Sequence record: PQ799574.1
Reading direction: 5' to 3' (one strand)
DNA length: 64,000 nucleotides
From: Escherichia phage vB_EcoM_Maryam
The number at the start of each line of letters is the position of its first letter. Positions within the stretch are counted from its first letter, which is position 1. Shown one piece after another: positions 1 to 64,000 of the stretch. The translations under genes were made by a program, and so were the position numbers. The notes under the pieces are model-generated. The model was not told the origin of the DNA and did no database searches. It saw only the letters and a program-made list of their open reading frames with translations.

Positions 1-260
1 GGAGCTTTCCACAAATACAACTGAGTATTAGAATCAGTTGGAAGTTCTTCCCATGAAGCAGCAGTTTTAAATTCATCGCCTAAACGATATTTCAACGCGT
101 CAGTTCCAAAACCAAATACAGATTCATATGTTCCGTATAAGCGATTTTCTTCTACTAAAACCCCAGGAGTTTCTTCGTAACTAGTTATATTTATAGATAC
201 TAACGTTTCACCTGTTTCTAATTGAGCGGTAAAGGTGACGTCGATAGAAGAACCTTCCAT
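1..260 (-). CDS. hypothetical protein, 3-prime part outside window (gene 5.1-like position downstream of gene 5)
   Basis: ATG at 260 on minus strand preceded by aggag RBS; ORF stays open to window edge. Confidence 0.45.
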   Translation of the reverse strand, partial: MEGSSIDVTFTAQLETGETLVSINITSYEETPGVLVEENRLYGTYESVFGFGTDALKYRLGDEFKTAASWEELPTDSNTQLYLWKA

Positions 261-294
261 GGATTCTCCTAAATCAGCGCTCATTGGAAGTATA

Positions 295-2022
295 TTAGCC
301 AATGTCAATCCTCGATCCATCAATTGTGTATTGACCAGATGAAATAGAACTCATAGATGCCATTTTTTCTGTCCAATCACCACCAACGTCCCAATCAACT
401 GTCCCAGCAACTTTCCAAGAAAGATTTCCATTTACTGTATTAGTCTGATTTCCTTCAACTAAAGTGGTAGCATCTCCTTTAACTGTAATGTCAGCATTAC
501 CTTCAACTACAATAGTAACATTACCTTTAACTAGAATAGTTCCATTACCTTCAACAGTTTTCGTTTCGTCGCCACGTACAAATATTGTATTGCTTCCATC
601 TATCTGGTGAAGACGATTATCCATGTTGTAATAAATTTCTGAACCACCGACGTTAGTCTTTTTATCACCGGCTACCAAAAAATTACCATCAGCATTTGTT
701 ATATCATACAAATTATCGACAGTTTTTCTTGTTCTTCTTCCTGACGGTGATACTTCTTCATAAGTTCCAGTTGGATGAACTAATCTGTATCGTTCTTGCC
801 CAGGGGTATCATCAAATTCCTGAATATGTCCGCTTTCAGTTTCCATTGTATGTACATAAGGATATTCACCTTTATATGAAGAAACTGGTTCTTTGAATAA
901 AATTCTCGAGTCATTTGGAATAGGAGGGTCAGCAGGGTCAGAAGATTTAGCTACAGTAGCAGCCATTGCTGATAGAGACCTAGCTGGGGTTTTCACTTCA
1001 ACACCGTATGATTCCAAATTCCCCGTAAGAATAATCATGGTAACACGGGATGCACGGCCTTTTGTTTGTTGATACCACAATGAATCACGACCGGCTTTAT
1101 ATGCTTTTTCCCAATCTCCGGCTAACATAGCAGTTAACATTGTGTTAAATTTAGCTACACCGCCAACACCCATTTGAAATGCCATATTTTCTAACGCCAT
1201 TTGACGAGAACGGTTGACAGCTTGCCAGACTGGTCCTACTTTAGAATGTGATTTAATGTCCCGTTGCATATCAGCCAAATCACGCTCAAATAAAGTCGTC
1301 GCCTCTTCCATTGTAATAGAACCTGGATTTCCTGTAATTTCACGACCAACTTGTTTTGATAAAACTTTATTAATTTGAGCCATATCACGAACTGGCTGTT
1401 TCATGATAAGATGACCAATACCAATTGTCGGATATCCTTCAGTATCCCAATAAACTTTTAGTCTTAATCCTTCATCACGGCGAAGCATTTCAGCCATTGA
1501 CATATTTGGATTATCATCAGTTGGAATCTCTGATAGTGGTCTATCATCGGGATTTATTGCGGTGTCTAAGTTACTATCTTGGATAACGTTAGAAGACGAA
1601 TCATATCCTACTTCTCCGCCTTGGTTTAGTACGTTAGTATCATTCCCTAAACGTCTAGGATACTGCCCAGTTGGGTCAGAAAATCCTTCAAGTCTATTCG
1701 GTTTTTCGCGAACTATTCCACCATACGTGCCAAGGACAATTCCGTTAGTTTTCCATTTGTCCAAAAAATGACCATAAACTCTAGTTCCTTCTACCGGTCC
1801 AGTAACAGAACCTCCAATTCCTGACATTGCTGCAGAAGTTATAGGTTGAATAACTGACATCCATGGTAATTTTTCAGTTGGAATACCCATTACATCACCT
1901 TGTGCTCTTTGAGGTGGATGCAGACCAACCACACGAACACGAACACGACCTAATTTTAATGGGTCCATTCTATCTTCAACAACACCAACAAACCAATTAA
2001 GGTTATTACTTATCATTTCCAT
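295..2022 (-). CDS. 5: baseplate central hub / tail-associated lysozyme gp5
   Basis: 575 aa; internal lysozyme motif DEGLRLKVYWDTEGYPTIGIGHL (same fold as gene e product); C-terminal VEGN/VKGN beta-helix repeats. Confidence 0.95.
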   Translation of the reverse strand: MEMISNNLNWFVGVVEDRMDPLKLGRVRVRVVGLHPPQRAQGDVMGIPTEKLPWMSVIQPITSAAMSGIGGSVTGPVEGTRVYGHFLDKWKTNGIVLGTYGGIVREKPNRLEGFSDPTGQYPRRLGNDTNVLNQGGEVGYDSSSNVIQDSNLDTAINPDDRPLSEIPTDDNPNMSMAEMLRRDEGLRLKVYWDTEGYPTIGIGHLIMKQPVRDMAQINKVLSKQVGREITGNPGSITMEEATTLFERDLADMQRDIKSHSKVGPVWQAVNRSRQMALENMAFQMGVGGVAKFNTMLTAMLAGDWEKAYKAGRDSLWYQQTKGRASRVTMIILTGNLESYGVEVKTPARSLSAMAATVAKSSDPADPPIPNDSRILFKEPVSSYKGEYPYVHTMETESGHIQEFDDTPGQERYRLVHPTGTYEEVSPSGRRTRKTVDNLYDITNADGNFLVAGDKKTNVGGSEIYYNMDNRLHQIDGSNTIFVRGDETKTVEGNGTILVKGNVTIVVEGNADITVKGDATTLVEGNQTNTVNGNLSWKVAGTVDWDVGGDWTEKMASMSSISSGQYTIDGSRIDIG

Positions 2023-2596
2023 AAGATTTCTCCATTATACGTATAAGGTCGTTCATAAATGAATTGATGTCTGATTTTGCTATTATTTTTATTTGACGAA
2101 GTTTTTCATTTTCAAGAACAGCAGCTTCATACGTATCGACCGCAGCAAGTGCTCCTTCATATTGAGGATATTTTCTAGCTTTATCACCTTTGTCATACCA
2201 AACATATGGATTATCATCGTATGATATTAAATTATAAAATTTTTCACCGTTCTCATTTACATGATATACTATTTGGTCTCCACCTACATTTTTGTATTTT
2301 TGTATAGATGCTTGATAAGCAGCTTCTTGTGAAGTAATCCATCCATAATACGGGTCATAATTATCATTACACATCAATAAAACCCAATACAACTGCGGAT
2401 TTCCATATATAGTATTTGCTAATTCTTCCGGGCGTGGTGAACCTTTAATATAATAAGTACGTAAGCGGTATCCCGCAAGAGCGCGTTTAAAATAGTCTTT
2501 ATAGTTTCTAAAAATATCTGTCATAGGAATAGTCGGCGCGTTTTTATTCACCGTTTTGGCCGCATATTCAATCGGATCAAAAAATGTAAAGAGCAT
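2006..2596 (-). CDS. 53: baseplate wedge protein gp53
   Basis: 196 aa; overlaps gene 5 start; T-even synteny 53-5. Confidence 0.8.
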   Translation of the reverse strand: MLFTFFDPIEYAAKTVNKNAPTIPMTDIFRNYKDYFKRALAGYRLRTYYIKGSPRPEELANTIYGNPQLYWVLLMCNDNYDPYYGWITSQEAAYQASIQKYKNVGGDQIVYHVNENGEKFYNLISYDDNPYVWYDKGDKARKYPQYEGALAAVDTYEAAVLENEKLRQIKIIAKSDINSFMNDLIRIMEKSYGNDK

Positions 2597-2609
2597 GGGC
2601 CCTCCTGTT

Positions 2610-2617
2610 TATAAATA
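2610..2617 (+). promoter_or_regulatory. late promoter TATAAATA for gene 4
   Basis: exact TATAAATA about 27 nt upstream of gene 4 ATG. Confidence 0.65.
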
Positions 2618-2624
2618 TATTATC

Positions 2625-2632
2625 TATTTATA
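2625..2632 (-). promoter_or_regulatory. late promoter TATAAATA (minus strand) for gene 53-5
   Basis: TATAAATA on minus strand about 30 nt upstream of gene 53 ATG; divergent with gene 4 promoter. Confidence 0.6.
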
Positions 2633-2643
2633 AGGAGAATCCA

Positions 2644-3096
2644 ATGGCATATTCTGGAAAATGGGTTCCTAAAAATATATCAAAGTATAGAGGTGACCCT
2701 AAAAAAATTACGTATAGATCAAATTGGGAAAAATTCTTTTTTGAATGGTTAGATAAAAATCCAGAAATTATTGCATGGGGTAGTGAAACAGCAGTAATTC
2801 CTTATTTTTGTAATGCAGAAGGGAAAAAACGTAGATACTTCATGGATATTTGGATGAAAGATTCTTCTGGACAAGAATTTTTTATTGAAATAAAGCCTAA
2901 AAAAGAAACACAACCACCAGTTAAACCAGCACATCTAACGACTGCAGCGAAGAAAAGATTTATGAATGAAATTTATACATATTCTGTTAATACCGACAAA
3001 TGGAAAGCAGCGCAAGCTTTAGCTGAAAAGCGTGGAATAAAATTTAGAATTCTAACAGAAGATGGATTACGAGCTCTTGGCTTTAAGGGGGCATAA
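2644..3096 (+). CDS. 4: head completion protein gp4
   Basis: 150 aa; synteny 53 / 4-2-3. Confidence 0.8.
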
Positions 3097-3920
3097 TGGC
3101 TATTTTTCAAATAATTAATGAAAGCACACCCCAAGTTCCAAAGGTTAAGCAATCATTAAACGAAAAGAAATGGATTCAGATAGGTCTTGAATATAAAAAG
3201 GCCAAAGCAAAAGGAATGACAGGAAAGCAATTTGCTGAAGAAAGAGGAATCAAATACTCTACGTTTACTTCGGCATTGTCAAAATATGCTTCGGGAATTA
3301 AAACGGCTGAAAAGATTCAAAAGCTTGAATCAAAACCAATGAATAAGCTCAATAAGCAAGAAAGACAACTGCTTATGATAAATTCATTCAGACAAACATT
3401 GCGCGATAAAATTCGTAATGAAGGTGCAGCAATTAATAATAAAACCAGAAAATGGTTTGCTGAAACTATTAAGCAAGTAAAAGGACATAAAGTTGTTCGC
3501 CCGCAGCCGGGACGAATATATGCTTTTGCTTATGATGCTAAACACAAGGAAACTCTTCCTTACTGGGATAAATTTCCTTTGATAATTTACCTTGGTTTAG
3601 GTAAGCATAATTTAATGTACGGATTGAACTTGCACTATATTCCACCTAAAGCTCGTCAGCAATTTCTAGAAGAGCTTTTAAAGCAATATTCAAATACACC
3701 TACTATTACTAATAAAACGAAATTAAAAATTGATTGGAGTCAAGTGAAAGGATTTAGGGGTGCAGACCAAATGATTAAGGCATATATACCTGGTAATATT
3801 ATGGGTAGCCTTGTTGAAATCGCCCCGAAAGACTGGGCGAACGTTGTGCTGATGCCACTTCAGCAGTTCGTTTCAAAAGGAAAACGTTTCTCTGCAAACA
3901 AAGTCTGGTCAAATATCTAA
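3096..3920 (+). CDS. 2: DNA end protector protein gp2
   Basis: 274 aa; start overlaps gene 4 stop; synteny. Confidence 0.8.
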
Positions 3921-4026
3921 TTCTATTATCTTCCATTCTTTTCTGTTGTTTGTTCTAAATGGAATTGAATGGAAGGGACTTAGACCCATTATACCACCAA
4001 CAGTTATAAAGCATTATGAGGAATAT

Positions 4027-4557
4027 ATGTCGCAAGCTCTGCAACAAATTTTTAACCAAGCAAATACAACTAACTTTGTAGTATCAATACCACATAGTAA
4101 TACTACATCTGCTTTTACTTTAAATGCTCAGTCAGTTCCTATTCCAGGAATTAGAATACCTGTTACTGATACCGTGACTGGGCCGTTTGGACTGGGCCGA
4201 GCACAACGTCCAGGTGTTACATTTGAGTATGATCCACTCATTGTGAGATTTATAGTTGATGAAGAACTTAAGTCGTGGATAGGAATGTATGAATGGATGT
4301 TAGGAACTAGCAACTATCTTACAGGTGAAAATACTGCCCAAAAAACAGGTCCTGAGTACATTACGCTTTACATCTTAGATAATAGCAAAACTGAAATCGT
4401 GATGTCAATAAATTTTTATAAGCCGTGGGTTTCTGACCTATCTGAAGTAGAATTTAGCTACACAGAAGATTCAGACCCGGCTTTAGTATGTACTGCAACG
4501 ATTCCTTACACCTATTTTCAAGTAGAAAAAGATGGAAAAATTATAGCAGAAGTTTAA
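4027..4557 (+). CDS. 3: tail completion / sheath stabiliser gp3
   Basis: 176 aa from ATG 4027 (ORF open from 3946); synteny 2-3-1. Confidence 0.7.
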   Translation: MSQALQQIFNQANTTNFVVSIPHSNTTSAFTLNAQSVPIPGIRIPVTDTVTGPFGLGRAQRPGVTFEYDPLIVRFIVDEELKSWIGMYEWMLGTSNYLTGENTAQKTGPEYITLYILDNSKTEIVMSINFYKPWVSDLSEVEFSYTEDSDPALVCTATIPYTYFQVEKDGKIIAEV

Positions 4558-4606
4558 TGCTTCAGTTTTGTGTGTTATAATCTTAATTAAATTTGAGGAG
4601 AAACAC

Positions 4607-5331
4607 ATGAAACTAATCTTTTTAAGCGGTGTAAAGCGTAGTGGAAAAGATACTACTGCTGATTTTATCATGAGCAATTATTCTGCAGTTAAATACCAAC
4701 TTGCTGGTCCTATTAAGGATGCATTGGCTTATGCATGGGGAGTATTTGCAGCAAACACTGACTATCCTTGCTTAACTCGTAAAGAGTTTGAAGGAATTGA
4801 CTATGATCGTGAGACTAATTTAAATCTGACTAAATTAGAAGTAATCACAATTATGGAACAAGCATTTTGCTATCTTAACGGTAAAAGCCCAATTAAGGGT
4901 GTGTTTGTTTTTGATGACGAAGGACAAGAATCAGTTAATTCCGTAGCATTTAACAAGATTATTGACGTTATAAATAATATTGAAGATCAATGGTCAGTCC
5001 GTCGTCTGATGCAAGCCCTAGGTACGGATTTGATTGTTAATAACTTCGACCGCATGTATTGGGTAAAATTATTTGCTTTAGATTATCTTGATAAATTTAA
5101 CTCAGGTTATGAATATTATATCGTTCCTGATACTCGTCAAGATCATGAAATGGATGCGGCTAGGGCGATGGGTGCTACAGTAATTCATGTAGTTCGTCCT
5201 GGTCAAAAATCCAATGATACACATATTACAGAAGCTGGATTGCCAATTCGTGATGGCGATTTAGTAATTACAAACGATGGTTCTCTTGAAGAACTTTTTT
5301 CTAAAATTAAAAATACACTAAAGGTACTATA

Positions 5332-5332
<1 letters not shown>
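4607..5332 (+). CDS. 1: deoxynucleoside monophosphate kinase gp1
   Basis: 241 aa from ATG 4607; P-loop FLSGVKRSGKDT. Confidence 0.85.
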
Positions 5333-6029
<697 letters not shown>

Positions 6030-6041
6030 TTTCACAAAGTT

Positions 6042-6074
6042 GTTTACATGGGGTTTTAGTAGTGATACTATTAC
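6042..6074 (+). promoter_or_regulatory. T4-type early promoter (-35 GTTTAC, -10 region AGTGATACTATTAC)
   Basis: GTTTAC plus extended -10 at the usual spacing; A/T-rich upstream; first copy of a direct repeat. Confidence 0.6.
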
Positions 6075-6107
6075 CCTATCAAAACAAATGTGAAATTGGA
6101 GAACAAA

Positions 6108-6341
6108 ATGAAAACGTATCAAGAATTTATTGCTGAAACTGCTGATGTAAAAGTTGAGTTTATTTACACTGGCAAGAAAGATAAAATGGGTGAAATGCCT
6201 CATGGAGTTCTTCGTGATGCATTAGATGATTTCGGTCAACTCGGTGGTGAAGAGTTTGGCGATTACTTTGTTATCTATGGCCCGGCAAAAGTCATTGAGA
6301 AATGGGCTGATAAATATAAATCAATTTTTCGTAAAAAATAA
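6108..6341 (+). CDS. internal protein (ipI position) with capsid-targeting N-terminus
   Basis: N-terminus MKTYQEFIAE equals the T-even internal-protein capsid targeting sequence; body differs from T4 IPI; alternative start 6090. Confidence 0.65.
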   Translation: MKTYQEFIAETADVKVEFIYTGKKDKMGEMPHGVLRDALDDFGQLGGEEFGDYFVIYGPAKVIEKWADKYKSIFRKK

Positions 6342-6374
6342 GTTTACTTTTAGATAGGGTAGTGATACTATTAC
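6342..6374 (+). promoter_or_regulatory. T4-type early promoter, second copy of the 6042 repeat
   Basis: GTTTAC and identical 22-mer agtgatactattaccctatcaa as at 6061-6082. Confidence 0.6.
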
Positions 6375-6399
6375 CCTATCAACTACCGAGGAGAATAAA

Positions 6400-6585
6400 A
6401 TGAAACGTTGTGAATTAATTCGAAATGTTGCTATTGCAATTTCTGCTTCCGCTTTTAGTTTTTCAATGTTTGTTGGATTTATATGCGGATTATTGACTAC
6501 AGCAGAAAATGTTTTTTCACTTGTAGTAGCATTTTTAATTGGTTTAATTGCTATCGTTATGGATAAAATTTCTAAAGGTGAATAG
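6400..6585 (+). CDS. small membrane protein
   Basis: 61 aa, hydrophobic helices. Confidence 0.5.
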   Translation: MKRCELIRNVAIAISASAFSFSMFVGFICGLLTTAENVFSLVVAFLIGLIAIVMDKISKGE

Positions 6586-6586
6586 A

Positions 6587-6967
6587 ATGTATAAAGTGTA
6601 CGCGGATTATCAGGCTAATCCATCTGAAAAGCCAGATTGCCAAATTGGATGGGCTCATGATACCCTGCTTGAAGCAGTAGATGCTGCTCAAAAATTAGGA
6701 TATAGTTATGTAGATATTGTTCAACCTGGTGGAACAGTTATTACTCTTGAAGAGTTCAATAACATTAAACCAAACTTTTTACTTTTTGCAGGTGATAATT
6801 ATTATCCTCGTGGTGGATATGCTGATTTAATCGCGAAAGCCGCTACTGAAGATGAACTTCGTGATATTATCAAAGAAAATGAAAACAAACCGATGTATGG
6901 TTCTAATCGCTTTGATTGGTGGCAAATTGTAAATGCCCATACTCATACTATTGTTGATGAAGGTTGA
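6587..6967 (+). CDS. hypothetical protein
   Basis: 126 aa from ATG 6587 with aaggtga RBS (ORF open from 6548). Confidence 0.5.
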   Translation: MYKVYADYQANPSEKPDCQIGWAHDTLLEAVDAAQKLGYSYVDIVQPGGTVITLEEFNNIKPNFLLFAGDNYYPRGGYADLIAKAATEDELRDIIKENENKPMYGSNRFDWWQIVNAHTHTIVDEG

Positions 6968-6969
6968 TA

Positions 6970-7257
6970 ATGATTCTTTATGCTAAAGTATCATCCATTG
7001 AAAATGGATATAAATATGATCAAGAAGCAGCTAAAGCCTTGATTGATGATTATGGCATTTTAACATGTTTTGAAGTTGAAAAGGTTTATGTTGACCGTTC
7101 ATCTTCTCAAGTTAAATTAGTGAAGGAAGACCGTAAATTTAATACAGTAAATTTTGATTTCTTTATTGAAACAGAAAAAGGTCCTCTTGGATATGATATT
7201 TTCAAGAATCCTTTGGGTCTTGAATGCATCGTAAATATGTATTATCATAAATGGTAA
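6970..7257 (+). CDS. hypothetical protein
   Basis: 95 aa from ATG 6970 (track start 6964 is TTG). Confidence 0.5.
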   Translation: MILYAKVSSIENGYKYDQEAAKALIDDYGILTCFEVEKVYVDRSSSQVKLVKEDRKFNTVNFDFFIETEKGPLGYDIFKNPLGLECIVNMYYHKW

Positions 7258-7354
7258 ATATGCTTTAAGAATTATTTGTTATTATTAACTCATACCGCAC
7301 TGATTAATACCCTCTATCATCAAGGGCTCTTGCTAAAGAGCCTTTGTTAATAAT

Positions 7355-7427
7355 TGGGAATTAGCCAAGTTGGTAAGGCACTGGATTTTGATTCCAGGAT
7401 GCAAAGGTTCAAGTCCTTTATTCCCAG
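7355..7427 (+). tRNA. tRNA-Gln (anticodon UUG)
   Basis: cloverleaf folded by hand: 7-bp acceptor tgggaat/attccca, anticodon loop ttTTGat, T-loop ttcaagt. Confidence 0.85.
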
Positions 7428-7428
7428 C

Positions 7429-7512
7429 GCGAGAATGGTCAAATTGGTAAAGGCACAGCACTTAAAATGCTGCGGAATGATTTCCTTGTGGGTTCGAGTC
7501 CCACTTCTCGCA
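7429..7512 (+). tRNA. tRNA-Leu (anticodon UAA)
   Basis: acceptor gcgagaa/ttctcgc, anticodon loop ctTAAaa, long variable arm, encoded CCA. Confidence 0.85.
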
Positions 7513-7520
7513 CCAAATTT

Positions 7521-7594
<74 letters not shown>

Positions 7595-7604
7595 ATTTAA
7601 TTTA

Positions 7605-7678
7605 CTCCGTGTAGCTCAGTTTGGTAGAGCGCCTGATTTGGGATCAGGAGGTCCAAGGTTCAAATCCTTGTATGGAGA
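7605..7678 (+). tRNA. tRNA-Pro (anticodon UGG)
   Basis: D-arm agctcagtttggtagagc, anticodon loop ttTGGga, T-loop ttcaaat. Confidence 0.8.
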
Positions 7679-7680
7679 CT

Positions 7681-7767
7681 GGAGGTGTGGCAGAGTGGTT
7701 GAATGCACCGGTCTTGAAAACCGGCAGTCGCTCCGGCGACTCATAGGTTCAAATCCTATCGCCTCCG
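7681..7767 (+). tRNA. tRNA-Ser (anticodon UGA)
   Basis: acceptor ggaggtg/cgcctcc, anticodon loop ctTGAaa, long variable arm, T-loop ttcaaat. Confidence 0.8.
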
Positions 7768-7774
7768 TAATTTC

Positions 7775-7847
7775 GCTGATTTAGCTCAGTAGGTAGAGCA
7801 CCTCACTTGTAATGAGGACGTCGGCGGTTCGATTCCGTCAATCAGCA
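7775..7847 (+). tRNA. tRNA-Thr (anticodon UGU)
   Basis: acceptor gctgatt/aatcagc, anticodon loop ctTGTaa, T-loop ttcgatt, CCA follows. Confidence 0.85.
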
Positions 7848-7851
7848 CCAA

Positions 7852-7925
7852 GGCCCTGTAGCTCAATGGTTAGCAGCAGTCCCCTCATAAGGGAAAGGTT
7901 ACCAGTTCAAATCTGGTCTGGGTCA
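7852..7925 (+). tRNA. tRNA with anticodon CAU (Ile-2 by position in T-even cluster, or Met)
   Basis: anticodon loop ctCATaa, T-arm accag-ttcaaat-ctggt, CCA follows; D-stem and top anticodon-stem pair imperfect. Confidence 0.6.
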
Positions 7926-7937
7926 CCAAATTAATTA

Positions 7938-8021
7938 GGGGAGTTATCCCGTAGAGGTAGCGGTGTGGACTGTAAATCCATTGTCATTGCGACTCGGGTG
8001 GTTCGACTCCATCACTCCCCA
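7938..8021 (+). tRNA. tRNA-Tyr-like (anticodon GUA, long variable arm); possibly pseudo-tRNA
   Basis: acceptor ggggagt/actcccc perfect, anticodon loop ctGTAaa, variable arm resembles bacterial tRNA-Tyr, T-loop ttcgact, CCA follows; D-arm pairs poorly. Confidence 0.5.
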
Positions 8022-8070
8022 CCAATTTATGACTCGTCGTGAGACGCTCAGTTCTTTATTAGGGACTGAT

Positions 8071-8736
8071 ATGCATTTTTATCTTTATAAAATAACAAAT
8101 AAAATTAATAATAAAATTTATATTGGTGTGCATTCTACCGAAAATTTAGATGATGGATATATGGGTTCTGGTAAATTATTAAAAAGAGCCCAAGACAAGT
8201 ATGGTATAGAAAATTTTTCTAAAGAAATATTAGAGTATTTTGATGATAAAGAATCTATGCTTGAAGCCGAGAAAAATATTGTCACAGAAGAGTTTTTAAA
8301 TAGACCAGATGTGTATAATTTAAAACTTGGCGGTGAAGGTGGATGGGACCATATAAATATTCCTGGGATGCTAAACCAGAAGAAAGATGCTAGCTTAAAA
8401 GGAGCTAAATCGTTTAAATCGCGTTTTGAAAATGATATTTTACTTCAAGAAAAATATCGTAAAATTGGTTCAAATGTATTTAAACGTTTGTGGTCAACTC
8501 CTGAATACAAGGAAAAATTTTTAAATAATAGCAGATTTTTAAATAAGCATCATACTCCTGAAACTATTAATAAAATGAAAGAAATTCATGTTAAAAATAA
8601 TCATCAGAAAGGAGAAAAGAATTCCCAATTTGGTATGATGTGGATTCATTCATTAGATGAAAAAGTTTCTAAACGTATTAAGAAAACTGACCCAATTCCA
8701 GAAGGATGGTTTAAAGGTCGAAAAATGAAATTTTAA
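8071..8736 (+). CDS. segB: GIY-YIG homing endonuclease (SegB-like)
   Basis: 221 aa from ATG 8071; YLYKITN...KIYIG motif; embedded in tRNA cluster like T4 segB; upstream ORF extension to 7963 overlaps a tRNA. Confidence 0.75.
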   Translation: MHFYLYKITNKINNKIYIGVHSTENLDDGYMGSGKLLKRAQDKYGIENFSKEILEYFDDKESMLEAEKNIVTEEFLNRPDVYNLKLGGEGGWDHINIPGMLNQKKDASLKGAKSFKSRFENDILLQEKYRKIGSNVFKRLWSTPEYKEKFLNNSRFLNKHHTPETINKMKEIHVKNNHQKGEKNSQFGMMWIHSLDEKVSKRIKKTDPIPEGWFKGRKMKF

Positions 8737-8739
8737 TTA

Positions 8740-8812
8740 CGGGGCATAGCTCAGAAGGAAGAGCAAGGACCTTCTAAGTCCTGGGTCGTAGGTTCGATCC
8801 CTACTGCCTCGA
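8740..8812 (+). tRNA. tRNA-Arg (anticodon UCU)
   Basis: acceptor cggggca/tgcctcg, anticodon stem aggac/gtcct with loop ctTCTaa, T-loop ttcgatc, CCA follows. Confidence 0.85.
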
Positions 8813-8833
8813 CCAATTATAAGTGAGGAAAAT

Positions 8834-9184
8834 ATGAAAGGTAATGTTTATTTAGTAGTTCATGATTTAACATTCTATTTTAATCATAATGATACTGTTA
8901 TTTCTGAACGTGTAATTAATTTGCTTTATCAGCATGCAGATTATGTTTATGTCGAAAACGAATTTGGTCATTGGCAATTTCTCAAAAATCGTTCATTTGG
9001 TTTAGATGGTTACGAATATTTTGAACGTAAAGACCTTTTAGATAAAATTCCGTTATCTACACAATATCAAAATCATAAGTCTTTACATAAATGTCGACTA
9101 ATTCGAAATGCTGAATCTGCTTATGAAGCAATTGATTTATGGCGTAAACGCCGTGAACAGATTGATGCTTTAAAAGAATATTAA
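8834..9184 (+). CDS. hypothetical protein
   Basis: 116 aa; ggaaaat RBS. Confidence 0.5.
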   Translation: MKGNVYLVVHDLTFYFNHNDTVISERVINLLYQHADYVYVENEFGHWQFLKNRSFGLDGYEYFERKDLLDKIPLSTQYQNHKSLHKCRLIRNAESAYEAIDLWRKRREQIDALKEY

Positions 9185-9493
9185 GAAGCCGGGTCGCTAC
9201 CGGTAAGTCGTCGGACTGATGTTCCCTGAGTAAGGAATTGCGTTAATAATCCTTGCGTTTATTGATGCCCTCTTACATCACAGCAGAAACGGCGCACCGA
9301 ATTATCGATTCGAGGAAATATCTTTGCCGTAAGCCGAGTAGCGTTTTTGACGGAACGTTCGGATATGGTCGAGATATGGCCTTTTAAAAATATTGAGTAG
9401 CGTCAACTGCTTGATAACCGGGTTCGAATCCCGGCGTTTCGTACAAACACTTGCCTTAGCAGGTGGAACCCCGACAAGGTTGCCGCAAGGCTT
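9185..9493 (+). ncRNA. candidate structured stable RNA region (T4 species 1/2 RNA-like, tRNA-like T-arm)
   Basis: about 300 bp with no ORF, locally GC-rich; GGGTTCGAATCCCGG T-arm-like motif at 9418-9432; sits just past tRNA-Arg where T4 encodes small stable RNAs. Confidence 0.4.
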
Positions 9494-9522
9494 AGCCCCG
9501 ACCGAAAGGTTGGGGCTTTTTG
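9494..9522 (+). terminator. rho-independent terminator (hairpin + T run)
   Basis: agcccc...ggggct stem followed by ttttt; first copy of a repeated module. Confidence 0.6.
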
Positions 9523-9523
9523 G

Positions 9524-9531
9524 TATAAATA
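9524..9531 (+). promoter_or_regulatory. late promoter TATAAATA
   Basis: exact TATAAATA about 40 nt upstream of the 9572 internal-protein-like gene. Confidence 0.6.
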
Positions 9532-9571
9532 TAGTAGTATATTAAATCCACGAATTAAAACAGGAAATAAG

Positions 9572-10045
9572 ATGAAATCATATACTCAATTTTTAAATGA
9601 AGCGGTGTTAAATGAAGCATCTAGCACCGAAATTCAAGCTGTCGCAAAAGCAGCCATTGCAGCGGGTAAATATTCTTACAAAGATGCTTCTGATGAATCG
9701 CGATTCCAGTTTGCACGCGACATGAAAGCGGAAGGATTTACGGGAAATGCAGTTAGTATGGCCTGGAAAAGTTTAGTTGCTACTGGCGCTGCTTTTGCAA
9801 AGGCTTCGGGTAAACCTGCTCCTAAAGCAGATCCTAAAGTCGCACAAGAGAAAAATATTGTTAAAGGAATTATCTCCAAATATGAAGCTATCCTTAAAGA
9901 GCTTTTAGTAATCAAAACTGAAGGCCAAAAACTAGCTCGTGCTTATAGTTTCAAAGATAACCCACATGCTCACTCTCTTGAGTATGTTGAAGACATCCAA
10001 AAAATTATTAAAGACCGCATTTGGTCTGCTAAACAAATCAAATAA
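9572..10045 (+). CDS. internal-protein-like head protein (CTS-like N-terminus MKSYTQFLNEA)
   Basis: 157 aa; N-terminus resembles capsid targeting sequence; own late promoter; basic/Ala-rich. Confidence 0.55.
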   Translation: MKSYTQFLNEAVLNEASSTEIQAVAKAAIAAGKYSYKDASDESRFQFARDMKAEGFTGNAVSMAWKSLVATGAAFAKASGKPAPKADPKVAQEKNIVKGIISKYEAILKELLVIKTEGQKLARAYSFKDNPHAHSLEYVEDIQKIIKDRIWSAKQIK

Positions 10046-10052
10046 CATTCTT

Positions 10053-10082
10053 AGCCCTAGCCGAAAGGTTGGGGCTTTTTGG
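10053..10082 (+). terminator. rho-independent terminator, second copy of the 9494 module
   Basis: shares ccgaaaggttggggctttttggtat with 9500-9525. Confidence 0.6.
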
Positions 10083-10213
10083 TATCTAGGCCTTTCCAGG
10101 CCTCTCTAGGCATCATTTAGTTTCTACCCTTTATAATATATTATCCTATCCTTTGATTTCCCCTCCCTGCCCTAGAATTCCCCAAAACTTTTTAAAAATT
10201 TTTTCACAAAACT

Positions 10214-10245
10214 GTTTACATCCCTGTTCTTCTATGGTACTATAC
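10214..10245 (+). promoter_or_regulatory. T4-type early promoter (GTTTAC ... TGGTACTATAC)
   Basis: -35 GTTTAC, 15-nt spacer, extended -10; A/T-rich upstream ttttcacaaaa. Confidence 0.7.
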
Positions 10246-10286
10246 AACTATCAACTACTGATACAGAAAACAACTTGGAGAATGAA

Positions 10287-10550
10287 ATGGATAATTACGG
10301 TGAACTGTTCAACTTTTTTATGAAATGTGTTTCAGAAGATTTTGGTCGTACAGTGAATGATATTAAAGTTATCGGTCCTGACCATCCGATGTTTGAAACT
10401 TACGCAGTAATGGGTAATGAAGATGGTCAGTGGTATACTGTAAAGGTTGTGATTAATATGTTCACAGCAGAAGGTTATGTTAAACTGTCTTCTAAAGTTT
10501 ACCATGATAACGATGAAATCGCAGAAGAATATTTCAATAATATGAAATAA
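10287..10550 (+). CDS. hypothetical protein
   Basis: 87 aa from ATG 10287 (track start 10275 is TTG); ggag RBS. Confidence 0.5.
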   Translation: MDNYGELFNFFMKCVSEDFGRTVNDIKVIGPDHPMFETYAVMGNEDGQWYTVKVVINMFTAEGYVKLSSKVYHDNDEIAEEYFNNMK

Positions 10551-10581
10551 GTTTACACAGGCTCATGATTGAGATATTATG
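10551..10581 (+). promoter_or_regulatory. early promoter-like (GTTTAC ... GATATTATG)
   Basis: sigma70-like hexamers at correct spacing. Confidence 0.5.
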
Positions 10582-10606
10582 AGTCTATAACTTTGAGGAG
10601 AACATT

Positions 10607-10942
10607 ATGAAACGTAACTTTAGTAAAGCTTTTTGTAATAGAAATTATTATCCTGAAGAGCTTTTTGAATCTAAGGAATTTAAAGAGTTTAACGAACGCT
10701 CTCAAAACATGCCTGTACAATGGGTGTTAGATTATGCCAAACGTATCTTTGAAGGCGTGCGGGATATTTGTCCTGATGATGAAGCTCCTTATTTTAAAAA
10801 GGCTTGGGAACTCGCCAACCAAGCATATATCAATGCTTTAGAATCTTCTAAAGGTACTGACGATGATTTTATTTTATTAGCTATCAATGATGCCGTTATC
10901 GAGGCCATCAACGTCTTTATCGACGAGCTAGACGAAGAATAA
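10607..10942 (+). CDS. hypothetical protein
   Basis: 111 aa; gaggag RBS. Confidence 0.5.
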   Translation: MKRNFSKAFCNRNYYPEELFESKEFKEFNERSQNMPVQWVLDYAKRIFEGVRDICPDDEAPYFKKAWELANQAYINALESSKGTDDDFILLAINDAVIEAINVFIDELDEE

Positions 10943-10943
10943 G

Positions 10944-10972
10944 TTTACAATCTATTAAAACGTGATATTATC
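10944..10972 (+). promoter_or_regulatory. early promoter-like (GTTTAC ... GTGATATTATC)
   Basis: sigma70-like hexamers at correct spacing. Confidence 0.5.
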
Positions 10973-10998
10973 TAATTGTATCAACCTAAGGAAATACT

Positions 10999-11592
10999 AT
11001 GAACACACTGAAGAAAATTGTTGAGTTTATTCGCACTAAACTTGGTTCTGCTATGGCTAAAAATTTATCTGTTGAAGAACAGTATACTGCTGCGGCAGCA
11101 AAACTACTTGATAAGATTAAAGATCTAAAAACTGCTTCTGTTAAATCTATTAATGAAGAAAAACGTATTCGTGAACTTATTGTCGAAAAGAATCGACAGG
11201 CCGAATCAAAAGAGCGTGAAATTCGCAAGCTTCTTTCCGAAGGTCAAGATGTAACAATGCATGCTAAACTTGGTTTACTATATCGTCGAACAGCTGAGCA
11301 GTTGACTACTAAAGCTGATGGTTATGCTGAAATGCGAATTGAAATCGCCAAGAAAGTAGTTGAGTTAGATGATGCTCGCCAAGAACTTGCAGTTAAATTG
11401 GAATATATCCGTGAAACTCGCGCCGCGAATGCCCTTGGAATTAGTACTGCTGATGATGTAGTTGAAATTGCAGCACTGACTAAGGTTGATATTGAAGATA
11501 CTCTTGCTCGAGTTGAAACCTTTAATGGTAATATTTCTGGGGTTGAAACTACCTCTGCCGATGTTCAGGAATATATTAATTCTCTGAAATAA
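10999..11592 (+). CDS. hypothetical coiled-coil protein
   Basis: 197 aa, heptad-rich. Confidence 0.5.
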
Positions 11593-11597
11593 TGATA

Positions 11598-11613
11598 AGG
11601 GGCTTCGGCCCCT
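11598..11613 (+). terminator. stable UUCG-tetraloop hairpin (aggggc-ttcg-gcccct), weak T tract
   Basis: perfect 6-bp GC stem with UUCG loop after the 10999 gene. Confidence 0.45.
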
Positions 11614-11633
11614 ATTACTTGGAGTAAATAGGA

Positions 11634-12248
11634 ATGAAAATGCAAATGCAAAGTGATTTCAATTCAATGTTTGAAGAGTTTCAAAGACAGGTTGATGTTC
11701 CAGACCAATTATTAAATGCTCTTAAACGTATGGCAGAAGGACGTAATTATTATTGGGGTTCTTCATATGAAACTGATGAAAGTCTTTCTGGAAGATTTTC
11801 TAGAGGTAAAAAGTCTTTAATACGTCCTGGAATACTTATTAACAGTATTGAATCAATTCATTTATTAACATGCGATTTTGATGTTGAATTTACTGATTTT
11901 GTTTCTCCTGAATGGACGGTCTGTTATTTAAACGACGATTATGATTATCTTGGCGTTTATAGTTTAAGTGATGCATGGTTTAAACGTAATTTACAAAAGT
12001 CAAATTTATTCTATATTGATACTACTGTAAAATTTCAGGGCAAGAAATATTTCTTTACTCTTATAGTTGATTCTGAAACGAAGCATGAAAATAAACGTAT
12101 TCTTAGTAAAAAGAATATCTTAACTATAGTTGATGATCTTTTTGATAAATTCGTAGAAAATCCCAATTTTGAAAGCGATTTATTATTAGAAAAATTTGTT
12201 AAGGAATGTAGAGAATATGTCAAAGCCATCACTATACCTTCCAAGTAA
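11634..12248 (+). CDS. hypothetical protein
   Basis: 204 aa; C-terminal FVKECREY motif shared with next three ORFs. Confidence 0.5.
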   Translation: MKMQMQSDFNSMFEEFQRQVDVPDQLLNALKRMAEGRNYYWGSSYETDESLSGRFSRGKKSLIRPGILINSIESIHLLTCDFDVEFTDFVSPEWTVCYLNDDYDYLGVYSLSDAWFKRNLQKSNLFYIDTTVKFQGKKYFFTLIVDSETKHENKRILSKKNILTIVDDLFDKFVENPNFESDLLLEKFVKECREYVKAITIPSK

Positions 12249-12609
12249 ACCTTTGAAGTATGAACTAAAGCGTCAGATAATTTCTACTGATGTGTTAATA
12301 GGTCCTGTGGTAGCTGTATCATTTGTGATTCTGCTGATTGCTGGAATGGTTATAGACGTTATGACTGATATTGAATCTGGTGTAATATTTGCGTCAACAC
12401 TAATTCTTCCAATGATAGTTCCATTTTTATTAGTACCCGTAAATTGGATAGGATACTGGTATCAAGGAAGACATTATCGTAAACGTGTACGCGATTGGAA
12501 AGCTCAGTGTAAAAAGATTAAAAAGGAACACCAGCTTAAACTAGATATGTATGAATTTAATGAAATTATGAAATTTGTTAAGGAATCACGATGCAAAAGC
12601 CAAAATTAA
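12217..12609 (+). CDS. membrane protein (paralogous array member)
   Basis: 130 aa from ATG 12217; TM helices; C-terminal FVKESRC. Confidence 0.45.
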   Translation: MSKPSLYLPSKPLKYELKRQIISTDVLIGPVVAVSFVILLIAGMVIDVMTDIESGVIFASTLILPMIVPFLLVPVNWIGYWYQGRHYRKRVRDWKAQCKKIKKEHQLKLDMYEFNEIMKFVKESRCKSQN

Positions 12610-12953
12610 ATAAAGTCAAATATTCGTTTCCTGAGTCACTATTAATTCTTGCTGTATCAGTATTTGCAGCTCTTGCGGGTAGTCTTATTGGATTGTTAAT
12701 TGACTGTTTTATTTTAAACATTGACGGCACAGTAATTATAACAGAGGTTTGGAGTGAACTTCGTTATACTATAGCGATTTCATTATTTTCATTCTTTGGT
12801 ACCATGTTATATTTTCATTATGATAATTTTAAAATAAATTGGCAAAGAAAAAAGGATTACAAAATACAATTAAAGGAATATAATAGCTACATGTCTTATA
12901 TTGAAAAAGAATCAATGGAAGAGTTTGTGAGTGATTGTAGGAAAATTAAATGA
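12591..12953 (+). CDS. membrane protein (paralogous array member)
   Basis: 120 aa; two TM helices; C-terminal FVSDCRKIK. Confidence 0.5.
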   Translation: MQKPKLNKVKYSFPESLLILAVSVFAALAGSLIGLLIDCFILNIDGTVIITEVWSELRYTIAISLFSFFGTMLYFHYDNFKINWQRKKDYKIQLKEYNSYMSYIEKESMEEFVSDCRKIK

Positions 12954-13434
12954 TTTTAAAAACTCGCTGGTATGATTTAGATGATGGGGATGATGGCATT
13001 TCAGTTGATAGAGTTGACTGGAATGGTTGTTCCGAAGATATGAAAAATTTGTTGATTAGGGAGTTTAGAATGGGATATCAAGCAGCTAAGCCATCTATTA
13101 TAACAGATGATAAATTCGTGTGTATTCATAATGGTCGCGCTAAGTTAACGAACGCTGATTGGTTCACAGATAAAATTATGATTCTGTGGTATATTATTAG
13201 TCTTCCTGTGACATCATTCGTATTTTACTTTTTTATAAAAAATCCAATGGACAGAATAGGAGATTGGATTCTTTTAACCATACTTGTTAATATTTTTACA
13301 GCAGCAATATTATCAGGAATATGGTGCGTGTTCATTGAAATGCCATGGCGTTTACGCAGACAGCAAAAGATTTTTGATGAAAAGAAATACGCTCAAAATT
13401 TAAATAACTTTATCACTGAATGCAGGAAATTAAA

Positions 13435-13438
<4 letters not shown>
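12950..13438 (+). CDS. membrane protein (paralogous array member)
   Basis: 162 aa; TM helices; C-terminal FITECRKLK. Confidence 0.5.
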
Positions 13439-14407
<969 letters not shown>

Positions 14408-14411
14408 AGTT

Positions 14412-14443
14412 ATTTACTTTCTCCTAGAATTGTGATAGTATAT
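14412..14443 (+). promoter_or_regulatory. early promoter-like (ATTTAC ... TGTGATAGTATAT)
   Basis: imperfect -35, extended -10. Confidence 0.4.
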
Positions 14444-14501
14444 TCACAGTTACTTGAAGAGATAAATTATTAATTAAAATATTTACATTTAAAGGATACA
14501 C

Positions 14502-14975
14502 ATGAAAACATATCAAGAATTTATTACTGAAGCAGCTATTAATTCTCAAATTATTGCTGAATCTTTTACTGATCTTTTGAAATTTAAAAAAGGACAGAAA
14601 ATCACTGCTGTACTGGATGATGGTACAGAAGTTGAGATGGATGTACAAGGATATAATTATGCAGTAGATGGAAAACTGTATAATAAATCTCATGCTAAAT
14701 TTGATTCATTTGACGACTTTGTTAATACAGTTGAAGATGAAAAAACTCGTAGATCCATTGCAACTGGTGATGCTAAGGTTCTTATGGCACATGGTCATGA
14801 ACGCATTCGCGCTAAACAGAATAAAATGGGTGAAGATAATTTCGCATTAGTTGGTTATCAATCTGGTAAACAAACTTATGGCTATCAACGTACTGCTACC
14901 ATGTATAATAAAAATGGTAAAATTGCCTTTGTGAATAGTAAAGGTTCTATTCAGTACGTTAAATCGTTCAAATAA
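14502..14975 (+). CDS. internal protein (ipII/ipIII position) with capsid targeting sequence MKTYQEFITEA
   Basis: 157 aa; canonical CTS N-terminus; sits next to gene e. Confidence 0.6.
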   Translation: MKTYQEFITEAAINSQIIAESFTDLLKFKKGQKITAVLDDGTEVEMDVQGYNYAVDGKLYNKSHAKFDSFDDFVNTVEDEKTRRSIATGDAKVLMAHGHERIRAKQNKMGEDNFALVGYQSGKQTYGYQRTATMYNKNGKIAFVNSKGSIQYVKSFK

Positions 14976-15115
14976 TATGGGAACAACCTGGACCTCATGA
15001 TTCTATGAGGGATTCCCGCCAACCTGTAATAAGGTCGAGCCTAAGTGCGGTAATGGGTAAATACAGAAATGGACAATTCATGCGCCATGGAATGGCCCAA
15101 ACTTAGAGAGAAGAA

Positions 15116-15655
15116 ATGAGAACATTTTTAACTGGTCCTTATCTATCCCTGATGAATGCTTTTACACACCATTCTGATGCTAGAGTAGAAGAAATTTGTA
15201 AAAACGAATATATCCCGCCATTTGAAGAATTACTTAAACAGTACTGCACACTTCGTATAGATGGTGGACGTCAATCCGGTAAATCAATTGCTGTGACTAA
15301 CTTTGCTGCTAATTGGCTGTATGATGGCGGAACAGTTATTGTTCTTTCTAATACTTCAGCTTACGCTAAAATTTCTGCAAATAACATTAAAAAGGAATTT
15401 TCGCGTTATTCTAATGATGATATACGTTTTCGTTTATTTACTGATTCTGTGCGCAGTTTTATTGGTAATAAAGGAAGTAAGTTCAGAGGTTTATCGCTTT
15501 CGCGAATTTTGTATATAATTGATGAGCCTGTCAAATCTCCTGATATGGATAAGATTTATAGCGTCCATATTGACACTGTACACTACTGCTGTAATAGTAA
15601 ATGTTGCATTGGTGGTATTACTCGTCCGCAGTTTTTCGTAATCGGAATGCAATGA
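15116..15655 (+). CDS. small P-loop NTPase-like protein
   Basis: 179 aa; Walker A DGGRQSGKS and Walker B-like ILYIIDEP. Confidence 0.5.
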   Translation: MRTFLTGPYLSLMNAFTHHSDARVEEICKNEYIPPFEELLKQYCTLRIDGGRQSGKSIAVTNFAANWLYDGGTVIVLSNTSAYAKISANNIKKEFSRYSNDDIRFRLFTDSVRSFIGNKGSKFRGLSLSRILYIIDEPVKSPDMDKIYSVHIDTVHYCCNSKCCIGGITRPQFFVIGMQ

Positions 15656-15981
15656 TGACAGACACACAGCTTTTCGAATATCTCTATTTTTCGCCAAAAA
15701 CTATTAAAAATAAATTGGTAAATCATTTTGAAATTTTGGCAAATAACAACATTTTAAGCGAATTTTATCCCAAGCAATACAAATTACAAAAAGGTGTATT
15801 CAAAGGATGCAGAGTTTTGTGCACTGCTCCTAATTCACGGCTAATGAATAAAATTCCGTATTTTACCATGGAATTTATTGATGGACCTTTTAAAGGATTA
15901 ATTACCCAAAGTTTAATGGCATATGATTCTGAGCCATTTTTAATTAAAGAACAATCTTGGATAAATTTATTTTCTAATTGA
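15655..15981 (+). CDS. hypothetical protein
   Basis: 108 aa from ATG 15655. Confidence 0.45.
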
Positions 15982-15988
15982 GGTTTAT

Positions 15989-16351
15989 ATGAAAGCATAT
16001 CAAATTCTTGAAGGCACACATAAAGGTACTATTTATTTTGAAGATGGTATTCAAGCACGAATTATTGTCTCTAAAACCTTTAAAGAGGACTCTTTTGTAG
16101 ACCCAGAAATTTTCTATGGTTTGCATGCCCGTGAAATTGAAATTGAGCCACAACCTACAGTTAAAATTGAAGGTGGTCAACACCTGAACGTTAACGTTCT
16201 GCGTCGTGAAACTCTGGAAGATGCAGTTAAGCATCCGGAAAAATATCCGCAACTGACCATCCGTGTATCCGGTTATGCAGTTCGCTTTAACTCTCTGACT
16301 CCGGAACAGCAGCGCGACGTTATCGCTCGTACCTTTACCGAGAGTTTGTAA
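15989..16351 (+). CDS. autonomous glycyl radical cofactor (GrcA/YfiD-like)
   Basis: 120 aa; C-terminal glycyl radical motif RVSGYAVRF. Confidence 0.8.
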
Positions 16352-16572
16352 TGGCAAAGATAATTATTGAAGGTTCTGAAGATGTGCTAAATGCTTTCGC
16401 CGAGTGGTTTAGTAATTCAGGCGAACAGCAATTTAACGAAGCGTGGAATATGGGTGATATTGATGGAATTTATCCTACGACAGAAATTTCTGTTCAGGGA
16501 TATGGCATTCATGAACCTATTCGTTTAGTTGAATATGATTTATGTACTGGTGAGGAAGTCAAATATGATTGA
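16351..16572 (+). CDS. hypothetical protein
   Basis: 73 aa, acidic; translationally coupled. Confidence 0.45.
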   Translation: MAKIIIEGSEDVLNAFAEWFSNSGEQQFNEAWNMGDIDGIYPTTEISVQGYGIHEPIRLVEYDLCTGEEVKYD

Positions 16573-16831
16573 AGACATTAAAGGTTATAAGCCGCATACT
16601 GAAGAGAAAATCGGTAAAGTAAATGCTATCAAAGATGCTGAAGTTCGTTTAGGACTTATCTTTGACGCTTTATACGATGAATTCTGGGAAGCACTAGATA
16701 ATTGCGAAGACTATGAATTCGCGAAGAATTATGCTGAAAGCCTCGATCAGTTAACTATTGCTAAAACGAAACTCAAAGAAGCCAGTATGTGGGCTTGTCG
16801 TGCAGTGTTCCAACCAGAGGAAAAATACTAA
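16565..16831 (+). CDS. hypothetical protein
   Basis: 88 aa from ATG 16565. Confidence 0.45.
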
Positions 16832-17109
16832 TGGCTCAATTAAGTGCAGGGTTTGGTTATGAGTATTATACTGCACCTCGTCGTGTATCTGCTGCTCCTA
16901 AGAAAATTCAAAGTCTTGATGACTTCCAGGAAGTAGTCCGTAAAGCTTTCCAGGACTATGCACGTTATCTTAAAGAAGATTCGCAGGACTGTCTCGAAGA
17001 AGATGAAATTGCTTACTATGAGCAGCGTCTTGAACAGCTTAAAAACTTACATGAGGTTCGTGCAGAAGTTTCAAAGTCTATGAATAAATTGATTAGATTT
17101 AAAGAATAA
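16831..17109 (+). CDS. hypothetical protein
   Basis: 92 aa from ATG 16831. Confidence 0.45.
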
Positions 17110-17111
17110 CT

Positions 17112-17141
17112 GTTTACTTTTCCTCTTGACTGTGGTATAAT
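17112..17141 (+). promoter_or_regulatory. T4-type early promoter (GTTTAC ... TGTGGTATAAT) for regB
   Basis: near-consensus -35 and extended -10. Confidence 0.7.
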
Positions 17142-17168
17142 TTTTCTATCAGTTAAGAGGAGAACAAC

Positions 17169-17630
17169 ATGACTATCAATACAGAAGTTTTTATCCGTCG
17201 AAATAAGCTTCGTCGTCATTTTGAGTCGGAGTTTCGTCAAATTAACAATGAGATTCGTGAGGCATCAAAAGCAGCAGGAGTCTCATCGTTTCATCTAAAA
17301 TATTCTCAACATCTTCTTGATCGTGCAATTCAACGGGAGATTGATGAGACATATGTTTTTAAATTATTCCATAAAATAAAAGACCATGTTTTAGAAGTTA
17401 ATGAATTCCTGAGTATGCCTCCGCGTCCTGACATTGACGAGGATTTTATTGATGGGGTTGAATATCGTCCTGGACGTTTAGAAATCACAGATGGAAATCT
17501 TTGGCTTGGATTTACGGTTTGTAAGCCTAATGAGAAGTTCAAAAACCCGTCACTTCAATGCAGGATGGCAATTATCAACAGTCGTCGTTTACCAGGAAAG
17601 GCTTCTAAAGCAGTAATTAAAACTCAATGA
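17169..17630 (+). CDS. regB: endoribonuclease RegB
   Basis: 153 aa; matches recalled T4 RegB N-terminus and size. Confidence 0.8.
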   Translation: MTINTEVFIRRNKLRRHFESEFRQINNEIREASKAAGVSSFHLKYSQHLLDRAIQREIDETYVFKLFHKIKDHVLEVNEFLSMPPRPDIDEDFIDGVEYRPGRLEITDGNLWLGFTVCKPNEKFKNPSLQCRMAIINSRRLPGKASKAVIKTQ

Positions 17631-17637
17631 GGTAAGC

Positions 17638-18183
17638 ATGAGAAAAGCACTACTCGCTGGTCTATTGGCCATTTCTATGATGGCACATAGCTCCGAGCAT
17701 ACTTTCAGTAATGTCCAACTCGATAACATGCGTTACGCGTATCAATTCGGGGAACAATTTTCTAAGGATGGAAAATATAAAACACACAAAAATATCCACA
17801 AGAGCGGATTAGGTCATATAATGGCTGCCATTTTATGGCAAGAAAGCTCTGGCGGAGTTAATTTAAAATCTAAACCAAAGCATCACGCCTACGGAATGTT
17901 CCAAAATTATTTGCCTACTATGCGAGCAAGAGTTAAGGAACTTGGTTATAATATGACCGATGCTGAAATAAAAAGAATGTTGAATAAACGGTCCAATTCA
18001 GCTTCCTGGGCGTACATTGAACTTTCTTATTGGTTAAATATACATAAGGGCGATATAAGAAAAGCAGTATCCTCTTATAATTCGGGATGGAATGTTAAAG
18101 CAGGTTCTAAATATGCTTCTGAAGTCCTAGAAAAGGCTAATTACCTTAAAAATAATAAACTTTTGGAAATAGTAAATGACTAA
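17638..18183 (+). CDS. secreted lytic transglycosylase-like protein
   Basis: signal peptide MRKALLAGLLAISMMAHS; SLT-like motif WQESSGG...YGMFQ. Confidence 0.6.
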   Translation: MRKALLAGLLAISMMAHSSEHTFSNVQLDNMRYAYQFGEQFSKDGKYKTHKNIHKSGLGHIMAAILWQESSGGVNLKSKPKHHAYGMFQNYLPTMRARVKELGYNMTDAEIKRMLNKRSNSASWAYIELSYWLNIHKGDIRKAVSSYNSGWNVKAGSKYASEVLEKANYLKNNKLLEIVND

Positions 18184-18517
18184 AATTTTGGTTTTATGTA
18201 TAGGATTAATTTCATTTTCTGCGTTAGCAGATACATCATATACTGAAATTAGAGAGTATGTAAACCGTACTGCAGCGGATTATTGCGGGAAAAATAAAGC
18301 ATGCCAAGCTGAATTTGCGCAGAAATTAATATATGCATATAAAGACGGAGAAAGAGATAAATCAAGCAGATACAAAAATGATACATTGTTAAAACGATAT
18401 GCTAAAAAGTGGAATACCTTAGAATGTTCAGTTGCGGAGGAGAAAGATAAAGCCGCTTGTCATTCAATGGTTGACCGTTTGGTAGATTCTTATAATCGAG
18501 GATTGAGTACTAGATGA
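18176..18517 (+). CDS. secreted Cys-containing protein
   Basis: 113 aa; signal peptide MTKILVLCIGLISFSALA. Confidence 0.5.
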   Translation: MTKILVLCIGLISFSALADTSYTEIREYVNRTAADYCGKNKACQAEFAQKLIYAYKDGERDKSSRYKNDTLLKRYAKKWNTLECSVAEEKDKAACHSMVDRLVDSYNRGLSTR

Positions 18518-18993
18518 TTGTAAAATATATCAAGGGCGATATTGTCGCCCTATTTCTTCAAGGTAATATTATTGCGCACGGGTGCAATTGTTTTCATACT
18601 ATGGGTTCAGGTGTAGCGGGTCAATTAGCCAGAGCCTATCCCAAAATTTTAGAAATAGATAAAACCACTACTGAGTACGGTTCTCGTGATAAATTAGGCG
18701 ATATGTCTATTGTTTTTAAACATAAACCTAATGGTTTTGGTATATGCTATAACCTGTATACGCAATACGAACCAGGTCCTAATCTTGATTATGGTGCTTT
18801 AGTAAACTGCATGATAGAATTAAATCTACAGGCAGAAACCCTTTTGTTTAAACCAGTAATTTACATTCCACGCATAGGTTGTGGTATTGCTGGCGGCGAT
18901 TGGGATAAGGTTTCTAAATTAATCGACATGTTTACTCCTGATATTGATTTAATAGTGGTGGATTATGAAAGTACATTACCCACATCCGTTTGA
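18514..18993 (+). CDS. macro domain protein (ADP-ribose binding/processing)
   Basis: 159 aa; GDIV...GNIIAHGCNC...GSGVAGQL resembles macro-domain signature. Confidence 0.55.
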   Translation: MIVKYIKGDIVALFLQGNIIAHGCNCFHTMGSGVAGQLARAYPKILEIDKTTTEYGSRDKLGDMSIVFKHKPNGFGICYNLYTQYEPGPNLDYGALVNCMIELNLQAETLLFKPVIYIPRIGCGIAGGDWDKVSKLIDMFTPDIDLIVVDYESTLPTSV

Positions 18994-19177
18994 TCCTAAA
19001 AACAAAGTGGAAATTATTCGTCAATGGGAACGCATTTGCCGTACTAAATGTCCAATTAATAGTCCACATGATGTAGATAAAGACTACATTGGAACATTCG
19101 TTGAATATACCTTTATTGATAAGAAAGGTCGTAAACAACATGTAGAAGAATATTGCTTAAAGGTTACATGGTTATGA
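18965..19177 (+). CDS. hypothetical protein
   Basis: 70 aa. Confidence 0.45.
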   Translation: MKVHYPHPFDPKNKVEIIRQWERICRTKCPINSPHDVDKDYIGTFVEYTFIDKKGRKQHVEEYCLKVTWL

Positions 19178-19380
19178 GCCAAACTAGTATTCTTAAAAAT
19201 GCCCACTGTGAAAAGTGTAAGTGGCCGGTTGTTTTTGCTTTATGCAACGATGAAATGGCTTGTGATTTCGATTATTGGTGCTATTGTTCTAATAAAGGAT
19301 GCATCAATCATAAAGGTGAAGGATTTTATTCAGGATTTTATCCTTATCCTGATTTCGTTAAAGAAGGTAAACCGAAATGA
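19174..19380 (+). CDS. Cys-rich putative zinc-binding protein
   Basis: 68 aa; CEKC...CNDEMAC...CYCSNKGC. Confidence 0.45.
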   Translation: MSQTSILKNAHCEKCKWPVVFALCNDEMACDFDYWCYCSNKGCINHKGEGFYSGFYPYPDFVKEGKPK

Positions 19381-19546
19381 ATAGTTTTGAGTTACAATAT
19401 GAAGTGTTACGTGAACTTGATAATTTAATTGAACTCGCTGTTAATAAAGGTTTTGCCATTGGAATTGGTCAAAAAGATACTGATCATTTAACTGTGGAAA
19501 TATTTAAGCAAAAGCGAATTATTTTAAAACTTCTGGAAATTAATAT

Positions 19547-19732
19547 ATGAGCCTAAGCAAAGAACAAAAAGACAAACTCTTTTCTCTTATCCACGAAGTT
19601 ATGGATAAAAATAGTGAATTGGAAAAAGTTTGTAATGAATGCGGTCCTTTTAGTGCAAACGAGTACGAAGAACTTTCTAAAGAATTCGATAATAAAGAAC
19701 AAGAACTCATTAATTATATAAATTCCTTATGA
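19547..19732 (+). CDS. small acidic protein (paralog family)
   Basis: 61 aa; N-terminal xxEQK pattern shared by neighbours. Confidence 0.45.
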   Translation: MSLSKEQKDKLFSLIHEVMDKNSELEKVCNECGPFSANEYEELSKEFDNKEQELINYINSL

Positions 19733-19917
19733 TTACTCGCGAACAAAAGAACGAAATATTATTTTTAGTTAGTGAAATTGTTAGTTTAGAAAAGGATTTG
19801 TCTTTTGAAATATCTTCTGAATATGGAGATGCCGAAACATATTACGAATTAGTAAAATCTATCGATAAAGCTGAAAATGATTTAGAAACATATTTAGAAA
19901 ATTTAACTAAGGACTAA
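19729..19917 (+). CDS. small acidic protein (paralog family)
   Basis: 62 aa; MITREQKNEILFLV. Confidence 0.45.
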   Translation: MITREQKNEILFLVSEIVSLEKDLSFEISSEYGDAETYYELVKSIDKAENDLETYLENLTKD

Positions 19918-19918
19918 G

Positions 19919-20500
19919 ATGGCGAGTTTAATTTTTACTTATGCAGCAATGAATGCTGGAAAATCTGCTTCTCTTTTGACTGCTGCACATAATTATAAAG
20001 AACGCGGAATGGGCGTATTAGTTCTTAAGCCTGCTATTGATACTCGCGATTCTGTCTGTGAAGTCGTTTCTCGCATTGGAATTAAACAGGAAGCGAATAT
20101 TATCACAGATGATATGGATATTTTCGAGTTCTATAAATGGGCTGAAGCACAAAAAGATATTCATTGCGTATTTGTAGATGAAGCCCAATTTTTAAAAACT
20201 GAACAGGTGCATCAATTAAGTCGAATTGTTGATACATATAATGTTCCTGTTATGGCTTATGGATTAAGGACTGATTTCGCTGGAAAATTATTTGAAGGTT
20301 CTAAAGAACTTTTGGCGATTGCAGATAAACTTATTGAACTAAAGGCAGTTTGTCACTGTGGTAAAAAAGCGATTATGACAGCTCGATTAATGGAAGATGG
20401 AACACCAGTTAAAGAAGGTAATCAAATCTGTATTGGTGATGAAATTTATGTTTCTTTGTGTAGAAAACATTGGAATGAATTAACTAAAAAGCTCGGTTAG
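19919..20500 (+). CDS. tk: thymidine kinase
   Basis: 193 aa; P-loop AAMNAGKSASLL; C-terminal Cys zinc site. Confidence 0.95.
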   Translation: MASLIFTYAAMNAGKSASLLTAAHNYKERGMGVLVLKPAIDTRDSVCEVVSRIGIKQEANIITDDMDIFEFYKWAEAQKDIHCVFVDEAQFLKTEQVHQLSRIVDTYNVPVMAYGLRTDFAGKLFEGSKELLAIADKLIELKAVCHCGKKAIMTARLMEDGTPVKEGNQICIGDEIYVSLCRKHWNELTKKLG

Positions 20501-20509
20501 TGCAAAAGT

Positions 20510-20517
20510 TATAAATA
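20510..20517 (+). promoter_or_regulatory. late promoter-like TATAAATA
   Basis: exact TATAAATA about 25 nt upstream of the 20543 ORF. Confidence 0.45.
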
Positions 20518-20542
20518 GGTTTATCTAACTAAAGGGGTATAT

Positions 20543-20755
20543 ATGCTACAATTAACTGAAAAGCAACTTCGCAATCTTACTGTTCTTCAATTAGATGAAA
20601 TTCGTAGGGAAGTTGGAAATATCATTTCAGCTTTGCGTCGAGAAGTATCACTCAACCAATCTCCGGCAGACTATACTAGATTGCGAAATTTTGAAAAATA
20701 CCTTGATAAAGTTAAGGCCGTGCATCGGCATAAAGTAAATACAGGACAAAAATGA
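20543..20755 (+). CDS. hypothetical protein
   Basis: 70 aa. Confidence 0.45.
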
Positions 20756-20767
20756 TAGGAGGCCTTT

Positions 20768-21061
20768 ATGGCCTTAAAAGCAACGGCACTTTTTGCCATG
20801 CTAGGATTGTCATTTGTTTTATCTCCATCGATTGAAGCGAATGTCGATCCTCATTTTGATAAATTTATGGAATCTGGTATTAGGCACGTTTATATGCTTT
20901 TTGAAAATAAAAGCGTAGAATCGTCTGAACAATTCTATAGTTTTATGAGAACGACCTATAAAAATGACCCGTGCTCTTCTGATTTTGAATGTATAGAGCG
21001 AGGCGCGGAGATGGCACAATCATACGCTAGAATTATGAACATTAAATTGGAGACTGAATGA
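20768..21061 (+). CDS. secreted protein
   Basis: 97 aa; signal peptide MALKATALFAMLGLSFVLSPSIEA. Confidence 0.5.
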   Translation: MALKATALFAMLGLSFVLSPSIEANVDPHFDKFMESGIRHVYMLFENKSVESSEQFYSFMRTTYKNDPCSSDFECIERGAEMAQSYARIMNIKLETE

Positions 21062-21444
21062 AATTCAGCGACTTTTCACAAAGTGGAAAACCTTCAAAGG
21101 CAGATGAATACTTAGGTTTATTAATGGCTGCACAAGCTTATTTTCATTCTGCACATTTTGAAACTAAAAGTTATGCTAGACACAAAGCATACGATTTTAT
21201 TTTCTCCGAGTTGCCAGATTTGATTGATAAATTTGGTGAGCAATATTTGGGGTATTCTGGTAGAAAATACACACCTTCAATTCCAGATGCCAGTAAACTT
21301 CCTACCGACACAATTAAAATGATTGATCGCATACTAGACCAATCTAACAGCATTTATAAAGAAATGCCTCCAGCCATCCAAAGCACGATAGATGATATTA
21401 CTGGAATGTTTTACCAGAGTAAGTATCTTCTTTCCCTCGAATAA
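21058..21444 (+). CDS. hypothetical protein
   Basis: 128 aa. Confidence 0.5.
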
Positions 21445-21448
21445 CATT

Positions 21449-21472
21449 AGTCTCCTTCGGGAGACTTTTTTC
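21449..21472 (+). terminator. rho-independent terminator (agtctcc-ttcg-ggagact + T run)
   Basis: 7-bp stem, UUCG loop, tttttt. Confidence 0.7.
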
Positions 21473-21481
21473 ATTTTACCG

Positions 21482-21513
21482 GTTTACTTTCCGTTTGAGC
21501 TGTGGTACTATAC
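21482..21513 (+). promoter_or_regulatory. T4-type early promoter (GTTTAC ... TGTGGTACTATAC)
   Basis: member of repeated promoter cassette family. Confidence 0.7.
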
Positions 21514-21539
21514 AACTATCGGATAAAGAGGAGAACATC

Positions 21540-21728
21540 ATGAAAATTGAAGCACTCAATCAAGAAGGAAATATCTACGTCATCATTAATGGTGATTTTT
21601 TCGTCAACATGGATGAAGTTACTAGTGAAGAACTTGTTGAAGTTTTGAAGAAACGTTATAATATGTGTGATGAAGCTGCAACGCATATGGCGTGTGCAAT
21701 ATTCTCTCTGTCATATGTGGTGGAATAA
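21540..21728 (+). CDS. hypothetical protein
   Basis: 62 aa from ATG 21540. Confidence 0.45.
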
Positions 21729-21931
21729 TGATTAGTATAGAGCAAGCAGATAAAATCAAGGAATTAGTGGCTTCAATTCGTAAAGCAGATGAAGAGCTGA
21801 TTGACTTTGCTTGGTATTCATCGGGTATTTCGAATAAAGGCATTAAAGACTTTGAAACTAAAGTTGATAATGCTTTAGAAGCGTTAGATATGTTTCTTGA
21901 TGAAATTATCGATCATAATACGAGAGTTTAA
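21728..21931 (+). CDS. small acidic protein (paralog family)
   Basis: 67 aa; [13 protein letters not shown]. Confidence 0.45.
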   Translation: MISIEQADKIKELVASIRKADEELIDFAWYSSGISNKGIKDFETKVDNALEALDMFLDEIIDHNTRV

Positions 21932-21933
21932 TT

Positions 21934-22128
21934 ATGCTAACACGCGAACAGTTTGAAAAAATCATTAAATTAGCACGTGATATTGAAATAGATTCATATC
22001 AATTAGCAGTTGAGCATTGTGAAGGATATTCATACGACGGTATAGAAGCAGCTAAAAAGGATTTGGATAAATCTAAAGCTAAGTTAGTTCAATATCTTGA
22101 AATGATTAGGTGGAATAATGAAAACTGA
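21934..22128 (+). CDS. small acidic protein (paralog family)
   Basis: 64 aa; MLTREQFEKIIKL. Confidence 0.45.
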   Translation: MLTREQFEKIIKLARDIEIDSYQLAVEHCEGYSYDGIEAAKKDLDKSKAKLVQYLEMIRWNNEN

Positions 22129-22291
22129 AAAGCAGATGTTTTTAATGAAGCTAATTGAAGAATATGCTAATGCAGTTTCTGACTATGAGTATTCTGCTCG
22201 GGAAAGAGGTACAGCTTTCGCAAAGGAAGAAATGAAAATCATGGTTGATGCTCACACAAAGCTTCAGAATTTTATTGAAAACAACATTTAA
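22118..22291 (+). CDS. small acidic protein (paralog family)
   Basis: 57 aa; MKTEKQMFLMKLIEE; below the ORF-track size cutoff. Confidence 0.4.
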   Translation: MKTEKQMFLMKLIEEYANAVSDYEYSARERGTAFAKEEMKIMVDAHTKLQNFIENNI

Positions 22292-22293
22292 CG

Positions 22294-22327
22294 GTTTACA
22301 AGTTGGCAAGGTTATGGTATAGTAATC
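22294..22327 (+). promoter_or_regulatory. T4-type early promoter (GTTTAC ... TATGGTATAGTAAT)
   Basis: hexamers and spacing. Confidence 0.6.
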
Positions 22328-22455
22328 TTGTCAACTGTCAAGGAGAAGAGAATGAAAGTTTTGTTTGTTATATATGTGATGATTCAATATAATTACCCAA
22401 TGTTTACTTATAATCTGGTGAACAACATTATTGATATGATTCAGAGGAGTATGTA

Positions 22456-22641
22456 ATGACAAGTGAGCAGGCTTTTAAATTAAGAGAATTAATTGAGACG
22501 TATAGTAAAGCTGTTCATACATCAACAATTATTGATGAATCAGCTTTCTCCGGACATGCCAGCAAGATTAAATACAAAACTCTTATGGAAGAAGCTAAAG
22601 TAAATCTTGATTCTTATATTGAAACTTTAATTGGTAAATAA
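22456..22641 (+). CDS. small acidic protein (paralog family)
   Basis: 61 aa; MTSEQAFKLRELIE. Confidence 0.45.
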   Translation: MTSEQAFKLRELIETYSKAVHTSTIIDESAFSGHASKIKYKTLMEEAKVNLDSYIETLIGK

Positions 22642-22642
22642 T

Positions 22643-23185
22643 ATGAAAGCTGTAATTGAAACAACTGATTTGTTCGGTGACCTGGTTATCGAAAAACGTG
22701 ATAATGTATACGTTCTGACGCAGGAAGACGATAGTATTACTATTCTTCCTATGGAATTGCCTGCGATTTTATCTTATGCTCCCTCAGGAGTTACCTGTGT
22801 AACTAATATTACAGACGACCTCCAAGTTCGTTTTTATCGTGGCACTCACGGCGGTAATATTGAAACTGAACTTGCGTGTCTTTCTATCAACAATTGGGCA
22901 ACATTCGTTGCCAAGGTGAAAGAATTCTTGGAATCTGAAACAGTCGAAACACCCGAAAAGGCTAAACTTCAATGGGCTAAAGATCGCGGTGCTAGCATTA
23001 TTAATCCAGTAGCTGCAAATTATACTACGACTTTGGATGTCAAGACTTCTTATGAAGATGGCGATGTCGTACTTGTTCGCCAAATTGATGATTCTCGAGC
23101 ACATATTGTCACATTTACCAAAGACGAAGCTATTGCGCTAAAGACTTATCTTGATTCTGTTATTCCAACTATGATTTCAAAGTGA
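22643..23185 (+). CDS. hypothetical protein (paralog of next ORF)
   Basis: 180 aa from ATG 22643; C-terminal EAIALKTYLDSVIPTM. Confidence 0.5.
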   Translation: MKAVIETTDLFGDLVIEKRDNVYVLTQEDDSITILPMELPAILSYAPSGVTCVTNITDDLQVRFYRGTHGGNIETELACLSINNWATFVAKVKEFLESETVETPEKAKLQWAKDRGASIINPVAANYTTTLDVKTSYEDGDVVLVRQIDDSRAHIVTFTKDEAIALKTYLDSVIPTMISK

Positions 23186-23191
23186 GGAAAT

Positions 23192-23713
23192 ATGTTTATT
23201 TCAAGTGGAAGCGGTTTAATTCGTGTTGAATTTAAAAATGACATCTTCCTTATTCAAGGAGATGATATTATTAAAATGAGTTATGACGAAATCAAGAAAA
23301 TTTGTCATACTCTTGAAAGCCGTGGAAAAGTAAATGCTGTTATTGACATTGGTGATTTATGGGTAACGCTTTATGAAGTATCCGAAGGATTTAACATTGA
23401 AGATGAAAATAACATCTTAGCTATTGATAAAAGAACTGATTTGCTTGATGTATTAAAAGCCTATGAACAATCAAACGGTGGAAGAAAAGCTGTATTGATT
23501 TATCAAAAACCGCATTCATGTGGAACTGCTTCAATCATTTCAAATATTGAAGGCGAAGTTGATACTTATATGTGTGTTTTAAAAGCTGGTGGTGACCGTC
23601 ATCCAGATTTTGTTTCTATTCGCCAAAACGGTGAAGAAATTTCACTATCAAAATCAGAAGCTGAAGCTATGATTAAGTATTTAACAACTGTTACGCCTTC
23701 AATGAAAGGATAG
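23192..23713 (+). CDS. hypothetical protein (paralog of previous ORF)
   Basis: 173 aa; C-terminal EAEAMIKYLTTVTPSM. Confidence 0.5.
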   Translation: MFISSGSGLIRVEFKNDIFLIQGDDIIKMSYDEIKKICHTLESRGKVNAVIDIGDLWVTLYEVSEGFNIEDENNILAIDKRTDLLDVLKAYEQSNGGRKAVLIYQKPHSCGTASIISNIEGEVDTYMCVLKAGGDRHPDFVSIRQNGEEISLSKSEAEAMIKYLTTVTPSMKG

Positions 23714-23715
23714 TT

Positions 23716-24177
23716 ATGATTATTAATGAAAACTCTTGGCACTATAAATTATTCAAATTGTTTAACGACGAATGGCAACGACCTAAGACGCTATGTGCAT
23801 ACTTTTGGTCTATTGTTATCCCTACATTTTTCGTTTCTATTTTTGGGTGTGCTATACTCGTAGGGCTGACAATTATTTGTGCAGAAAGCCTACAACGATG
23901 GCTTATTTTCGGTAGTTTATGGACTTTGCTTCCATCAGCATTTATACTTGCGCTTTTGGTTGTTTTACTTATTATTGGTTCATTTGTTATTCCTGTACAT
24001 TTGCGTGAAAAATATAAAGATTATAAATGGAAAAAGGATTATGCTTTACACGTAGAAAACATTGATAGGAAAAATAAAGGTTTACCTCCTATTCAACCCA
24101 AGAAATCGATTATCGTTGAATTTTTAAAAGCTCGTAAAGCTAAAGTATGTCCTGTTATTGAATATAAGGCTGAATGA
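23716..24177 (+). CDS. membrane protein
   Basis: 153 aa; 2-3 TM helices. Confidence 0.5.
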   Translation: MIINENSWHYKLFKLFNDEWQRPKTLCAYFWSIVIPTFFVSIFGCAILVGLTIICAESLQRWLIFGSLWTLLPSAFILALLVVLLIIGSFVIPVHLREKYKDYKWKKDYALHVENIDRKNKGLPPIQPKKSIIVEFLKARKAKVCPVIEYKAE

Positions 24178-25187
24178 TGAAAACAGTAATGAAAAGCTAT
24201 TTTGGTAGTCATCTTTATGGAACTTCTACTCCAGAATCTGATGTAGATTTTAAAGAAATCTTTGTTCCTCCTGCTCGCGATATTCTTATCGGAAATGTTA
24301 AAGAGCATATGAGTAAAAATACTAACAATACATCATCTAAAAACACTAAAGATGATATTGACCATGAACTATACAGTCTTAAATATTTCTTTAAATTAGC
24401 AGCAGATGGTGAAACCGTAGCATTGGATATGCTTCACACTCCACCTGAGCTAGTAGTTAAATCAGATTTGCCTGATGTGTGGAAGTTTATTCAAGACAAC
24501 CGTTCTCGTTTTTATACGACTAACATGAAATCCTATTTAGGATATGTCCGCAAGCAAGCTTCTAAATACGGTGTCAAGGGTTCTCGTTTGGCTGCATTAC
24601 GTGATGTATTGAAAGTAGTTAATCAAATTCCTGATCAACGGAATGTCTACCGAGAAGATGGAACACAAGGACAACGTCGCACTAAAATTGAAGATATTAA
24701 GCATCGTCTTCCAGAAAACGAATTCTGTGAATGGGTGTTCCATAATCATGAGAAAACAGGCCCACAGACGTTTTACACAGTGTTGGGTCGTAAATATCAG
24801 ACAACGCTTTCTCTTATTGAGCTTAAGCAGTCACTGAACAAATTAGATGCTGAATATGGTGAACGCGCTCGAAAGGCCGAAGCCAATGAAGGCATTGACT
24901 GGAAAGCTCTGAGCCATGCTTGTCGTGGTGGACTTCAACTATTGGAAATTTACAAAACTGGTGACTTGGTTTATCCACTTCAAGACGCTCCATTTATTCT
25001 CGACGTGAAGTTGGGTAAACATCCATTTAAAACGGTTCAAGAGTTTTTGGAAGATGTGGTCGATCAAGTAGAAGCAGCATCTACTGAAGCTTCTAAGAAT
25101 GGTATGCCTAAAACAGTAGATATGAGCTTTTGGAATAATTTCCTCGAACAGGTTTATCTTGAAAACCACCGAAGTTATTATAAATGA
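24174..25187 (+). CDS. nucleotidyltransferase-fold protein (Pol beta superfamily motif)
   Basis: 337 aa; N-terminal GSHLYGTSTPESDVD fits the G[SG]-x(9-13)-DxD minimal nucleotidyltransferase motif. Confidence 0.55.
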   Translation: MMKTVMKSYFGSHLYGTSTPESDVDFKEIFVPPARDILIGNVKEHMSKNTNNTSSKNTKDDIDHELYSLKYFFKLAADGETVALDMLHTPPELVVKSDLPDVWKFIQDNRSRFYTTNMKSYLGYVRKQASKYGVKGSRLAALRDVLKVVNQIPDQRNVYREDGTQGQRRTKIEDIKHRLPENEFCEWVFHNHEKTGPQTFYTVLGRKYQTTLSLIELKQSLNKLDAEYGERARKAEANEGIDWKALSHACRGGLQLLEIYKTGDLVYPLQDAPFILDVKLGKHPFKTVQEFLEDVVDQVEAASTEASKNGMPKTVDMSFWNNFLEQVYLENHRSYYK

Positions 25188-25189
25188 TA

Positions 25190-25216
25190 GGGAGCCTTCG
25201 GGCTCCCTTTTTTTAT
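25190..25216 (+). terminator. rho-independent terminator (gggagcc-ttcg-ggctccc + T7)
   Basis: perfect 7-bp stem, UUCG loop, ttttttt. Confidence 0.75.
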
Positions 25217-25238
25217 TTCAAAAATTTTTCACAAAACG

Positions 25239-25270
25239 GTTTACAAGCATAAAGCTTTATGGTACTATAC
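25239..25270 (+). promoter_or_regulatory. T4-type early promoter (GTTTAC ... TATGGTACTATAC)
   Basis: member of repeated promoter cassette family. Confidence 0.7.
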
Positions 25271-25302
25271 AACTATCAACTGATACTGATTTGGAGAATA
25301 AA

Positions 25303-26271
25303 ATGAAAACTGTAACTATCAATAAGGGTATCTACTTCGGTAAAGAAATCTCTGGAACTTTTGAGCTCTTAGGCGAATGGTTCCCAGATAATGCTCCGGT
25401 AGATGCGCAAGGAGATGGTAAAGTTTTTGTTGAAATTGACGGTAAACGTCGCGGTGTTTGGGTTTACAAATCAGACATTTCATATGATGGTGTAAAAGTT
25501 GAAGAAGTTAAAGAATCGTATGAAGATATGAAAACCCGCATTAATAAAAGATTTAATGTTATGGGAATGATGACGAATGGTATTATTAACGGAAACATTC
25601 GTTCATTAATTATCTCTGGTGCGGCAGGTATTGGTAAAACGTATTCTTTAGATAAAGCTTTAAATAAAGCAAATGATATTGGATACATTGAATATAAAAG
25701 CATTAACGGTAAAATCTCCGGTATCGGTCTTTATGAACAGCTTTGGAATAATCGTGAAGAGAATTCTGTCCTTTTGATTGATGATGTGGATGTTTTCTCT
25801 GATATGGACATTCTTAATCTTCTGAAAGCTGCTCTGGACACTGGAGAGACCCGTAAAGTCTGCTGGAGCACCGCATCTTCTTACTTAGAAGAAAAAGGCA
25901 TTGAGCGTGAGTTTGAATTTAAAGGAACGATTGTTTTTATCACAAACGTTGACATTGACCGCGAATTAGACCGTGGTACTAAACTTGCTCCACATTTACA
26001 AGCATTAGTGTCCCGCTCAGTTTATTTGGATTTGGGTGTTCACACTAATGAAGAAATTATGGTCAGGGTTGAAGATGTTATTCTTTCAACTGACATGATG
26101 CAAAAACGCGGTCTTTCTGATGAAGAAACTTATAAAGCATTATCATGGATGAAAGTCAATGTTAACCGTTTACGCAATGTTTCACTGCGTACTGCACTTT
26201 ATCTTGCTGACTTTATTATGACCGACAAAAACGGTTGGGAAGAAATCGCTGAGGTTACTCTTCTGAAATAA
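25303..26271 (+). CDS. AAA+ family ATPase
   Basis: 322 aa from ATG 25303; Walker A GAAGIGKT, Walker B VLLIDDVD. Confidence 0.6.
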   Translation: MKTVTINKGIYFGKEISGTFELLGEWFPDNAPVDAQGDGKVFVEIDGKRRGVWVYKSDISYDGVKVEEVKESYEDMKTRINKRFNVMGMMTNGIINGNIRSLIISGAAGIGKTYSLDKALNKANDIGYIEYKSINGKISGIGLYEQLWNNREENSVLLIDDVDVFSDMDILNLLKAALDTGETRKVCWSTASSYLEEKGIEREFEFKGTIVFITNVDIDRELDRGTKLAPHLQALVSRSVYLDLGVHTNEEIMVRVEDVILSTDMMQKRGLSDEETYKALSWMKVNVNRLRNVSLRTALYLADFIMTDKNGWEEIAEVTLLK

Positions 26272-26369
26272 TTCATAAGAGGCCTTCTAAGATAAAAAGG
26301 CAGTTCAGAAATAGATTATATGGACTGCCATCAAAAAGATGACTAGAATTAAACTGGTAAATGGAGGTA

Positions 26370-26675
26370 ATGATGTTATACTCAAAGGCTCGTGAAATTT
26401 ACGAAACTAAAATTAAAGAAGCTGTATTTCAATTCGCAACGACAATGCGATGGACAAATGACTGGGAGTATTCAAAAAATCATAAGAAGCCCATGGTGAC
26501 AAGAAAGGCTCATATGTTAGTGTTAATAGACCGTGAGCAGATTAAAGCCCGAGAAGCCCTCCATAATCATAAAAAGGCTGCCTTTGAATGGTTTATGGAT
26601 AACACTGCTCCTGAGACTAAGAAAGCGGTTAGCGCATGGTTTAGTGGAAAAAATTGTGAAAGAAGTTTCTTTTAG
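26370..26675 (+). CDS. hypothetical protein
   Basis: about 101 aa; ggagg RBS before ATG 26370 (alternatives 26361, 26373). Confidence 0.45.
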   Translation: MMLYSKAREIYETKIKEAVFQFATTMRWTNDWEYSKNHKKPMVTRKAHMLVLIDREQIKAREALHNHKKAAFEWFMDNTAPETKKAVSAWFSGKNCERSFF

Positions 26676-26677
26676 TG

Positions 26678-26709
26678 GTTTACAAGACTGTTCCTCTGTG
26701 GTACTATAC
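26678..26709 (+). promoter_or_regulatory. T4-type early promoter (GTTTAC ... TGTGGTACTATAC)
   Basis: inside the 3-prime end of the preceding ORF; member of repeated cassette family. Confidence 0.65.
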
Positions 26710-26735
26710 AACTATCAACTACGGAGGAACAGAAA

Positions 26736-27263
26736 ATGAACGCTAAAGATATTTTCAACTTGGTAAATTACAACGATGGTAAATTTAAATCTGAAGCACA
26801 AAGCAAGTTCTTTAATGACATCTCAATCGGAGGTGAAATCACAGTTGATGGAGGACAAATTTACAAATCCCGTTGGAATTGGATCGTTATTATTGATGAG
26901 ATTGGTATTGTAGAAATTTATAAGAATACGAATAAAAATCGTACATTACACTGGTCTCGTGATACTAACGAACAGTACAAAAAGGATAAAGCATCTAAAT
27001 TATCTCGCGTAACTCAAGAAGATATTGAGTTCATCAAGAAAGATATTTTGATGTATGATAACTTAATTGCTGAAGAGCAAGCTGTTATTGATAAATTTGA
27101 CGAGATTAAAGCTTCTCGTGAAATTCCTGATTTTATGAAAGAATCAGTAAATGAACGATACACTCTCATTTCAGAGCGTATTGAAACTTACAAAAAGCAA
27201 AGAGCTGAACGCCAAAATACTCTTCGGAAGTTTGAAGAACGGTTAAAGACGGTACTCGCATAA
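26736..27263 (+). CDS. hypothetical protein
   Basis: 175 aa; ggagg RBS. Confidence 0.5.
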   Translation: MNAKDIFNLVNYNDGKFKSEAQSKFFNDISIGGEITVDGGQIYKSRWNWIVIIDEIGIVEIYKNTNKNRTLHWSRDTNEQYKKDKASKLSRVTQEDIEFIKKDILMYDNLIAEEQAVIDKFDEIKASREIPDFMKESVNERYTLISERIETYKKQRAERQNTLRKFEERLKTVLA

Positions 27264-27318
27264 CCGCTTTATACCAAGGATGGTATAATGGTTCTAAGCC
27301 CTTTTAATTGAGATTATT

Positions 27319-27723
27319 ATGAAACAGTTGATAATTAAAAGATTGAATTTATTGATATGTTGTTTATGTGTAGTAGTTGCATATGGTTATTACGCAATTA
27401 ATGATTATATGCATTATAAAGATTATGATGTTACTGTAGTTAATACCCTTACAGGAACTCAAGGGAAGGGGTCTAGTTTATCGTTTATTGCTGTATATGA
27501 ACTAAATGACGGTTATAGATTTAGCGAATATATTTCACCGGAGATGTATTCTTCAATAGAAAAAGGTGATAATATTACTGTAAGTTTACGTCCTTTCGAC
27601 GTAAAACAGACACTGTTTGATAATATTGTTTGGTTCTTTGGAATGGTATTAGTTCAATCTGTATGCGGTGCTTATATAGTCTTTTCCATCATATTCTGTG
27701 TATTTAGTAAAATTGAAAATTGA
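27319..27723 (+). CDS. membrane protein
   Basis: 134 aa; N- and C-terminal TM helices. Confidence 0.5.
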   Translation: MKQLIIKRLNLLICCLCVVVAYGYYAINDYMHYKDYDVTVVNTLTGTQGKGSSLSFIAVYELNDGYRFSEYISPEMYSSIEKGDNITVSLRPFDVKQTLFDNIVWFFGMVLVQSVCGAYIVFSIIFCVFSKIEN

Positions 27724-28622
27724 GTGAGAAAAATATGTCAGTAGTAATTAATAATGTCAATGCAGTAATTAAATCTTTAGTTAATAAAAAATTAAATGAA
27801 TGGACTGTACTTCGTCGTGGAGAGCCAGATAAATTTTTTCATAGATTTAACCCAACTTTGGATTTGAATGTTATTGACAGAGATGTTCATGCTGAAATTT
27901 TAGATAAATTTAAAGTTGATATTGGGTTTGGATTAGATAAACATTTACAACGAACAAACGGGTCTGGAATGGGTTTATCTAATCGCATCATGAAAGCCCT
28001 TAATAAAATTGGAGCGTTGTCTCGTATTAATGCGAGTGAAATCCTTCGCAATTATAATAAAGGATATGACCTTTATGGTCGACTAATGCCGAAATTATCA
28101 TTCGATCAAATGATTGCGGATTTGTGGGAAAATCAACGACGATTATTAGCATTAGGCGCTCGATTAGCTAAAGGTTTAGATAAACAAATGATTTTTAAAA
28201 CTAATAATACAGAAGACCTTAAATGCTTTAAATTTAGCACTCGTGGAGATGATTATTACGTCAGAGCTCACTCTACAGATTATGTCAATATGGGGCATCA
28301 TCTCTGTTTAGCTTTTGAAGTTTTAAAGGAAGCTGGAACATTAGAATATGTGTCTGGTGCTAAATGCCCGATTGGTTCAAATTGTATTTTAATTTATCGC
28401 CCGGATGAATCCAGTTTAACTAAATTTCCTACAAAACCTGTACCAGTTCGTAGTAACGAAAAACATTCTGAACAAATTGATTATTTTAATAAGCAAATTG
28501 AAGAGCTGAATATTTCTATTCAACAATATGACGATGAAATTTTCAGACTATCTGGATTGAGTAGTAAAGCTAAATCTGAGCGTGAAAAATTAATTAAAAT
28601 TGTTGATTTACTTAAATCTTAA
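27720..28622 (+). CDS. hypothetical protein with C-terminal coiled coil
   Basis: 300 aa. Confidence 0.5.
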   Translation: MSEKNMSVVINNVNAVIKSLVNKKLNEWTVLRRGEPDKFFHRFNPTLDLNVIDRDVHAEILDKFKVDIGFGLDKHLQRTNGSGMGLSNRIMKALNKIGALSRINASEILRNYNKGYDLYGRLMPKLSFDQMIADLWENQRRLLALGARLAKGLDKQMIFKTNNTEDLKCFKFSTRGDDYYVRAHSTDYVNMGHHLCLAFEVLKEAGTLEYVSGAKCPIGSNCILIYRPDESSLTKFPTKPVPVRSNEKHSEQIDYFNKQIEELNISIQQYDDEIFRLSGLSSKAKSEREKLIKIVDLLKS

Positions 28623-28630
28623 GGAACACC

Positions 28631-29650
28631 ATGAAAACTCGTTCTCAAATTGAAGATATGGTTCGTAATGCCAGCTATACTCGTGATGTTATGACATTTT
28701 TGTGCCAAAATAATTTAGACCCTGATAAAGTTAATCGTGATATTCACTTTAAATATATGAATAGCAGTGAATGGTTACGTCATTTTAGTAAAGCGGGGTA
28801 TATTACACAAATGACTGCTCGTGAGCAGCTCACCGATTTCTGTAAAACTATTGATTATAAAAATCCTCTGTTTGTTCAAGGTGTTGGTCAGAGTAAGGTC
28901 GATTTATCATCTGGATTTTTCAATCCAAATCATTATCGTATTGAATGGAGATTTATTGCTCTATTCCGTAAACAATTAAAGCAAATTTTGTCGACGGCTA
29001 GTCGATTAAAAGGTTCTGACATTAACTTAAAGAACCTGAAATTTGATGGTTATACTCTTCAGATGGAAGTAAGACCATTAAAAGAAAATAATAGAACTGC
29101 ACGAATTAGCTTTAAACCTAATACAAAAAATTCTCTTTCAATTTGCGAATGCCTTAAATCGCAGTTGACAGAAGCATTTAAGTATATGGATGTTGTTGCC
29201 GCTGTTCATTCTAAGATTTTACCTCGTTTTGAGCGAAATTGGGAACATACAACAACATATGAACTTGATATGATCGTTTCATTTAAATACGATTTTTTGA
29301 GAAAGGATGAAGTCCCGCAAGAGAAAAAGCAAGAAGTGCAAGATAACTTAAATTTATCTAATTACTCATCAAACGATCCTAAATTTTGGATGTATAGTTC
29401 AGGCAATAAAGATGCATGGAAATTCAATAAAGTGAATTTTCTTCCTATTGAAAATCCGAGTCTTAAACCTGTTGAAAAATGGCACGCGGATGCGATTGAG
29501 AAGTCTATCAAGGCAGTAGATGATGAACTCGTTAAAGCGACCAATGAAGTGCTAGAAGCTGAAAAGATGCTAGAAAAAGCTCAAGAAAAAGTCAAAAATC
29601 TCACGAAGCAACGTTCTAAACTGAACAATGCACTAAATGCACTGAACTAG
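28631..29650 (+). CDS. hypothetical protein with C-terminal coiled coil (paralog family)
   Basis: 339 aa; MKTR N-terminus. Confidence 0.5.
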   Translation: MKTRSQIEDMVRNASYTRDVMTFLCQNNLDPDKVNRDIHFKYMNSSEWLRHFSKAGYITQMTAREQLTDFCKTIDYKNPLFVQGVGQSKVDLSSGFFNPNHYRIEWRFIALFRKQLKQILSTASRLKGSDINLKNLKFDGYTLQMEVRPLKENNRTARISFKPNTKNSLSICECLKSQLTEAFKYMDVVAAVHSKILPRFERNWEHTTTYELDMIVSFKYDFLRKDEVPQEKKQEVQDNLNLSNYSSNDPKFWMYSSGNKDAWKFNKVNFLPIENPSLKPVEKWHADAIEKSIKAVDDELVKATNEVLEAEKMLEKAQEKVKNLTKQRSKLNNALNALN

Positions 29651-29679
29651 TTTACTTTGCCACAAGGATGTGGTATAAT
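29650..29679 (+). promoter_or_regulatory. T4-type early promoter (GTTTAC ... TGTGGTATAAT)
   Basis: consensus hexamers. Confidence 0.7.
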
Positions 29680-29707
29680 GTTCTTACTTTCTACTGAGGA
29701 GATTATT

Positions 29708-30706
29708 ATGACTCGTAACGAATATATCAAATCATTCAATAGCGTTATTGATGATAAAGTTAAACCTATGTCTAGTAAGAATAGTGTGATTTCTATTATC
29801 AATCAATGGCTCAATAATACTGATGCAAGTATTGTTTCTTCCGGCAAATTTATTCATGAAGTTCGTGAAATTTCTAGCCGTGTAGATAAAGATGACATTA
29901 AGAAAACCTTTAAAGGGTCTCGTCTTCTTTCATACTTAGTCAACAGAGATATTCTTAGTAAATTTGGGAAAGAAATTAAACGAACTAAAGATGTAGTAGG
30001 ATATAATTGGTTCGGTGATGTTAATTCTTATCATCTTAATAAAGAAGCCCCTGAGAATATTTTTACTCGTCGTTGGATTAGTAATTTCAGACTTTTCAAA
30101 GGACAAATTCTAAAATCAGCTTCTAAATTATGTTATGGCGATTATCGTCAAATTCATCCTTTGGCTTCTGATATGATTATCGTAAAAGAATATGAGCTTG
30201 ATGAAAATAAAGTAGCTATTTTTGTGAATTATGGATTTTTTACACCAAACGCTAACCAAAAGAATATTAATAAATTTTTCTCAATTGCTAGCACTATAAC
30301 TTATCAATTAAAGGCGGTTTTGGGCTGTATGGAAACAGTAGAAAATATTCATACATATCCTTTTAAGAATATATGCGGTTGGGAAGGATATAAAATTGTA
30401 GTTAGTCTTCGTGAAGTGAAATGTACTTATTCACCTACTAGTAAAGAAATTTACCAACAAAAATGTGATGAAATTGTGAATACTCCTAAAGAAGAAACTA
30501 CCCTTGAGGAACTAATGGAATGTCTTGATGATTCACCTGAACCGGTAGAAATTCGTCCAGAAGTTATTGCATTAGAAAAAGCTTATAAAGAAGTTCTAGA
30601 AATTTCTAATAAAGCGCAGAAAGAATATGAGCAGGCTAAAAGGATTTGGGAAGAATCTGTCAATCGCTTGGATCGTCTTGAACAAGCTTTACAGTTAATT
30701 AAGTAA
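29708..30706 (+). CDS. hypothetical protein with C-terminal coiled coil (paralog family)
   Basis: 332 aa from ATG 29708 (ORF open from 29657). Confidence 0.5.
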   Translation: MTRNEYIKSFNSVIDDKVKPMSSKNSVISIINQWLNNTDASIVSSGKFIHEVREISSRVDKDDIKKTFKGSRLLSYLVNRDILSKFGKEIKRTKDVVGYNWFGDVNSYHLNKEAPENIFTRRWISNFRLFKGQILKSASKLCYGDYRQIHPLASDMIIVKEYELDENKVAIFVNYGFFTPNANQKNINKFFSIASTITYQLKAVLGCMETVENIHTYPFKNICGWEGYKIVVSLREVKCTYSPTSKEIYQQKCDEIVNTPKEETTLEELMECLDDSPEPVEIRPEVIALEKAYKEVLEISNKAQKEYEQAKRIWEESVNRLDRLEQALQLIK

Positions 30707-30760
30707 AATTTAAAGCCAAGGATGGCTCGGAGTATAAATCATTAACCAAGTGAGAAGAAC

Positions 30761-31687
30761 ATGAAAACTCGTAAACATTATATTGATTATTTTGACAGTC
30801 TTATTACTAAACATCGTGATTATCAGATAGGACACAGAGCAGTAATCAATAATATTCTTCGTGATTTTTTAGACTATATTGGATGGGAAAACCATATTTG
30901 TAAAGATACACAAAATGCGTATTCACATTCTCTTGGTTCTTTGCTCGAGTGGTTCAAACGTTCCCGATTACTATCTTCTGTGATAGCTGTTAATAATGTT
31001 AAAAAATTTATGTATCCAAGCTACATTGAGACTAATGTATCAAATGCTAGTGTTGTTACATTTAATATTATTAACGATGTGAAAAGAACTTATTTAGAAG
31101 AATGGTTTTCTAAAGATAGTAAAGAAAAATTTGCTAGTGAATTTTCACACGAATTCAATAATAACGTGAATATGCTTTTTAAGCATTCTCGTAGACTGTT
31201 TTGTCATGGTGATAACCGTACTATTAATGTGAATGTAAAAGACTGGGTTACGGCTAAATTCATTCCATCGTCCCAGAATGGACAATTTGAATTGTCAATT
31301 ATCGTTTGCGCTCCGCATGAGATATATAAAAATCTTCCGTATATGAAACCACGCGAAGCTAATAAACACAATGAAACTATTAGTTCTTTGGCTTATAATT
31401 TGCGCGTGTTATTATCTGATATGGATGTAGTCAAATCCTTTGATGATAATACGAATTATGGTCTTTCACTGTTTGAAACTAAATTTGTTATTAAATTAAA
31501 GGACCCTAGTGAATTTAAACCTACACCAAAATCTAATCATGGAAATGATACTATGAAAGAAGAACGCGAATATCTCAATGCTCGTTTGATTGAAGTTGAA
31601 AAACAAATTGAAGAGCATACTAAAGTTCTTAAGGCTTTAACCGCCAAAGCAAATGGTTTACGTGATGCTATTGAGGTACTGAAATGA
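30761..31687 (+). CDS. hypothetical protein with C-terminal coiled coil (paralog family)
   Basis: 308 aa; MKTR N-terminus; RSRLLS motif shared with the 29708 ORF. Confidence 0.5.
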   Translation: MKTRKHYIDYFDSLITKHRDYQIGHRAVINNILRDFLDYIGWENHICKDTQNAYSHSLGSLLEWFKRSRLLSSVIAVNNVKKFMYPSYIETNVSNASVVTFNIINDVKRTYLEEWFSKDSKEKFASEFSHEFNNNVNMLFKHSRRLFCHGDNRTINVNVKDWVTAKFIPSSQNGQFELSIIVCAPHEIYKNLPYMKPREANKHNETISSLAYNLRVLLSDMDVVKSFDDNTNYGLSLFETKFVIKLKDPSEFKPTPKSNHGNDTMKEEREYLNARLIEVEKQIEEHTKVLKALTAKANGLRDAIEVLK

Positions 31688-32073
31688 AAAAGCGTTTATT
31701 AGAAGATATTGCAGCTTCAAGTAATTCTAGTCTAATTAAAATTATTATGGCTGGTGAGGAAGATGATATGGAAATGCGTGGAAAGATTCACGGCTGCGAC
31801 GATTTAGATTTTAAACCTCCAGCATGGGATGCTATTATGGCTATGGTTGAACGACGTGAAAGAGCTTCTAAAAACGTTCCTAATTGCCCTGAATGCGGTA
31901 CTGAACAAGTTCAATTGATTAACTGGCGTAAACCAGAGCTTGAATATAAATGCCGTCAATGTAAACATAAATTCAGTAAGCATGCTCCGGAAATGGTTAA
32001 ATTGCCTGACTCTACTGAGTTCTTTAAAGAACTTGTGAGTGTTCAACCAATGCCTAATAATATTTTGGATTAA
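31684..32073 (+). CDS. zinc-ribbon protein
   Basis: 129 aa; CPECG...CRQC. Confidence 0.5.
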
Positions 32074-32075
32074 AA

Positions 32076-32318
32076 ATGACCAAGCGTAAAGAATATATGG
32101 AGGCTGCTGAAAAGGCAGTCCGTGAATTAGCAATAGCTTATTATAATGAACATGGTAAATTTCCTGATAGATACAGCGTGCTTAAATCTGCTTTAACTCG
32201 TTCATATAAAAATATGCTATCAGAAGTAAGTGATATTATATACAAACATAAAGAACAAACGGGCCAAAGTCTTGATTACGACGAGACTTTTAAACAAGTA
32301 CTAGGAATTAAGGAATAA
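32076..32318 (+). CDS. hypothetical protein
   Basis: 80 aa. Confidence 0.45.
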
Positions 32319-32319
32319 T

Positions 32320-32583
32320 ATGTTTAAAGTATATGGTTATGATAGCAACATTCATAAATGTGTGTATTGCGATAATGCAAAACGTCTTTTGACCGTGAAG
32401 AAACAGCCGTTTGAATTTATCAACATTATGCCGGAAAAAGGTGTTTTTGATGATGAGAAAATCGCTGAGCTTCTGACTAAACTAGGTCGTGATACTCAAA
32501 TCGGCTTGACAATGCCTCAGGTATTTGCTCCTGATGGAAGTCATATTGGTGGATTTGACCAACTGCGAGAATATTTTAAATGA
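32320..32583 (+). CDS. nrdC: glutaredoxin/thioredoxin NrdC
   Basis: 87 aa; CVYC redox motif; matches recalled T4 NrdC. Confidence 0.9.
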   Translation: MFKVYGYDSNIHKCVYCDNAKRLLTVKKQPFEFINIMPEKGVFDDEKIAELLTKLGRDTQIGLTMPQVFAPDGSHIGGFDQLREYFK

Positions 32584-32795
32584 TGCTCGAAGGAACTGAC
32601 TATATTCATGATTACCGCGGAAGCGCGGTATATGTAGGTGATGAAGTTGCAGTTTATTATGGGTATGGAACTTTGATGACAGCCAAGGTTATTCAAATTA
32701 AAAATAATCGTGCTAAACTTGAAGTTTATTATTCTAATGGTGAAAAGTCTATTTCTAAGTGGAAATACGGTGATTGCATGGTCAAACTGGGGTAA
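32580..32795 (+). CDS. hypothetical protein
   Basis: 71 aa. Confidence 0.45.
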   Translation: MMLEGTDYIHDYRGSAVYVGDEVAVYYGYGTLMTAKVIQIKNNRAKLEVYYSNGEKSISKWKYGDCMVKLG

Positions 32796-32797
32796 AT

Positions 32798-32968
32798 ATG
32801 ATTTACGATATTAATGTAGCAAGAGCTCCGTCAATGGTTACTATTCCTGCTGAAGAACTAGATCGTCTTCATAAAATTGAAGAACTTCTTTGGGAAATTG
32901 AATGTGACCTGCCATCAGGACTAGAATCCTGGATTGATTATGAAGAACTTAATAAGCTTCGGGGTTAA
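32798..32968 (+). CDS. hypothetical protein
   Basis: 56 aa from ATG 32798. Confidence 0.4.
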   Translation: MIYDINVARAPSMVTIPAEELDRLHKIEELLWEIECDLPSGLESWIDYEELNKLRG

Positions 32969-33090
32969 ACCTTGGTGGGCGGCTAGATGGGAAACTGTAG
33001 AGCCAGAGCCGGAAGAACCGGTTTACACTGATGAAGAAACAGTATATAATGAACCAACGATAAATGACTTAATTGATATGGAGATGGGAC

Positions 33091-33576
33091 ATGATTACAG
33101 TAGATAAGTGGTTTAGAATTAATCGTGCTGATACAGGGCTGTGTAATTACTGGCCGGAACTTAGTGCAGGTACTGTCTTTAAAGTTCGTGAACTTGCAAA
33201 AGAATGTGAAGATGATATAGAGCCTGATACTGGAATTATTGAAATTGAACTTTCCGACGGAAAGATTATTAATATCTATGATAAGCCAATTACGTATTGG
33301 TGCTTATGGAATACTGAATCAGTAGAAAATGGTGAAATCGAGGAAGTTGTAGAGCGAACTAATCAAGTTGTTCAGAAGCCTAAAGCTGATTTTCAAGGTG
33401 AACGTATTTCATACGCATTAGCTAAATTAGCTGCGCAAGAAAATAACGATGGCTATGAAGGTAACCTGATGCAAGCTGCGGCAGAATATATTGAATGGCT
33501 TGAAACCCAAATTTCTTTTTCTGACCAAAAGATTCGGCAATATAAGCGATTGAATCAAATGTTTTACAATACTTGA
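33091..33576 (+). CDS. hypothetical protein (pin position between nrdC and gene 49)
   Basis: 161 aa from ATG 33091 (track start 33073 is TTG); assignment by position and size only. Confidence 0.4.
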   Translation: MITVDKWFRINRADTGLCNYWPELSAGTVFKVRELAKECEDDIEPDTGIIEIELSDGKIINIYDKPITYWCLWNTESVENGEIEEVVERTNQVVQKPKADFQGERISYALAKLAAQENNDGYEGNLMQAAAEYIEWLETQISFSDQKIRQYKRLNQMFYNT

Positions 33577-33618
33577 AAATAATAAATACCCTTATCTATT
33601 TAAGGTAAGGGTTTTATT

Positions 33619-34092
33619 ATGTTATTGACTGGCAAATTATATAAAGAAGAAAAACAGAAATTTTATGATGCACAAAATGGTAAATGCTTAATTTGCCAAC
33701 GAGAACTAAATCCTGACGTTCAAGCTAATCACCTCGACCATGACCATGAATTAAATGGACCAAAAGCAGGAAAGGTGCGTGGATTGCTTTGTAATCTCTG
33801 CAATGCCGCAGAAGGTCAAATGAAGCATAAATTTAATCGTTCTGGCTTAAAGGGACAAGGTGTTGATTATCTTGAATGGTTAGAAAATTTACTTACTTAT
33901 TTAAAATCCGATTACACCCAAAATAATATTCACCCTAACTTCGTTGGAGATAAATCAAAGGAATTTTCTCGTTTAGGAAAAGAGGAAATGATGGCTGAGA
34001 TGCTTCAAAGAGGATTTGAATATAATGAATCTGACACTAAAACACAATTAATAGCTTCATTTAAGAAGCAGCTTAGAAAGAGTTTAAAATGA
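33619..34092 (+). CDS. 49: endonuclease VII (Holliday junction resolvase) gp49
   Basis: 157 aa; Cys zinc site CLICQ...CNLCN; HNH-like LDHDHEL. Confidence 0.85.
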   Translation: MLLTGKLYKEEKQKFYDAQNGKCLICQRELNPDVQANHLDHDHELNGPKAGKVRGLLCNLCNAAEGQMKHKFNRSGLKGQGVDYLEWLENLLTYLKSDYTQNNIHPNFVGDKSKEFSRLGKEEMMAEMLQRGFEYNESDTKTQLIASFKKQLRKSLK

Positions 34093-35906
34093 CAATTGAA
34101 AAAGAAATTGAAGGATTGATTCATAAAACTAATAAAGACCTTTTAAACGAGAATGCTAATAAAGATTCTCGTGTTTTTCCAACTCAACGGGACCTTATGG
34201 CTGGTATTGTGTCTAAACACATTGCCAAAAATATGGTCCCGTCTTTTATTATGAAAGCGCATGAAAGCGGAATTATTCATTTCCATGATATTGATTATTC
34301 CCCTGCTCTTCCATTTACTAATTGTTGTTTAGTAGATTTAAAAGGAATGCTTGAAAACGGATTTAAGCTAGGTAATGCGCAGATTGAAACTCCTAAATCA
34401 ATTGGCGTTGCTACTGCAATTATGGCACAAATTACTGCGCAAGTTGCTTCCCATCAATATGGCGGAACGACTTTTGCGAATGTAGATAAAGTACTTTCTC
34501 CTTATGTTAAACGCACCTATGCAAAACATATTGAGGATGCAGAAAAATGGCAAATCGCTGATGCGTTGAATTATGCCCAGTCTAAAACAGAAAAAGACGT
34601 ATACGATGCATTCCAAGCTTATGAATATGAAGTAAATACTCTTTTTAGTTCAAACGGACAAACTCCTTTTGTAACAATTACATTTGGTACGGGAACTGAC
34701 TGGACTGAACGAATGATTCAGAAAGCAATTCTGAAAAATCGTATTAAAGGTCTCGGTCGTGATGGGATAACTCCTATTTTCCCTAAGCTTGTTATGTTCG
34801 TCGAAGAAGGTGTTAATCTTTATAAAGACGATCCGAACTATGATATTAAACAGCTTGCTCTAGAGTGCGCAAGCAAAAGAATGTATCCTGACATCATTTC
34901 GGCTAAGAACAATAAAGCTATTACTGGTTCATCTGTTCCTGTTTCTCCAATGGGTTGCCGTAGTTTCTTGAGCGTATGGAAAGATTCGACTGGTAATGAA
35001 ATTCTTGATGGACGTAATAATCTTGGTGTTGTAACACTGAATCTTCCTCGTATCGCATTAGATTCTTATATTGGAACACAGTTCAATGAACAGAAATTTA
35101 TCGAATTGTTCAATGAGCGAATGGATTTGTGTTTTGAAGCTTTGATGTGTAGAATTAGTTCCTTAAAAGGAGTTAAAGCAACTGTTGCTCCTATTCTTTA
35201 CCAAGAAGGTGCATTCGGGGTTCGTCTTAAACCTGATGACGACATAATTGAGTTATTTAAAAACGGTAGAAGTTCAGTGTCTTTAGGATACATTGGTATT
35301 CACGAATTGAATATTCTTGTCGGTCGTGATATTGGACAAGAAATTTTAACTAAAATGAATGCTCATCTTAAACAGTGGACTGAAAGAACCGGATTTGCTT
35401 TTAGTTTATATTCGACTCCTGCTGAAAACCTTTGTTATCGCTTCTGTAAACTCGATACAGAAAAATATGGAAGCGTAAAAGATGTTACAGATAAAGGCTG
35501 GTACACTAACAGTTTCCATGTTTCAGTAGAAGAAAATATTACTCCGTTTGAAAAGATTTCTCGTGAAGCGCCATATCATTTCATTGCGACAGGTGGTCAC
35601 ATTTCTTATGTTGAACTTCCTGATATGAAAAATAACTTAAAGGGTCTTGAGGCCGTATGGGATTATGCTGCACAACATTTAGATTATTTTGGTGTTAACA
35701 TGCCGGTAGATAAATGTTTTACGTGTGGAAGTACCCATGAAATGACTCCTACTGAAAACGGATTTGTTTGTTCTATCTGTGGAGAAACTGATCCTAAAAA
35801 GATGAACACAATAAGAAGAACATGTGGTTATTTGGGAAATCCGAACGAACGCGGATTTAATCTCGGTAAAAATAAAGAAATCATGCATAGGGTTAAACAC
35901 CAATGA
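34089..35906 (+). CDS. nrdD: anaerobic ribonucleoside-triphosphate reductase NrdD
   Basis: 605 aa; C-terminal Zn ribbon and glycyl radical motif RRTCGYLG; continuous ORF with no intron. Confidence 0.95.
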   Translation: MTIEKEIEGLIHKTNKDLLNENANKDSRVFPTQRDLMAGIVSKHIAKNMVPSFIMKAHESGIIHFHDIDYSPALPFTNCCLVDLKGMLENGFKLGNAQIETPKSIGVATAIMAQITAQVASHQYGGTTFANVDKVLSPYVKRTYAKHIEDAEKWQIADALNYAQSKTEKDVYDAFQAYEYEVNTLFSSNGQTPFVTITFGTGTDWTERMIQKAILKNRIKGLGRDGITPIFPKLVMFVEEGVNLYKDDPNYDIKQLALECASKRMYPDIISAKNNKAITGSSVPVSPMGCRSFLSVWKDSTGNEILDGRNNLGVVTLNLPRIALDSYIGTQFNEQKFIELFNERMDLCFEALMCRISSLKGVKATVAPILYQEGAFGVRLKPDDDIIELFKNGRSSVSLGYIGIHELNILVGRDIGQEILTKMNAHLKQWTERTGFAFSLYSTPAENLCYRFCKLDTEKYGSVKDVTDKGWYTNSFHVSVEENITPFEKISREAPYHFIATGGHISYVELPDMKNNLKGLEAVWDYAAQHLDYFGVNMPVDKCFTCGSTHEMTPTENGFVCSICGETDPKKMNTIRRTCGYLGNPNERGFNLGKNKEIMHRVKHQ

Positions 35907-36373
35907 ATTACGATAGATTTTATCCATGTGATTTTGTGAATGGCCCTGGATGCAGGGTCGTTCTTTTCGTTACAGGTTGTTTGCATAAATGCGAAGGGTG
36001 TTATAATAAATCAACATGGAATGCTAGAAATGGTATTCCATTCACTGGTGAAACACTAGAACAATTGATTGAATGTTTGAATAATGATTATATAGAAGGA
36101 TTGACTATAACCGGAGGTGACCCTCTCTATCCTGATAATCGAGATGTTATTCATTGCATTGTTCAAACAGTAAAAAATCTTTATCCCAATAAAAGCATTT
36201 GGTTGTGGACAGGATATAAATTTGAAGATATTAAACAACTAGAAATGCTTAAATATGTTGATGTTATTATTGATGGGAAGTATGAGAAAAATCTTCCGAC
36301 TAAAAAGCTATGGCGAGGATCAGATAATCAGCGGCTTTGGTCAAATACCGATGGGGTGTGGAAACATGATTAA
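35903..36373 (+). CDS. nrdG: anaerobic RNR activating enzyme NrdG (radical SAM)
   Basis: 156 aa; Cys cluster GCLHKCEGCYN. Confidence 0.9.
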   Translation: MNYDRFYPCDFVNGPGCRVVLFVTGCLHKCEGCYNKSTWNARNGIPFTGETLEQLIECLNNDYIEGLTITGGDPLYPDNRDVIHCIVQTVKNLYPNKSIWLWTGYKFEDIKQLEMLKYVDVIIDGKYEKNLPTKKLWRGSDNQRLWSNTDGVWKHD

Positions 36374-36488
36374 ATTGAATTATATTATGGATACTATAAA
36401 TGATATGATTTTTCATTTTGGTCCAGAATTTTATTCGCAATATAGTTTAGTGCTTATCAATGCTTGGTTAATCAATTAAGGGTAAAAT

Positions 36489-36704
36489 ATGTATAAATTT
36501 CGTAAAGGTTTAGCTGATTTTCTTACAACTGTAACATTCTTTCTGTTTATGGCAGTTGGAGCTATTTTTCTTATTCCTTTTATTGTTGTATTTTTCGTTA
36601 TTAGTTTAATTTCTCCAGAAAAGGGCTTATCTTCTAGTGAGTTCAATGAGCGTCTGGATAAAATTACTAACAAGCTGAATGCTGTTCTTGATAAAAAGGC
36701 TTAA
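36489..36704 (+). CDS. small membrane protein
   Basis: 71 aa, two TM helices. Confidence 0.5.
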   Translation: MYKFRKGLADFLTTVTFFLFMAVGAIFLIPFIVVFFVISLISPEKGLSSSEFNERLDKITNKLNAVLDKKA

Positions 36705-36706
36705 TT

Positions 36707-37018
36707 ATGATTAGTTTTGAGCGGTATGTAGTAGAGAGTTGGAATGGTTTTGATATGTTCGGTAATGACTATTATTTCTATGAATGTAGTCTGAACCCAA
36801 GCTTCTGGGCTGGACGTGAACAAGACCTCGAAGAAATCAACGCTCGTGCCGATTTGTTAGGTGAACTGCCTACTACTTATTTCACCTTTGATGAATCCGG
36901 CTTCGTTATCCAGGTTTATTTCCCTGAAGAAAATTCTGGTGATGATTCTGTTAATCCTCCTTATTGGGCTTACCAAGGAATTATTTCTCGTGGAACAAAA
37001 CTCGAACTTAAAGAATAA
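36707..37018 (+). CDS. hypothetical protein
   Basis: 103 aa. Confidence 0.5.
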   Translation: MISFERYVVESWNGFDMFGNDYYFYECSLNPSFWAGREQDLEEINARADLLGELPTTYFTFDESGFVIQVYFPEENSGDDSVNPPYWAYQGIISRGTKLELKE

Positions 37019-37019
37019 G

Positions 37020-37313
37020 ATTGAAGTCTATGGAATTCCAGATGAAGTAGGTCGTTGTCCTGGATGTCAATCAGTTACAAAACTTCTAAAGGAGCTCAAT
37101 GCTCCTTTTACTTTCTATAAAGTTCTTACAAATAACGGTAAGATTGAGTATGATCGTCCACTGATTGTATCTCTTGCTAAACGCGCTGGATTCACATCTC
37201 TTAACATTCGTTATCCAGTCATTTTCATTAATGATTCTAGACAAAAGAACATTAAACACTTCAAAGAAACTCTCATTTCACTTGGATATGATAGAGATAT
37301 CATAGAAGATTAA
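37020..37313 (+). CDS. nrdH: glutaredoxin-like protein NrdH (start codon uncertain, no in-frame ATG)
   Basis: CPGC redox motif in KIEVYGIPDEVGRCPGCQ; ORF open from 36861 with no ATG near the domain start. Confidence 0.55.
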   Translation: MEVYGIPDEVGRCPGCQSVTKLLKELNAPFTFYKVLTNNGKIEYDRPLIVSLAKRAGFTSLNIRYPVIFINDSRQKNIKHFKETLISLGYDRDIIED

Positions 37314-37315
37314 GA

Positions 37316-37340
37316 CGGGCCCTTTGGGCCTTTCTTTCTC
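37316..37340 (+). terminator. rho-independent terminator (ggccc-ttt-gggcc + T-rich)
   Basis: GC hairpin followed by tttctttctc. Confidence 0.55.
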
Positions 37341-37411
37341 ACATTCTGTATATTACCATTCTAAGCTATCGTTCCCTTCTTATCATTCCCTAAAATAATT
37401 TTCACAAAGTT

Positions 37412-37442
37412 GTTTACAACGAGCTCAAACTGTGGTATTATT
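37412..37442 (+). promoter_or_regulatory. T4-type early promoter (GTTTAC ... TGTGGTATTATT)
   Basis: upstream ttcacaaagttgtttaca identical to the promoter at 6031-6048. Confidence 0.7.
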
Positions 37443-37640
37443 AACACATGAATTGCCTTTGAGGAATTGATATGGTTGATAAAGAGATTAAAATTGACCA
37501 GTATTATCGTGTTAACGGACATATCGTTATTGTTACAGCAGTCGATGATCTAGATGTTCATTATACTGTGATTAAATGGAACAAACGTATGATTTGTGAT
37601 CGTGCTGTATTTAGTTCAGTTGCTAAGGAAATTAAACTCC

Positions 37641-37934
37641 ATGGGTAAAACGTATCGTCGTAAAGACTTAAAAGTGCGTGATTATGACTATTTCGGAAAG
37701 CGTAAAGCTCCTGATGGGGTAAGTCATAAAGATATGGTTGAAAACATTTTTCGCTCAGATAAATGGCGTAGAATGAAAGGCATTGATTCAGAAGTTAAAG
37801 ATGAGCTAAATCGCCAATTACGCGGTGAAGTAAGAAAGTTGAAAAAATCAGTTTACATTGATGATGATTTTGATTATAATACTTCTCAACGAGTTGCTAA
37901 ACGTAAATCAAACGAGTGTTATCGTTACAGCTGA
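37641..37934 (+). CDS. hypothetical basic protein
   Basis: 97 aa from ATG 37641. Confidence 0.45.
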   Translation: MGKTYRRKDLKVRDYDYFGKRKAPDGVSHKDMVENIFRSDKWRRMKGIDSEVKDELNRQLRGEVRKLKKSVYIDDDFDYNTSQRVAKRKSNECYRYS

Positions 37935-38073
37935 GGAAAATATGAATATCAAACGAATGCTTTTTAAGCAGGGGTTATACACTTTAAATGTTACTCCAAA
38001 AGGTGATACAACTAAGTGGTCAGTAAATGACTGGATTAAATTTATTGATGAAAATGGTAATTGGGAAATTTAA

Positions 38074-38274
38074 ATGAATCCTGAATCTAAATTATCGCAG
38101 CGAATTGCCGAAGCTCGTCGTCAGTTCTTTGAAAATATGATAGCACAAGGTATTGATGACGAAGTTTTTCTAAACTGGTTTTGGAATCACAAATATTCAA
38201 GTTGCTCAGGAGCAATATTAATATCAGCCGCAATGATGTATGAAGGCTGGAAGGGTGCCAAACGGTTTAGCTAA
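38074..38274 (+). CDS. hypothetical protein
   Basis: 66 aa. Confidence 0.45.
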   Translation: MNPESKLSQRIAEARRQFFENMIAQGIDDEVFLNWFWNHKYSSCSGAILISAAMMYEGWKGAKRFS

Positions 38275-38292
38275 GGGCTTCGGCCCTTTTTG
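38273..38292 (+). terminator. rho-independent terminator (agggc-ttcg-gccct + T5)
   Basis: UUCG hairpin then ttttt. Confidence 0.7.
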
Positions 38293-38326
38293 GATAATAA
38301 AATTTTAATGCAATTGAGGATAATGT

Positions 38327-38653
38327 ATGACTATTCAAATTAAAAACGCCATCAATTCTTACGCATATGATAAAGTAGTTTCTTTGTTAGAAAAAGGCGA
38401 TATTGTAACTCCTCAAATTTTGGATAAATGGGAAAAAGAGCTTCATCAAATGATGAAACAGAATGATCAGAAGATTGGACGCAATACTGTCCGTGAATTG
38501 TTGGTTCAATATATCTTGTCAGAATTTGATGTTAAAGCTTTTGGTGTAGAATCTAAAGCTTATCAAAAGCATGAAATTTCCGATAAAACTATTCGTCGCA
38601 TGAAAAATCAACGCAAGAAAAAATTTGCAGACCTGAAAATTACTAAGGTATAA
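38327..38653 (+). CDS. hypothetical protein
   Basis: 108 aa. Confidence 0.5.
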   Translation: MTIQIKNAINSYAYDKVVSLLEKGDIVTPQILDKWEKELHQMMKQNDQKIGRNTVRELLVQYILSEFDVKAFGVESKAYQKHEISDKTIRRMKNQRKKKFADLKITKV

Positions 38654-38655
38654 TT

Positions 38656-38871
38656 ATGAACGAAGCTCTTATTAACGATTTGCGTCTTGCCGGATATGAA
38701 GTAAATACAAACGGCAATGGTTTAACTCAAATTGAAGGAAATGGATTCATCCTTGAGTATGAATTTAGCCAATGGTGGTTATATGCCAATTACGGCGAAT
38801 TGATTGAATATGTTGACCAATTTGATTCACTAGATGCAGCTCTTGGAGCGGCTAAGTTGATGAATGTATGA
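38656..38871 (+). CDS. hypothetical protein
   Basis: 71 aa. Confidence 0.45.
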   Translation: MNEALINDLRLAGYEVNTNGNGLTQIEGNGFILEYEFSQWWLYANYGELIEYVDQFDSLDAALGAAKLMNV

Positions 38872-39137
38872 AATTTATTAATATTTCTATTACTATTGAA
38901 AATTATGGCATTTTCTATGTTGACCAATACATGAAAATTTCATTTTTCCCAAATAAGACTGGTGTTGGATATTGGGAAAGCCATGTTTCTGAATTAAATG
39001 AAAGTGAATATGTTAGTACACATGAAAAGTTTTTAGACTTTTTATATCATGCTGATCTAACTAGTCATTATATAGATATTCATGAATTTAAAAAGATGAT
39101 GGAGAAAGTATTCCAAGCATACTGTTTACTTAGATAA
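38868..39137 (+). CDS. hypothetical protein
   Basis: 89 aa. Confidence 0.45.
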   Translation: MKFINISITIENYGIFYVDQYMKISFFPNKTGVGYWESHVSELNESEYVSTHEKFLDFLYHADLTSHYIDIHEFKKMMEKVFQAYCLLR

Positions 39138-39215
39138 CTGATATCCTCTATGCTTTAAGATAGATCTTCAAATATTATGATATAATAGATCTATGAATTG
39201 AGCTAAGAGGTGAAA

Positions 39216-39773
39216 ATGTCAGAAACTAAGCCTAAATATAATTACGTAAACAATAAAGAGCTTTTACAAGCTATTATTGATTGGAAAACAGAATTAGCAA
39301 ATAATAAAGACCCAAATAAAGTAGTTCGTCAGAATGATACTATCGGATTAGCCATTATGCTTATTGCAGAAGGCTTATCTAAGCGTTTCAACTTTTCAGG
39401 ATACACCCAGTCTTGGAAACAAGAAATGATTGCAGATGGTATAGAAGCTTCTATTAAGGGGCTTCACAATTTTGATGAAACGAAATATAAAAACCCACAT
39501 GCATATATAACTCAAGCTTGTTTTAATGCATTCGTCCAGCGTATTAAAAAAGAACGTAAGGAAGTTGCAAAGAAATATAGTTACTTCGTTCACAATGTCT
39601 ATGACAGTCGTGACGACGATATGGTTGCGTTAGTAGATGAAACTTTTATTCAAGACATCTACGATAAAATGACGCATTACGAAGAATCAACCTATAGAAC
39701 ACCGGGGGCTGAAAAGAAAAGTGTTGTAGACGATTCTCCTAGTTTGGATTTTTTATATGAGGCTAACGATTAA
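39216..39773 (+). CDS. 55: late-transcription sigma factor gp55
   Basis: 185 aa from ATG 39216; matches recalled T4 gp55 N-terminus [23 protein letters not shown]. Confidence 0.9.
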
Positions 39774-39975
39774 CCTCTCCGGATTCTTGGAAGAAATACC
39801 TGAAGTTGAAGCTATTCCCTATTTACTTAAAATGTATCTCAGGGAAGTTTTAGCTCTTGACATTGATATTGATCCAGAAAATCCGTATGATACCGCTTTT
39901 AAATCTAATGGTGTAGAATTAAATTACAGGTATCATTTAACAGATGATGATTTTTATTTTATATTAGAGAAATAA
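39757..39975 (+). CDS. hypothetical protein
   Basis: 72 aa. Confidence 0.4.
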
Positions 39976-39976
39976 T

Positions 39977-40294
39977 ATGACTGATAAACCCGAAATTAAT
40001 GATGAAGTGGAAAAGCTTATTTCTTCTATTGAAGAAAAGAACCGTCTTGAAGCAGAAAGAAAAGCAAATAAGTTATTGTCTAAAAACAAACGCGAACTGA
40101 ATCGTCTTTATAAGCATGCTCAGATTGCGGCTGAAAATAATAATTTTGCTCAATACGAATATGCTATCAAGAAAAGTCGGGATATTCTAAAACAGCCATA
40201 TAACGATGAACTCATCAGTATTCTTTGGAAGACTACTAGATCGCAAATTGAGGATATGATTGATGCTTACACACGTAAAATTCAAGCGTCTTAA
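39977..40294 (+). CDS. hypothetical protein
   Basis: 105 aa. Confidence 0.45.
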   Translation: MTDKPEINDEVEKLISSIEEKNRLEAERKANKLLSKNKRELNRLYKHAQIAAENNNFAQYEYAIKKSRDILKQPYNDELISILWKTTRSQIEDMIDAYTRKIQAS

Positions 40295-40466
40295 AATTAA
40301 TGCAGGATTTACTGAATCTTTGAATGGTCATCTTTGTGTGAAAATTTCTGAAAAAGAATACCATGATAGTTCAATTAAAGAAGTTAATCCTCCTATTGTA
40401 AGAGCAGACCCTAATATGAAAGTGTGGGTTGATTCTTATCAAGTCAAAAAATGGTGGCAGTTATGA
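40260..40466 (+). CDS. hypothetical protein
   Basis: 68 aa. Confidence 0.4.
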   Translation: MMLTHVKFKRLKINAGFTESLNGHLCVKISEKEYHDSSIKEVNPPIVRADPNMKVWVDSYQVKKWWQL

Positions 40467-40642
40467 AAGATGAACATCCAGACTTCTGAAATAGATTATA
40501 ATAAAATTCGTTCCTCTAAAGAGGAAATGATGAGACTCTTTAAAGCGTCTCATGATAAAGCTAAAGCAGAAGGAACTATAAAATATAAGCGCATAAAATT
40601 TAAAAGTTCTAACGAGCCTCTGTATGGCGTATTATGTGGATA

Positions 40643-40658
40643 GGAGCTTCGGCTCCTA
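40643..40658 (+). terminator. UUCG-tetraloop hairpin (aggagc-ttcg-gctcct)
   Basis: perfect 6-bp stem. Confidence 0.45.
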
Positions 40659-40660
40659 TA

Positions 40661-40690
40661 TTGCTTTATAAATTTTTGGTAAAATAAACC
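40661..40690 (+). promoter_or_regulatory. putative MotA-dependent middle promoter for a-gt (MotA box TTGCTTTA)
   Basis: TTGCTTTA at 40661-40668 with an A/T -10-like element about 12 nt downstream. Confidence 0.4.
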
Positions 40691-40709
40691 AAAACAAAGA
40701 GGATATTAA

Positions 40710-41912
40710 ATGAAAGTATGTATTTTTATGGCTCGAGGTCTTGAAGGTTGTGGTGTAACAAAATTCTCACTCGAGCAACGTGATTGGTTTATTAAAAATG
40801 GTCATGAAGTAACTTTGGTTTATGCTAAAGATAAATCATTTACTCGTAATTGCGCGCATGATTATAAATCATTTTCAATTCCGGTTTTATTGGCAAAAGA
40901 ATATGATAAAACACTTAAGCTGGTAAATGATTGTGATATTCTAATTATCAATTCAGTTCCTGCTACTTCGGTTGAAGAAGACACTATTAATAACTATAAA
41001 AAAATTATTGATAACATTAAACCTTCTGTTCGTGTTGTAGTTTATCAACATGACCATTCTTCTCTTTCTTTGCGCCGAAATTTGGGATTAGAAGAAACTG
41101 TTCGTCGAGCTGATGTTATTTTTAGCCATTCTGATAATGGTGATTTTAATAAAGTTCTGATGAAAGAATGGTATCCTGAAACAGTTTCTCTGTTTGATGA
41201 TATTGAAGAAGCACCGACAGTATATAACTTTCAGCCTCCTATGGATATTGCGAAGGTTCGGTCAACCTACTGGAAAGATGTTTCTGAAATTAACATGAAT
41301 ATCAACCGTTGGATTGGTCGTACGACTACATGGAAAGGTTTTTATCAGATGTTTGATTTTCATGAAAAACATCTTAAACCTGCAGGACTAAGTACTATTA
41401 TGGAAGGTCTGGAACGTTCTCCAGCGTTCATTCCTATTAAAGAAAAAGGAATTCCATACGAGTATTATCGTCTTCATCAAGTAGACCAAATTAAAATTGC
41501 TCCTAATTTGCCAACGCAAATTCTTGACCGTTATGTAAATAGCGAAATGCTTGAACGTATGAGTAAATCCGGTTTTGGTTATCAGTTGAGTAAGTTGGAT
41601 AAAAAATATCTACAACGTTCTTTAGAATATACTCATCTCGAGCTTGGTGCATGTGGAACAATTCCGGTATTTTGGAAATCTACTGGCGAAAATTTAAAAT
41701 TCCGTGTTGATAATACTCCGCTAATTTCGCATGATAGCGGTATCGTTTGGTTTGATGAAAATGATATGGAATCAACGTTTGAACGTATTAAAGAACTGTC
41801 ATCTGACCGAGCTCTTTATGACCGTGAGCGAGAAAAAGCGTATGAATTTTTGTATCAGCATCAAGATTCAAGCTTCTGCTTTAAAGAACAGTTTGACATT
41901 ATTACAAAATAA
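40710..41912 (+). CDS. a-gt: DNA alpha-glucosyltransferase
   Basis: 400 aa; position between gene 55 and gene 47. Confidence 0.8.
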   Translation: MKVCIFMARGLEGCGVTKFSLEQRDWFIKNGHEVTLVYAKDKSFTRNCAHDYKSFSIPVLLAKEYDKTLKLVNDCDILIINSVPATSVEEDTINNYKKIIDNIKPSVRVVVYQHDHSSLSLRRNLGLEETVRRADVIFSHSDNGDFNKVLMKEWYPETVSLFDDIEEAPTVYNFQPPMDIAKVRSTYWKDVSEINMNINRWIGRTTTWKGFYQMFDFHEKHLKPAGLSTIMEGLERSPAFIPIKEKGIPYEYYRLHQVDQIKIAPNLPTQILDRYVNSEMLERMSKSGFGYQLSKLDKKYLQRSLEYTHLELGACGTIPVFWKSTGENLKFRVDNTPLISHDSGIVWFDENDMESTFERIKELSSDRALYDREREKAYEFLYQHQDSSFCFKEQFDIITK

Positions 41913-41913
41913 A

Positions 41914-41932
41914 GGGCTTCGGCCCTTTAGCT
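41914..41932 (+). terminator. UUCG-tetraloop hairpin (agggc-ttcg-gccct)
   Basis: hairpin just after a-gt stop; weak T tract. Confidence 0.5.
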
Positions 41933-42088
41933 TTATACGGAGTTTGATATAATGATATTTCTTGGATATGTGATACTTTTTCTTGCATTTTATCTATTCA
42001 CTAGAGCATGTTGGATTGGGTTCTTTAGCACTCCAGATGGATTTATTTCAATAATTTTATTTTGCATTTCAATGACGGTTCTTGATAT

Positions 42089-43108
42089 ATGAAAATTTTA
42101 AATTTAGGTGATTGGCATTTAGGCGTTAAAGCTGATGATGAGTGGGTTCAATCCATTCAGTTGGATGGAATTAAACAAGCAATAGAATATTCTAAGAAAA
42201 ATGGAATTACTACCTGGATTCAATACGGCGATATTTTTGATGTGCGAAAAGCGATCACGCATAAAACTATGGAGTTTGCTCGTGAAATAGTTCAAATGCT
42301 TGATGATGCTGGTATTACCCTACATACTATTGTAGGAAACCATGATATGCACTTTAAAAATACTTTAACTCCAAATGCCTCTACTGAGCTTTTGGCTAAA
42401 TATCCTAATGTTAAAGTATATGATAAGCCTACTACAGTAGATTTTGACGGATGTTTAATTGATTTAATTCCTTGGATGTGTGAAGAAAATACTGGTGAAA
42501 TTCTTGAACACATCAAAACTTCATCTGCTTCTTTTTGTGTTGGTCACTGGGAACTGAATGGATTTTATTTTTATAAAGGAATGAAATCTCATGGTCTTGA
42601 ACCTGATTTCCTTAAGACTTATAAAGAAGTGTGGTCTGGTCACTTCCATACTATTTCTGAGGCTGCAAACGTCAGATATATTGGGACACCATGGACACTA
42701 ACTGCAGGTGACGAGAATGACCCTCGTGGGTTCTGGATGTTTGATACAGAAACAGAACGAATGGAATTTATTCCAAACAATACTACCTGGCATCGTAGAA
42801 TTCATTATCCATTTAAAGGAAAAATTGACTATAAAGATTTTACAAATCTATCAGTACGTGTTATAGTAACTGAAGTAGACAAAAATCTAACGAAGTTCGA
42901 ATCTGAACTAGAAAAAGTTGTGCATTCATTACGAGTTGTGTCAAAGATTGATAACTCTGTCGAGTCAGATGACAGTGAAGAAGTTGAAGTTCAATCTCTT
43001 CAGACGTTGATGGAAGAATACATTAATGCAATTCCAGACATCACTGATTCTGATCGCGAAGCACTTATTCAATATGCAAATCAGTTATATGTAGAGGCAA
43101 CACAATGA
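42089..43108 (+). CDS. 47: recombination endonuclease subunit gp47 (Mre11-like)
   Basis: 339 aa; phosphoesterase motifs GDWHLG, GDIFD, GNHD. Confidence 0.9.
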   Translation: MKILNLGDWHLGVKADDEWVQSIQLDGIKQAIEYSKKNGITTWIQYGDIFDVRKAITHKTMEFAREIVQMLDDAGITLHTIVGNHDMHFKNTLTPNASTELLAKYPNVKVYDKPTTVDFDGCLIDLIPWMCEENTGEILEHIKTSSASFCVGHWELNGFYFYKGMKSHGLEPDFLKTYKEVWSGHFHTISEAANVRYIGTPWTLTAGDENDPRGFWMFDTETERMEFIPNNTTWHRRIHYPFKGKIDYKDFTNLSVRVIVTEVDKNLTKFESELEKVVHSLRVVSKIDNSVESDDSEEVEVQSLQTLMEEYINAIPDITDSDREALIQYANQLYVEATQ

Positions 43109-43368
43109 CTTTTGATGAATTTAAAAATGTTATGATGAGTCAGCATTTTGAATGCGAAGTAAAAGATGATATTGGTCATAAAGAAATTATTGAATATTGG
43201 TTTGAACCGCTAGAGGTTGAAGATAATTGTATTAAAAAGGTTACGGTCTGCACTGACTGGGCTGTATCTTTTAACTTCAACATTTTAGATAATGACACAC
43301 CTAAATCATTACGAGATATGGCTGTATCTTGTATTAAGGATGCATATTGTGAAGTTTTCGACATTTGA
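43105..43368 (+). CDS. hypothetical protein
   Basis: 87 aa. Confidence 0.5.
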   Translation: MTFDEFKNVMMSQHFECEVKDDIGHKEIIEYWFEPLEVEDNCIKKVTVCTDWAVSFNFNILDNDTPKSLRDMAVSCIKDAYCEVFDI

Positions 43369-43555
43369 CATTAATGATGAATTCATAGCAAATATTGATT
43401 ATACCGAAGAAGATTCTAGATATGTTGGAATAATTTATATTACATCAAAAACAGCACAAGGTGTTGTTTGCATGGCTGAATTTGATGAATACTTTTTAGA
43501 TTATGATGATATGATAGAATGGTCTAAAAGATACATTAAAAGGAATCTTTTGTGA
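43340..43555 (+). CDS. hypothetical protein
   Basis: 71 aa from ATG 43340. Confidence 0.45.
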   Translation: MHIVKFSTFDINDEFIANIDYTEEDSRYVGIIYITSKTAQGVVCMAEFDEYFLDYDDMIEWSKRYIKRNLL

Positions 43556-45234
43556 AGAATTTTAAACTAAACCGAGTTAGGTATCAAAATATAATGTCAG
43601 TAGGTGGAAATCCTATTGACATTCAATTAGATAAGGTTCAAAAAACTCTTATTACTGGACGAAATGGCGGTGGTAAGTCTACTATGCTAGAAGCCATCAC
43701 ATTTGGGCTTTTTGGTAAGCCATTTCGTGATGTAAAGAAAGGTCAATTAATAAACAGCACAAATAAGAAAGAACTTTTAGTTGAACTGTGGATGGAATAT
43801 GATGAGAAAAAGTACTATATCAAAAGAGGACAAAAACCAAACGTTTTCGAAATCACCGTTAACGGTACACGTCTTAATGAATCTGCCAGCAGTAAAGATT
43901 TCCAAGCAGAATTTGAACAGCTTATCGGAATGTCATATGCCAGTTTCAAGCAGATTGTTGTCCTTGGTACAGCAGGGTATACCCCTTTCATGGGTTTGTC
44001 GACCCCTGCACGAAGAAAGCTTGTGGAAGACCTGCTTGAGGTAGGAACATTAGCTGAAATGGATAAGCTTAATAAAGCACTAATACGTGAATTAAATTCG
44101 CAGAACCAAGTGCTTGATGTTAAAAAAGATAGTATTATCCAACAAATTAAAATATATAATGATAACGTTGAACGCCAGAAAAAATTGTCTGGTGACAACC
44201 TTACTCGTCTGCAGAATATGTATGATGATTTGGCAAAAGAAGCTAGAACGCTAAAATCGGAAATAGAAGAAGCTAATGAAAGATTAGTTAATATTGTTTT
44301 AGATGAAGACCCGACTGATGCATTTAATAAAATCGGTCAAGAAGCATTTTTAATTAAATCAAAAATTGACTCGTATAATAAAGTCATTAATATGTATCAT
44401 GAAGGTGGATTATGTCCAACCTGTTTGTCACAATTAAGTTCCGGTGATAAAGTTGTTTCTAAAATTAAAGATAAAGTTTCTGAATGTACGCATTCATTTG
44501 AACAGCTTTCAACACACCGTGATAATTTAAAAGTTCTTGTTGATGAATACCGAGATAATATTAAAACCCAGCAGTCGTTGGCAAATGATATTCGCAATAA
44601 AAAGCAATCTCTAATCACGACGGTAGATAAAGCTAAAAAAGTTAAAGCGGCTATAGAAAAAGCATCTTCTGAGTTTATTGACCATGCTGATGAAATAGCA
44701 CTGCTTCAAGAAGAACTTGATAAAATTGTTAAGACAAAAACTAATTTAGTAATGGAAAAATACCACCGAGGAATTTTGACTGATATGCTCAAAGATTCTG
44801 GTATTAAAGGTGCTATTATTAAAAAGTACATTCCATTATTTAATAAGCAGATTAACCATTATCTTAAAATAATGGAAGCGGATTATGTGTTTACATTAGA
44901 TGAAGAATTTAATGAGACAATTAAATCCCGTGGTCGTGAAGATTTTAGTTATGCTTCATTTAGTGAAGGTGAAAAGGCACGAATTGATATTGCTCTTTTA
45001 TTTACTTGGCGTGATATTGCTTCTATCGTATCTGGTGTTAGTATTAGTACATTAATTCTTGATGAAGTGTTTGATGGGTCATTTGATGCCGAAGGTATTA
45101 AAGGTGTAGCTAATATTATAAATTCAATGAAAAACACTAATGTTTTTATAATTTCGCATAAAGACCATGACCCGCAAGAATATGGTCAGCATCTTCAAAT
45201 GAAGAAAGTTGGTCGATTTACTATAATGGTTTAA
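43552..45234 (+). CDS. 46: recombination endonuclease subunit gp46 (Rad50/SbcC-like ATPase)
   Basis: 560 aa; Walker A GRNGGGKST, central coiled coil with CPTC zinc hook, C-terminal signature; GTG start. Confidence 0.9.
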   Translation: MKNFKLNRVRYQNIMSVGGNPIDIQLDKVQKTLITGRNGGGKSTMLEAITFGLFGKPFRDVKKGQLINSTNKKELLVELWMEYDEKKYYIKRGQKPNVFEITVNGTRLNESASSKDFQAEFEQLIGMSYASFKQIVVLGTAGYTPFMGLSTPARRKLVEDLLEVGTLAEMDKLNKALIRELNSQNQVLDVKKDSIIQQIKIYNDNVERQKKLSGDNLTRLQNMYDDLAKEARTLKSEIEEANERLVNIVLDEDPTDAFNKIGQEAFLIKSKIDSYNKVINMYHEGGLCPTCLSQLSSGDKVVSKIKDKVSECTHSFEQLSTHRDNLKVLVDEYRDNIKTQQSLANDIRNKKQSLITTVDKAKKVKAAIEKASSEFIDHADEIALLQEELDKIVKTKTNLVMEKYHRGILTDMLKDSGIKGAIIKKYIPLFNKQINHYLKIMEADYVFTLDEEFNETIKSRGREDFSYASFSEGEKARIDIALLFTWRDIASIVSGVSISTLILDEVFDGSFDAEGIKGVANIINSMKNTNVFIISHKDHDPQEYGQHLQMKKVGRFTIMV

Positions 45235-45289
45235 TTTATAAGAGATTATGCTTTAATTTATTAGAGTATAATCTCTATGGAGGAAAAAC

Positions 45290-45478
45290 ATGGAATATTC
45301 AACTGGACAGCATCTATTAACTATTCCTGAAATAAAACGATATATTCTGAGAAATAATTTTTCTAATGAAGAGCATATAGTTACTGAATCTATGCTTAGG
45401 AATGCATTTAAAGCAGAATATACAAAAATAATGTCCAATAGAAATGAAGCTTGGACTGTTACTGATTATTATGACTAA
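45290..45478 (+). CDS. hypothetical protein
   Basis: 62 aa. Confidence 0.45.
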   Translation: MEYSTGQHLLTIPEIKRYILRNNFSNEEHIVTESMLRNAFKAEYTKIMSNRNEAWTVTDYYD

Positions 45479-45487
45479 AGGTGTATT

Positions 45488-45877
45488 ATGACTAAAATTA
45501 CTGTGAATTATACTGTTGATGTAAAAGATATTCAGCCAAAACACGTGCGTTCTGAATCAAATCCACAAAACCAAAATAAAATTCGTCGCGCATGGGTTTT
45601 GTCTCTTTCTGATAACGCAATGGAAGTTATTCAGAATAAAATTAAATCTGCACCTGCTCGTCATGCGTATTATGAAGCTATCGATCGTGAAGTAAGTAAT
45701 AAATGGATTGAACTAATGCGCAAACATACTACAGAATCCCTAAACGCCGGTGCTAAATTTATTATGACTTCATGTGGTGAACGCCTTGAAGATGATTATT
45801 GTGGTAATGCAGATGAACGTCTAATTGTTGCTGCTCAAATTGTTGCGGAAACAATTGCGGCTGATTTTAATCGTTAA
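45488..45877 (+). CDS. rpbA: RNA polymerase-binding protein RpbA
   Basis: 129 aa; position between gene 46 and gene 45. Confidence 0.7.
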
Positions 45878-45878
45878 T

Positions 45879-45905
45879 TGCTTTATTAAATTAGTTATAA
45901 AATTA
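45879..45905 (+). promoter_or_regulatory. putative middle promoter for gene 45 (MotA box TGCTTTA)
   Basis: TGCTTTA at 45879-45885 followed by an A/T -10-like element; spacing slightly short. Confidence 0.35.
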
Positions 45906-45932
45906 AATCTCATTTGAATTGAAGGAAATTAC

Positions 45933-45992
45933 ATGAAACTGTCTAAAGATACTACTGCTCTGCTTAAAAATTTCGCTACTATTAACTCGTAA
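45933..45992 (+). pseudogene. 45: truncated sliding clamp gene 45: first 19 codons then stop
   Basis: MKLSKDTTALLKNFATINS matches recalled gp45 N-terminus; expected GIMLKSG continuation is replaced by TAA; rest of the 228-codon gene absent. Confidence 0.8.
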
Positions 45993-46062
45993 TTAAAATC
46001 GCAGCAGTTTTTTCATTCAGAACATCGTTAGAAGCTTTGATGATGTAAGTTACTTTAGACAT
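45982..46062 (-). pseudogene. motA: truncated motA: first about 25 codons on minus strand, then unrelated codons and stop
   Basis: minus-strand MSKVTYIIKASNDVLNEKTAAILIT matches recalled MotA N-terminus; similarity ends at 45988, abutting the gene 45 fragment. Confidence 0.75.
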
Positions 46063-46159
46063 TTTGTTTCTCCGTAGTTGATAAGACTATAATACCATAA
46101 GTTAAAGCAGAAGTAAACTTTATTTTGAGCTCTTTTTCAAGAGCTCTGGTAAAAATTAC

Positions 46160-46375
46160 TTAGATTGATAGGTCTTTAATCTTAGCTATTAAAACAGCTT
46201 TTCCTTCACGAAGTTTTTCCAGTTTACGACCATTAGAGCCGCGAACTACTAAGGAATTTATCTCCACTTCCAACCAATTTAGTTTTTCAACTAGTTCTTT
46301 ACGTTTAGCATTCATGCCGGGTTTAACTTTACCGAAACGGGTGGTAGCGTTTTGAGTATTTTTCATCTTATTCAT
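46160..46375 (-). CDS. hypothetical basic protein
   Basis: 71 aa; ggag RBS. Confidence 0.5.
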   Translation of the reverse strand: MNKMKNTQNATTRFGKVKPGMNAKRKELVEKLNWLEVEINSLVVRGSNGRKLEKLREGKAVLIAKIKDLSI

Positions 46376-46414
46376 TTTAATCTCCAGTTATTTTTCTGTA
46401 TCAGTGTTGATAGG

Positions 46415-46447
46415 GTAATAGTACCATGGAATGCTTTGGTTGTAAAC
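46415..46447 (-). promoter_or_regulatory. T4-type early promoter, minus strand (GTTTAC ... TGGTACTATTAC)
   Basis: reverse complement shows GTTTAC, 15-nt spacer, extended -10; shares ctattaccctatcaac with the promoters at 6061 and 6361. Confidence 0.65.
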
Positions 46448-46469
46448 CGTTTTGTGAAAAAAATTTTAA

Positions 46470-46497
46470 ATAAAAAAGGGAGAGCCGAGGCTCTCCC
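46470..46497 (-). terminator. rho-independent terminator, minus strand (gggagagcc hairpin + T run on minus)
   Basis: 9-bp GC stem; A run precedes on plus strand, so T run follows on minus. Confidence 0.65.
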
Positions 46498-46502
46498 TAA
46501 AA

Positions 46503-46652
46503 TTACTGCATGACTGTGATAACTGTCATGATAACACGTTGAATTCCGAACGCAAGAAGACCTCCTGCTACGGCTGGAACAACGCCTAAACCAGCCAGTA
46601 AAATGCTACCAGATACTAATGCAGCGCTTGTAATACCAATGAATGGACTCAT
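46503..46652 (-). CDS. small hydrophobic membrane peptide
   Basis: 49 aa MSPFIGITSAALVSGSILLAGLGVV...; ATGA overlap with gene 52 stop. Confidence 0.4.
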   Translation of the reverse strand: MSPFIGITSAALVSGSILLAGLGVVPAVAGGLLAFGIQRVIMTVITVMQ

Positions 46653-47977
46653 TTGATTTCCTCTAAATCTTTGGTGTATTCGGTAACTACATCAGTAGTT
46701 TTCCAATATTCGTTTTCTTCTTTTTTAGCTTTAGCTTCTTCAGCAAGTTTCTTTGCTTCATCGGAAGTCATATGAAAAATATTCATTCCAACTAGTTTAT
46801 CAACATAAGAAGAATACATATCGATTTTCGAAAGTTCTTCGGTCAGTTCTTTACGAGTTTTACCCTGTACAACAATTTCACCTGAAATTACTTTCTTAAT
46901 GAAATGTGCCTTGGCAAAGGCTAAACGAAAAGCTGATTCAGTTTCTTTAATTTTGTTATCAATTCGTTTTTGGACATAAGTTTTACGAACTTCAACGAAG
47001 TCTTTAATTAAATCAACTACGTTATCGTAAACTTGTAGTTTTCCTTTCTCATTAATAACCGTAATATTCTGAGAACGACGCTCAATCAACCCAAAGTCTT
47101 TCATAATTTTTGCATGGCGTTCTTCTTCATTATCGCTCAAAGAATATTCTTTACGGAATTTAACTTTGAATCCAAAACCGTGCTCACCGCAAGCATCATC
47201 CCATGTAATGAAGCCTTTATCTTCAAGTGGGTCTAAGATTTTACTCACATAAGTTTCACGATCATACTTATATGGAATCTCAGTGATATGCATTTGAGTT
47301 CGTGAAGTAAACTTATATGTTCCGCGAATTTCATATTGACCATCAATCTCAACGACTTCACCACGAAATTCTGGGAATTCTACCTTCGGTTTAGTTACTT
47401 TCTTTCCTTGAAGAGCTTGCAGTACAGCTTTCTTGACAGAAGAAACACTATGAGGAAGAATGTAAGTTGCATAACCAGTTGCAATACCGGAAACGCCATT
47501 AAGAAGAACAGTAGGAATAATAGGTAAATAGAAAGCAGGCGGAATGTGTTCTTTATCTTGATGTACCGGAGCATATTCAGTATCTTTATATACGTTATAG
47601 AAATTTTTACTTACACGAGCAAAAATATAACGACTTGCTGCTGCTTTTTGGACGGTACGAGAACCAAAGTTTCCTTGACCATCTAACAGAGGAAAATTAT
47701 TATTCCAAGTGTTAGCCATCAAAGCACCTGCGTCTTGTGCAGAGTTTTCGCCATGGTGATATCCAAGGTCCGCTACACCACCTGCAATAGAAGCAAGTTT
47801 GTGAAACTTATCTTTATTTCCTCGTGCCAAATCAAGAGCTCGAGCAATAACAAATCGTTGAACTGGCTTAAATCCATCAATCATATTTGGAATGGCACGA
47901 TTTTCAACCGTGTACATAGCATAAGCCAATGCTTCATTATCAATGATACTTTTTAAATCGCGATTATTCAGTTGCAT
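46649..47977 (-). CDS. 52: DNA topoisomerase II medium subunit gp52 (GyrA-like)
   Basis: 442 aa; conserved GyrA-like N-terminal region (PNMIDGFKPVQRFVIARAL). Confidence 0.9.
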   Translation of the reverse strand: MQLNNRDLKSIIDNEALAYAMYTVENRAIPNMIDGFKPVQRFVIARALDLARGNKDKFHKLASIAGGVADLGYHHGENSAQDAGALMANTWNNNFPLLDGQGNFGSRTVQKAAASRYIFARVSKNFYNVYKDTEYAPVHQDKEHIPPAFYLPIIPTVLLNGVSGIATGYATYILPHSVSSVKKAVLQALQGKKVTKPKVEFPEFRGEVVEIDGQYEIRGTYKFTSRTQMHITEIPYKYDRETYVSKILDPLEDKGFITWDDACGEHGFGFKVKFRKEYSLSDNEEERHAKIMKDFGLIERRSQNITVINEKGKLQVYDNVVDLIKDFVEVRKTYVQKRIDNKIKETESAFRLAFAKAHFIKKVISGEIVVQGKTRKELTEELSKIDMYSSYVDKLVGMNIFHMTSDEAKKLAEEAKAKKEENEYWKTTDVVTEYTKDLEEIK

Positions 47978-47981
47978 AAAT

Positions 47982-48122
47982 TTACCATACTAGTGAATGT
48001 AGTGCCATAATAACATCAGAAATGAAAAGCACGACTTGAATTAATCCGAACATTACTCCATAATATAGTGCTACTAATAAAGTAGCAAGGGCTAATGAAT
48101 AGCCCAAGATTTTCTTAATCAT
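47982..48122 (-). CDS. small membrane peptide
   Basis: 46 aa hydrophobic ORF MIKKILGYSLALATLLVALYYG... Confidence 0.4.
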   Translation of the reverse strand: MIKKILGYSLALATLLVALYYGVMFGLIQVVLFISDVIMALHSLVW

Positions 48123-48273
48123 TAGTAGATAACAACACAAATGTTAAATATGCACACATACCTTGGGCTAAAGCTTGCGAAAACACGCTGCTGGCATCAA
48201 TACAGATAGTTAAAACACATGCTACTATCCAACAAATAAATGAAATAACTCCTAATAATTTTGCAATATTCAT
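48115..48273 (-). CDS. small membrane peptide (ac position)
   Basis: 52 aa MNIAKLLGVISFICWIVACVLTIC...; overlaps the next small ORF. Confidence 0.4.
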   Translation of the reverse strand: MNIAKLLGVISFICWIVACVLTICIDASSVFSQALAQGMCAYLTFVLLSTND

Positions 48274-48360
48274 ATTTTCCTCACTGGCGTCCGAAGACGC
48301 CTTTAGTTTTAAGATTATTACGATAGAACTGCATCACATGTTCGTTATGGAAATTACTCA

Positions 48361-48819
48361 TTAATATGCCTGCAAAACAAATTTAAAGTTATCAGCCAAC
48401 ATACGGTTCATTTCTTCAAGTGTTTGATACTCAGAATGATGATTACGAGTAAACGCCAAAGCTAACTGACCTTTACCAAATCCTGTCGTCAGAGGTTTCA
48501 TCTTAGAAGCAGGCAGATAAAATACTGTGTATGGAACATTGTTATTTGCAATAGTACGTGCAAGCTGAGACCGACGTTGACGAATATGACTTAGAACTGC
48601 ACTGAATCCTTGCTTAGAACGCTGATTACCTACATAAAATCGTGCAGACACACATGGATTACTAAATGGACGACCATCTAATTTACTTACTAAAAAGTAA
48701 AATCCAGGTTTAGATAAAATGTCTTTATGCGGAGTTCCCAAAAACCATTCACCGCCCTTGATTGTGCCAATAACAGTAGCGCCTGCATTATTCAGATCAG
48801 TAACAGTCATGTATTTCAT
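48361..48819 (-). CDS. hypothetical protein (ndd position, possible nucleoid disruption protein)
   Basis: 152 aa from ATG 48819; assignment by position and size only. Confidence 0.4.
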
Positions 48820-48879
48820 ATTAATTTCCTCTAAATTATTTTCTACTCCAAGGCCGCATGAATACACGCGGCCATTAAA

Positions 48880-49095
48880 TTAATCGTCGCAGTCGACGCT
48901 CAATTCCCAAAACTCTTCTACGGTATAAGTTTCAATATCATTTTCAATACAGAAACGTTCATTACTATTGTTTGCTAAAGTAGCGTTAACTGTCATTTTC
49001 TCGCTGGTACTCTTAAGAGGTGAAATACGAATTAACTGATCACCGTTATCTAAACAAAAAATTTCACCAACTTTTACATCTTTAAAACTTTTCAT
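48880..49095 (-). CDS. hypothetical protein
   Basis: 71 aa. Confidence 0.45.
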   Translation of the reverse strand: MKSFKDVKVGEIFCLDNGDQLIRISPLKSTSEKMTVNATLANNSNERFCIENDIETYTVEEFWELSVDCDD

Positions 49096-49210
49096 AATTC
49101 ACCTCAAGGAGTATAAAATCCGAATGCAGTTGTTGACCATCCCATCCAGTATGGGAAATTTGCACCAATGTAAAACATAAGAATATAAAACCAACCGCTC
49201 AGCAAATTCA

Positions 49211-49429
49211 TCATTTTACACCGTTCCAAATTGTTTCAACCACGGATTTTAAGCCATTTTGATGAATGTCCATTCCAACTACCGCCATCAAATAGATTCC
49301 AACTACAACTGAACCTAAGGCAAAAATCAGCATGAAAATGAATAAAGCCGGAAAAATATTATCGAAAAACCATTCAATAAATGTAAAAGCACTGCGTTTA
49401 CGCTTCATATTTTCCTCACATAAATCCAA
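49211..49429 (-). CDS. small membrane protein
   Basis: 72 aa; TM helix. Confidence 0.45.
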   Translation of the reverse strand: MDLCEENMKRKRSAFTFIEWFFDNIFPALFIFMLIFALGSVVVGIYLMAVVGMDIHQNGLKSVVETIWNGVK

Positions 49430-49529
49430 AGTAAACGTTTAATACATCAATCATTAAAACGATTGGGAATATACTCAAAACAACTAAAATTATAATTATA
49501 TTCCATATAGCTTTAATAATCTTTTTCAT
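49416..49529 (-). CDS. small membrane peptide
   Basis: 37 aa from ATG 49529 with ggagg RBS; longer ORF-track version runs through a promoter. Confidence 0.35.
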   Translation of the reverse strand: MKKIIKAIWNIIIILVVLSIFPIVLMIDVLNVYFGFM

Positions 49530-49554
49530 TTTGTGTTCCTCCGTGGTTGATAGG

Positions 49555-49587
49555 GTAATAATACCACAGAGGAACAGTCTTGTAAAC
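49555..49587 (-). promoter_or_regulatory. T4-type early promoter, minus strand (GTTTAC ... TGTGGTATTATTAC)
   Basis: reverse complement gttgtttacaagactgttcctctgtggtattattaccctatcaacc. Confidence 0.65.
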
Positions 49588-49834
49588 AACTTTTTTAAAA
49601 ATATTCGTAATAAATGTGAATACCAATCACTACTGCCGAAACTTGCGCAACCCACCACGCACAAGCAATAAGTACAGAATTAAAAATTTTCATAATAACC
49701 TCATCACAAAAGTAAATGTTAAACAAATTACTGGAATACTAATTAACCAAACAAAACACCACCACAATGAACTCATAGTTCAATCTCAGCGATTTTCATT
49801 TTATTCTCCAAATCTGTATCAGTAGTTGATAGTT

Positions 49835-49866
49835 GTATAGTACCACGGTCCTTGTGGTATGTAAAC
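49835..49866 (-). promoter_or_regulatory. T4-type early promoter, minus strand (GTTTAC ... TGGTACTATAC)
   Basis: member of repeated promoter cassette family. Confidence 0.65.
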
Positions 49867-49881
49867 CATTTTGTGAAATTT

Positions 49882-50439
49882 TTAAATGGAAAGATACCAT
49901 CCATTGTAGTTGCTTTTTCTTACAACCTTACGAAGGTCTTCTCTATCACCGATGAACTTCGGAGTGTACTGGATGACACCTGGATGAATTTCTTTAGTGT
50001 TGAATATAATTATACAGTCCGCGACCTGGTGATTTAGAATGGGCCCTAGATTTATTCCAGAACCATATGGATACTCTCCGCTGCATCCTGTTGTTACAGA
50101 AATCCAACGTGAGTCAGTTTGATGTGTCTTAACTTCTACACGGAGCCCGCAATATTTTGGATGTGCTAAAACATCCCATGCATATGTGTACGGATCATTG
50201 ACATCTTCTTGGCCTTTATTGACATATCCGCTTAGCCAATCTGCTACAAAAAACTCTGCGTACACAGCGATACGGCATCTTTCGATAACTTCTGTCTTAT
50301 CCTGATTTGGGTTTTGTTTTAAAGAGTATCTTGCAGTATCAGCAATTTTGACCTTCATTTCACCAGTCAAGTCACTGTTCGATAGGGTAAATGTCGGAAT
50401 CTGAAATAGTCTCTGTAGCCCCGGATTCGTTTTCTGCAT
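49882..50439 (-). CDS. denB: endonuclease IV DenB (by position and size)
   Basis: 185 aa, between the ndd-region ORFs and rIIB. Confidence 0.6.
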   Translation of the reverse strand: MQKTNPGLQRLFQIPTFTLSNSDLTGEMKVKIADTARYSLKQNPNQDKTEVIERCRIAVYAEFFVADWLSGYVNKGQEDVNDPYTYAWDVLAHPKYCGLRVEVKTHQTDSRWISVTTGCSGEYPYGSGINLGPILNHQVADCIIIFNTKEIHPGVIQYTPKFIGDREDLRKVVRKSNYNGWYLSI

Positions 50440-50493
50440 TTAAACTTTCCTTTATGTCGGAATCACTGATATTCATATAATAAATCATAAAAC

Positions 50494-50512
50494 AAAAGGG
50501 CCGAAGCCCTTA
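50494..50512 (-). terminator. hairpin terminator (gggc-cgaa-gccc) with A/T runs on both sides
   Basis: GC stem with CGAA loop between convergently ending ORFs. Confidence 0.5.
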
Positions 50513-50514
50513 TT

Positions 50515-50709
50515 TTATTTGAATTGTGCAATTCTTTTCTCTAGACATTCAGCATAAGATTTCATTGAGATGAACTGTGAAAGCAGCAGTTCTTGCTCAA
50601 CTGCACTAACCGTTAGAAACTTTGTGCTTTCTAAAAATTTGCTCAGTGCATTAATTTTGAGCATTAATTGATCGTATTCTTCTTTTACTCGTGCTTGATA
50701 ACCTAACAT
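50515..50709 (-). CDS. hypothetical protein
   Basis: 64 aa. Confidence 0.45.
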   Translation of the reverse strand: MLGYQARVKEEYDQLMLKINALSKFLESTKFLTVSAVEQELLLSQFISMKSYAECLEKRIAQFK

Positions 50710-50737
50710 AATTTTCCTTAGTTAAGGGCCGAAGCCC

Positions 50738-51676
50738 TTATTTAAATTGTTCAGTAACGTCTTCAACTACTTCATATTGGCAGGTACGCATTTTAGCATC
50801 ATTGTAATCAATCGGAATTGATACTACATCACGTGGATGTACTTTAACTTTTACAACTCGGCTGGTTGAACTGCCAAAGTGACGAATATAAGATTTAGAA
50901 CACACATGCAGACCACGAGAACAAGTTTGTGTATCATCGTCATTCACACGAGTACGCGGCATTTTAACTACTTTACCAGGACTGTTATCAAAGGTATTTG
51001 AGTGACAGTCAAAGTAATTGCTGCGAACTACTTTCCAAGCATAGAAGTAACCATCTTCTGTAATTTCAATATCGTTTGCTACCAAGAAATCAAAAAGTCG
51101 AGATACCGCTTTCTGGCTTGGGTTTTCCAGCAGATTTTCCAAGAACGGAAAATAAAATTCAAAGTTTTCGCCTTTTTCCATCGAATCAAGAATACGATCA
51201 ACCAAACCAGACCGCAATTCAATATTTTGATAGAATAAGCTTCCACCTTCAATTCGAACATCGCCGGAAATATATTTTTCAACAGCACGACGAACATTAA
51301 TTTTTTGTGCCGCTTCTTCCAGCTTATCTGCTACAAGCAGATTAAGAATTTCCTGGAAGTTTGAATGAGTATTAGGAGTTGCGTTATAAGTTACACCGTC
51401 AACAGTAATTGAAATGAATTTTTTAGATGCATTCCAAATAATGTCAGATTTAGCAACTGGAGCAATAACTGCATCGCTATTAACTTTAACTGTAATATCA
51501 CCGCTAATAGTAACTTTAGAGCGTTTAGCTTCTTCAGCATTTTTCAAAACACGACGGATTGTGTCAACCGATACATCCTTCCAATAAGCTAATTCCTGCT
51601 GAGTGTAATTACCACTTGAATACAGTTTAACAATTTCAGCTTGTTCGTTTTTGGTCAGGCATTTAATATTGTACAT
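50738..51676 (-). CDS. rIIB: rIIB membrane-associated protein
   Basis: 312 aa; directly downstream of rIIA. Confidence 0.85.
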   Translation of the reverse strand: MYNIKCLTKNEQAEIVKLYSSGNYTQQELAYWKDVSVDTIRRVLKNAEEAKRSKVTISGDITVKVNSDAVIAPVAKSDIIWNASKKFISITVDGVTYNATPNTHSNFQEILNLLVADKLEEAAQKINVRRAVEKYISGDVRIEGGSLFYQNIELRSGLVDRILDSMEKGENFEFYFPFLENLLENPSQKAVSRLFDFLVANDIEITEDGYFYAWKVVRSNYFDCHSNTFDNSPGKVVKMPRTRVNDDDTQTCSRGLHVCSKSYIRHFGSSTSRVVKVKVHPRDVVSIPIDYNDAKMRTCQYEVVEDVTEQFK

Positions 51677-51687
51677 AATTTTCCTTA

Positions 51688-53865
51688 TTAGGCCGCAAGG
51701 GCCTTCATAGTTTTAGCGATTTGGGAAACTTCATCATCACTTAAAGAGTTGCGATATCCGATGAAGTCGGAAACAATACGGAATTTCTTGGTAAACTCAG
51801 CAACCATTTTATCACTGTTTTTTGAAGCATTATTTGATAATACATCAAAAAGATTAGTTACTGTCCAGATGTCATGACCGATGGTATCTTTTCCACCATT
51901 AAAATATACACCGCGCAATGAACTAACTATATTAGCGAGTCGTGTATATTCTTCAGAAACTTCATCTGTACTGAAGTACTTCATCATAAAATCTAGTTCA
52001 GGATACTTGATAATTTTATCAATATATCGTTGAGCTGAACTTGAATAACCTACATACTTATCATAATCTACATCATCAAAAGCATCTACATATAAATCAC
52101 GCAAAGCTTCAAAAATACATTGGCACTGACCGAGTTCTTTTACCTTTTTCTGTAAAAGCGGACGAATAACATAAAATTCATTAATGCCAATAAGATTAGC
52201 CATACGAATCAAAATATTCATAGATGGATGACAAAGAGATGTAGTACCATCCATAGAGAAAATATCAGAACGATGCATATACGCTACATAACCAGTAATT
52301 TCATCTGCTTCTGATGTGAGCGTAAATAATTCCTCTTTTTCCCATCGCCCATCTTTAATTTCAAACTTAAATGCTGTAGCAGCTTTAGGACGAGGAGCTT
52401 TACTTTTAACTACCTTTGGAATATAGCTTTTAACTAAAGCTTCAATTTCTGACAAATAATGAATGTTAACTTCATCACTTTCAAACATCGCCATAATATC
52501 AGGAAGTAAATCAATCTGCGATTCTACTTCCGGATTAATAAACAGAAGACGCTCATTGTGATGAATATTCAAAGTGTTATTAAATTCACTATCATCTAAC
52601 GCGTGTGCTAATCCACGGACAATATTAACACGATTTTTAATATTATCAATAACGATATTAATTTTTGTTGCATTAATACCAAACAGACGATAACTTGATG
52701 CAACGGCTGAAGTTTCATGACTTTGCTTAATGCGCTTCAGTCGAGGGTCAAGATTTACTTCATACACAACTCCTGCATTACATAACTTACTATCAGGTTC
52801 AAACATGCTTTGCATCTTCTTATATGACAGATTTTTAGTCGTAAATTTGACTGAATTACTAATCATATAATCTCGAGCAGAATACCCCATCTTCATCAAT
52901 TCACGATATGTATGACGGGGAGATGTGGATTCTTTAAATCGTTTTACATCTTCATTAAATGCTTTCTCACTGAGTTCTTTAACTCGTTCAATGATATTTT
53001 TACGAGTGCGATCATCTAGTGAAAGAGCCTCGCGAGATGGAGCAATATCAAGTGAACCCATTGGAAACTTAATGTAATTCACTTCATTGCGAATGCTTAG
53101 CCAGTTACGGTCTCTAATAACACCATCGATAGGATAAACAATACCGCCATAGATAGCATATAATCCACCACGATCAGGCCAGTATCTTTCTGGATTTACA
53201 CCATAATAATCATCAAAATCCGGAAAATAATCAATTTCACGGTCAAGACCATTAATGATAGCCAAATCTTTGAACGGTCGCATGATATAAGAAACTTCAT
53301 AAGCAAAGTTTCTAAAGTCTTTTTCTTCAACTGGAACTACGATTTCAATACCAGTTTTATCATCTGGACCCATTTCTTTTACGAATGTAGGTTTAATCTG
53401 TGGACCATCACCATCCATGTAAGCTACATAACCACGAATTTCACCTTTATGATACGAAGTAATACTAAACGTATCAGTATAACTAAACGGAGATTTAGAA
53501 CCTAAACCAAATCCGCCAATAAAGTCATTAGATTCAGCTTTAGATGAACTGAAGTATGAATTATACAACCCAGGAGAATTATCATCACCTTGAATATCAA
53601 AATCACTCATACCCGGACCAAAATCTCGACAAACAAATCGCGGGTCTAAACGTCCAGGAACTTGTATGATAAATTTCTCTGGATTTCCATTAAGTGCATG
53701 AGCATCAATCATGTTAGTAATCAATTCACGGACTACTGCGCGAATCTTGTTTGTATACAAATCAGACGACAGAATTTTAAATACTTTAGGAGATGCTGTG
53801 ATGCTAAATGCTTTCGATTTAGAACCATTACCAAGAATTGTTTCTTTTTCAGTGGTGATAATCAT
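51688..53865 (-). CDS. rIIA: rIIA protein
   Basis: 725 aa; GHKL-ATPase-like N-terminal region. Confidence 0.9.
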
Positions 53866-53875
53866 AATTTCCTCA

Positions 53876-54079
53876 TTAATTCATATTACGCTTAATAACT
53901 TCAGCAACTTCTAGTAGTTCATCTTTAGTTGCGGTGTCGGATTGAATTTTATCTCTAATATCTTTAAAGCGGTTTTTAAATTCTTCAGCTTCTCCCATAT
54001 CGAAAAAGCGTTGAATGATTCTATATTCTCGATGAACTGCTTTATCAAAAAGTTCTAAATTTACTTTATATGATTTCAT
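53876..54079 (-). CDS. hypothetical protein (rIIA.1 position)
   Basis: 67 aa; gagga RBS. Confidence 0.45.
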
Positions 54080-54100
54080 TTCAATATCCTCATTTGCCCA

Positions 54101-54134
54101 ATTAATTATACCACATCCTTGTGGTAAAGTAAAC
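54101..54134 (-). promoter_or_regulatory. T4-type early promoter, minus strand (GTTTAC ... TGTGGTATAATTAAT)
   Basis: reverse complement cagtagtttactttaccacaaggatgtggtataattaat; would drive rIIA.1-rIIA. Confidence 0.65.
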
Positions 54135-55954
54135 TACTGGCTCATCCATTCTTTACGAAGGTCAGCATTATCTCCCATGAGCATTTCAAAAAGCTCTTTC
54201 CAGTTCTCAGGAAGTTTAACAACATCATATACTGGGTTTTGAATCATCTCACGATATTCAGATTTTTCCAAAGAGCCAAGTCCCTTAATATAACGGATGC
54301 TATGTTTAGGTAGAGCATCTTTGGCACTCTCATATTCAGCGACTGTATAAAACCATTCTTGTTTTTTACCGACCTGAGCGATGATTACAGGAGTTTTGAC
54401 AAAGCGAATTCGTCCTTGCTCAAACAATTCTGGCCAATTACTAAAAAATCCAAGCAGAGAAGGATAAATGCTTCCTAGACCATCATGGTCAGCATCAGTC
54501 ATAATAGCAATATTATGATAATTCAAGTTTTCAGCTTTTTCACCGAGAACTAATCCAGTGATTGCGCAAATATCAAATAGTTCTTTGTTTTTAAGCATAT
54601 CAGCATATGACATACCCCAACTATTAAGAACTTTACCACGCAATGGATAACCACCATGAAGTTCTTTATCACGAACATCAATAAGATATCCGATAGCCGA
54701 ATCACCCTCAGTCAAGAAAAGAGTCGTGTCAGCATCTTTACCACAAAGATTCGCTTTAATATGTTTATGAACCTTAGCTTTAGAAGCCTTTTTAGCTGCT
54801 TTTGTTTCTGCTGCTTTTTCTGCTGCCAATTTACGAGCCAAAGCAGCTTCAATAATCGGCATTAGAATTGCTTCATTATTTAGAATAGCACGTGAAATCT
54901 TTTTAGCATCAAGCTGAATATGACTACGGATTTCACCAAATGGAGAAGTCAAACGCTCTTTAGTTTGAGAATCAAATCGCATGTTTTTCATATCACGAAC
55001 AAACATAACGATAGTCAAACATTCTTTAACACGTGCTTTAGTTACATCAATTTTGAATTTACGTTTGATTTGTGGAATAAGGTCTTCACAAATATCATCC
55101 ATAACACAGTCAATGTGATGGCCACCATTCTTAGTGTGAATGTTATTCACATAAGTTAATTGACGAAATCCATCCGGTGAACGACCAACCGCAATAGAAC
55201 AATTTTCTTGTTCTTGAACAATAGCATGTTCATCATACTGTCGTGCATATTTCTTAAAATTGCCCTGAACCTTTTTACCATTAAAGGTAAATTGAATATC
55301 AGGATAAACAACAGCAAGTGTCTGGAGACGATCTAGTGTAATATCAAGATAAACTTGGGACAGCTCATTAGTTTCAAATGACATAAAATCAGGAATGAAA
55401 GTAACACGTGTTCCTTTCCATTTTCCAGGAATATCTTCCCATGATTTATTTTCCATGCCATTTGAACAACGAACTACAATATTATTTTGACCATCACCCG
55501 TTTCACCAACAAACATCACAGAAAAAATGTTTGTCAAACTAGAACCAACACCATTCATACCGCCGGTGACACGTTCTTTATCATCACCAAAGTTACCACC
55601 CGCTTTTGGAATAGTCCAAGCAGCAACTGGACCAGGAATTTCTTCACCGGTAGGTGTTTTAACCATCGCTTGTGGAATACCACGACCGTTATCTTCAACT
55701 GTTACTTGATTGTTTTTAATAGTAACATTAATTTTATTTGCGAATTTAAACTTAGTACGAATACCTTCATCGACTGAGTTATCGATAATTTCATCAATAA
55801 GCTTAACAAGACCAGGTACATACTGAACACTTTCCCATTTACCAAACAGAAAGCGCTCATGCATTTCATTAGCAGAAGAGCCAATGTACATGCCACTACG
55901 CTTTTTGATATGTTCAATATCGCTCAGAATTTTAATTTCATTCTTAATCATCAC
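54134..55954 (-). CDS. 39: DNA topoisomerase II large subunit gp39 (GyrB-like), unsplit
   Basis: 606 aa continuous ORF; GHKL ATPase motifs incl. VEDNGRGIP; Toprim region; no gene 60 split. Confidence 0.9.
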   Translation of the reverse strand: MMIKNEIKILSDIEHIKKRSGMYIGSSANEMHERFLFGKWESVQYVPGLVKLIDEIIDNSVDEGIRTKFKFANKINVTIKNNQVTVEDNGRGIPQAMVKTPTGEEIPGPVAAWTIPKAGGNFGDDKERVTGGMNGVGSSLTNIFSVMFVGETGDGQNNIVVRCSNGMENKSWEDIPGKWKGTRVTFIPDFMSFETNELSQVYLDITLDRLQTLAVVYPDIQFTFNGKKVQGNFKKYARQYDEHAIVQEQENCSIAVGRSPDGFRQLTYVNNIHTKNGGHHIDCVMDDICEDLIPQIKRKFKIDVTKARVKECLTIVMFVRDMKNMRFDSQTKERLTSPFGEIRSHIQLDAKKISRAILNNEAILMPIIEAALARKLAAEKAAETKAAKKASKAKVHKHIKANLCGKDADTTLFLTEGDSAIGYLIDVRDKELHGGYPLRGKVLNSWGMSYADMLKNKELFDICAITGLVLGEKAENLNYHNIAIMTDADHDGLGSIYPSLLGFFSNWPELFEQGRIRFVKTPVIIAQVGKKQEWFYTVAEYESAKDALPKHSIRYIKGLGSLEKSEYREMIQNPVYDVVKLPENWKELFEMLMGDNADLRKEWMSQ

Positions 55955-56020
55955 TTATCCTCGTTTGGTTTCGGGAATATTATACTCCGGTAATCATAAA
56001 GCTAAAGGCCCGAAGGCCTT

Positions 56021-56290
56021 TTATTTAAAACGAATAGTTGAATCCTTAAAGAACAGCCCAGAACATACTGTTCCTTCTACTTTCTGCCCGGTAGGTCCAA
56101 TAGCACGAAATCCAGTATGTTGGAAATCATTTTCAGAGCAACCGAACCAGTTATATCCAGTGATTTCAATATTCGTAAAACCACTTGATGATAAAATTTT
56201 AGTTGCATTATCAGCATCAGTACATCCTACTAAAGATACTGCTAATACTAATGCTGCAATAGAACGATTAATATATTTCATAATTTTCAC
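56021..56290 (-). CDS. lipoprotein
   Basis: 89 aa; signal peptide with lipobox LVGC. Confidence 0.5.
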   Translation of the reverse strand: MKIMKYINRSIAALVLAVSLVGCTDADNATKILSSSGFTNIEITGYNWFGCSENDFQHTGFRAIGPTGQKVEGTVCSGLFFKDSTIRFK

Positions 56291-56658
56291 TTAAATTTAA
56301 TGGCTTGAAGAAGACTAATAACTCTCAAGCGACTTCTTTCATCTTTAACTGTAAAGGAAAGAGGGTCACCAGATTTCATAGTGATAGTGCATCCAAAATC
56401 AAAATTTTCGGGAACTTCTTTGAAGAAGTCAAATTCTTCATCATAAATTAGAACATTACTCTGACAACTATGAAGAATTTTTCCATCATTTCCAGATGCT
56501 GTACTAATCATTGTAACATTATGACCTTTCATATCTTCAACGATAAATTCACTAGTCAATATTACAGCATTAATAGAACTATTCCTATTACTAGCAGAAA
56601 GTAGAAATTTCTGTTCTTCACCTTCACGAATGCAATATTTCTTACCAATTTTAAACAT
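56287..56658 (-). CDS. hypothetical protein
   Basis: 123 aa. Confidence 0.5.
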   Translation of the reverse strand: MFKIGKKYCIREGEEQKFLLSASNRNSSINAVILTSEFIVEDMKGHNVTMISTASGNDGKILHSCQSNVLIYDEEFDFFKEVPENFDFGCTITMKSGDPLSFTVKDERSRLRVISLLQAIKFK

Positions 56659-56660
56659 AA

Positions 56661-56837
56661 TTACCCTTTAAGTAAATCGTAAAATCCACCATTCACATGC
56701 TTAGGAGCAGAAGGCCGACGAGTAGACAAACGATGACATTTAGGGCAAACATCATTTTCTCGTTCAGAAATCTTTTTAATTTTTTCATATTCATGCCCGC
56801 AGTCTTCAGATTGGCATTTATAATCATACATTGGCAT
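56661..56837 (-). CDS. zinc-ribbon protein (CxxC...CPxC)
   Basis: 58 aa MPMYDYKCQSEDCGHEYE...CPKC; below the ORF-track cutoff. Confidence 0.45.
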   Translation of the reverse strand: MPMYDYKCQSEDCGHEYEKIKKISERENDVCPKCHRLSTRRPSAPKHVNGGFYDLLKG

Positions 56838-56839
56838 AA

Positions 56840-57265
56840 TTATTCCTTAAAGTGTGCTTTCAGCATTTGATACAAGGACCATGCCTGTTCATTATTTTCA
56901 ATAGTAACTTTCATGACAGGAAATTCTGTGAAATCTTCTATTTGTTCTTGCTCTTTCTCTTCCTGCTCTTGCTCTTCAGCTGCCTGATATGGATTTTCCA
57001 CTTCATCAAAGAACTCGGCTTCGTTAGTAGAGAGCCAGATAAAGTTTTCGTCAAGGATATCACCATGTGTTGCATATCCAATTGTGCCAGTAAATGACAT
57101 AATTTTAGTAGGACGACCAAGATGGTCAACATCTAAAATTTTAAAAGGATGCATACCTAAACGTCGTGCATAAATTCCGTTATCAGTATGGTCTTTAATA
57201 AAAGCTTCTTGAGCTTGTTTATTTTTAAATTGATACCATTTATTAACTTCAAATTTAATAGCCAT
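56840..57265 (-). CDS. hypothetical acidic protein
   Basis: 141 aa. Confidence 0.5.
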
Positions 57266-57480
57266 TAATAAATTTCCTTCCAGTAAGTTGTGCCATCTTC
57301 AGTAATTTCACGAAATACACCGTAAATTGGTTGTTTATCACCAACCTTTTCATACACATAAACCGAAGTCAAGTGAGTAAACTTAACGGTATGTTCCTTT
57401 TGAACCACTACCAAATCTGGATCAAATAATACATCTTCAAATTCGTCATTAGTGCAATTCTGAACAATTTTACGTTTCAT
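57265..57480 (-). CDS. hypothetical protein
   Basis: 71 aa. Confidence 0.45.
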
Positions 57481-57493
57481 TACAATTTCCTCA

Positions 57494-57763
57494 TTAATTA
57501 AACATTGGAGCGATACGTTTCAGAAGAGTAGCAGCACCTTTAGCGAATTTTACATCATGAAAAACAGTTTCTTCTTCTGTAACAACTCGAACTTTAATAT
57601 TTTCACAATCCCAATTTTTACGAACAATCTTCAAAAGCTGCAGTAAATCTTTACATTCAGCAATATCGATAACACATCCACGAGAATCTTCCATTATCGC
57701 ACGATAACCGTAAGCCATACCATAATCGTTGAAAGATTGCTCGATGATAATTAAGTTTTCCAT
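57494..57763 (-). CDS. hypothetical protein
   Basis: 89 aa from ATG 57763; leader nearly identical to that of the 10287 gene. Confidence 0.45.
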   Translation of the reverse strand: MENLIIIEQSFNDYGMAYGYRAIMEDSRGCVIDIAECKDLLQLLKIVRKNWDCENIKVRVVTEEETVFHDVKFAKGAATLLKRIAPMFN

Positions 57764-57860
57764 TTTATTCTCCAAGTTGTTTTCTGTATCAGTAGTTGAT
57801 ATTGATATAGTACCATAATCAACTACTGATGTATATAGTTTTATGAAAAAATTTTAAACT

Positions 57861-58352
57861 TTATGCATAGCGAGCTTTGCTGTAGTGTTTAATCCAACTT
57901 TCAGGAATGACTTTGTATGTTCCTAAAAATACCGCGTTGTATAACTTAACGCCATCTTCTACCCATTGATCAGTAATGTATGCACACATAGCGCGAGTAC
58001 GGTTAACAACACCTTCCTCACCTTCAGTAAATTCAAACTCATAAGGAGCAACGAACTTGATAGCTTGACCGAGTTTCCACTTAAAGTCTACACCTACATG
58101 CGAAGTATCAATCGTTTCAATTCCTTTAGCGGGAACAGCTTTCAAAAACGCAGGCTCAAGAAATTTCCATCGAACATAACCAAACTGAGGTTTAGACATT
58201 CCATCTTTAGGAATGATACGCACTTTTACTTCAGAATCTTCATCTTTAACACCATGTTTAAGCTGAATGCTTACGACTTCAACCAATTTTCCTGCTGCTT
58301 TAGAACGGGATTTATCAGATACACGAGCAATTTCACCGATATTAATATTCAT
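57861..58352 (-). CDS. hypothetical protein (paralog of next ORF)
   Basis: 163 aa; C-terminal ITDQWVEDGVKLYNAVFLGTY motif. Confidence 0.5.
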   Translation of the reverse strand: MNINIGEIARVSDKSRSKAAGKLVEVVSIQLKHGVKDEDSEVKVRIIPKDGMSKPQFGYVRWKFLEPAFLKAVPAKGIETIDTSHVGVDFKWKLGQAIKFVAPYEFEFTEGEEGVVNRTRAMCAYITDQWVEDGVKLYNAVFLGTYKVIPESWIKHYSKARYA

Positions 58353-58425
58353 AATTATCTCTCACTTGTTAAAAAGATTTTATACTCCGCAGGACCATTA
58401 TACTCTGGTCCCAAGAGTTTGTAAA

Positions 58426-58926
58426 CTAGCTTACACGAACATTAATCACTGCGCTGCGAGGAACTACGGAGTACTCTCCAGCATGAACTACGTTCAGAAG
58501 TTCAACACCATCTTCAATCCACTGATCAGTTACCCAACCGCCAATCGGATTCGCGAATGGACGACGAATATAAACTGCCTTACACAACAAATCAGTCGGG
58601 TCTTCAATTTTTTCAACTGGTGTTACATACATAGAAACTAAATCCATATCAATATGGGATTTTTCTTGTTCTTCTTTTTCAATTTCTGTCAATAAATTGA
58701 AATCTTCTTCATAGATGATGAATGATGATACCCTTCCATAATAGTTTCTAATTTCCATGTACACTGTACCAATGAGAATTCCGCTATTAACACTAATAAC
58801 AGTAAAAGGATATCCGCCAGTTGTACCAAGAAGTTCCCAAAACTTGCTATCAGTCGTATTCGACATTGTCTGGAAATCAATTTCAGATGGTTTTTTCATT
58901 TGATACGTAGTATTAATTTTAATCAT
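58426..58926 (-). CDS. hypothetical protein (paralog of previous ORF)
   Basis: 166 aa; C-terminal VTDQWIEDGVELLNVVHAGEY. Confidence 0.5.
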   Translation of the reverse strand: MIKINTTYQMKKPSEIDFQTMSNTTDSKFWELLGTTGGYPFTVISVNSGILIGTVYMEIRNYYGRVSSFIIYEEDFNLLTEIEKEEQEKSHIDMDLVSMYVTPVEKIEDPTDLLCKAVYIRRPFANPIGGWVTDQWIEDGVELLNVVHAGEYSVVPRSAVINVRVS

Positions 58927-58935
58927 AATTTTCCT

Positions 58936-59448
58936 TTAATCTAAGGTAATAAAGCCTTTTAATTCGGCATGCGATTTGCGAAACATTACTTGATGCCCAC
59001 CAATGATAACTTGATCATCTGGCACTTCATAAATCGCAATGTACATTCCACGATCTTTTAAGTCTTCACGCTCTTCTCGAGTAAACCATCTCATTATATC
59101 ATATTCACTAGCGAAAGCAAAATGATATAATGCAATAAACCACAATGGAATATAATTTTCAATTCGTGAATAATCTTTATTCCATTTAGTTTTAATAGCA
59201 TCATTAGCATTTTCAACTAATAACTTATCATCGTGTGGAATAGGAATACTTTCATGACTTTCATAATCATTGCTATGATGATGAAATGATGATGAATTAA
59301 TACCGCAAAATTTTAGCCAAGTTCGAGTTTTCATAGAATCAAATCCACGATAAGGAGTTGATTGAACACATAACTCTTGCCTAATTTTCATTATACCACT
59401 ATCATCATTTAATGCGCTAAACGATGATTCAACACGATAAATTTTCAT
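58936..59448 (-). CDS. hypothetical protein
   Basis: 170 aa from ATG 59448 with gagga RBS; longer ORF-track version overlaps the promoter. Confidence 0.5.
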   Translation of the reverse strand: MKIYRVESSFSALNDDSGIMKIRQELCVQSTPYRGFDSMKTRTWLKFCGINSSSFHHHSNDYESHESIPIPHDDKLLVENANDAIKTKWNKDYSRIENYIPLWFIALYHFAFASEYDIMRWFTREEREDLKDRGMYIAIYEVPDDQVIIGGHQVMFRKSHAELKGFITLD

Positions 59449-59472
59449 TTTATTATCCTCAGTAGCTATGGT

Positions 59473-59505
59473 GTTATAATACCACAACTAACCGAGGAAG
59501 TAAAC
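59473..59505 (-). promoter_or_regulatory. T4-type early promoter, minus strand (GTTTAC ... TGTGGTATTATAAC)
   Basis: reverse complement gttgtttacttcctcggttagttgtggtattataac. Confidence 0.65.
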
Positions 59506-59511
59506 AACTTT

Positions 59512-60195
59512 TTATCGTTTTGTTGGAAGAGATAGAGGATCGCACTCTTCCTCTGATGGAGCGTCTTCAAGACCCATCGCATAGCGCAAAGCATACTTCA
59601 TCATCAGGATGTCTTTCGCACAGTCATGAATAGAATCATGCGCAACGAATCCATCTAAAGTTCCCTTTGGAAGAGGACATGTGGTCATATCACGAACAAG
59701 CAGAAGTGCTTCAATTCTGGTACGAATATCACGCTGATTCCAGAATTTACATGGTTCTAACTTAAATGTGTCAAGCTCATTCTCAGATACACCATTAAGG
59801 CGTTGAATATCACGAATGAGATCGACTAAAATTGGAAAATCAAACGACATTCCACGGCACCAGCCTTGAGATTTCCAAGGATCGATATTATGTGCATTGA
59901 TGTAATCATTAAATTTCGCAATACCGTCGATAGTGCTTACATCTTCATCGGACGGTGCAATATTTTTTCGAGCTTCAGGAGACTGATTTTTCCACCATTC
60001 GATAGTGCTTTTAGTAAAAAGACGGTGTCCTTTTTGGCTTTTTAAATCAAATTTGATTTTAATGCCGCGTGAAACTAATTCATCAAATGTTTCAACTACT
60101 TCTGGGTTAGGGTCAAAAGCAATTACAGCTAAATCAATAACAGCTGCTTTTTCACCACTTCCCATTGTTTCAAAATCTATAATAAAATCAAACAT
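59512..60195 (-). CDS. dexA: exonuclease A DexA (DEDD family 3-5 exonuclease)
   Basis: 227 aa; FDFIIDFETMG exo I motif. Confidence 0.85.
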   Translation of the reverse strand: MFDFIIDFETMGSGEKAAVIDLAVIAFDPNPEVVETFDELVSRGIKIKFDLKSQKGHRLFTKSTIEWWKNQSPEARKNIAPSDEDVSTIDGIAKFNDYINAHNIDPWKSQGWCRGMSFDFPILVDLIRDIQRLNGVSENELDTFKLEPCKFWNQRDIRTRIEALLLVRDMTTCPLPKGTLDGFVAHDSIHDCAKDILMMKYALRYAMGLEDAPSEEECDPLSLPTKR

Positions 60196-60452
60196 TAAAT
60201 TTTCCTTGCTAAATCGCGAATTTGACCTACAGTATAATCTTGGATATAAACTTTATTAATAGGCTCATCAATAAATTTTGACATAGATTCAATATCTTTT
60301 TGTATCTCTTCAAGACTGTATACTATCTTTAAAGCTTTTTCGCGAATAGTAATATTTTCAGGACCCTGATTTTCTTCAATGACAGCTTTAACATTTGTCA
60401 TAAGAGATTTAAATTGGTACCAACTTAATTCAATCATTAATAATCGCCTCAT
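60195..60452 (-). CDS. small protein (tandem paralog)
   Basis: 85 aa; LEEIQKDIESM. Confidence 0.45.
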   Translation of the reverse strand: MRRLLMIELSWYQFKSLMTNVKAVIEENQGPENITIREKALKIVYSLEEIQKDIESMSKFIDEPINKVYIQDYTVGQIRDLARKI

Positions 60453-60690
60453 AAAGATAGCTAATTTCGCCTAAAACATAATCATTAATTGTAACAGTTT
60501 TCACTTCACCGCAAAAGAATTCTAACGCAATTAAATCTCGTTCAATTTCTTCTAATTGAAGCATCAACTTATTAGATTCAATTTTTACAGTTTCACGATT
60601 TTTACCATGAGCAATTTCATAAATTTCGCTAATTTTATCCTGAAGAAGATAAAACTGATCTTTAGTTATTTCCACGAATAGCTTCCTCAA
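60430..60690 (-). CDS. small protein (tandem paralog)
   Basis: 86 aa; LEEIERDLIAL. Confidence 0.45.
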   Translation of the reverse strand: MRKLFVEITKDQFYLLQDKISEIYEIAHGKNRETVKIESNKLMLQLEEIERDLIALEFFCGEVKTVTINDYVLGEISYLYEAIIND

Positions 60691-60922
60691 ATTTAATTAG
60701 TAATTTACAGACACTTTCATCTAGTGTAATTACCGTATCTGTATTACTGTGATATGATTGTTTTTCAATTCGTTTAATTGCTAATATAGTATCACTTATA
60801 AGATAAAGCTTATGAAGGAGCTCAGCTCCTGTTACCATAACATTAAGATTATCTTGCTTATTAGTATGCTTCCTTATACCATCTATTAGACGATTTAAAT
60901 ATTTTGAATTGATGTTAATCAT
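60662..60922 (-). CDS. small protein
   Basis: 86 aa. Confidence 0.45.
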   Translation of the reverse strand: MININSKYLNRLIDGIRKHTNKQDNLNVMVTGAELLHKLYLISDTILAIKRIEKQSYHSNTDTVITLDESVCKLLIKFEEAIRGNN

Positions 60923-60928
60923 ATATCC

Positions 60929-62248
60929 TCACACATAAAATACGTCATAACGACCACGGGTAACACCAACATAAAGAAGTTGTTGAGCCAATTCAGCATC
61001 TGCATAATGAATACAAGGCGTATAAATGAAAGCACGGTCTACAGACATACCCTGAGCTTTATGGAATGTTGATGCAGGAAGTGCTTTCACTTTACTGAAC
61101 TGCGATTTAGCATCCCAAAAATCACTCCATGGAGCTTTTCCGCCTTTGTTCCAATTTTTATAAGTTTCTGCCGTTTTACCTAAAAATAGGTTAAACTTAT
61201 ACAATTCTTCATCAGATGAAATTATTTTAATCTTTTCACGATAATATTCATCATCGCCATAAGTTTCTACTGTTAAATCCCAATGACGAATTAAGTATTC
61301 CCCAGAAACACCACGAGCTTTAACAAACGTTGATGTATACTCTGCTTCTATAATACGAACTAATTGTCCGTTATTAAAAATAATTTCTGACACAGGCTTT
61401 CCATCAATTTTATATGTTTTAATTAATGGTTCCTGCATTACAATAATTTCACCGACAATAAAATCTTTATCAGTTTCAAAAATCTTTTTACGAATGATGT
61501 TATTTAACTTGTCAACAGATTTATTCGTAAATGCCATTACGCGATTTTCAAACAAATCATCTAGTGATTTTACGATTGAAAAATAATTTACCATAAAATC
61601 GCGTAAAGCGGTATCACCAGTAAATCCACGTACTCCATGCCCGTCAACAACTTTATCATAAATCCACTTACCGTTGCGAACATCAGTAGCTACATCAATA
61701 ATAGGAGCATTACTGCGTTTAACTTCAGTGAGTTCACACTGATAAAAATCTTTGTGTGTAAAGAATGGACTGATATAAGCAGTATTTTCTCCTGGGTCAA
61801 CAGGTCTAATTTGCTTATTATCGCCTATTCCAATTATAGTACACCACGGCGGAATAGTTGAAAGCAGAATTTTAAACAGCTTTCTATCATACATTGACAC
61901 TTCGTCACAGATTAATACTCTGCATTTAGCTAAATCTGGTACTTCCTTCTGCTCAAAGAGGACATTTTCTTCATATGTTACCGGGTTAATTTTAAGAATG
62001 CTGTGAATAGTACTCGCTTCTTTCCCTGATAGTTTTGAAAGAATCTTTTTAGCTGCATGAGTAGGAGCTGCTAAAATAATACCAGTTTCACCCGTAGATA
62101 TTAGGGCTTCAATGATGAATTTTGTAAGAGTAGTCTTACCAGTACCAGCAGGTCCATTAATAGTTACATGATGTTTCTTTTCTTTAATAGCCTTCATAAC
62201 AATGTTAAAGGCATTTTTCTGGCCTTCTGTCAAATCATCAAATGTCAT
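60929..62248 (-). CDS. dda: DNA helicase Dda (SF1B)
   Basis: 439 aa; Walker A GPAGTGKT, Walker B LICDEVSM. Confidence 0.9.
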   Translation of the reverse strand: MTFDDLTEGQKNAFNIVMKAIKEKKHHVTINGPAGTGKTTLTKFIIEALISTGETGIILAAPTHAAKKILSKLSGKEASTIHSILKINPVTYEENVLFEQKEVPDLAKCRVLICDEVSMYDRKLFKILLSTIPPWCTIIGIGDNKQIRPVDPGENTAYISPFFTHKDFYQCELTEVKRSNAPIIDVATDVRNGKWIYDKVVDGHGVRGFTGDTALRDFMVNYFSIVKSLDDLFENRVMAFTNKSVDKLNNIIRKKIFETDKDFIVGEIIVMQEPLIKTYKIDGKPVSEIIFNNGQLVRIIEAEYTSTFVKARGVSGEYLIRHWDLTVETYGDDEYYREKIKIISSDEELYKFNLFLGKTAETYKNWNKGGKAPWSDFWDAKSQFSKVKALPASTFHKAQGMSVDRAFIYTPCIHYADAELAQQLLYVGVTRGRYDVFYV

Positions 62249-62556
62249 CGGAAAGTCCCTGCAATTGGAATACTAACAATACGCCCAGTATCTAGAATTC
62301 GTTGATATAATCTTTGTGTATCTACATCAGGCTTAACATGTTTAACTTCTATTTTATTAAACCAAAATTTACGTGGGGTCTCAACTAATCTTGGAATTCC
62401 CTTACCTAAAGCTAGTTTATATTGGTCTTTGAGAGTAGTAAAAACTCTATCAGCAATCTCTCTTTCAAAAAACACAGCAGGACGATGTTCATCAAGTGGA
62501 ACTGGCGCCGTAAATCCGTCTTTGTCTCGGTAAACTATCGCATATACATAAACCAT
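62245..62556 (-). CDS. hypothetical protein (dda.1 position)
   Basis: 103 aa. Confidence 0.5.
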   Translation of the reverse strand: MVYVYAIVYRDKDGFTAPVPLDEHRPAVFFEREIADRVFTTLKDQYKLALGKGIPRLVETPRKFWFNKIEVKHVKPDVDTQRLYQRILDTGRIVSIPIAGTFR

Positions 62557-62557
62557 A

Positions 62558-63313
62558 TTATCCTCGGATAAGTTTAAAAATTGAACAATTTAGCGGGTAT
62601 CCTCTTTTCAGTTTAAGTTTATCAATAAAAGACAAGTTTTGATACCGCTCTACACCTTGAATAATTTTATCACACATATCATATTGCATTTCTGCTTCTG
62701 ACAACTTTTTCACAATTTTCCAATCCGAGCCTTTAAGAAGAACGTTCAGTTTAACAACTTCAGCGCCTTCTGCTATGCGAGAACCATCAATACGAGCTTT
62801 AAGTGCTATAATCTTTAGCTTAATGTCAGAGGTCTGTTTTGATTTAGAAAGCTGAGAAATGTGTTCAATTCGATTTTCACGTTTTTTCTGTATAGCTTTA
62901 ATTTGATTATAAGTCTTTTTGATTTTAGCCCATTTCTTTTCATCTAAATTTAGTTTATGAACTTTTTTCGCAGATGAACGACCAATTCGCAAAGCAAATA
63001 AATCCCGTTTTTCAATCAACTCTTCTAAAGTATAATCAGAACGAAATGTATTATACTTTTTCTTTACTGCAATAACATTCCCTTTAATGTATCCAATGTT
63101 ATTATCAAAACGTTCTAATGATAATTTCTCTCCTTCAATACGATTATCAAAAGGTTCTCCCGAGTAAGCACAAACTTTTTGATCTAAAATGTTCTTAATG
63201 TAATTGAAGTCTAAGTTAAAATCTTTAGAACGTCTTTTTGCAGATGCCTGAGTATGCTCTAAACGACGTTTAATTTTACGAATTTGATTATTAGACATAT
63301 TATGCAGTTTCAT
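62558..63313 (-). CDS. srd: Srd-like protein (by position and size)
   Basis: 251 aa basic protein downstream of the mod-like gene, upstream of dda. Confidence 0.55.
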   Translation of the reverse strand: MKLHNMSNNQIRKIKRRLEHTQASAKRRSKDFNLDFNYIKNILDQKVCAYSGEPFDNRIEGEKLSLERFDNNIGYIKGNVIAVKKKYNTFRSDYTLEELIEKRDLFALRIGRSSAKKVHKLNLDEKKWAKIKKTYNQIKAIQKKRENRIEHISQLSKSKQTSDIKLKIIALKARIDGSRIAEGAEVVKLNVLLKGSDWKIVKKLSEAEMQYDMCDKIIQGVERYQNLSFIDKLKLKRGYPLNCSIFKLIRG

Positions 63314-63344
63314 ATTTTTCTCACATCTTACGGACGATTGACTA

Positions 63345-63378
63345 CTATACTATAACATTTTTACCTTGGCTTGTAAAC
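63345..63378 (-). promoter_or_regulatory. T4-type early promoter, minus strand, for srd
   Basis: reverse complement ttgtttacaagccaaggtaaaaatgttatagtatag. Confidence 0.6.
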
Positions 63379-63434
63379 AATTTTATGAAAAATGCTTTAA
63401 AAATTTCATGGTATAATGAATCTAAGTCCTTCCA

Positions 63435-63992
63435 TTATAGATTAAATCCTTCAAAATCAAGAGTATAGATAGTGTATGTTGAGTACTTTTTGTACTCATA
63501 TCTATCTGCAATTCTAAATACACTTCCAGCTGGTATCATTACTTCTTGTTCATCTGAAACTAATTCCATATTACGATAACGATGACTATCCGGAAACTTA
63601 AAGTTTGGATTGTATTCTTTACAGCGTAGAGCTTTTATAGCATACTCCTGGAAATTGAATACCATAGGAGCTTTGAATTCAAAAATAACTTGTGTGTTAT
63701 ACTCTAAACCAGAAGCAAAATGTAGAGCTATATTTTTATCATATGAAGCTGATACGACTTTATCAAATGTAATAATATCAATTCCTTGATTTAATACTTG
63801 TTTAGTCTCAGCTGGAACACCTCTCCAAAGAGGTTTATCGTTTGGAACCAAACGAGATTTGATTATTTCATTTAACCAAGAATGATCGTCTGGTTTATTA
63901 GTAATACAATGAATTAAAAGTTCAATTTCAGATAAATTAAACCCTTCAGAAAGTAATTCTTCACGAATAGAAGCACGCACCGATGCATCCAT
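63435..63992 (-). CDS. modA: ADP-ribosyltransferase ModA-like
   Basis: 185 aa; ART-like R (LWRGVP) and S-x-S elements; position upstream of srd; start lies near window edge. Confidence 0.5.
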   Translation of the reverse strand: MDASVRASIREELLSEGFNLSEIELLIHCITNKPDDHSWLNEIIKSRLVPNDKPLWRGVPAETKQVLNQGIDIITFDKVVSASYDKNIALHFASGLEYNTQVIFEFKAPMVFNFQEYAIKALRCKEYNPNFKFPDSHRYRNMELVSDEQEVMIPAGSVFRIADRYEYKKYSTYTIYTLDFEGFNL

Positions 63993-64000
63993 TGATTTTA

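Follow-up and report, generated by a model that had tools for sequence, protein, structure and literature searches.

The early promoters of bacteriophage T4 have been catalogued since the 1980s, and GTTTAC is the T4 variant of the TTGACA sequence. The original lists are said to be those of Liebig and Rueger from 1989, of Wilkens and Rueger, and of Miller and colleagues from 2003. An early promoter consists of an UP element, a -35 sequence, TGn and a -10 sequence, with additional regions of consensus (Hinton, 2010, Virol J 7:289; PMC2988021). Gene shuffling mediated by PeSL units has been published for T4-type phages (Arbiol et al., 2010, PMC2839356; Comeau et al., 2014, PMC4122927). The latter study covers the T4/PST pair, with the consensus TTTACW-N17-TAYWAT, and published cases include the ndd and internal-protein loci (PMC2839356, PMC4122927). 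PeSLs are further characterized by excised mini-circles, which form when tandem cassettes recombine and are assayed by inverse PCR on infected cells or virions (PMC2839356). Arbiol et al. raised a possible helper recombinase and likened the units to integrons (PMC2839356). Early-promoter cassettes and their role as recombination linkers are already known biology.

Lambdoid morons and integron gene cassettes resemble these units in that small accessory genes move with their own expression signals. Moron insertion is, however, regarded as illegitimate, with no part played by the regulatory sequences, and integrons have a dedicated integrase and attC sites, whereas for the cassettes described here the flanking regulatory repeats themselves would be the substrate for homologous recombination.

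We analyzed a stretch of 64,000 nucleotides from Escherichia phage vB_EcoM_Maryam (PQ799574.1), hereafter the window, taking as focal site the cassette ahead of e.8. We consider it about 90% probable that the sites are T4-like phage early promoters (Pe) with 5' leaders and translation-initiation regions, which occasionally recombine as in the PeSL model.

Early promoter sites in the window

The window derives from a T4-like phage (Tequatrovirus) and was found to be 100% identical to PV290051.1 over positions 1-45988. We counted 21 strong early-promoter sites, each directly 5' of an early gene (Table 1). A syntenic T4 orthologue ahead of early genes was found for 20 of these, at positions that include e.8, e.7, regB, nrdC.10, nrdC.8, motA, ndd.4, srd and motB. 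The focal cassette was ~96% identical to T4 70.62-70.74 kb and 100% identical in RB51, in both cases ahead of e.8. The Tequatrovirus identity, the synteny and the UP/-35/TGn/-10 anatomy described below support the initial annotation in its assignment to T4 early promoters. All 11 positions that it gave proved to be real sites, each within 1-2 nt, but it omitted 57836(-), the paralogue most similar to the focal site, together with 46118(-), 6042, 6342, 10551, 10942, 17112, 22294, 29650 and 58426(-).

The sites were far more frequent than expected by chance. GTTTAC-N15-TGGTAYTATAC with at most 2 mismatches had 10 matches in the window against 0.02 expected, a number reached by none of 100 shuffles. 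CTATCAAC occurred 10 times (1.9 expected), with seven of the occurrences inside cassettes, and GGAGRAYARAA five times (0.38 expected), always in a cassette leader just ahead of the ATG. A 151-nt focal query matched 546 T-even genomes, and among the 12 records listed all but two had 6-9 matching places. The 21-nt core was found in 21 stretches on 7 contigs of IMG/VR, which is too few for an analysis of context diversity.

Table 1. Early-promoter cassettes and related features of the window.
Feature	Site	Coordinates	Strand	Remarks
Internal-virion-protein gene (6108-6341), upstream cassette	6042	5997..6110	+	
trna.4, upstream cassette	6342	6297..6402	+	
Focal cassette, T4 e.8 early promoter and leader		10169..10289	+	UP-like AAAACTTTTTAAAAATTTTTTCACAAAACT; -35 GTTTAC 10214-10219; 15-nt spacer; TGG TACTAT 10235-10243; ACAACTATCAACTACTGATACAGAAAACAACTTGGAGAATGAA after -10; ATG at 10287
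e.7 early promoter	10551	10506..10609	+	-35 abuts e.8 stop codon
e.6 early promoter	10942	10897..11000	+	-35/-10 spacing 17 nt, not 18
regB early promoter	17112	17067..17171	+	GTTTAC, TGGTATAAT; without shared leader
mobD.5, upstream cassette	21482	21437..21542	+	Stem-loop AGTCTCCttcgGGAGACT, then T-run; leader shared in part only (ACAACTATCGG)
mobD.2, upstream early promoter	22294	22249..22354	+	
nrdC.10, upstream cassette, full PeSL type	25239	25194..25305	+	Stem-loop AGGGAGCCttcgGGCTCCCT, then T-run, UP block, GTTTAC, TGGTACTAT, leader, GGAGAATAAAA, ATG
nrdC.8, upstream cassette	26678	26633..26738	+	
nrdC.4, upstream early promoter	29650	29605..29710	+	
55.6, upstream early promoter	37412	37367..37474	+	UP block, -35/TGn/-10; without shared leader
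Chimeric head-to-head junction		45988..45989		Gene 45 nt 1-55 (+, 45934-45988) joined to motA nt 1-74 (-, 46062-45989)
motA locus, second cassette, heading motA	46118	46060..46163	-	
Inserted 71-codon ORF		46160..46375	-	PHROG 6200, function unknown
Orthologue of T4 motA early promoter	46447	46373..46492	-	Stem-loop AGGGAGAGCctcgGCTCTCCCT upstream
ndd.4, upstream cassette	49587	49527..49632	-	Paralogue of 26678, 88% over 67 nt
ndd.6, upstream cassette		49797..49911	-	Full leader, exact RegB/S1 consensus
rIIA.1, upstream early promoter	54134	54077..54179	-	Paralogue of 29650; -35/spacer/-10 96.9% over 32 nt
Closest paralogue of focal cassette	57836	57763..57881	-	85.6% over 104 nt; degenerate -35 ATATAC, full leader, exact RegB/S1 consensus GGAGAATAAAA; heads 89-codon ORF (57763->57494) upstream of cef, internally deleted in T4
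motB, upstream early promoter	58426	58350..58471	-	Without TGn
motB.2, upstream early promoter		59446..59550	-	
srd, upstream early promoter		63311..63423	-	UP block TTTTTCATAAAA

Promoter and leader anatomy

The -35 sequence was exactly GTTTAC in 19 of the 21 sites, and a -10 of the form TAnnnT was present in all of them, at a distance of 18 nt in 20 sites and 17 nt in one. The degenerate -35 of copy 57836 is also found in T4. The TG of the extended -10 (TGn), mostly TGG, was correctly placed in 19 sites. The UP consensus ahead of the -35 is aAaaa.ttttca.AAA; sites without TTTCAYAAA were A/T-rich and less regular. A GGAG Shine-Dalgarno sequence was found in 15 of the 21.

We checked whether the similarity was limited to the -35 and -10 hexamers, the outcome that the initial annotation had set against its repeat interpretation. 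It was not, since conservation reaches beyond the hexamers, with an information content of 0.7-1.05 bit at the CTATCA positions 3' of the -10. The shared features past the hexamers are the upstream TTTCAYAAA block, the TGn, CTATCAAC at the start site and the Shine-Dalgarno sequence GGAGAATAAAA. The full composite of upstream block, promoter and leader was found in a subset only: among the 21 strong sites TTTCAYAAA was present in 8, TAYTATAC in 5, CTATCAA in 8 and TGATAC.GA in 5, and the long leader is common to only 7-8 copies.

The consensus sequence for cleavage by RegB/S1 is GG*AGRAYARAA (Durand et al., 2006, as cited in Uzan and Miller, 2010; PMC3014915). As in T4 early mRNA, the exact consensus is found here: five cassette leaders end in it, as GGAGAATAAAA or GGAGAACAAAA, directly ahead of the ATG. 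The focal copy, GGAGAATGAAA, in contrast deviates from it by one mismatch. The putative targets, five of them exact, are unpaired and lie in the translation-initiation regions of early genes; regB is itself encoded in the window, 3' of the promoter at 17112. As the conserved 3' block in the leader falls on the RegB/S1 consensus, part of the extended identity would have a functional explanation.

Similarity between the copies

BLASTN of the window against itself gave similarities of 60-125 nt among seven regions (10191-10294, 25192-25309, 26674-26740, 46368-46493, 49525-49591, 49793-49886, and 57745-57858). Over these lengths 7-8 copies are 76-88% identical in gapped alignment, and the core copies are 62-74% identical over 85 nt without gaps. 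The description of the copies as near-identical was overstated, as the best pair reached 85.6% over 104 nt and, outside the hexamers, the pairwise identity averaged 0.33-0.45.

Some copies are nevertheless truly paralogous, because they have spacers in common that promoter function leaves unconstrained. The 15-nt spacers of 26678 and 49587(-) are identical at 15 of 15 positions, which makes these two true paralogues, and those of 29650 and 54134(-) match at 14 of 15. The copies and the similarities between paralogues are also present in T4, and the cassette family, with copies and paralogue relations common to both phages, is old. Recent homogenisation of the paralogues within the genome by gene conversion was considered and rejected, as similarities were equal when measured against the T4 copies: 26678 of the window is 88.06% identical both to 49587 of the window and to T4 166.8 kb.

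Strand distribution and a chimeric junction

In genuine T4 (83 kb scanned) all 22 strict sites were found on one strand, the early-gene strand. The initial annotation placed the copies on both strands. This holds for the window sequence as it stands, but the cassettes seem two-stranded because of a chimeric head-to-head join at 45988/45989. The junction falls in codon 19 of gene 45 and codon 25 of motA, outside any cassette, and truncates both of these essential genes. The joined segments map to T4 32.5 kb and T4 163.5 kb, and PV290051.1 continues gene 45 normally past position 45988.

The initial annotation also proposed inversions. A real genomic inversion mediated by inverted cassette copies would agree with the plus-strand copies ending at 37412 and the minus-strand copies beginning at 46118. 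It is contradicted by a junction that lies within two coding sequences, both truncated, and not in a cassette. The uninterrupted gene 45 of PV290051.1 also speaks against it, as does the distance of ~37 kb between the segments, which are not adjacent on the circular T4 map. We give an inversion practically no chance; the opposite orientation was created by the join. Users of the window sequence need to be warned that the join makes repeat families falsely look inverted.

Recombination at the motA, internal-protein and e.7 loci

Dispersed repeats had been proposed to mediate modular gene shuffling. Base-level mosaics support such cassette-mediated shuffling at three loci of the window, where gene presence and absence change at junctions whose crossovers map inside cassettes. 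The motA locus changes from T4-like (93-100%) to JS98-like (85-100%) and back to T4-like, with the JS98-like stretch beginning in the leader of cassette 46447 and ending in the spacer of 46118. Cassette 46447 heads the inserted 71-codon ORF here, instead of motA. The ORF is 94-96% identical to orf253 of Dhakavirus JS98; T4 lacks it, and it is rarely found in Tequatrovirus. On its left side the insertion has its crossover within the leader of 46447. In cassette 46118 the stem-loop, -35 and spacer are JS98-derived, and the right crossover falls 3' of the spacer, before the motA ATG.

At the internal-protein locus the window has the order cassette, IP gene, cassette. In slur02 there is a single chimeric cassette, composed of the 5' half of 6042 and the leader of 6342, without the IP gene, and the crossover is within the 28-nt core GTAGTGATACTATTACCCTATCAA that the two cassettes share. 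At the third locus, HEMP5 and RB51 show a replacement of e.7 that is bounded by cassettes 10551 and 10942. Cassette 10551 forms the left boundary of this replacement, and also of a 234-nt insertion in slur02, while cassette 10942 forms the right boundary.

At the ATG of the ndd.6 cassette, 440 extra nt are inserted in slur02 and 225 in HEMP5. The cef/motB locus, considered as another cassette-to-cassette event, turned out to reflect a deletion within the ORF in T4. The cassette-bounded ORFs had no match in a Pfam search, and in PHROGs they matched only families of unknown function and one internal virion protein family.

Cassettes were not found to be enriched at variable places. Relative to T4 alone, 3 of 22 events touched a cassette, compared to 6.2 expected under a gene-junction null and 2.6 under a random-position null. 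With four comparison genomes and the one 64-kb window, 12 of 47 unique events touched a cassette, and these were clustered at five loci. Variable genes made up 5 of 19 cassette-headed genes and 20 of 106 others (P = 0.32; a small sample of four genomes and one 64-kb window). Since no enrichment was found, the cassettes are probably not what drives most gene turnover in the window.

Comparison with PeSLs and T4 early promoters

The cassettes share with PeSLs an AT-rich block, a sigma-70-type promoter, a Shine-Dalgarno sequence and an ATG, about 100 bp of conservation, and multiple copies located between small ORFans. As with PeSLs, chimeric cassettes are found at the junctions of ORF insertions, deletions and replacements, and the crossovers fall in the interval from the -10 to the ATG. 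They differ in that an adjacent upstream stem-loop was found in only 4 of the 21 sites. These four (21482, 25239, 46447, and 46118) are full PeSLs, whereas the others, the focal e.8 site among them, are promoter-leader units only. No hairpin was found within 90 nt upstream of the focal site; the nearest is a duplicated terminator at 10050-10085, ~130 nt upstream. Beside the focal site, one insertion is bounded by the duplicated stem-loop alone, without promoters, which again differs from PeSLs, as does the lack of enrichment at indel junctions in the four-genome comparison.

With the early promoters of T4 the sites share the host-polymerase elements, orthologous genomic positions, a single orientation in genuine genomes and consensus outside the canonical boxes. 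They differ in nothing essential, apart from one extra promoter of JS98 origin ahead of motA.

Proposed function and alternative explanations

From the features described above we infer that the cassettes are active promoters, where transcription starts, that RegB cleaves the leaders, and how and in which direction each exchange took place. Unmodified host sigma-70 RNA polymerase, expected to act immediately after infection and with no need for phage proteins to be made, would read the UP-like TTTCAYAAA, the -35 GTTTAC, the extended -10 TGn and the -10 TAnnnT, and transcription would start ~7 nt past the -10, inside the conserved CTATCAAC. The A-rich and unstructured leader ends in the GGAG Shine-Dalgarno sequence, which in the best-conserved copies forms part of the putative 11-nt RegB/S1 target GGAGAATAAAA. 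A cassette carrying both the promoter and this combined Shine-Dalgarno sequence and RegB target may thus serve strong early transcription, efficient translation and programmed inactivation of early mRNA in one unit. Because similar stretches of 25-100 nt, all in one orientation, lie repeatedly between small genes that are non-essential, homologous recombination by the phage would occasionally cross between two cassettes, either within a genome or between co-infecting phages. As in the published PeSL model, the outcome would be that an ORF and one cassette are inserted, deleted or replaced.

Mean pairwise identity is high in the functional boxes only (0.91 for the -35 and 0.80 for the extended -10), spacer identity is near background (0.33 versus 0.28 under the null), and indels are not enriched at the cassettes. 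These figures would fit pure convergence on an optimum for the host RNA polymerase and ribosome, with neither common ancestry nor a part in recombination. The identical or nearly identical unconstrained spacers, the similarity of 76-88% that extends over 60-125 nt through spacer and leader, and the chimeric cassettes with mapped crossover zones at three loci all argue otherwise. Convergence is contradicted by the spacers and chimeric cassettes for the core subfamily and tenable for the ~10 sites that share only the boxes; as an account of the whole family it is very unlikely. It is very improbable that the cassettes act as termini or attachment sites within a dedicated mobile system, similar to integron attC sites or MITEs and moved by a site-specific recombinase or transposase. 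Units of ORF and cassette do behave like gene cassettes, and a helper recombinase and a likeness to integrons were raised by Arbiol et al. (PMC2839356). The crossover positions vary, however: at the internal-protein locus the crossover is in the -10/discriminator core, at motA one lies in the interval from the -10 to the ATG and another in that from the spacer to the ATG, and e.7 has them at the -35 or ATG. Neither terminal inverted repeats nor target-site duplications were noticed in the alignments, all copies in genuine genomes have a single orientation, and T4 recombination is reported to need <50 bp of homology, according to work cited in PMC2839356.

The extended identity could alternatively reflect the leader AUCAACUACUGAUACAGA... 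acting as a structured cis-regulatory RNA, an sRNA or a protein-binding element, instead of promoter function. The leader is conserved in 5-8 copies beyond the needs of the promoter boxes, CTATCAA is shared with the cassettes of Dhakavirus JS98, and the mechanism of early-promoter shut-off is, according to reviews, incompletely understood. Against this, the leaders do not fold better than shuffled sequences (MFE 0 to -1.4 kcal/mol, z >= -1.3), and a search of them against Rfam gave no family match; on these grounds a structured leader RNA was rejected. Moreover, the Shine-Dalgarno sequence and the RegB/S1 consensus already explain the conserved 3' block, and over half of the early promoters lack the leader. 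We consider a leader element of this kind very unlikely overall. The CTATCAAC...TGATACAGA portion of the leader is not explained by any published function; of it, the JS98 cassettes have CTATCAA alone. There is a small chance that CTATCAAC, fixed in position at the start, and the following TGATACAGA constitute, in this promoter subfamily, a recognition element for a phage-encoded factor and not a leftover of ancestry or a generic start-site preference. Its role could be early-promoter shut-off, or promoter-specific stimulation by Alt-modified polymerase.

Early promoters with leaders that occasionally recombine thus remain the preferred reading. The window provides three clean base-level examples of cassette exchange, one of which probably crossed genera and brought a JS98-like ORF into Tequatrovirus. 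In this sample the cassettes explain only a minority of the differences in gene content, which tempers the general claim of PeSL-driven plasticity.

Number and Similarity of the Early Promoter Cassettes

A search for GTTTAC-N15-TGGTAYTATAC with at most two mismatches gave 10 matches in the window against 0.02 expected. A looser scan together with self-BLAST of the window identified 21 strong sites, each located directly 5' of an ORF on the same strand. The 11 coordinates listed in the initial annotation all proved to be genuine sites, to within 1-2 nt. The minus-strand site 57836 was missing from that list because its -35 is ATATAC; the region around it (57756-57858) is the closest paralogue of the focal cassette at 10214, with 85.6% identity over 104 nt.

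Strong early promoter sites in the window, with the gene or locus assigned by T4 synteny
Feature	Site	Strand	Downstream gene or locus
Early promoter	6042	+	ipI locus
Early promoter	6342	+	trna.4
Early promoter, focal	10214	+	e.8
Early promoter	10551	+	e.7
Early promoter	10942	+	e.6
Early promoter	17112	+	regB
Early promoter	21482	+	mobD.5
Early promoter	22294	+	mobD.2
Early promoter	25239	+	nrdC.10
Early promoter	26678	+	nrdC.8
Early promoter	29650	+	nrdC.4
Early promoter	37412	+	55.6
Early promoter	63378	-	srd
Early promoter	59505	-	motB.2
Early promoter	58426	-	motB
Early promoter	57836	-	ORF upstream of cef
Early promoter	54134	-	rIIA.1
Early promoter	49866	-	ndd.6
Early promoter	49587	-	ndd.4
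Early promoter	46447	-	orthologue of T4 motA promoter
Early promoter	46118	-	

The assignment of the sites as T4 early promoters was supported by T4 synteny and by their UP/-35/TGn/-10 architecture. Syntenic orthologues in the T4 reference (NC_000866) were found for 20 of the 21 sites, and the focal cassette matches the sequence 5' of e.8 at ~96% identity in T4 and at 100% in RB51. This architecture is shared with the T4 early promoters, described as having excellent UP, -35, TGn and -10 matches and "additional regions of consensus" (Hinton, 2010, PMC2988021). At seven promoters (6342, 10551, 10942, 17112, 29650, 54134 and 58426, the last two on the minus strand) the stop codon of the preceding gene directly adjoins the -35 GTTTAC (TAA-GTTTAC) or shares bases with it (TA-GTTTAC), which places the UP-element region within coding sequence.

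The aligned sites gave the consensus ..aAaaa.ttttca.AAA.t.GTTTACat...........tgTGGTAtTAT....cTATCAAcTa..gag. Similarity extends beyond the -35/-10 hexamers, as initially proposed, since the CTATCA positions 3' of the -10 carry 0.7-1.05 bit of information. The term "near-identical" was nevertheless too strong. Pairwise identity averaged 0.91 within the -35 and 0.80 within the extended -10; elsewhere it fell to 0.39 (upstream), 0.33 (spacer, against a null of 0.28), 0.45 (around the start site) and 0.36 (deeper in the leader). Individual elements were present in a minority of strong sites (TTTCAYAAA and CTATCAA in 8/21 each, TAYTATAC and TGATAC.GA in 5/21 each). A core subfamily (10214, 25239, 26678, 57836, 49866, 49587 and 46447) was found to be 76-88% identical over 60-125 nt by gapped BLAST and 62-74% identical over 85 nt ungapped, while the remaining strong sites have little in common beyond the promoter boxes.

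The 15-nt spacer is identical in 26678 and 49587, and 14 of its 15 positions are alike in 29650 and 54134. As promoter function leaves the spacer unconstrained, this marks some copies as true paralogues and not convergent. The same paralogue similarities were found in T4, and the identity of paralogues across genomes equals that within a genome, so the cassette family is old; no recent homogenisation of copies was seen in this comparison of the window with T4. In JS98 (1700-2130) an exact 41-nt direct repeat (GTTTACTTCTGCTTTAAACATGATACTATAGACCTATCAAA) recurs in the promoters on either side of orf253, and these tandem copies are closer to each other than any two cassettes of the window. A 151-nt focal query found 6-9 places in 10 of the 12 records listed out of 546 matching T-even records, so that carrying the cassette in several copies is common to the genus in general.

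Leader Sequences and Predicted RegB/S1 Sites

Counting 7 nt from the -10, transcription would start in CTATCAAC. The window contains 10 copies of this sequence (1.9 expected), 7 of them in cassettes. No folding of the leaders was found (MFE 0 to -1.4 kcal/mol, no better than shuffles), and no Rfam family matched them, the only Rfam matches in the window being nine tRNAs. For the leader segment CTATCAAC...TGATACAGA no function was found in the literature.

In the translation-initiation regions of early genes, the sites that RegB/S1 cleaves strongly follow the consensus GG*AGRAYARAA, with cleavage at the asterisk (Uzan and Miller, 2010, PMC3014915). This 11-mer was found five times in the window against 0.38 expected, and all five are the Shine-Dalgarno of a cassette, right before the ATG (6042, 6342, 25239, 49866 and 57836). 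The focal leader carries GGAGAATGAAA, one mismatch from the consensus, and regB itself is present behind promoter 17112. The conserved 3' block of the leader can thus be accounted for by the Shine-Dalgarno/RegB-S1 consensus, which suggests that part of the extended identity reflects functional constraint, namely translation and predicted programmed inactivation of early mRNA.

Strand Distribution and the Junction at 45988/45989

All plus-strand sites are located in window 1-45988 (segment A) and all minus-strand sites in 45989-64000 (segment B). Window 9000-12000 matched 771 phage records, nearly all T-even phages of E. coli and Shigella, and was 100% identical to PV290051.1 (Escherichia phage vB_EcoT_BCU-2, Tequatrovirus). 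By local BLAST, segment A equals PV290051.1 exactly, and the sequences part ways beyond it. PV290051.1 is titled "complete genome" yet is a fragment of 46,924 bp running from gene 5 to gene 45; a T4-like genome is ~167 kb.

Segment A is colinear with T4 in the reverse direction (78.0 to 32.5 kb), and segment B in the forward direction, starting at 163.5 kb, passing the rIIB/rIIA origin and ending at 12.5 kb. At the junction (45934-46062) only nucleotides 1-55 of gene 45 (sliding clamp, plus strand) are fused head-to-head to nucleotides 1-74 of motA (minus strand), whereas PV290051.1 has the normal continuation of gene 45. Because two essential genes are truncated head-to-head and the joined regions sit ~37 kb apart on the circular T4 map, the join is chimeric, an assembly or concatenation artefact, and it lies outside any cassette. 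The occurrence of cassettes on both strands is therefore correct for the window, but it is a product of the chimeric join. In 83 kb of genuine T4 DNA, all 22 occurrences of GTTTAC-N15-TGn-TAnnnT lie on the strand of the early genes. The suggested cassette-mediated inversion consequently has no basis.

Crossovers at Cassettes

Promoter-early stem-loops (PeSLs) were defined as composites of a stem-loop terminator and a strong early promoter with ~100 bp conserved; chimeric PeSLs and excised mini-circles were shown, and the crossovers fell in the interval from the -10 to the ATG (Arbiol et al., 2010, PMC2839356). They were extended to the T4/PST pair with the consensus TTTACW-N17-TAYWAT, an AT-rich block upstream and a Shine-Dalgarno and ATG at the 3' end; the examples include an ndd.4/.5 swap, and Repoila et al. 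(1994) were noted to have made similar observations for the internal-protein locus (Comeau et al., 2014, PMC4122927).

The motA locus of T4 consists of a stem-loop, an early promoter with leader, and motA. The window has a stem-loop, promoter 46447 with leader, a 71-codon ORF, a second stem-loop, promoter 46118 with leader, and motA. T4 homology ends in the leader just past TGATACAGAA. The ORF (46160-46375, minus strand) is lysine-rich and belongs to PHROG 6200, a family of unknown function. It is rare in Tequatrovirus (5 records at ≥99%) and 94-96% identical to orf253 of the Dhakavirus phages JS98, VR5 and Bp7, which occupies the equivalent position between gene 52 and motA. In a three-way alignment with T4 and JS98 the window was T4-like (93-100%) down to 46426 and JS98-like (85-100%) between 46386 and 46107, and T4 similarity resumed at the motA ATG; both crossover zones lie within cassettes. 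This looks like a cross-genus transfer into the region upstream of motA.

At the internal-protein locus the window carries an internal-protein gene (PHROG 8111) between cassettes 6042 and 6342. In slur02 only one cassette is present, a chimera in which the 5' half of 6042 is joined to the leader of 6342, with the crossover in the 28-nt GTAGTGATACTATTACCCTATCAA common to both. Between cassettes 10551 and 10942, e.7 is swapped for unrelated ORFs in HEMP5 and RB51, and slur02 has 234 extra nt within the leader of 10551. Extra nucleotides are also found at the ATG of cassette 49866 in the ndd locus (440 in slur02, 225 in HEMP5). Crossover positions vary from event to event, which would favour general homologous recombination over a site-specific mechanism.

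The proposed modular shuffling is thus supported at specific loci, but no general enrichment was found. Relative to T4 alone there are 22 indels or replacements of 40 nt or longer, and 3 of them touch a strong cassette, against 6.2 expected under a gene-junction null and 2.6 under a random-position null. One of these 3, at cef/motB, was found to be an internal ORF deletion in T4 starting 4 nt past the ATG. Pooled over T4, slur02, HEMP5 and RB51, 12 of 47 unique events touch a cassette. These cluster at no more than five loci, and in five events the two ends lie in different cassettes. Across these four genomes and one 64-kb window, cassette-headed genes were not significantly more variable than others (5/19 vs 20/106; Fisher P=0.32). 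Many of the remaining events reflect differences in homing endonucleases or introns (mobB, mobC, mobD, I-TevII, the mobA/gene 60 region, segB) or changes within series of closely packed small ORFs.

Other Differences in Gene Content

Compared to T4, the window lacks the nrdD intron with I-TevII and the homing-endonuclease genes mobC and mobB, and other ORFs take the place of the mobD region (34624, 35903-35926, 40694-40719 and 22467-24173). At 54469-54534 it lacks T4 2794-3910 (the 50-nt gene 60 translational bypass, gene 60.1, mobA and the gene 39 start), so that the large topoisomerase subunit appears to be encoded by one unsplit gene, as in the slur02 annotation. The tRNA cluster (7355-8815) holds nine genes (Gln, Leu, Gly, Pro, Ser, Thr, Met(cat), Tyr and Arg), unlike the eight of T4 (without Tyr) and the eleven of slur02, and is interrupted by a segB-like ORF (8029-8736). 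The ipIII/ipII/denV region of T4 is replaced at 14396-14975 by a single Ip4-like internal-protein gene (14502-14975), whose first 36 nt match the beginning of the internal-protein gene at 6108 (6108-6143) with 89% identity; this likeness is a shared capsid-targeting sequence.

Relation to PeSLs

A stem-loop is located directly upstream at only 4 of the 21 sites (21482, 25239, 46447 and 46118). No hairpin adjoins the focal site; the closest one is the terminator at 10050-10085. This 36-nt terminator is duplicated at 9491-9526, and the pair bounds a 524-nt insertion relative to T4 that carries a PHROG 2280 ORF, annotated in RB51 as "flanked by 34 bp imperfect direct repeat". The ORF (157 codons, 9572-10045) is likewise an insert relative to HEMP5 (9491-10085); its N-terminus, MKSYTQFLNEA, resembles the capsid-targeting sequence of internal proteins, and a T4 late-promoter-like TATAAATA directly follows the first terminator copy. 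Since the published PeSL has a stem-loop terminator and the focal site lacks an adjacent one, the focal element is best filed as a T4 early promoter and leader with PeSL-like recombination potential, not as a full PeSL.

Altogether, the cassette family is real, highly non-random and was correctly named at the outset. It has been described before, as have its extended consensus and the proposal that it takes part in modular shuffling. In this small sample the cassettes are demonstrable crossover points, but not the dominant route of gene turnover.

Follow-up and report, generated by a model that had tools for sequence, protein, structure and literature searches.

A C-terminal peptide motif shared by the e.5, e.4, e.3, and e.2 proteins of T4-like phages

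Genes e.5, e.4, e.3, and e.2 of T4-like phages encode proteins with a common C-terminal motif. The comparison of orthologs and codons shows that this motif was selected as a peptide, not as a DNA element. We consider it probable that these proteins form a T4-like family united by a C-terminal helix, which would dock at the inner membrane face and serve an accessory role. The family hallmark would be a cytoplasmic amphipathic helix at the C-terminus, ending in [L/I]-[E/N]-x-F-[I/V]-x-E-C-R.

Roughly half the genes of T4 lack a known function, including e.2 to e.6. One selected peptide motif ties four of these anonymous genes, three of them paralogs, and the motif-bearing e.5 stayed paired with the conserved e.6 throughout the T4-like phages. 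The shared motif, the paralogy, and the e.5/e.6 pairing therefore make the five anonymous ORFs one testable module. The searchable literature contains no description of the shared motif, the e.4/e.3/e.2 paralogy, or the e.6-e.5 pairing, and we found no functional work on e.2 to e.6.

Gene map of the locus

The window (the whole stretch analyzed, 64,000 nucleotides of Escherichia phage vB_EcoM_Maryam, record PQ799574.1) comes from a T4-like Tequatrovirus. The sequence-only reading had located four ORFs between the tRNA genes and gene e. They are indeed there, just upstream of nudE and the lysozyme gene e, and correspond to T4 e.5, e.4, e.3, and e.2 (UniProt Y06P, Y06O, Y06N, and Y06M, respectively). 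Their orthologs are 93-98% identical across hundreds of Tequatrovirus genomes, with a constant gene order (e.6-e.5-e.4-e.3-e.2-nudE-e). The features of the locus are the following:

10999..11592, + strand: gene e.6, 197 aa, the invariable upstream neighbor of e.5
11598..11613, + strand: stable hairpin GGGGCUUCGGCCCC between e.6 and e.5
11634..12248, + strand: gene e.5, 204 aa, soluble; Pfam Phage_T4_Y06P (PF26876), PHROG 2607; C-terminus LLLEKFVKECREYVKAITIPSK
12217..12609, + strand: gene e.4, 130 aa; Pfam Phage_T4_Y06O (PF26873), PHROG 2604; C-terminus IMKFVKESRCKSQN
12591..12953, + strand: gene e.3, 120 aa; PHROG 2330; C-terminus SMEEFVSDCRKIK
12950..13438, + strand: gene e.2, 162 aa; Pfam Phage_T4_Y06M (PF26896), PHROG 2203
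13435..13875, + strand: nudE (Nudix hydrolase), the final cistron of the overlapping series

Two of the boundaries proposed earlier were wrong. Gene e.5 does not end at FVKECREY; it continues for 11 residues beyond the motif Arg (ECREYVKAITIPSK). Likewise, e.4 does not start with the TTG at 12196. The ATG at 12217 is its true start, and the resulting MSKPSLY is conserved in orthologs. The true start of nudE is 13435.

The profile matches to the PHROG families are full-length: e.5 with PHROG 2607 (E 6.8e-110, residues 3-204), e.4 with PHROG 2604 (E 8.6e-71, residues 1-130), e.3 with PHROG 2330 (E 6.3e-59), and e.2 with PHROG 2203 (E 3.3e-79). The PF26876 match is precomputed for e.5 relatives with 94-97% identity; the Pfam copy used for the direct scan did not include this model. 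Close relatives of e.4 carry PF26873, and PF26896 matches the e.2-derived part of a natural e.4::e.2 chimera. Scans of e.6 to e.2 with Pfam, NCBIfam, and PADLOC gave nothing significant. Public resources treat e.5, e.4, e.3, and e.2 as four separate families of unknown function. Profiles lend no support to some public names on e.3, e.4, or e.6 ("sulfurtransferase", "DNA primase", "host specificity protein"); these look like annotation noise.

Occurrence and conservation of the motif

All four tail motifs are present where they had been reported. Their positions, with the Shine-Dalgarno sequences that their codons contain, are:

12195..12212, + strand: FVKECR of e.5; AAG GAA at 12201-12206 is the best anti-Shine-Dalgarno match upstream of the e.4 ATG at 12217 (dG -6.1 kcal/mol), with a long spacing of ~10 nt
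12574..12591, + strand: FVKESR of e.4; AAG GAA at 12580-12585 is the e.3 Shine-Dalgarno (dG -6.1 kcal/mol); the Arg codon ends with the A that opens the e.3 ATG (12591)
12924..12941, + strand: FVSDCR of e.3; AGG AAA at 12939-12944 (Arg-Lys codons) is the e.2 Shine-Dalgarno (dG -4.2 kcal/mol); ATGA stop/start overlap at 12950-12953
13409..13426, + strand: FITECR of e.2; AGG AAA at 13424-13429 is the nudE Shine-Dalgarno (dG -4.3 kcal/mol); ATGA overlap at 13435-13438

The pattern F[VI]x[ED][CS]R has five matches in the six-frame translation of the 64 kb, and four of them are the C-termini of e.5 to e.2. The motif is short and was defined only after being seen, so chance or compositional coincidence has to be weighed. 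However, among the 104 plus-strand ORFs with 60 aa or more, amino-acid composition predicts 0.0045 with the motif in the last 18 residues, and four have it. None of 20,000 shuffles had more than one motif-bearing ORF. Moreover, the motif recurs in orthologs and extra paralogs across nine lineages. These comparative data already refute a chance origin, to which we give practically no credence.

The ortholog sets of Tequatrovirus, Mosigvirus, and Dhakavirus have an overall identity of 21-47%, with few invariant columns in each set, the motif residues among these. We counted codons in 50 distinct motif instances from six genera. The Phe is encoded by TTT (41) or TTC (7), and the Cys by TGT (22) or TGC (17). 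The Arg uses five codons: CGA (7), AGA (12), AGG (11), CGT (10), and CGC (6).

In a profile of 62 distinct tails, numbered from the Phe, I or V is present at +1 in all of them and L or I at -3 in 48. The E at +3, the C at +4, and the R at +5 are found in 49, 50, and 55 tails, respectively. The other 13 tails have G, M, K, Y, or another residue in place of the Glu. The orthologs of e.4 have Ser, Ile, or Val instead of the motif Cys, and several distant members replace the Glu. Given these replacements, the chemistry of the motif is not strictly required. The hydrophobic positions -3, 0, +1, and +4 would share one face of a helix.

The membrane paralogs e.4, e.3, and e.2

Three of the proteins had been described as small multi-pass membrane proteins. 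This agrees with our hydropathy analysis, in which e.4, e.3, and e.2 have two hydrophobic segments each (the second of e.3 is weaker) and e.5 has none. The predicted segments are:

12307-12363 and 12388-12444, + strand: membrane hairpin of e.4 (residues 31-49 and 58-76), followed by a basic tail
12645-12701, + strand: first helix of e.3 (residues ~19-37, hydropathy), with a weaker second segment at residues ~57-75
13181-13237 and 13280-13336, + strand: helices of e.2 (residues 78-96 and 111-129, hydropathy), after an acidic N-terminal domain of ~76 residues

The net charge of e.4 is +3 at the N-terminus, -2 in the loop, and +9 in the tail, a bias that predicts an N-in/C-in topology. Hydropathy and charge bias together predict for e.4, e.3, and e.2 an N-in/C-in hairpin of two helices, followed by a cytoplasmic tail of ~40 residues.

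The similarity between e.4 and e.3 is marginal by BLASTP (20% identity over 111 aa, E 0.011). With hhalign, the two align over 42 columns (probability 88.8%, E 2.5e-6), and e.3 aligns with e.2 over 37 columns (probability 83.6%, E 8e-6). The kinship of e.4 and e.2 is transitive, because their direct alignment spans only 10 columns. Both e.4 and e.3 also begin collinearly, with M-x-K-P-x-L. As shown here, the diverged tandem paralogs comprise e.4, e.3, and e.2 plus RB69ORF133c and additional copies from other genera.

The proposal of a duplicated family covering all four ORFs is therefore partly right. The similarity of e.4, e.3, and e.2 extends well past the last 6-8 residues, because the hhalign alignments cover the whole post-membrane tail. 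Conversely, e.5 shares ~12 residues and has an unrelated soluble body.

In Mosig-, Winkler-, Karam-, and Jiaodavirus, the region upstream of nudE encodes more members. An exhaustive HMMER search of 1.84 billion representative proteins gave 10 matches at E <= 1e-3. Nine are recognizable relatives of e.2, e.3, or e.4, and the tenth is marginal and looks unrelated. The matches listed by a word-indexed homolog search with the family alignment are all close relatives. The family was found only in T4-like phages (Straboviridae). Phage VR5 has no e.4. In OP555981.1, a natural fusion joins e.4(1-31) to e.2 at a 7-nt microhomology (TCCTGTG), with the loss of e.3. Genome comparison shows that copies in the family are gained, lost, or fused in frame.

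The soluble protein e.5 and its neighbor e.6

BLASTP gave no alignment of e.5 with e.4, e.3, or e.2. With hhalign, e.5 and the membrane paralogs align over 12 columns (probability 47%). By these comparisons, e.5 is outside the body of the paralog family, and the common part is the terminal helix only. Since the e.5 body has no relation to the membrane proteins, e.5 may conceivably have acquired a short helix-ending pattern by convergence. An AlphaFold model of the protein (14-sequence alignment) is poor (pLDDT 56), with the motif region helical at low confidence. Foldseek with this model had no match at E <= 1e-3. The best of the weak matches, to small alarmone synthetases and nucleotidyltransferases (TM <= 0.27), are in our view no evidence of relationship.

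The distribution of e.5 is the widest in the motif family. A motif-bearing e.5-like protein is encoded directly after e.6 in every checked T4-like lineage with an intact e.6, including Aeromonas phages, and the pair is kept in nine lineages. In Aeromonas phage Riv-10, the pair is beside nrdD, away from the tRNA genes and e. The e.6 protein has 55-88% identity to its orthologs in five other aligned genera. A locus search anchored on e.6 in viral contigs gave 14 loci, from only three genera.

The AlphaFold model of e.6 (single sequence) is a long helical hairpin, with a pLDDT of 74 overall and above 84 for residues 31-130. In a Foldseek search of the PDB with this model, the top nine matches are all Vipp1 over the full length (E 2e-4 to 1.7e-2, TM 0.47-0.55), although long coiled-coil hairpins are similar to many folds. 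The viral library also yielded a phage PspA/IM30 protein as a match. However, profile searches of the PDB with e.6 gave no PspA or Vipp1 chain, and a Pfam comparison of six e.6 orthologs listed 25 families at E <= 10, none of them PspA_IM30. Likewise, hhalign of e.6 against an approximate E. coli PspA sequence gave a probability of 0.15%. The predicted e.6 resembles Vipp1/PspA in fold only, with no sequence support. A resemblance of the e.6 C-terminus to the motif had no support from hhalign.

Gene junctions and translation signals

The overlaps of e.5/e.4, e.4/e.3, e.3/e.2, and e.2/nudE are 32, 19, 4, and 4 nt, respectively. The motif had been said to overlap every downstream start codon. This is the case in e.4/e.3 only (cgATG, one base shared); at the other three junctions, the ATG lies 4-8 nt past the Arg codon. 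The position of the motif is between -7 and +22 nt relative to the downstream start in all instances. At all four junctions, the downstream Shine-Dalgarno sits inside the motif codons (K-E or R-K). It is a clear example of a coding motif whose codons double as the ribosome-binding site of the next gene.

Stop/start overlap together with an internal Shine-Dalgarno is the anatomy of a translationally coupled operon, and it is present here. A putative translational coupling of the series is compatible with it. The RNA folding of the junctions (z of +1.0, +1.5, -0.7, and -0.2) is no more structured than that of shuffles, so independent initiation is equally possible. This lack of structure argues against obligatory coupling by unmasking, and we rejected an RNA-structure reading of the junctions.

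As DNA, the e.5/e.4 and e.4/e.3 junctions share a 16-nt identity (p<0.001), and the e.3/e.2 and e.2/nudE junctions are similar over ~60 nt (p<0.001). The remaining four junction pairs have no significant similarity. Downstream of the ATG, the similarity of e.3/e.2 and e.2/nudE (p = 0.006) is lost after correction for 18 tests. Promoter-like sites show no clear enrichment (28 against 19.9 ± 4.0 expected from shuffles). The matching nucleotide motif of the sequence-only reading is for the most part a by-product of the peptide, which uses five Arg and two Cys codons.

A repeated DNA or RNA element at the junctions (a ribosome-binding or coupling signal, or a recombination boundary of cassettes) could produce the similarity, with the peptide as by-product. 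The closeness to the next start, the Shine-Dalgarno within the K-E or R-K codons, the two pairs similar as DNA, and the loss and fusion of gene copies are favorable to it. Nevertheless, the Arg is encoded by five codons and the Cys and Phe by two each, and most junction pairs are dissimilar as DNA. The junctions have neither RNA structure beyond shuffles nor a clear enrichment of promoter-like sites, and the known fusion breakpoint is inside the first membrane helix, away from the motif. Such an element would explain at most the preference at +2/+3 (AAG GAA), and we judge it very unlikely as a general cause. Alternatively, the motif might work during its own synthesis, as a nascent peptide that slows or arrests the ribosome positioned over the next start and so tunes termination-reinitiation. 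Amino-acid conservation and the fixed place beside the downstream start fit this idea, which would also account for unrelated bodies sharing only their final residues. Against it, the distance from the motif to its own stop varies (0-15 codons), the membrane paralogs are homologous over ~40 residues, and the Shine-Dalgarno sequences are accessible. We know of no arrest peptide that resembles the motif, and the likelihood of this mechanism seems to us very small.

Proposed role of the shared helix

The likeliest role of the helix, we infer, is docking at the inner membrane face. Through it, soluble e.5 and the paralogs anchored in the cytoplasmic membrane would gather at a single shared partner on the inner face of this membrane. 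The motif could have arisen in e.5 and later been copied onto the membrane hairpin proteins. The leading candidate partner would be the conserved neighbor e.6; the sole evidence that suggests this link is synteny. The module might perform an accessory host-interaction function, dispensable in the laboratory. Knock-downs of these genes in T4 had no fitness defect (PMC11879866, supplementary file 15).

The motif could also be a structural feature without a common partner (a helix cap, self-association, or metal binding by the Cys). The paralogs would then act singly, as other small T4 membrane proteins do, with roles such as host takeover or superinfection exclusion. The hydrophobic residues at -3, 0, +1, and +4 would suit self-association just as well, and copies are freely gained and lost. 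There are also weak, non-significant matches to SieA-like or phage membrane-protein PHROGs and to an immunity family (e.3 with phrog_7745, E 0.051; e.4 with phrog_944, E 0.011, and NF053699, E 0.076). However, this leaves without account that e.5, soluble and with an unrelated body, keeps the helix in every lineage and always adjoins e.6. Besides, the Cys is not universal. We find this alternative unlikely, if still worth serious attention. A relation to the T4 capsid-targeting sequence and prohead-protease site (MKTYQEFI[A/T]E|A, where gp21 cuts after I-x-E) is scarcely credible. F-I-x-E equals the end of the Ip4 targeting sequence in the window (14502, MKTYQEFITEAA), and the internal-protein genes are in the same region. 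But our motif is C-terminal, not N-terminal, and its conserved C-R is missing from the targeting sequence. The Glu is replaced in about a fifth of the tails, against an invariant [L/I]-x-E at the cleavage point, and three carriers are predicted membrane proteins with cytoplasmic tails.

Comparison with known systems

PspA/Vipp1 (IM30, ESCRT-III superfamily) with PspB/PspC, and LiaI-LiaH, offer a works-like analogy only for the proposed docking. The likeness is in the helical-hairpin model of e.6, followed by small membrane proteins with predicted cytoplasmic helical tails. PspC and LiaI bind or anchor their PspA-type partner. In contrast, no likeness to PspB, PspC, or LiaI came up for e.5 to e.2 in the libraries searched. 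That e.6 is a phage member of the PspA/Vipp1/ESCRT-III superfamily, onto which the shared helix of e.5 and of the e.4/e.3/e.2 hairpin proteins docks, is a model-based proposal that we hold to be distinctly doubtful. If it were true, the T4-like phages would own a "phage-shock-like" module, with e.5 as soluble regulator and expandable membrane anchors. Such a module could stabilize or remodel the inner membrane in infection, for example during delayed lysis. A truly PspA/Vipp1-like e.6 would mean a phage-owned membrane-maintenance system; otherwise, this would be an ordinary lineage-specific accessory gene family.

The small T4 inner-membrane accessory proteins (Imm, Sp, RI) are likewise short, non-essential, early-expressed, and part of the accessory genome. 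However, they have no sequence relationship with the e.4/e.3/e.2 family, with sub-threshold PHROG and NCBIfam matches only. The T4 internal-protein genes (ipI, ipII, ipIII, Ip4, and others) are also dissimilar proteins of the same variable region with one short terminal peptide. Their peptide lies at the N-terminus, where the prohead protease cleaves it, and serves to direct packaging. Conversely, the peptide of e.5 to e.2 is C-terminal and has C-R, and the proteins that carry it, both membrane and soluble ones, belong to an early-gene operon.

In T4-type genomes, modules are shuffled by means of PeSL promoter/stem-loop cassettes (PMC2839356, PMC4122927). These are also short repeats at gene boundaries in variable regions, tied to gene gain and loss. 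However, PeSLs are non-coding units of promoter and hairpin, and the e.5 to e.2 junctions are coding, without RNA structure or convincing promoters. We rejected this reading for the four junctions, which have no structure and promoter-like sites near the shuffle level. The sole hairpin is the one between e.6 and e.5. The 101-nt region that contains it folds at -23.5 kcal/mol (z -2.1), and the hairpin is annotated as a putative stem-loop in T4 record L13089.

Identity and layout of the region

The phage is T4-like and belongs to the genus Tequatrovirus. Its segment 11400-13900 shows 100% identity to Escherichia phage vB_EcoT_BCU-2. About 500 other T4-like phage genomes match 11400-13900 at 90-98% identity, almost all of them over the full length. 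The annotated RB51 and T4 records, used for comparison, give the ORFs their names:

10999-11592, e.6
11634-12248, e.5
12217-12609, e.4 (ATG start)
12591-12953, e.3
12950-13438, e.2
13435-13875, nudE
13913-14407, lysozyme e

The ATG of e.4 at 12217 corrects an earlier description. The genes themselves are already known T4 ORFs. Each one matches its own PHROG over the full length. In close relatives there are hits to the recent Pfam families Phage_T4_Y06P (e.5), Phage_T4_Y06O (e.4), and Phage_T4_Y06M (e.2). All of these families are of unknown function.

Between e.6 and e.5, a very stable hairpin with a UUCG tetraloop, GGGGCUUCGGCCCC, lies at 11598-11613. It may be a transcript-end or processing signal, or an mRNA stabiliser parting e.6 from the e.5-nudE series. 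After e and a denV-less spacing, 14502-14975 encodes an internal protein of the Ip4 type whose capsid-targeting sequence is MKTYQEFITEAA. T4 has ipIII and ipII there, an example of how cassettes are replaced in this part of the genome.

A C-terminal peptide in four consecutive genes

Translated in all six frames, the 64 kb window contains the pattern F[VI]x[ED][CS]R five times. Four of them are the C-termini of the consecutive e.5, e.4, e.3, and e.2. Amino-acid composition predicts only 0.0045 of the 104 plus-strand ORFs with the motif in their last 18 residues, and none of 20,000 shuffles yielded more than one motif-bearing ORF. With four C-termini against 0.0045 expected, the common motif noticed in the sequence-only reading is real and non-random. 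Two details of that reading are amended. The e.5 protein does not end at FVKECREY and extends 11 residues past the motif arginine. Likewise, the motif does not overlap each downstream start, since the start codon touches it at the e.4/e.3 junction only.

With orthologs from Mosigvirus (JS09) and Dhakavirus (VR5, dhaeg), overall identity is only 21-47% and few columns are invariant; in all four ortholog sets the residues of the motif belong to these few. We counted codon usage over 50 distinct motif instances from six genera. Five codons encode the arginine (CGA 7, AGA 12, AGG 11, CGT 10, CGC 6), two the cysteine (TGT 22, TGC 17), and two the phenylalanine (TTT 41, TTC 7). Compared as DNA, two pairs of junctions are significantly similar and the other four pairs are not. 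For the four junction RNAs, predicted folding is no more stable than for shuffled sequence (z +1.0, +1.5, -0.7, -0.2), and promoter-like sites are near the shuffle expectation. Selection on the motif is thus shown to act at the level of the peptide, not of the DNA. For the proposed common motif and junction sequence, a family-defining C-terminal peptide is the better description.

The best anti-Shine-Dalgarno match of each downstream gene falls within the motif codons. It consists of AAG GAA (K-E codons) for e.4 and e.3, and of AGG AAA (R-K codons) for e.2 and nudE. Other genera have GAGGAA or AAAGGA at the equivalent place. This double use probably contributes to the residue preference at positions +2 and +3 (motif F = 0).

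Topology and paralogy of the proteins

The e.4, e.3, and e.2 proteins each present two hydrophobic segments, in agreement with their earlier description as three small multi-pass membrane proteins. Their N-termini are positive or neutral, their loops acidic, and their tails basic. From this charge pattern and the two segments, both ends are predicted to be cytoplasmic.

Pairwise BLASTP among the three is marginal. Profile-profile alignment extends over the entire tail that follows the second membrane segment, for e.4/e.3 (42 columns, E 2.5e-6) and for e.3/e.2 (37 columns, E 8e-6), and e.4 and e.3 have a collinear N-terminus, M-x-K-P-x-L. On these alignments, e.4, e.3, and e.2 are judged to be diverged tandem paralogs. 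The suggested duplicated family therefore stands for these three but not for e.5, which has only about 12 C-terminal residues in common with them. No membrane segment was found in e.5. The body of its very divergent Dhakavirus counterpart still aligns (29 columns, E 2e-5), and F-I-x-E-C-R-E-Y-x-K is kept invariant.

The consensus of 62 distinct tails is [L/I]-[E/N]-x-F-[I/V]-x-E-C-R. Hydrophobic residues at -3, 0, +1, and +4 would make one face of a helix. Residues 182-198 of e.5 are a helix in its low-confidence model.

The e.6-e.5 pair and the origin of the motif

Conservation of e.6 is far above that of its neighbours, with 55-88% identity to the orthologs aligned from five other genera. 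By tblastn it is found in 1,106 phage records, Aeromonas phages included. In every examined lineage with an intact e.6, the next gene encodes a soluble motif-ending protein of 160-270 residues.

Endings of the protein encoded after e.6
Tequatrovirus: KFVKECREY…
Mosigvirus: QFIMECREY…
Dhakavirus: RFIKECREY…
Winklervirus: EFVKMCRTK…
Jiaodavirus: EFVKMCRNN…
Karamvirus: DFINYCRGQ…
Bragavirus: EYIMQCRKKL (C-terminal)
Aeromonas phage Riv-10: LFVDYCRRT…
Aeromonas phage AS-zj (two copies): SFINYCIV… and SFVEYCIE…

In Riv-10 the pair adjoins nrdD and thioredoxin, not the tRNA genes and e. In RB43, e.6 is apparently truncated and no motif-bearing gene follows it. Motif-bearing membrane hairpins were seen in Tevenvirinae only, with weak candidates in Bragavirus. 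We infer that the motif was ancestral in e.5 and was copied onto the hairpin proteins later. The motif codons of e.5 and e.4 in Tequatrovirus show a 16-nt identity, which is consistent with copying from e.5 without proving it.

The conserved C-terminus of e.6 itself (11560-11592) reads …[D/E]-[V/I/L]-x-[D/E]-Y-[I/L/V]-x-S-L-K. It follows the motif's aromatic-I/V-x-x-hydrophobic-basic pattern, in which case five genes in a row would end in a similar helix. Comparison by hhalign gave no support for this likeness.

Possible nature of e.6 and function

In the single-sequence AlphaFold model (pLDDT 74 overall, >84 for residues 31-130), e.6 forms a long helical hairpin with further helices towards the C-terminus. 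The nine PDB entries that match this model best are Vipp1/IM30 without exception (E 2e-4 to 1.7e-2, TM about 0.5, full-length alignment). Vipp1/IM30 belongs to the PspA/ESCRT-III superfamily, and the model resembles it in fold. In a viral structure library, a phage protein annotated as PspA/IM30 family matches it with TM 0.63. Nevertheless, long coiled-coil hairpins match many folds, and no sequence method used found PspA for e.6. A PspA/Vipp1-like e.6 is a lead from the predicted structure. Small membrane proteins commonly partner PspA-type proteins (PspB/PspC; LiaI for LiaH), which is what makes a possible analogy with e.6 attractive.

Pfam, NCBIfam, and PADLOC gave no function for these genes. 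Database names such as 'sulfurtransferase' or 'DNA primase' (some e.3/e.4 entries) and 'host specificity protein' (some e.6 entries) are unsupported by any profile library. A knock-down screen across the T4 genome scored all five genes from e.2 to e.6 as 'Not Fit' and lists them as unknown (PMC11879866, supplementary files 8, 15). We take this score to mean absence of a fitness defect; on the laboratory host, the five genes are accessory.

The reading with the best support is that of a docking helix, common to the motif carriers, on the cytoplasmic side of the inner membrane. The motif is selected as a peptide, has helix-like hydrophobic periodicity, sits on predicted cytoplasmic tails, and occurs on both soluble and membrane proteins, and the pairing of e.5 with e.6 is conserved. 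The motif would bind a partner, one partner might serve all motif carriers, and e.6 could be that partner. The searchable literature appears to describe neither the motif nor the paralogy nor the link between e.6 and e.5. Their interest is moderate as things stand, and would be greater if the PspA-like module reading were true.

Reach and flux of the family

A fifth member, RB69ORF133c, lies between e.3 and e.2 in Mosigvirus; it is a two-helix hairpin with a tail ending NFIKECRGK. Upstream of nudE, Winkler-, Karam-, and Jiaodavirus have a tandem run of three to six ORFs that end in F-[I/V]-x-x-C-R (for example, terminal YFIKECR, DFIKGCRK, and NFISKCRTKR, and …EFITECRGK…). In Klebsiella phage Metamorpho (Jiaodavirus, L023 10453-10767), a further motif-bearing ORF of 104 aa, ending …LELFIAKCRINTPIN, is separate from the main array and located between nudE and e.

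An exhaustive HMMER search with a profile of the three paralogs against 1.84 billion representative proteins (E <= 1e-3) gave ten matches. Of these, nine can be recognised as relatives of e.2, e.3, or e.4; the remaining one, marginal at E 7e-4, lacks the motif. At detectable similarity, the family is confined to these T4-like phages.

The family is in flux. VR5 (L006 4151-5033) is without e.4, and e.3 directly follows the e.5-like gene; the related phage dhaeg differs. OP555981.1 (L025 3001-3321; protein P0176) presents a natural in-frame chimera, e.4(1-31)::e.2(86-162), found on 5 contigs. The join lies within the first membrane helix, at a 7-nt TCCTGTG microhomology; the hairpin and tail of e.2 are kept and e.3 is deleted. 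P0179 is a separate e.4 variant with neither membrane helix. The e.2 gene of reference T4 (L005 7001-7490, NC_000866; also L003, OZ035787) is broken by two compensating frameshifts: one nucleotide is lost from an A-run, and one is gained about 75 nt on. What remains is an ORF of 102 aa and a second, separate ORF of 63 aa that still ends in FITECRKLK. The intact e.2 of 162 aa is found in the window and in most relatives.

Mosig-, Dhaka-, Winkler-, and Karamvirus have a second tandem family, absent from the window, in the interval from e.3 to e.2 (loci L002 6357-7151; L006 5030-6286; L007 4352-5597; L022 7326-7885; L024 6129-6655). It consists of 2-5 ORFs of 65-101 aa, all with the terminal pattern W-[V/F/L/Y]-x-S-S-x-x-C or …W-x-P-S-S-C (GAWVSSSALC, GGWVASSHTC, GFWFTSSMSC, KIWYPSSC). 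The terminal cysteine after a serine-rich run looks like a modification or processing signal.

Follow-up and report, generated by a model that had tools for sequence, protein, structure and literature searches.

The internal proteins of T-even phages were classically regarded as structural proteins or DNA counter-ions, and one of their genes, ip4, has carried its name since the 1990s. Each of T4 Ip1, Ip2 and Ip3 blocks a single type IV restriction enzyme of the GmrSD type, without cross-protection (Silas et al. 2025, PMC12373910), and Bas37_0260, also a protein with a targeting sequence, inhibits McrBC (HIDEN-SEQ preprint 2025, 10.1101/2025.11.20.689424). Since 2025, all characterised T-even internal proteins have thus been specific inhibitors of type IV restriction enzymes. 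Ip4 is the most widespread T-even internal protein still uncharacterised, with 470 phage records by tblastn, and is the majority Tequatrovirus allele at its locus. In the literature searched it is absent from main texts and occurs in one supplementary legend (PMC12373910, Supplementary Fig. 9), and no data on its presence in virions or on its injection were found in the searchable literature. When ip4-10 were assayed against active GmrSD variants, no reproducible inhibition was seen (PMC12373910, section 10 and Supplementary Fig. 9).

We analysed the ip4 locus of Escherichia phage vB_EcoM_Maryam in a 64,000-nucleotide stretch of sequence record PQ799574.1 (the window), to which all coordinates refer; the features described are on the + strand. 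The open reading frame at 14502..14975 has 157 codons and a TAA stop (ATG at 14502, TAA at 14973-14975), with an AAGGA Shine-Dalgarno sequence at 14492-14496, 5 nt 5' of the ATG. As the original prediction had stated, it adjoins lysozyme gene e, encodes a 157-aa product with the N-terminus MKTYQEFITEA and is the third open reading frame of the window with such an N-terminus, the others being at 6108..6341 and 9572..10045. The product matches PF24183 (DUF7412) over its full length, with residues 1-157 on model positions 1-158 (E 5.7e-96; 319.4 bits against a gathering cut-off of 27), and also PHROG 3155 (phrog_3155), "internal virion protein" (E 6e-102). It is 100% identical to the product of the T2 CDS that follows the lysozyme gene and 99% identical to UniProt Q38388, "Ip4 [Enterobacteria phage K3]". 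In RB14 the same CDS, whose protein is again 100% identical, is annotated "Ip4, internal virion protein; similar to T2, RB70 Ip4". Judged by sequence, the Maryam open reading frame is the already catalogued ip4, a known gene of a known kind: it encodes the same protein in the same place after e as in T2, K3, RB70, RB14 and RB32, with no difference of substance from any of them, and its value is one of context, not discovery. A chance open reading frame is ruled out by the 319-bit PF24183 match together with purifying selection, as seen in dN/dS and in the comparison with RB14 given below.

The region from e to vs.8 is one of two polymorphic ip loci. T4 has ipIII and ipII there, in the order e-ipIII-ipII-denV-vs.8, whereas the order in the Maryam window, T2 and RB14 is e-ip4-vs.8. 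Jiaodavirus FRZ284 has a full array, e-ip4-ipIII-ipII-vs.8, and Bas37 (MZ501089) has e-denV-vs.8 with no ip gene; Bas38 and Bas43 carry ip4. The slot between e and vs.8 has at least four alleles, and the ip4-type phages are without denV at this locus. The conserved 5' neighbour of ip4 is the T4-type, 164-aa lysozyme gene e (13913..14407). The succession of e and ip4 is found in Tequatrovirus, Gelderlandvirus, Jiaodavirus and Muldoonvirus, with the order nudE-e-ip4 kept, and in the last three of these genera ip4 abuts or overlaps e, the Tequatrovirus spacer being absent.

Alignment of the window to T4 by blastn shows which part differs. The segments 13002-14533 and 14975-17000 align and the part between them is replaced. 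The left breakpoint, at 14533, falls within the open reading frame just past the targeting-sequence codons, such that DNA homology with T4 ipIII/ipII includes the first 32 nt of ip4; the right breakpoint, at 14975, coincides with the final nucleotide of the ip4 stop and is equivalent to the T4 denV stop. The segment without T4 DNA homology (14534..14974) is a 441 bp ip4 body that stands in place of the T4 ipIII body, ipII and denV (~1.44 kb in T4). Upstream of the start codon, the 94-nt intergenic cassette (14408..14501; ATTTAC...TAGTAT plus the ribosome-binding site) aligns with T4 and is a candidate promoter region. The T4 e-to-ipIII spacer has nearly the same sequence, and a copy of the spacer is also found 5' of T4 ipII, along with a residual piece of the e 3' end; a second blastn piece (14421-14533) matches the T4 ipII upstream region. 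The repeated unit of spacer and targeting-sequence codons would be an obvious substrate for homologous exchange or deletion in a tandem array. Within the 3' end of e, the sequence TATAAAAA (14393..14400) is late-promoter-like by consensus match only, with one mismatch to the T4 late-promoter consensus TATAAATA, and T4 has the same sequence in the same position.

The assignment of the gene to the internal-protein group on the strength of a canonical capsid targeting sequence is borne out, since the Ip4 sequence MKTYQEFITE (codons 1-10, 14502..14531) is one substitution away from the MKTYQEFIAE of T4 IPII and IPIII. Among 14 homologues, M1, K2, F7 and E10 are invariant. Hydrophobic-x-Glu is the context cut by the T4 prohead protease, gp21, and Ip4 has two such sites, ITE/A at residues 8-10 and IAE/S at residues 18-20 (the slash marks the predicted cut). 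We infer a first cleavage after Glu10 and a second after Glu20, the latter removing the linker (codons 11-20, 14532..14561) as in T4 IPI, whose second site is ITE/A at residue 19. All close Ip4 homologues have [I/L/M]-x-E followed by S or A at this second position, E20 is invariant, and the distant homologues retain LNE/S. Even where the DNA has diverged, the protein retains its targeting sequence and its two Glu sites, as seen in Gelderlandvirus, in Muldoonvirus and in metagenomic homologues of 34-36% identity.

The predicted mature body (residues 21-157, 14562..14972) has a mass of 15.5 kDa and a pI of 9.3; the range over the predicted mature products, 15.5-16.5 kDa and pI 9.1-9.3, lies within that of IPI*, IPII* and IPIII*, and the net charge is small, about +4 to +5. 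Ip4 has no Cys, Pro or Trp. The original prediction had described the protein as rich in Gly, Tyr and Lys, which holds for Lys (11.5%) and Tyr (5.7%) but not for Gly, at an average 7.6%. AlphaFold2 with a 15-sequence alignment gave a model with a pLDDT of 83.8 and a pTM of 0.78, all five models falling at 82-84. The core is mostly above pLDDT 90, residues 1-20 are of low confidence and residues 10-18 are below 50. In order, the model consists of a beta-hairpin, three helices and four C-terminal strands, and it depicts a basic, well-folded body. The independent BFVD model of Q38388 superposes on it with a TM of 0.88, and in the BFVD structure search this Ip4 of phage K3 was the sole match. The structure searches with the model returned weak neighbours (Sm/Hfq, L19, Tudor and SH3-like barrels) but no enzyme-like or otherwise convincing known fold. 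A dsRNA-binding domain suggested by sequence search (PDB 3vyy, E 0.52) was backed by neither structure search. The AHGHERIRA motif pointed out earlier is present at residues 96-104, and we reject it as a metal-binding or catalytic motif: in close homologues Y or F takes the place of H97, and distant homologues lack both His residues, so that His-Gly-His is not a family-wide feature.

Close identity to an IPII or IPIII orthologue would have undone the view of the Ip4 body as distinct, and alignment disclosed none. Against mature Ip4, BLASTP gave E 2.9 for IPII* and E 16 for IPIII*, no significant similarity. The T4 sizes from which the distinction was first drawn are also right in substance, at 100 aa for IPII and 193 aa for IPIII. 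T4 IPIII and IPII (the GmrSD-ECOR17/GmrSD-ECOR21 inhibitors) share with Ip4 the e-vs.8 locus, the upstream cassette, a targeting sequence and a basic product, and are encoded in tandem with it in Jiaodavirus, but the similarity ends at the N-terminal propeptide. T4 IPI* (the GmrSD-CT596 inhibitor; PF11634) resembles Ip4 in its targeting sequence, in a second Glu site near residue 19-20 and in being small and basic; it is injected, as Ip4 is predicted to be. An apparent homology between Ip4 and IPI* (BLASTP E 3e-4, hhalign 86%) came entirely from the N-terminal propeptide and was lost on trimmed alignments: with the propeptide removed, hhalign of mature Ip4 against the PF11634 family gave a probability of 0.6% (E 0.1), and Pfam gave no PF11634 match. 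Likewise, where Ip4 matches other ip families in PHROG, the match is confined to residues 1-14 or 1-25. Bas37_0260 is, like Ip4, a Tequatrovirus protein with a targeting sequence, but it differs in having an unrelated body, another locus and a near-neutral pI. The mature Ip4 body is also unrelated to the products of 6108..6341 and 9572..10045.

The description of the body as non-canonical stands insofar as it is unlike IPII and IPIII, yet Ip4 is the commoner allele at the locus. The record counts make this plain, with 470 for Ip4 set against 497 for endolysins at least 95% identical to Maryam e and 261 for IPIII. The DNA of the region is 97-100% identical to that of hundreds of Tequatrovirus genomes. 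At the protein level, 306 of the 470 Ip4 records show 95% identity or more (Escherichia, Shigella, Yersinia and Citrobacter phages) and ~160 are 60-80% identical (Klebsiella, Salmonella and Serratia phages). An exhaustive profile search of 1.84 billion protein representatives enlarged the set by only three full-length homologues, each beginning with a phage-type N-terminus, the remaining hits being fragments or repeat noise. With this outcome we discard the idea of distant non-phage relatives; the PDB profile search likewise gave no relative outside the phage family, and an NCBIfam scan gave nothing meaningful. The metagenomic homologues at 34-36% identity sit in T4-like contexts, one adjoining a denV-like gene and another between dNMP kinase/Acb1 genes and a ValRS modifier gene.

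Across genera, and for the same phage pairs, amino-acid identity is ~70% for Ip4, 65-68% for lysozyme e and 44-57% for nudE. Compared with homologues in other genera, ip4 has a dN/dS of 0.13-0.15 (dS near saturation), and the comparison with RB14 shows 7% synonymous differences and not one nonsynonymous change. These values show ip4 to be under strong purifying selection, and it appears from the sequences to be inherited vertically together with its neighbours. T4 IPIII, for comparison, is 86-89% identical to its Klebsiella-phage copies where Ip4 is at ~69%, a similarity well above the backbone divergence that suggests recent exchange of ipIII.

What does Ip4 do? Our preferred reading, in which we place about as much trust as doubt, is that Ip4, once injected, binds and inhibits a host defence, probably a type IV restriction system. 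The inhibitor role is proposed because four of the four characterised members are injected inhibitors of modification-dependent restriction. The precursor would enter the prohead core through its N-terminal targeting sequence and be cut by gp21 after Glu10 and probably also after Glu20, and the basic product of ~15.5-16.5 kDa would remain in the head and be injected with the DNA. Once in the cell, it would inhibit, by stoichiometric binding, a host defence nuclease that attacks modified, glucosyl-hydroxymethylcytosine DNA. Its target would be a type IV restriction system that none of Ip1, Ip2, Ip3 and Bas37_0260 blocks. Three observations weigh against a type IV inhibitor. The GmrSD screen of ip4-10 was negative (PMC12373910); T2, which has an identical Ip4, is still restricted by the GmrSD systems of ECOR17 and ECOR21 (PMC12373910); and Ip4 is as conserved as the endolysin in four genera with different hosts. 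Conservation to this extent (~70% aa, dN/dS ~0.14) is more readily reconciled with a conserved target than with a rapid arms race against the hypervariable GmrSD.

The same evidence lends some substance to a different proposal, possible though doubtful, that injected Ip4 acts on a conserved host factor or on another class of defence and not on type IV restriction. Its conservation equals or exceeds that of its neighbours e and nudE in Escherichia, Salmonella, Klebsiella and Serratia phages, its position is fixed, and the negative result with GmrSD (PMC12373910) counts in its favour. The barrels among the weak structural neighbours of the model also speak for it, with the small beta-barrel core possibly serving to bind nucleic acid or protein. 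Taken together, endolysin-like conservation, the fixed place after e and a confidently predicted fold without a match suggest a conserved target, not another GmrSD subtype. More speculatively, and with the balance tilted clearly towards its being wrong, Ip4 may be the ancestral, vertically inherited member of the ip array at the e locus, directed at a target conserved in Enterobacteriaceae (for example a defence found widely or a core factor of the host) through a fold without a solved relative, and lost by T4. If so, Ip4 would be unlike the subtype-specific Ip1-3, and T4 would be the odd one out.

It is unlikely that Ip4 is mainly a structural protein of the head interior or a DNA counter-ion that aids DNA condensation or ejection and has no dedicated host target. 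Mature Ip4 is basic and the gene is strongly conserved and vertically inherited, as structural genes are, but T4 and Bas37 lack ip4 and are fully viable, the net charge is small, and the equally basic Ip1-3 proved to have specific targets (PMC12373910). Finally, that Ip4 is not packaged, its targeting-sequence codons persisting only as part of a shared ip recombination cassette, is highly improbable: the 5' cassette and first 32 nt are indeed common to T4 ipIII/ipII at the DNA level, but targeting sequence and Glu sites are kept in the protein where the DNA has diverged, and in the diverged genera, where ip4 directly adjoins e, the Tequatrovirus cassette is missing.

Downstream of ip4, the right-hand homology arm (14976..15115) is conserved and G+C-rich; the T4 annotation makes it the first 33 vs.8 codons, which an in-frame TAG closes in Maryam. 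Two changes break vs.8 with respect to T4 (15005..15106): TAT to TAG at 15104-15106, and a 9-nt deletion that removes one copy of a CTTATAGAG tandem repeat. A 179-aa open reading frame restarts at 15116 (15116..15655), and RB14 shares the break. Within the arm, a G+C-rich element (15010-15105) has a core, ACCTGTAATAAGGTCGAGC..AAG.G.GG.AA, conserved in six of the six copies compared, and is more conserved at the nucleotide level than the flanking genes. Further copies are at 3706-3790 of L009, 3051-3135 and 3531-3662 of L007, and 4398-4497 of L003, and in Klebsiella and Salmonella phages copies occur in the spacers of the ip arrays. The element may be a regulatory or recombination cassette; a structured RNA was rejected, with no Rfam match, a fold z-score of -0.42 and no covariation.

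The two other targeting-sequence proteins of the window lie upstream. The 77-aa protein at 6108..6341 (MKTYQEFIAETADVK...), in the 57B/ipI locus, is 83% identical to Bas37_0260 and matches no Pfam family. The 157-aa product of 9572..10045, situated between the tRNA cluster and e.8, has a targeting-like N-terminus (MKSYTQFLNE/A), matches phrog_2280 (no assigned function) and has no Pfam match; it probably represents one more internal protein, as yet without a name.

At about 45,300-47,000 of the window, gene polarity switches from + to -. The topoisomerase gene 52 region (46400-47500) equates to ~160 kb in RB27, whereas ip4 equates to ~62 kb, and this mismatch implies that the window is not collinear with T4-type genomes, indicating a rearrangement, an assembly join or contigs that were concatenated. 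Among DNA matches to the ip4 region the best is PV290051.1, a record of just 46,924 bp.

Follow-up and report, generated by a model that had tools for sequence, protein, structure and literature searches.

Directly upstream of vs.8 lies a conserved, SroH-like structured RNA of 120 nt (14979-15098, plus strand), placed between an Ip4-like gene and vs.8, in which a hairpin at the 5' end (H1) is followed by a three-way junction and a further hairpin at the 3' end. The window examined here is a stretch of 64,000 nucleotides from Escherichia phage vB_EcoM_Maryam (PQ799574.1), and in it positions 14979-15098 are a non-coding conserved RNA, not protein as the T4 reference has it. The vs.8 ORF by itself changes little, providing a fold and a catalytic hypothesis (K56, D136/E137 and the partner Vs.7) for one uncharacterised T4 early gene; the larger gain is the RNA, which was hidden in the mis-annotated N-terminus of Vs.8, 20-140 nt upstream of the ORF. 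If confirmed, it is a structured RNA common to phage and host, and the abundant phage covariation supplies a structural model that SroH previously did not have. If this is true, T4 genetics can be used to find the binding partner of the RNA.

The window belongs to a T4-type phage genome, its strand being complementary to the T4 map, and the local gene order is nudE (13420-13875), lysozyme e (13913-14407), the Ip4-like gene, vs.8, vs.7, vs.6, vs.5, vs.4, vs.3, regB (17169-17630) and vs.1. A first-pass annotation had placed a 179-aa ORF containing DGGRQSGKS, ILYIIDEP and CCNSKCC in the e-regB region, and an ORF of 179 aa plus stop with all three motifs is present exactly at 15116-15655 (plus strand), between e and regB. 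That annotation could match it to none of the classic T4 genes, which was wrong, as the ORF is the ortholog of T4 vs.8 (T4p119, NP_049732), a name also annotated in RB14 and noted in the record of phage e11/2. Its view of a P-loop protein therefore stands, while the unplaced novelty turns out to be the known, uncharacterised vs.8. The ORF DNA is 100% identical to that of e11/2 (vB_EcoM_112) and 99.6% identical to that of RB14, and the protein shares 98% aa identity with T4 Vs.8 residues 41-219. The proposed check of distribution among T-even genomes finds the gene widespread: tblastn detects it in 1012 phage records, nearly all with the names and ~160-175-kb genomes of T4-like enterobacterial phages, from Escherichia, Shigella, Klebsiella, Enterobacter, Yersinia, Salmonella, Citrobacter and Serratia, at identities down to 36%, and megablast matches the ORF DNA in 662 phage records. 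Since PHROG 1488 (unknown function) matches Vs.8 over its full length (residues 3-179, E = 3.9e-79), the gene recurs in these 662 and 1012 records, and the Walker motifs are kept in relatives down to about 35% identity, this is no chance ORF.

In T4, vs.8 occupies the same place upstream of vs.7-vs.3-regB, likewise with a full-length PHROG match, whereas the upstream neighbours differ. The window has a single Ip4-type internal virion protein gene (14502-14975, plus strand; DUF7412, PHROG 3155) in place of T4 ipIII, ipII and denV between e and vs.8, a replacement that fits the known plasticity of the e-vs.8 region. This phage apparently has no denV at the e-vs.8 locus.

The T4 reference lists Vs.8 with 219 aa, as opposed to 179 aa in the window, because it was given a start within the conserved RNA element, 40 codons further upstream. 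In the window, an in-frame TAG (15104-15106, plus strand), three codons before the ATG at 15116, splits an upstream 33-codon frame (15005-15103) from vs.8; at the TAG site T4 has TAT plus a 9-nt duplication, giving rise to the annotated 219-aa form. Among about 38 distinct T4-like arrangements, the upstream element is open in only two (T4 and locus L009), each in a different frame, and extensions of database proteins use yet another frame (MDNSCATEWPK...). The element and the conserved Met are separated by 61-71 nt in most cases, by 84-102 nt in certain lineages and by about 180 nt with tandem elements, without constraint to a multiple of three. This Met is the start in all relatives compared, and it is preceded in the window by a purine-rich ribosome-binding stretch (AGAGAGAAG, 15105-15113, plus strand) and in relatives by similar stretches. 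The upstream ATG (15005) lies inside a hairpin and lacks a preceding purine-rich stretch. On the basis of the TAG, the frame changes and the stops in other phages, we reject the N-terminal extension of T4 Vs.8 as coding and conclude that the real vs.8 product is the 179-aa form starting at 15116, which corrects the T4 reference model from 219 to 179 aa. The stretch by which the T4 model appears over-extended, 40 codons, is NC_000866 64793-64912 (L003 5794-5913, minus strand). Other spurious N-terminal extensions are seen in RB14 and several database proteins.

Mapping the element across phage genomes, we found that it is more G+C-rich than its surroundings and starts directly after the stop of the upstream gene, whether this is denV (T4, Klebsiella phages) or Ip4 (window). 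It is present in 1109 phage records by blastn. Its 32-nt core (15022-15053, ACCUGUAAUAAGGUCGAGCCUAAGUGCGGUAA) is almost invariant while Vs.8 is only about 35-45% identical, and occurs once in the window, where 0 occurrences are expected by chance; a covariance model of the phage junction, R1, detects no second copy there. Matches to the central 40 nt at 86-95% identity turn up in intergenic regions of unrelated phages, including rV5-like Vequintavirus, Vibrio phage F98 and the 45-kb phage Ivi, and pattern scans of viral and metagenome contigs revealed further copies, among them those in ~46-kb phages and on a 360-kb contig. The copies of rV5-like and ~46-kb phages lie within a few hundred nt of tRNA clusters, on the same strand and mostly upstream of them, and we found no vs.8 homolog near them. 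The Ivi copy sits between two terminators, one about 110 nt downstream, like an independent sRNA gene. Some Klebsiella and Enterobacter T4-like phages carry two tandem junction copies upstream of vs.8, and in a few T4-like phages the RNA and vs.8 flank an Ip-like gene.

Several smaller observations accompany this distribution. The tandem loci are L036 (about 566-800, minus strand) and L038 (9030-9330), in which the second copy has diverged (GCCUGUAAUAAGGCCAGUCCGCGACGGUAA). In the ~46-kb contigs L030, L032, L033, L037 and L039, the RNA is flanked by repeats similar to GTGCTCTTTCCGTTGTGG, boxA-like in appearance and possibly regulatory. A scan of a contig collection gave two MAG matches that are partial and probably due to chance, and these were discarded. 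Kinship with T4 rnaC or rnaD was rejected for want of similarity. The element is not a tRNA.

The three-way junction is supported by comparative analysis and covariation. In the window, the junction (15019-15056, plus strand) is closed by P1, in which CCA (15019-15021) pairs with TGG (15054-15056) around the core. The core in turn consists of P2 (ACCT/AGGT with a GTAATA hexaloop), CGA, P3 (GC/GC with a loop ending in AG) and GGTAA. The closing pair of P1 is formed in all 37 sequences of the alignment and uses five pair types (AU 24, UA 5, UG 5, CG 2, GC 1), and it is formed in 52/52 of a larger set. P1 scores 0.162 for covariation, compared with 0.058 for shuffled data, and none of 500 shuffles reached its value, although a control in which the 3' partners were slid by +1 scored as high (0.196) with 50% of cells paired, compared with 89% in the proposed pairing. 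P2 is ACCU/AGGU, with one G-C replacement in a diverged copy, and its GNRA-like hexaloop is GUAAUA in 36 of the 52 variants, the others including GUAAAA, GUGAAA and GUAGCA. The second pair of P3 is never broken, with 47 C-G and five U-A variants; the third is a mismatch in most and Watson-Crick or G-U in 11. The J3/1 strand is invariant, GGUAA. G-U pairs place the RNA on the vs.8 strand.

Outside the junction, H1 has an outer stem of GGGAA (14979-14983) with TTCCC (15013-15017), spanning 14979-15017, and an inner stem of CCTCAT (14993-14998) with ATGAGG (15005-15010), both on the plus strand. Across phage groups the outer stem exists in eight complementary versions that always end 4-5 nt before the core: GGGAA/UUCCC, GGGAG/CUCCC, GGGG/CCCC, GGAAC/GUUCC, GAAUG/CAUUC, GAGUG/CACUC, GUGUAU/AUACAC and GAGGG/CCCUC. 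The inner stem shows compensatory changes from C-G to U-A (L056) and from A-U to G-U (L047). The 3' hairpin, read from the sequence as GCCAT-GGA-ATGGC (15084-15096, plus strand), is conserved in all T4-like versions. In the non-T4 groups, complementarity between the H1 loop and a segment 3' of P1 suggests a putative pseudoknot. What speaks against a structured RNA is the unremarkable minimum free energy of the 143-nt stretch (z = -0.45). Single-sequence folds of the element disagree among themselves. A consensus from RNAalifold, pairing ACC with GGU across the core, was rejected because the changes in the diverged second copies of L036 and L038 are compensatory under the P2/P3 model but not under the RNAalifold one.

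The same junction is found in a host RNA. R1, built from 37 phage sequences only (alignment A7) and searched filter-free over 93 kb, scores the window copy at 69.7 bits (15013-15063) and matches E. coli sroH at 35.8 bits (E = 7e-9), at a locus itself confirmed as sroH at 201 bits (L083 1418-1578). SroH (Rfam RF00372) shares P1, P2, P3 and the GGUAA junction with the phage element, in the common layout CCCGC(C)A-ACCUG...AAGGU-C(G/A)A-G..AG..C-GGUAA-UGG, the sroH junction reading CAUCCCGCA-ACCUG[CGAUUAUCGCA]AGGU-CAA-GGCAAAGUCC-GGUAA-UGGCG. It differs in having a longer P2 and a second P3 pair flipped to G-C. Moreover, SroH is made as its own primary transcript (PMC5389530) and has its own Rho-independent terminator in the sequence, whereas the window copy has no terminator and lies inside an operon, with vs.8 following 62 nt after the core. 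The window copy stays below the Rfam gathering score for SroH (80 bits), giving no match in Rfam 15 even at E <= 10, and the rV5 copy aligns to sroH only below threshold (9.3 bits). The element is absent from Rfam 15 but may be among the 10,006 unnamed candidates of PMC10690425. BLAST of the phage element against E. coli genomes found nothing, and BLAST of sroH against phages found nothing relevant, so that the link between phage RNA and SroH is visible at the level of motif or covariance model only.

In E. coli, sroH is present in 3743 of 5426 complete genomes, and its distribution has been described as patchy (PMC3318445). Deletion of SroH reportedly sensitises cells to envelope stress and SroH is a PNPase and poly(A) substrate (PMC5389530, PMC13572404), with a function that has been unknown since 2003 (PMC5389530, PMC13572404). 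The 3' arm of the sroH 5' hairpin, AUUCAGA, could also pair with UCUGAAU just 3' of P1, echoing the complementarity between H1 loop and 3' tail of the phage element.

We treat the element as a functional RNA domain that is either processed from the early transcript or acts in cis on it. In T4-like phages it heads the operon that begins with vs.8 and vs.7, and what connects it to Vs.8 is its position. Neither a sigma-70 promoter nor a terminator turned up within the element, and 14300-16100 contains no terminator-like site. A strict translational riboswitch acting on the vs.8 Shine-Dalgarno sequence is unlikely, because the Ip-like gene separates the RNA from vs.8 in some phages. A broader proposal, which we put forward tentatively and rate well short of probable, is that the element founds an undescribed RNA class of virulent enterobacterial phages (T4-like, rV5-like, ~46-kb and jumbo) together with host SroH. 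Its members would be ligand- or protein-binding three-way junctions, captured or donated by phages and mimicking a host RNA pathway, and the T4-type RNA would either regulate the vs.8-vs.7 operon as its leader or be released from it by processing, with RNA and ATPase cooperating.

Turning to the protein, Vs.8 probably is a stand-alone, single-domain ASCE ATPase with a terminase/RecA1-like core, coupled to Vs.7. Its relatives are all small (about 165-185 aa), with 21 found by a word-indexed search and 41 by an exhaustive profile search, and were aligned in a set of 12 sequences (A2) and in a set of 31 reaching about 20-30% identity (A3). The Walker A P-loop, D49-S57 (DGGRQSGKS, 15260-15286, plus strand), is of the terminase type, G-R-Q-x-G-K-S/T, with Arg-Gln inside the loop, and G50-G-R-Q-S-G-K56-S57 conforms to the GxxxxGK[ST] of P-loop NTPases. 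D49-G-G-R-Q-S-G-K56 is invariant in A2 and near-invariant in A3. The Walker B strand, I131-P138 (ILYIIDEP, 15506-15529, plus strand), carries the pair D136-E137 and lies in a conserved R-G-x-S...hhhhDE region; its L132-Y-I-I-D-E-P138 is invariant in A2, and L132-Y-I-I-D136-E137 shows the hhhhD plus catalytic Glu of ASCE proteins. In A3, G55 and A59 are invariant, T45, G51, R52, Q53, K56, R113, G125, P171 and G177 are near-invariant, and the DE pair is missing in a few of the most distant members. An N-terminal helix (residues 6-29, LTxxYLxLMxAF, 15131-15202, plus strand) is a further conserved family signature.

The cysteine cluster CCNSKCC (C158-C164, 15587-15607, plus strand) is lineage-specific, being confined to close relatives and absent from MHG19-type homologs, which have WPAMLG there, and from more distant ones. 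It falls in the only low-confidence loop of the structural model (pLDDT below 50 at residues 160-167). We therefore rejected it as a Zn- or Fe-binding feature of the family, since the motif is not conserved. A Toxin_19 match on the cysteine run was dismissed as compositional (18 bits against a cut-off of 23).

The predicted structure agrees with these motifs. AlphaFold with 12 close sequences reached a pLDDT of 47, and a usable model was obtained after distant members from the profile search were added. This model is a confident, five-stranded alpha/beta fold with the central parallel sheet of ASCE proteins, in which the Walker B region forms strand 131-136 and one domain fills the whole protein, without the tandem RecA-like pair of SF1/SF2 helicases. 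We are highly confident that Vs.8 is a genuine ASCE P-loop domain.

For its closer kinship, hhalign aligned the P-loop to that of gp17, and no Pfam family scored above its threshold. No curated family of NCBIfam or PADLOC did so either, and no defence or anti-defence profile, PADLOC included, matches Vs.8. PHROG 2 (terminase large subunit) matches Vs.8 at E = 6.4e-6, and hmmsearch of the PDB with the Vs.8 profile finds gp17 at E = 0.007-0.015. Aligned by hhalign to full-length gp17 (probability 84%, E = 7.3e-6), the Vs.8 family profile pairs residues 48-142 with gp17 residues 158-261, about 95 residues at 19% identity. GRQSGKS is matched with gp17 SRQLGKT, FRGLSLSRILYIIDE with VRGNSFAMIYIDE, and the Walker B ILYIIDEP with MIYIDE. 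Sub-threshold Pfam matches among the 31 family members are to Terminase_6N (19), AAA_14 (25) and AAA_30 (17); for Terminase_6N (PF03237), the window protein scores 12.9 bits against a cut-off of 22 and the best family E is 1.4e-4. Two terminase signatures, Arg-Gln within the P-loop and an RG motif ahead of Walker B, are both found in Vs.8 in the gp17 alignments. The profile evidence, though all in one direction, speaks weakly for a terminase link, and by sequence comparison we put a relation of Vs.8 to the TerL ATPase core at slightly better than even.

Vs.8 is no terminase, because subdomain II, the C-motif and the nuclease domain are absent. It resembles the N-terminal ATPase subdomain I of the large terminase (T4 gp17, PDB 2O0H) and ends 40 residues past Walker B, leaving out subdomain II and the RNase H-like nuclease. 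In contrast to terminase, it has its own conserved N-terminal helix, and its gene lies in the early vs cluster and not among the late packaging genes. The vs cluster is expressed early in T4. There is also structural likeness to the RecA1 domain of SF2/SF1 helicases (DDX1, Mfd, RIG-I, Dda), at 8-19% sequence identity. Unlike these, Vs.8 is a single domain in which helicase motifs beyond Walker A/B are not recognised.

A single RecA-like domain normally hydrolyses ATP poorly alone. The translational coupling to vs.7 is seen in the gene arrangement: vs.7 (15652-15981, plus strand; 109 aa; PHROG 2049, unknown function) starts in an ATGA overlap with the vs.8 stop, CAATGATG or, in L010 and L025, AATAATG. 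The overlap occurs in 25 of 30 distinct loci, namely every locus with a callable downstream ORF, and the downstream partner matches vs.7 in 24 of the 25 (phmmer, E from 2e-75 to 2e-6). It holds across T4-like genera in which Vs.8 is only 35-45% identical. Together, the conserved overlap and the homology of Vs.7 mark a module of two proteins that are produced in a fixed ratio. No recognisable domain or structural clue was found in Vs.7, a nucleic-acid-binding domain included. In the e11/2 record (KJ668714), vs.7 is unannotated and a minus-strand ORF, e112_125, is called there (L002 3650-3883), probably a mis-call.

These features suggest how the protein might work. Vs.8 would be translated from an early polycistronic transcript with the conserved SroH-like RNA as leader, bind ATP through K56/S57 and hydrolyse it with D136/E137. 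Since there is only one RecA-like domain, with neither second lobe nor nuclease domain, the active site would need to be completed within a Vs.8 oligomer or a Vs.8-Vs.7 complex, which is the most economical mechanism. Candidate trans-acting arginines are R113 and R124, both near-invariant, and neither an arginine finger nor a substrate can be assigned for Vs.8. Early in infection, Vs.8 could then serve as a switch or small motor that is driven by ATP and works on a partner, either nucleic acid or protein.

The first-pass annotation had also suggested a regulatory or an anti-defence ATPase. A regulatory role is conjecture. An anti-defence role is plausible by association, because two neighbours, vs.4 and vs.3 (16565-16831 and 16831-17109, plus strand), are known anti-defence sponges, and it too remains conjecture. 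vs.8 is an accessory gene that shares its region with these sponges, vs.4 (Acb2) and vs.3 (TadIV-1), and it heads a cluster that is partly an anti-defence island. The vs.4 product, with a Pfam Acb2/Tad1 hairpin domain (E = 9e-20), is an anti-CBASS sponge, and vs.3 encodes TadIV-1, an anti-Thoeris IV sponge (PMC13243611). vs.6 (15989-16351) has a glycyl-radical, GrcA-like domain. When vs.3-vs.8 (Part I genes) were expressed singly, only vs.3 was credited with inhibiting type IV Thoeris (PMC13243611).

On this background Vs.8 might instead be a terminase-derived decoy or modulator, an early copy of the TerL core that disturbs Avs-type host sensors of the large terminase, or a tuner of the packaging motor, for which ATP binding would matter more than turnover. 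However, the gp17 similarity spans only those 95 or so residues at 19% identity, and the RecA1 domains of helicases match almost equally well; the neighbourhood evidence is circumstantial, PADLOC and anti-defence families give no match, and the single-gene tests reported a block of type IV Thoeris for vs.3 only. Moreover, an early TerL mimic could equally trigger such sensors. We regard this explanation as unlikely.

Equally doubtful to us is that Vs.8 and Vs.7 form an ATPase dependent on RNA or DNA, which would remodel or load like a minimal helicase and whose substrate may include the SroH-like RNA. There is no second RecA-like domain, helicase motifs Ia, Ib and III are not recognised, and Vs.7 shows no nucleic-acid-binding domain. 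Moreover, rV5-like and ~46-kb phages have the RNA but no vs.8 homolog, and in some T4-like ones the Ip-like gene separates it from vs.8. A third reading, in which Vs.8 would be not an ASCE ATPase but a small kinase of the P-loop fold (nucleotide, nucleoside or polynucleotide type), is highly improbable, even though its size (about 175 aa) is typical of P-loop kinases and uridine-cytidine kinase is among the weak PDB sequence matches (E about 0.5).

Elsewhere in the window, ARAGORN finds nine tRNA genes (7355-8815, plus strand), for Gln, Leu, Gly, Pro, Ser, Thr, Met/CAT, Tyr and Arg. T4 has eight tRNAs annotated, Tyr being the extra one in the window, and the tRNA with the CAT anticodon is probably the counterpart of T4 tRNA-Ile.
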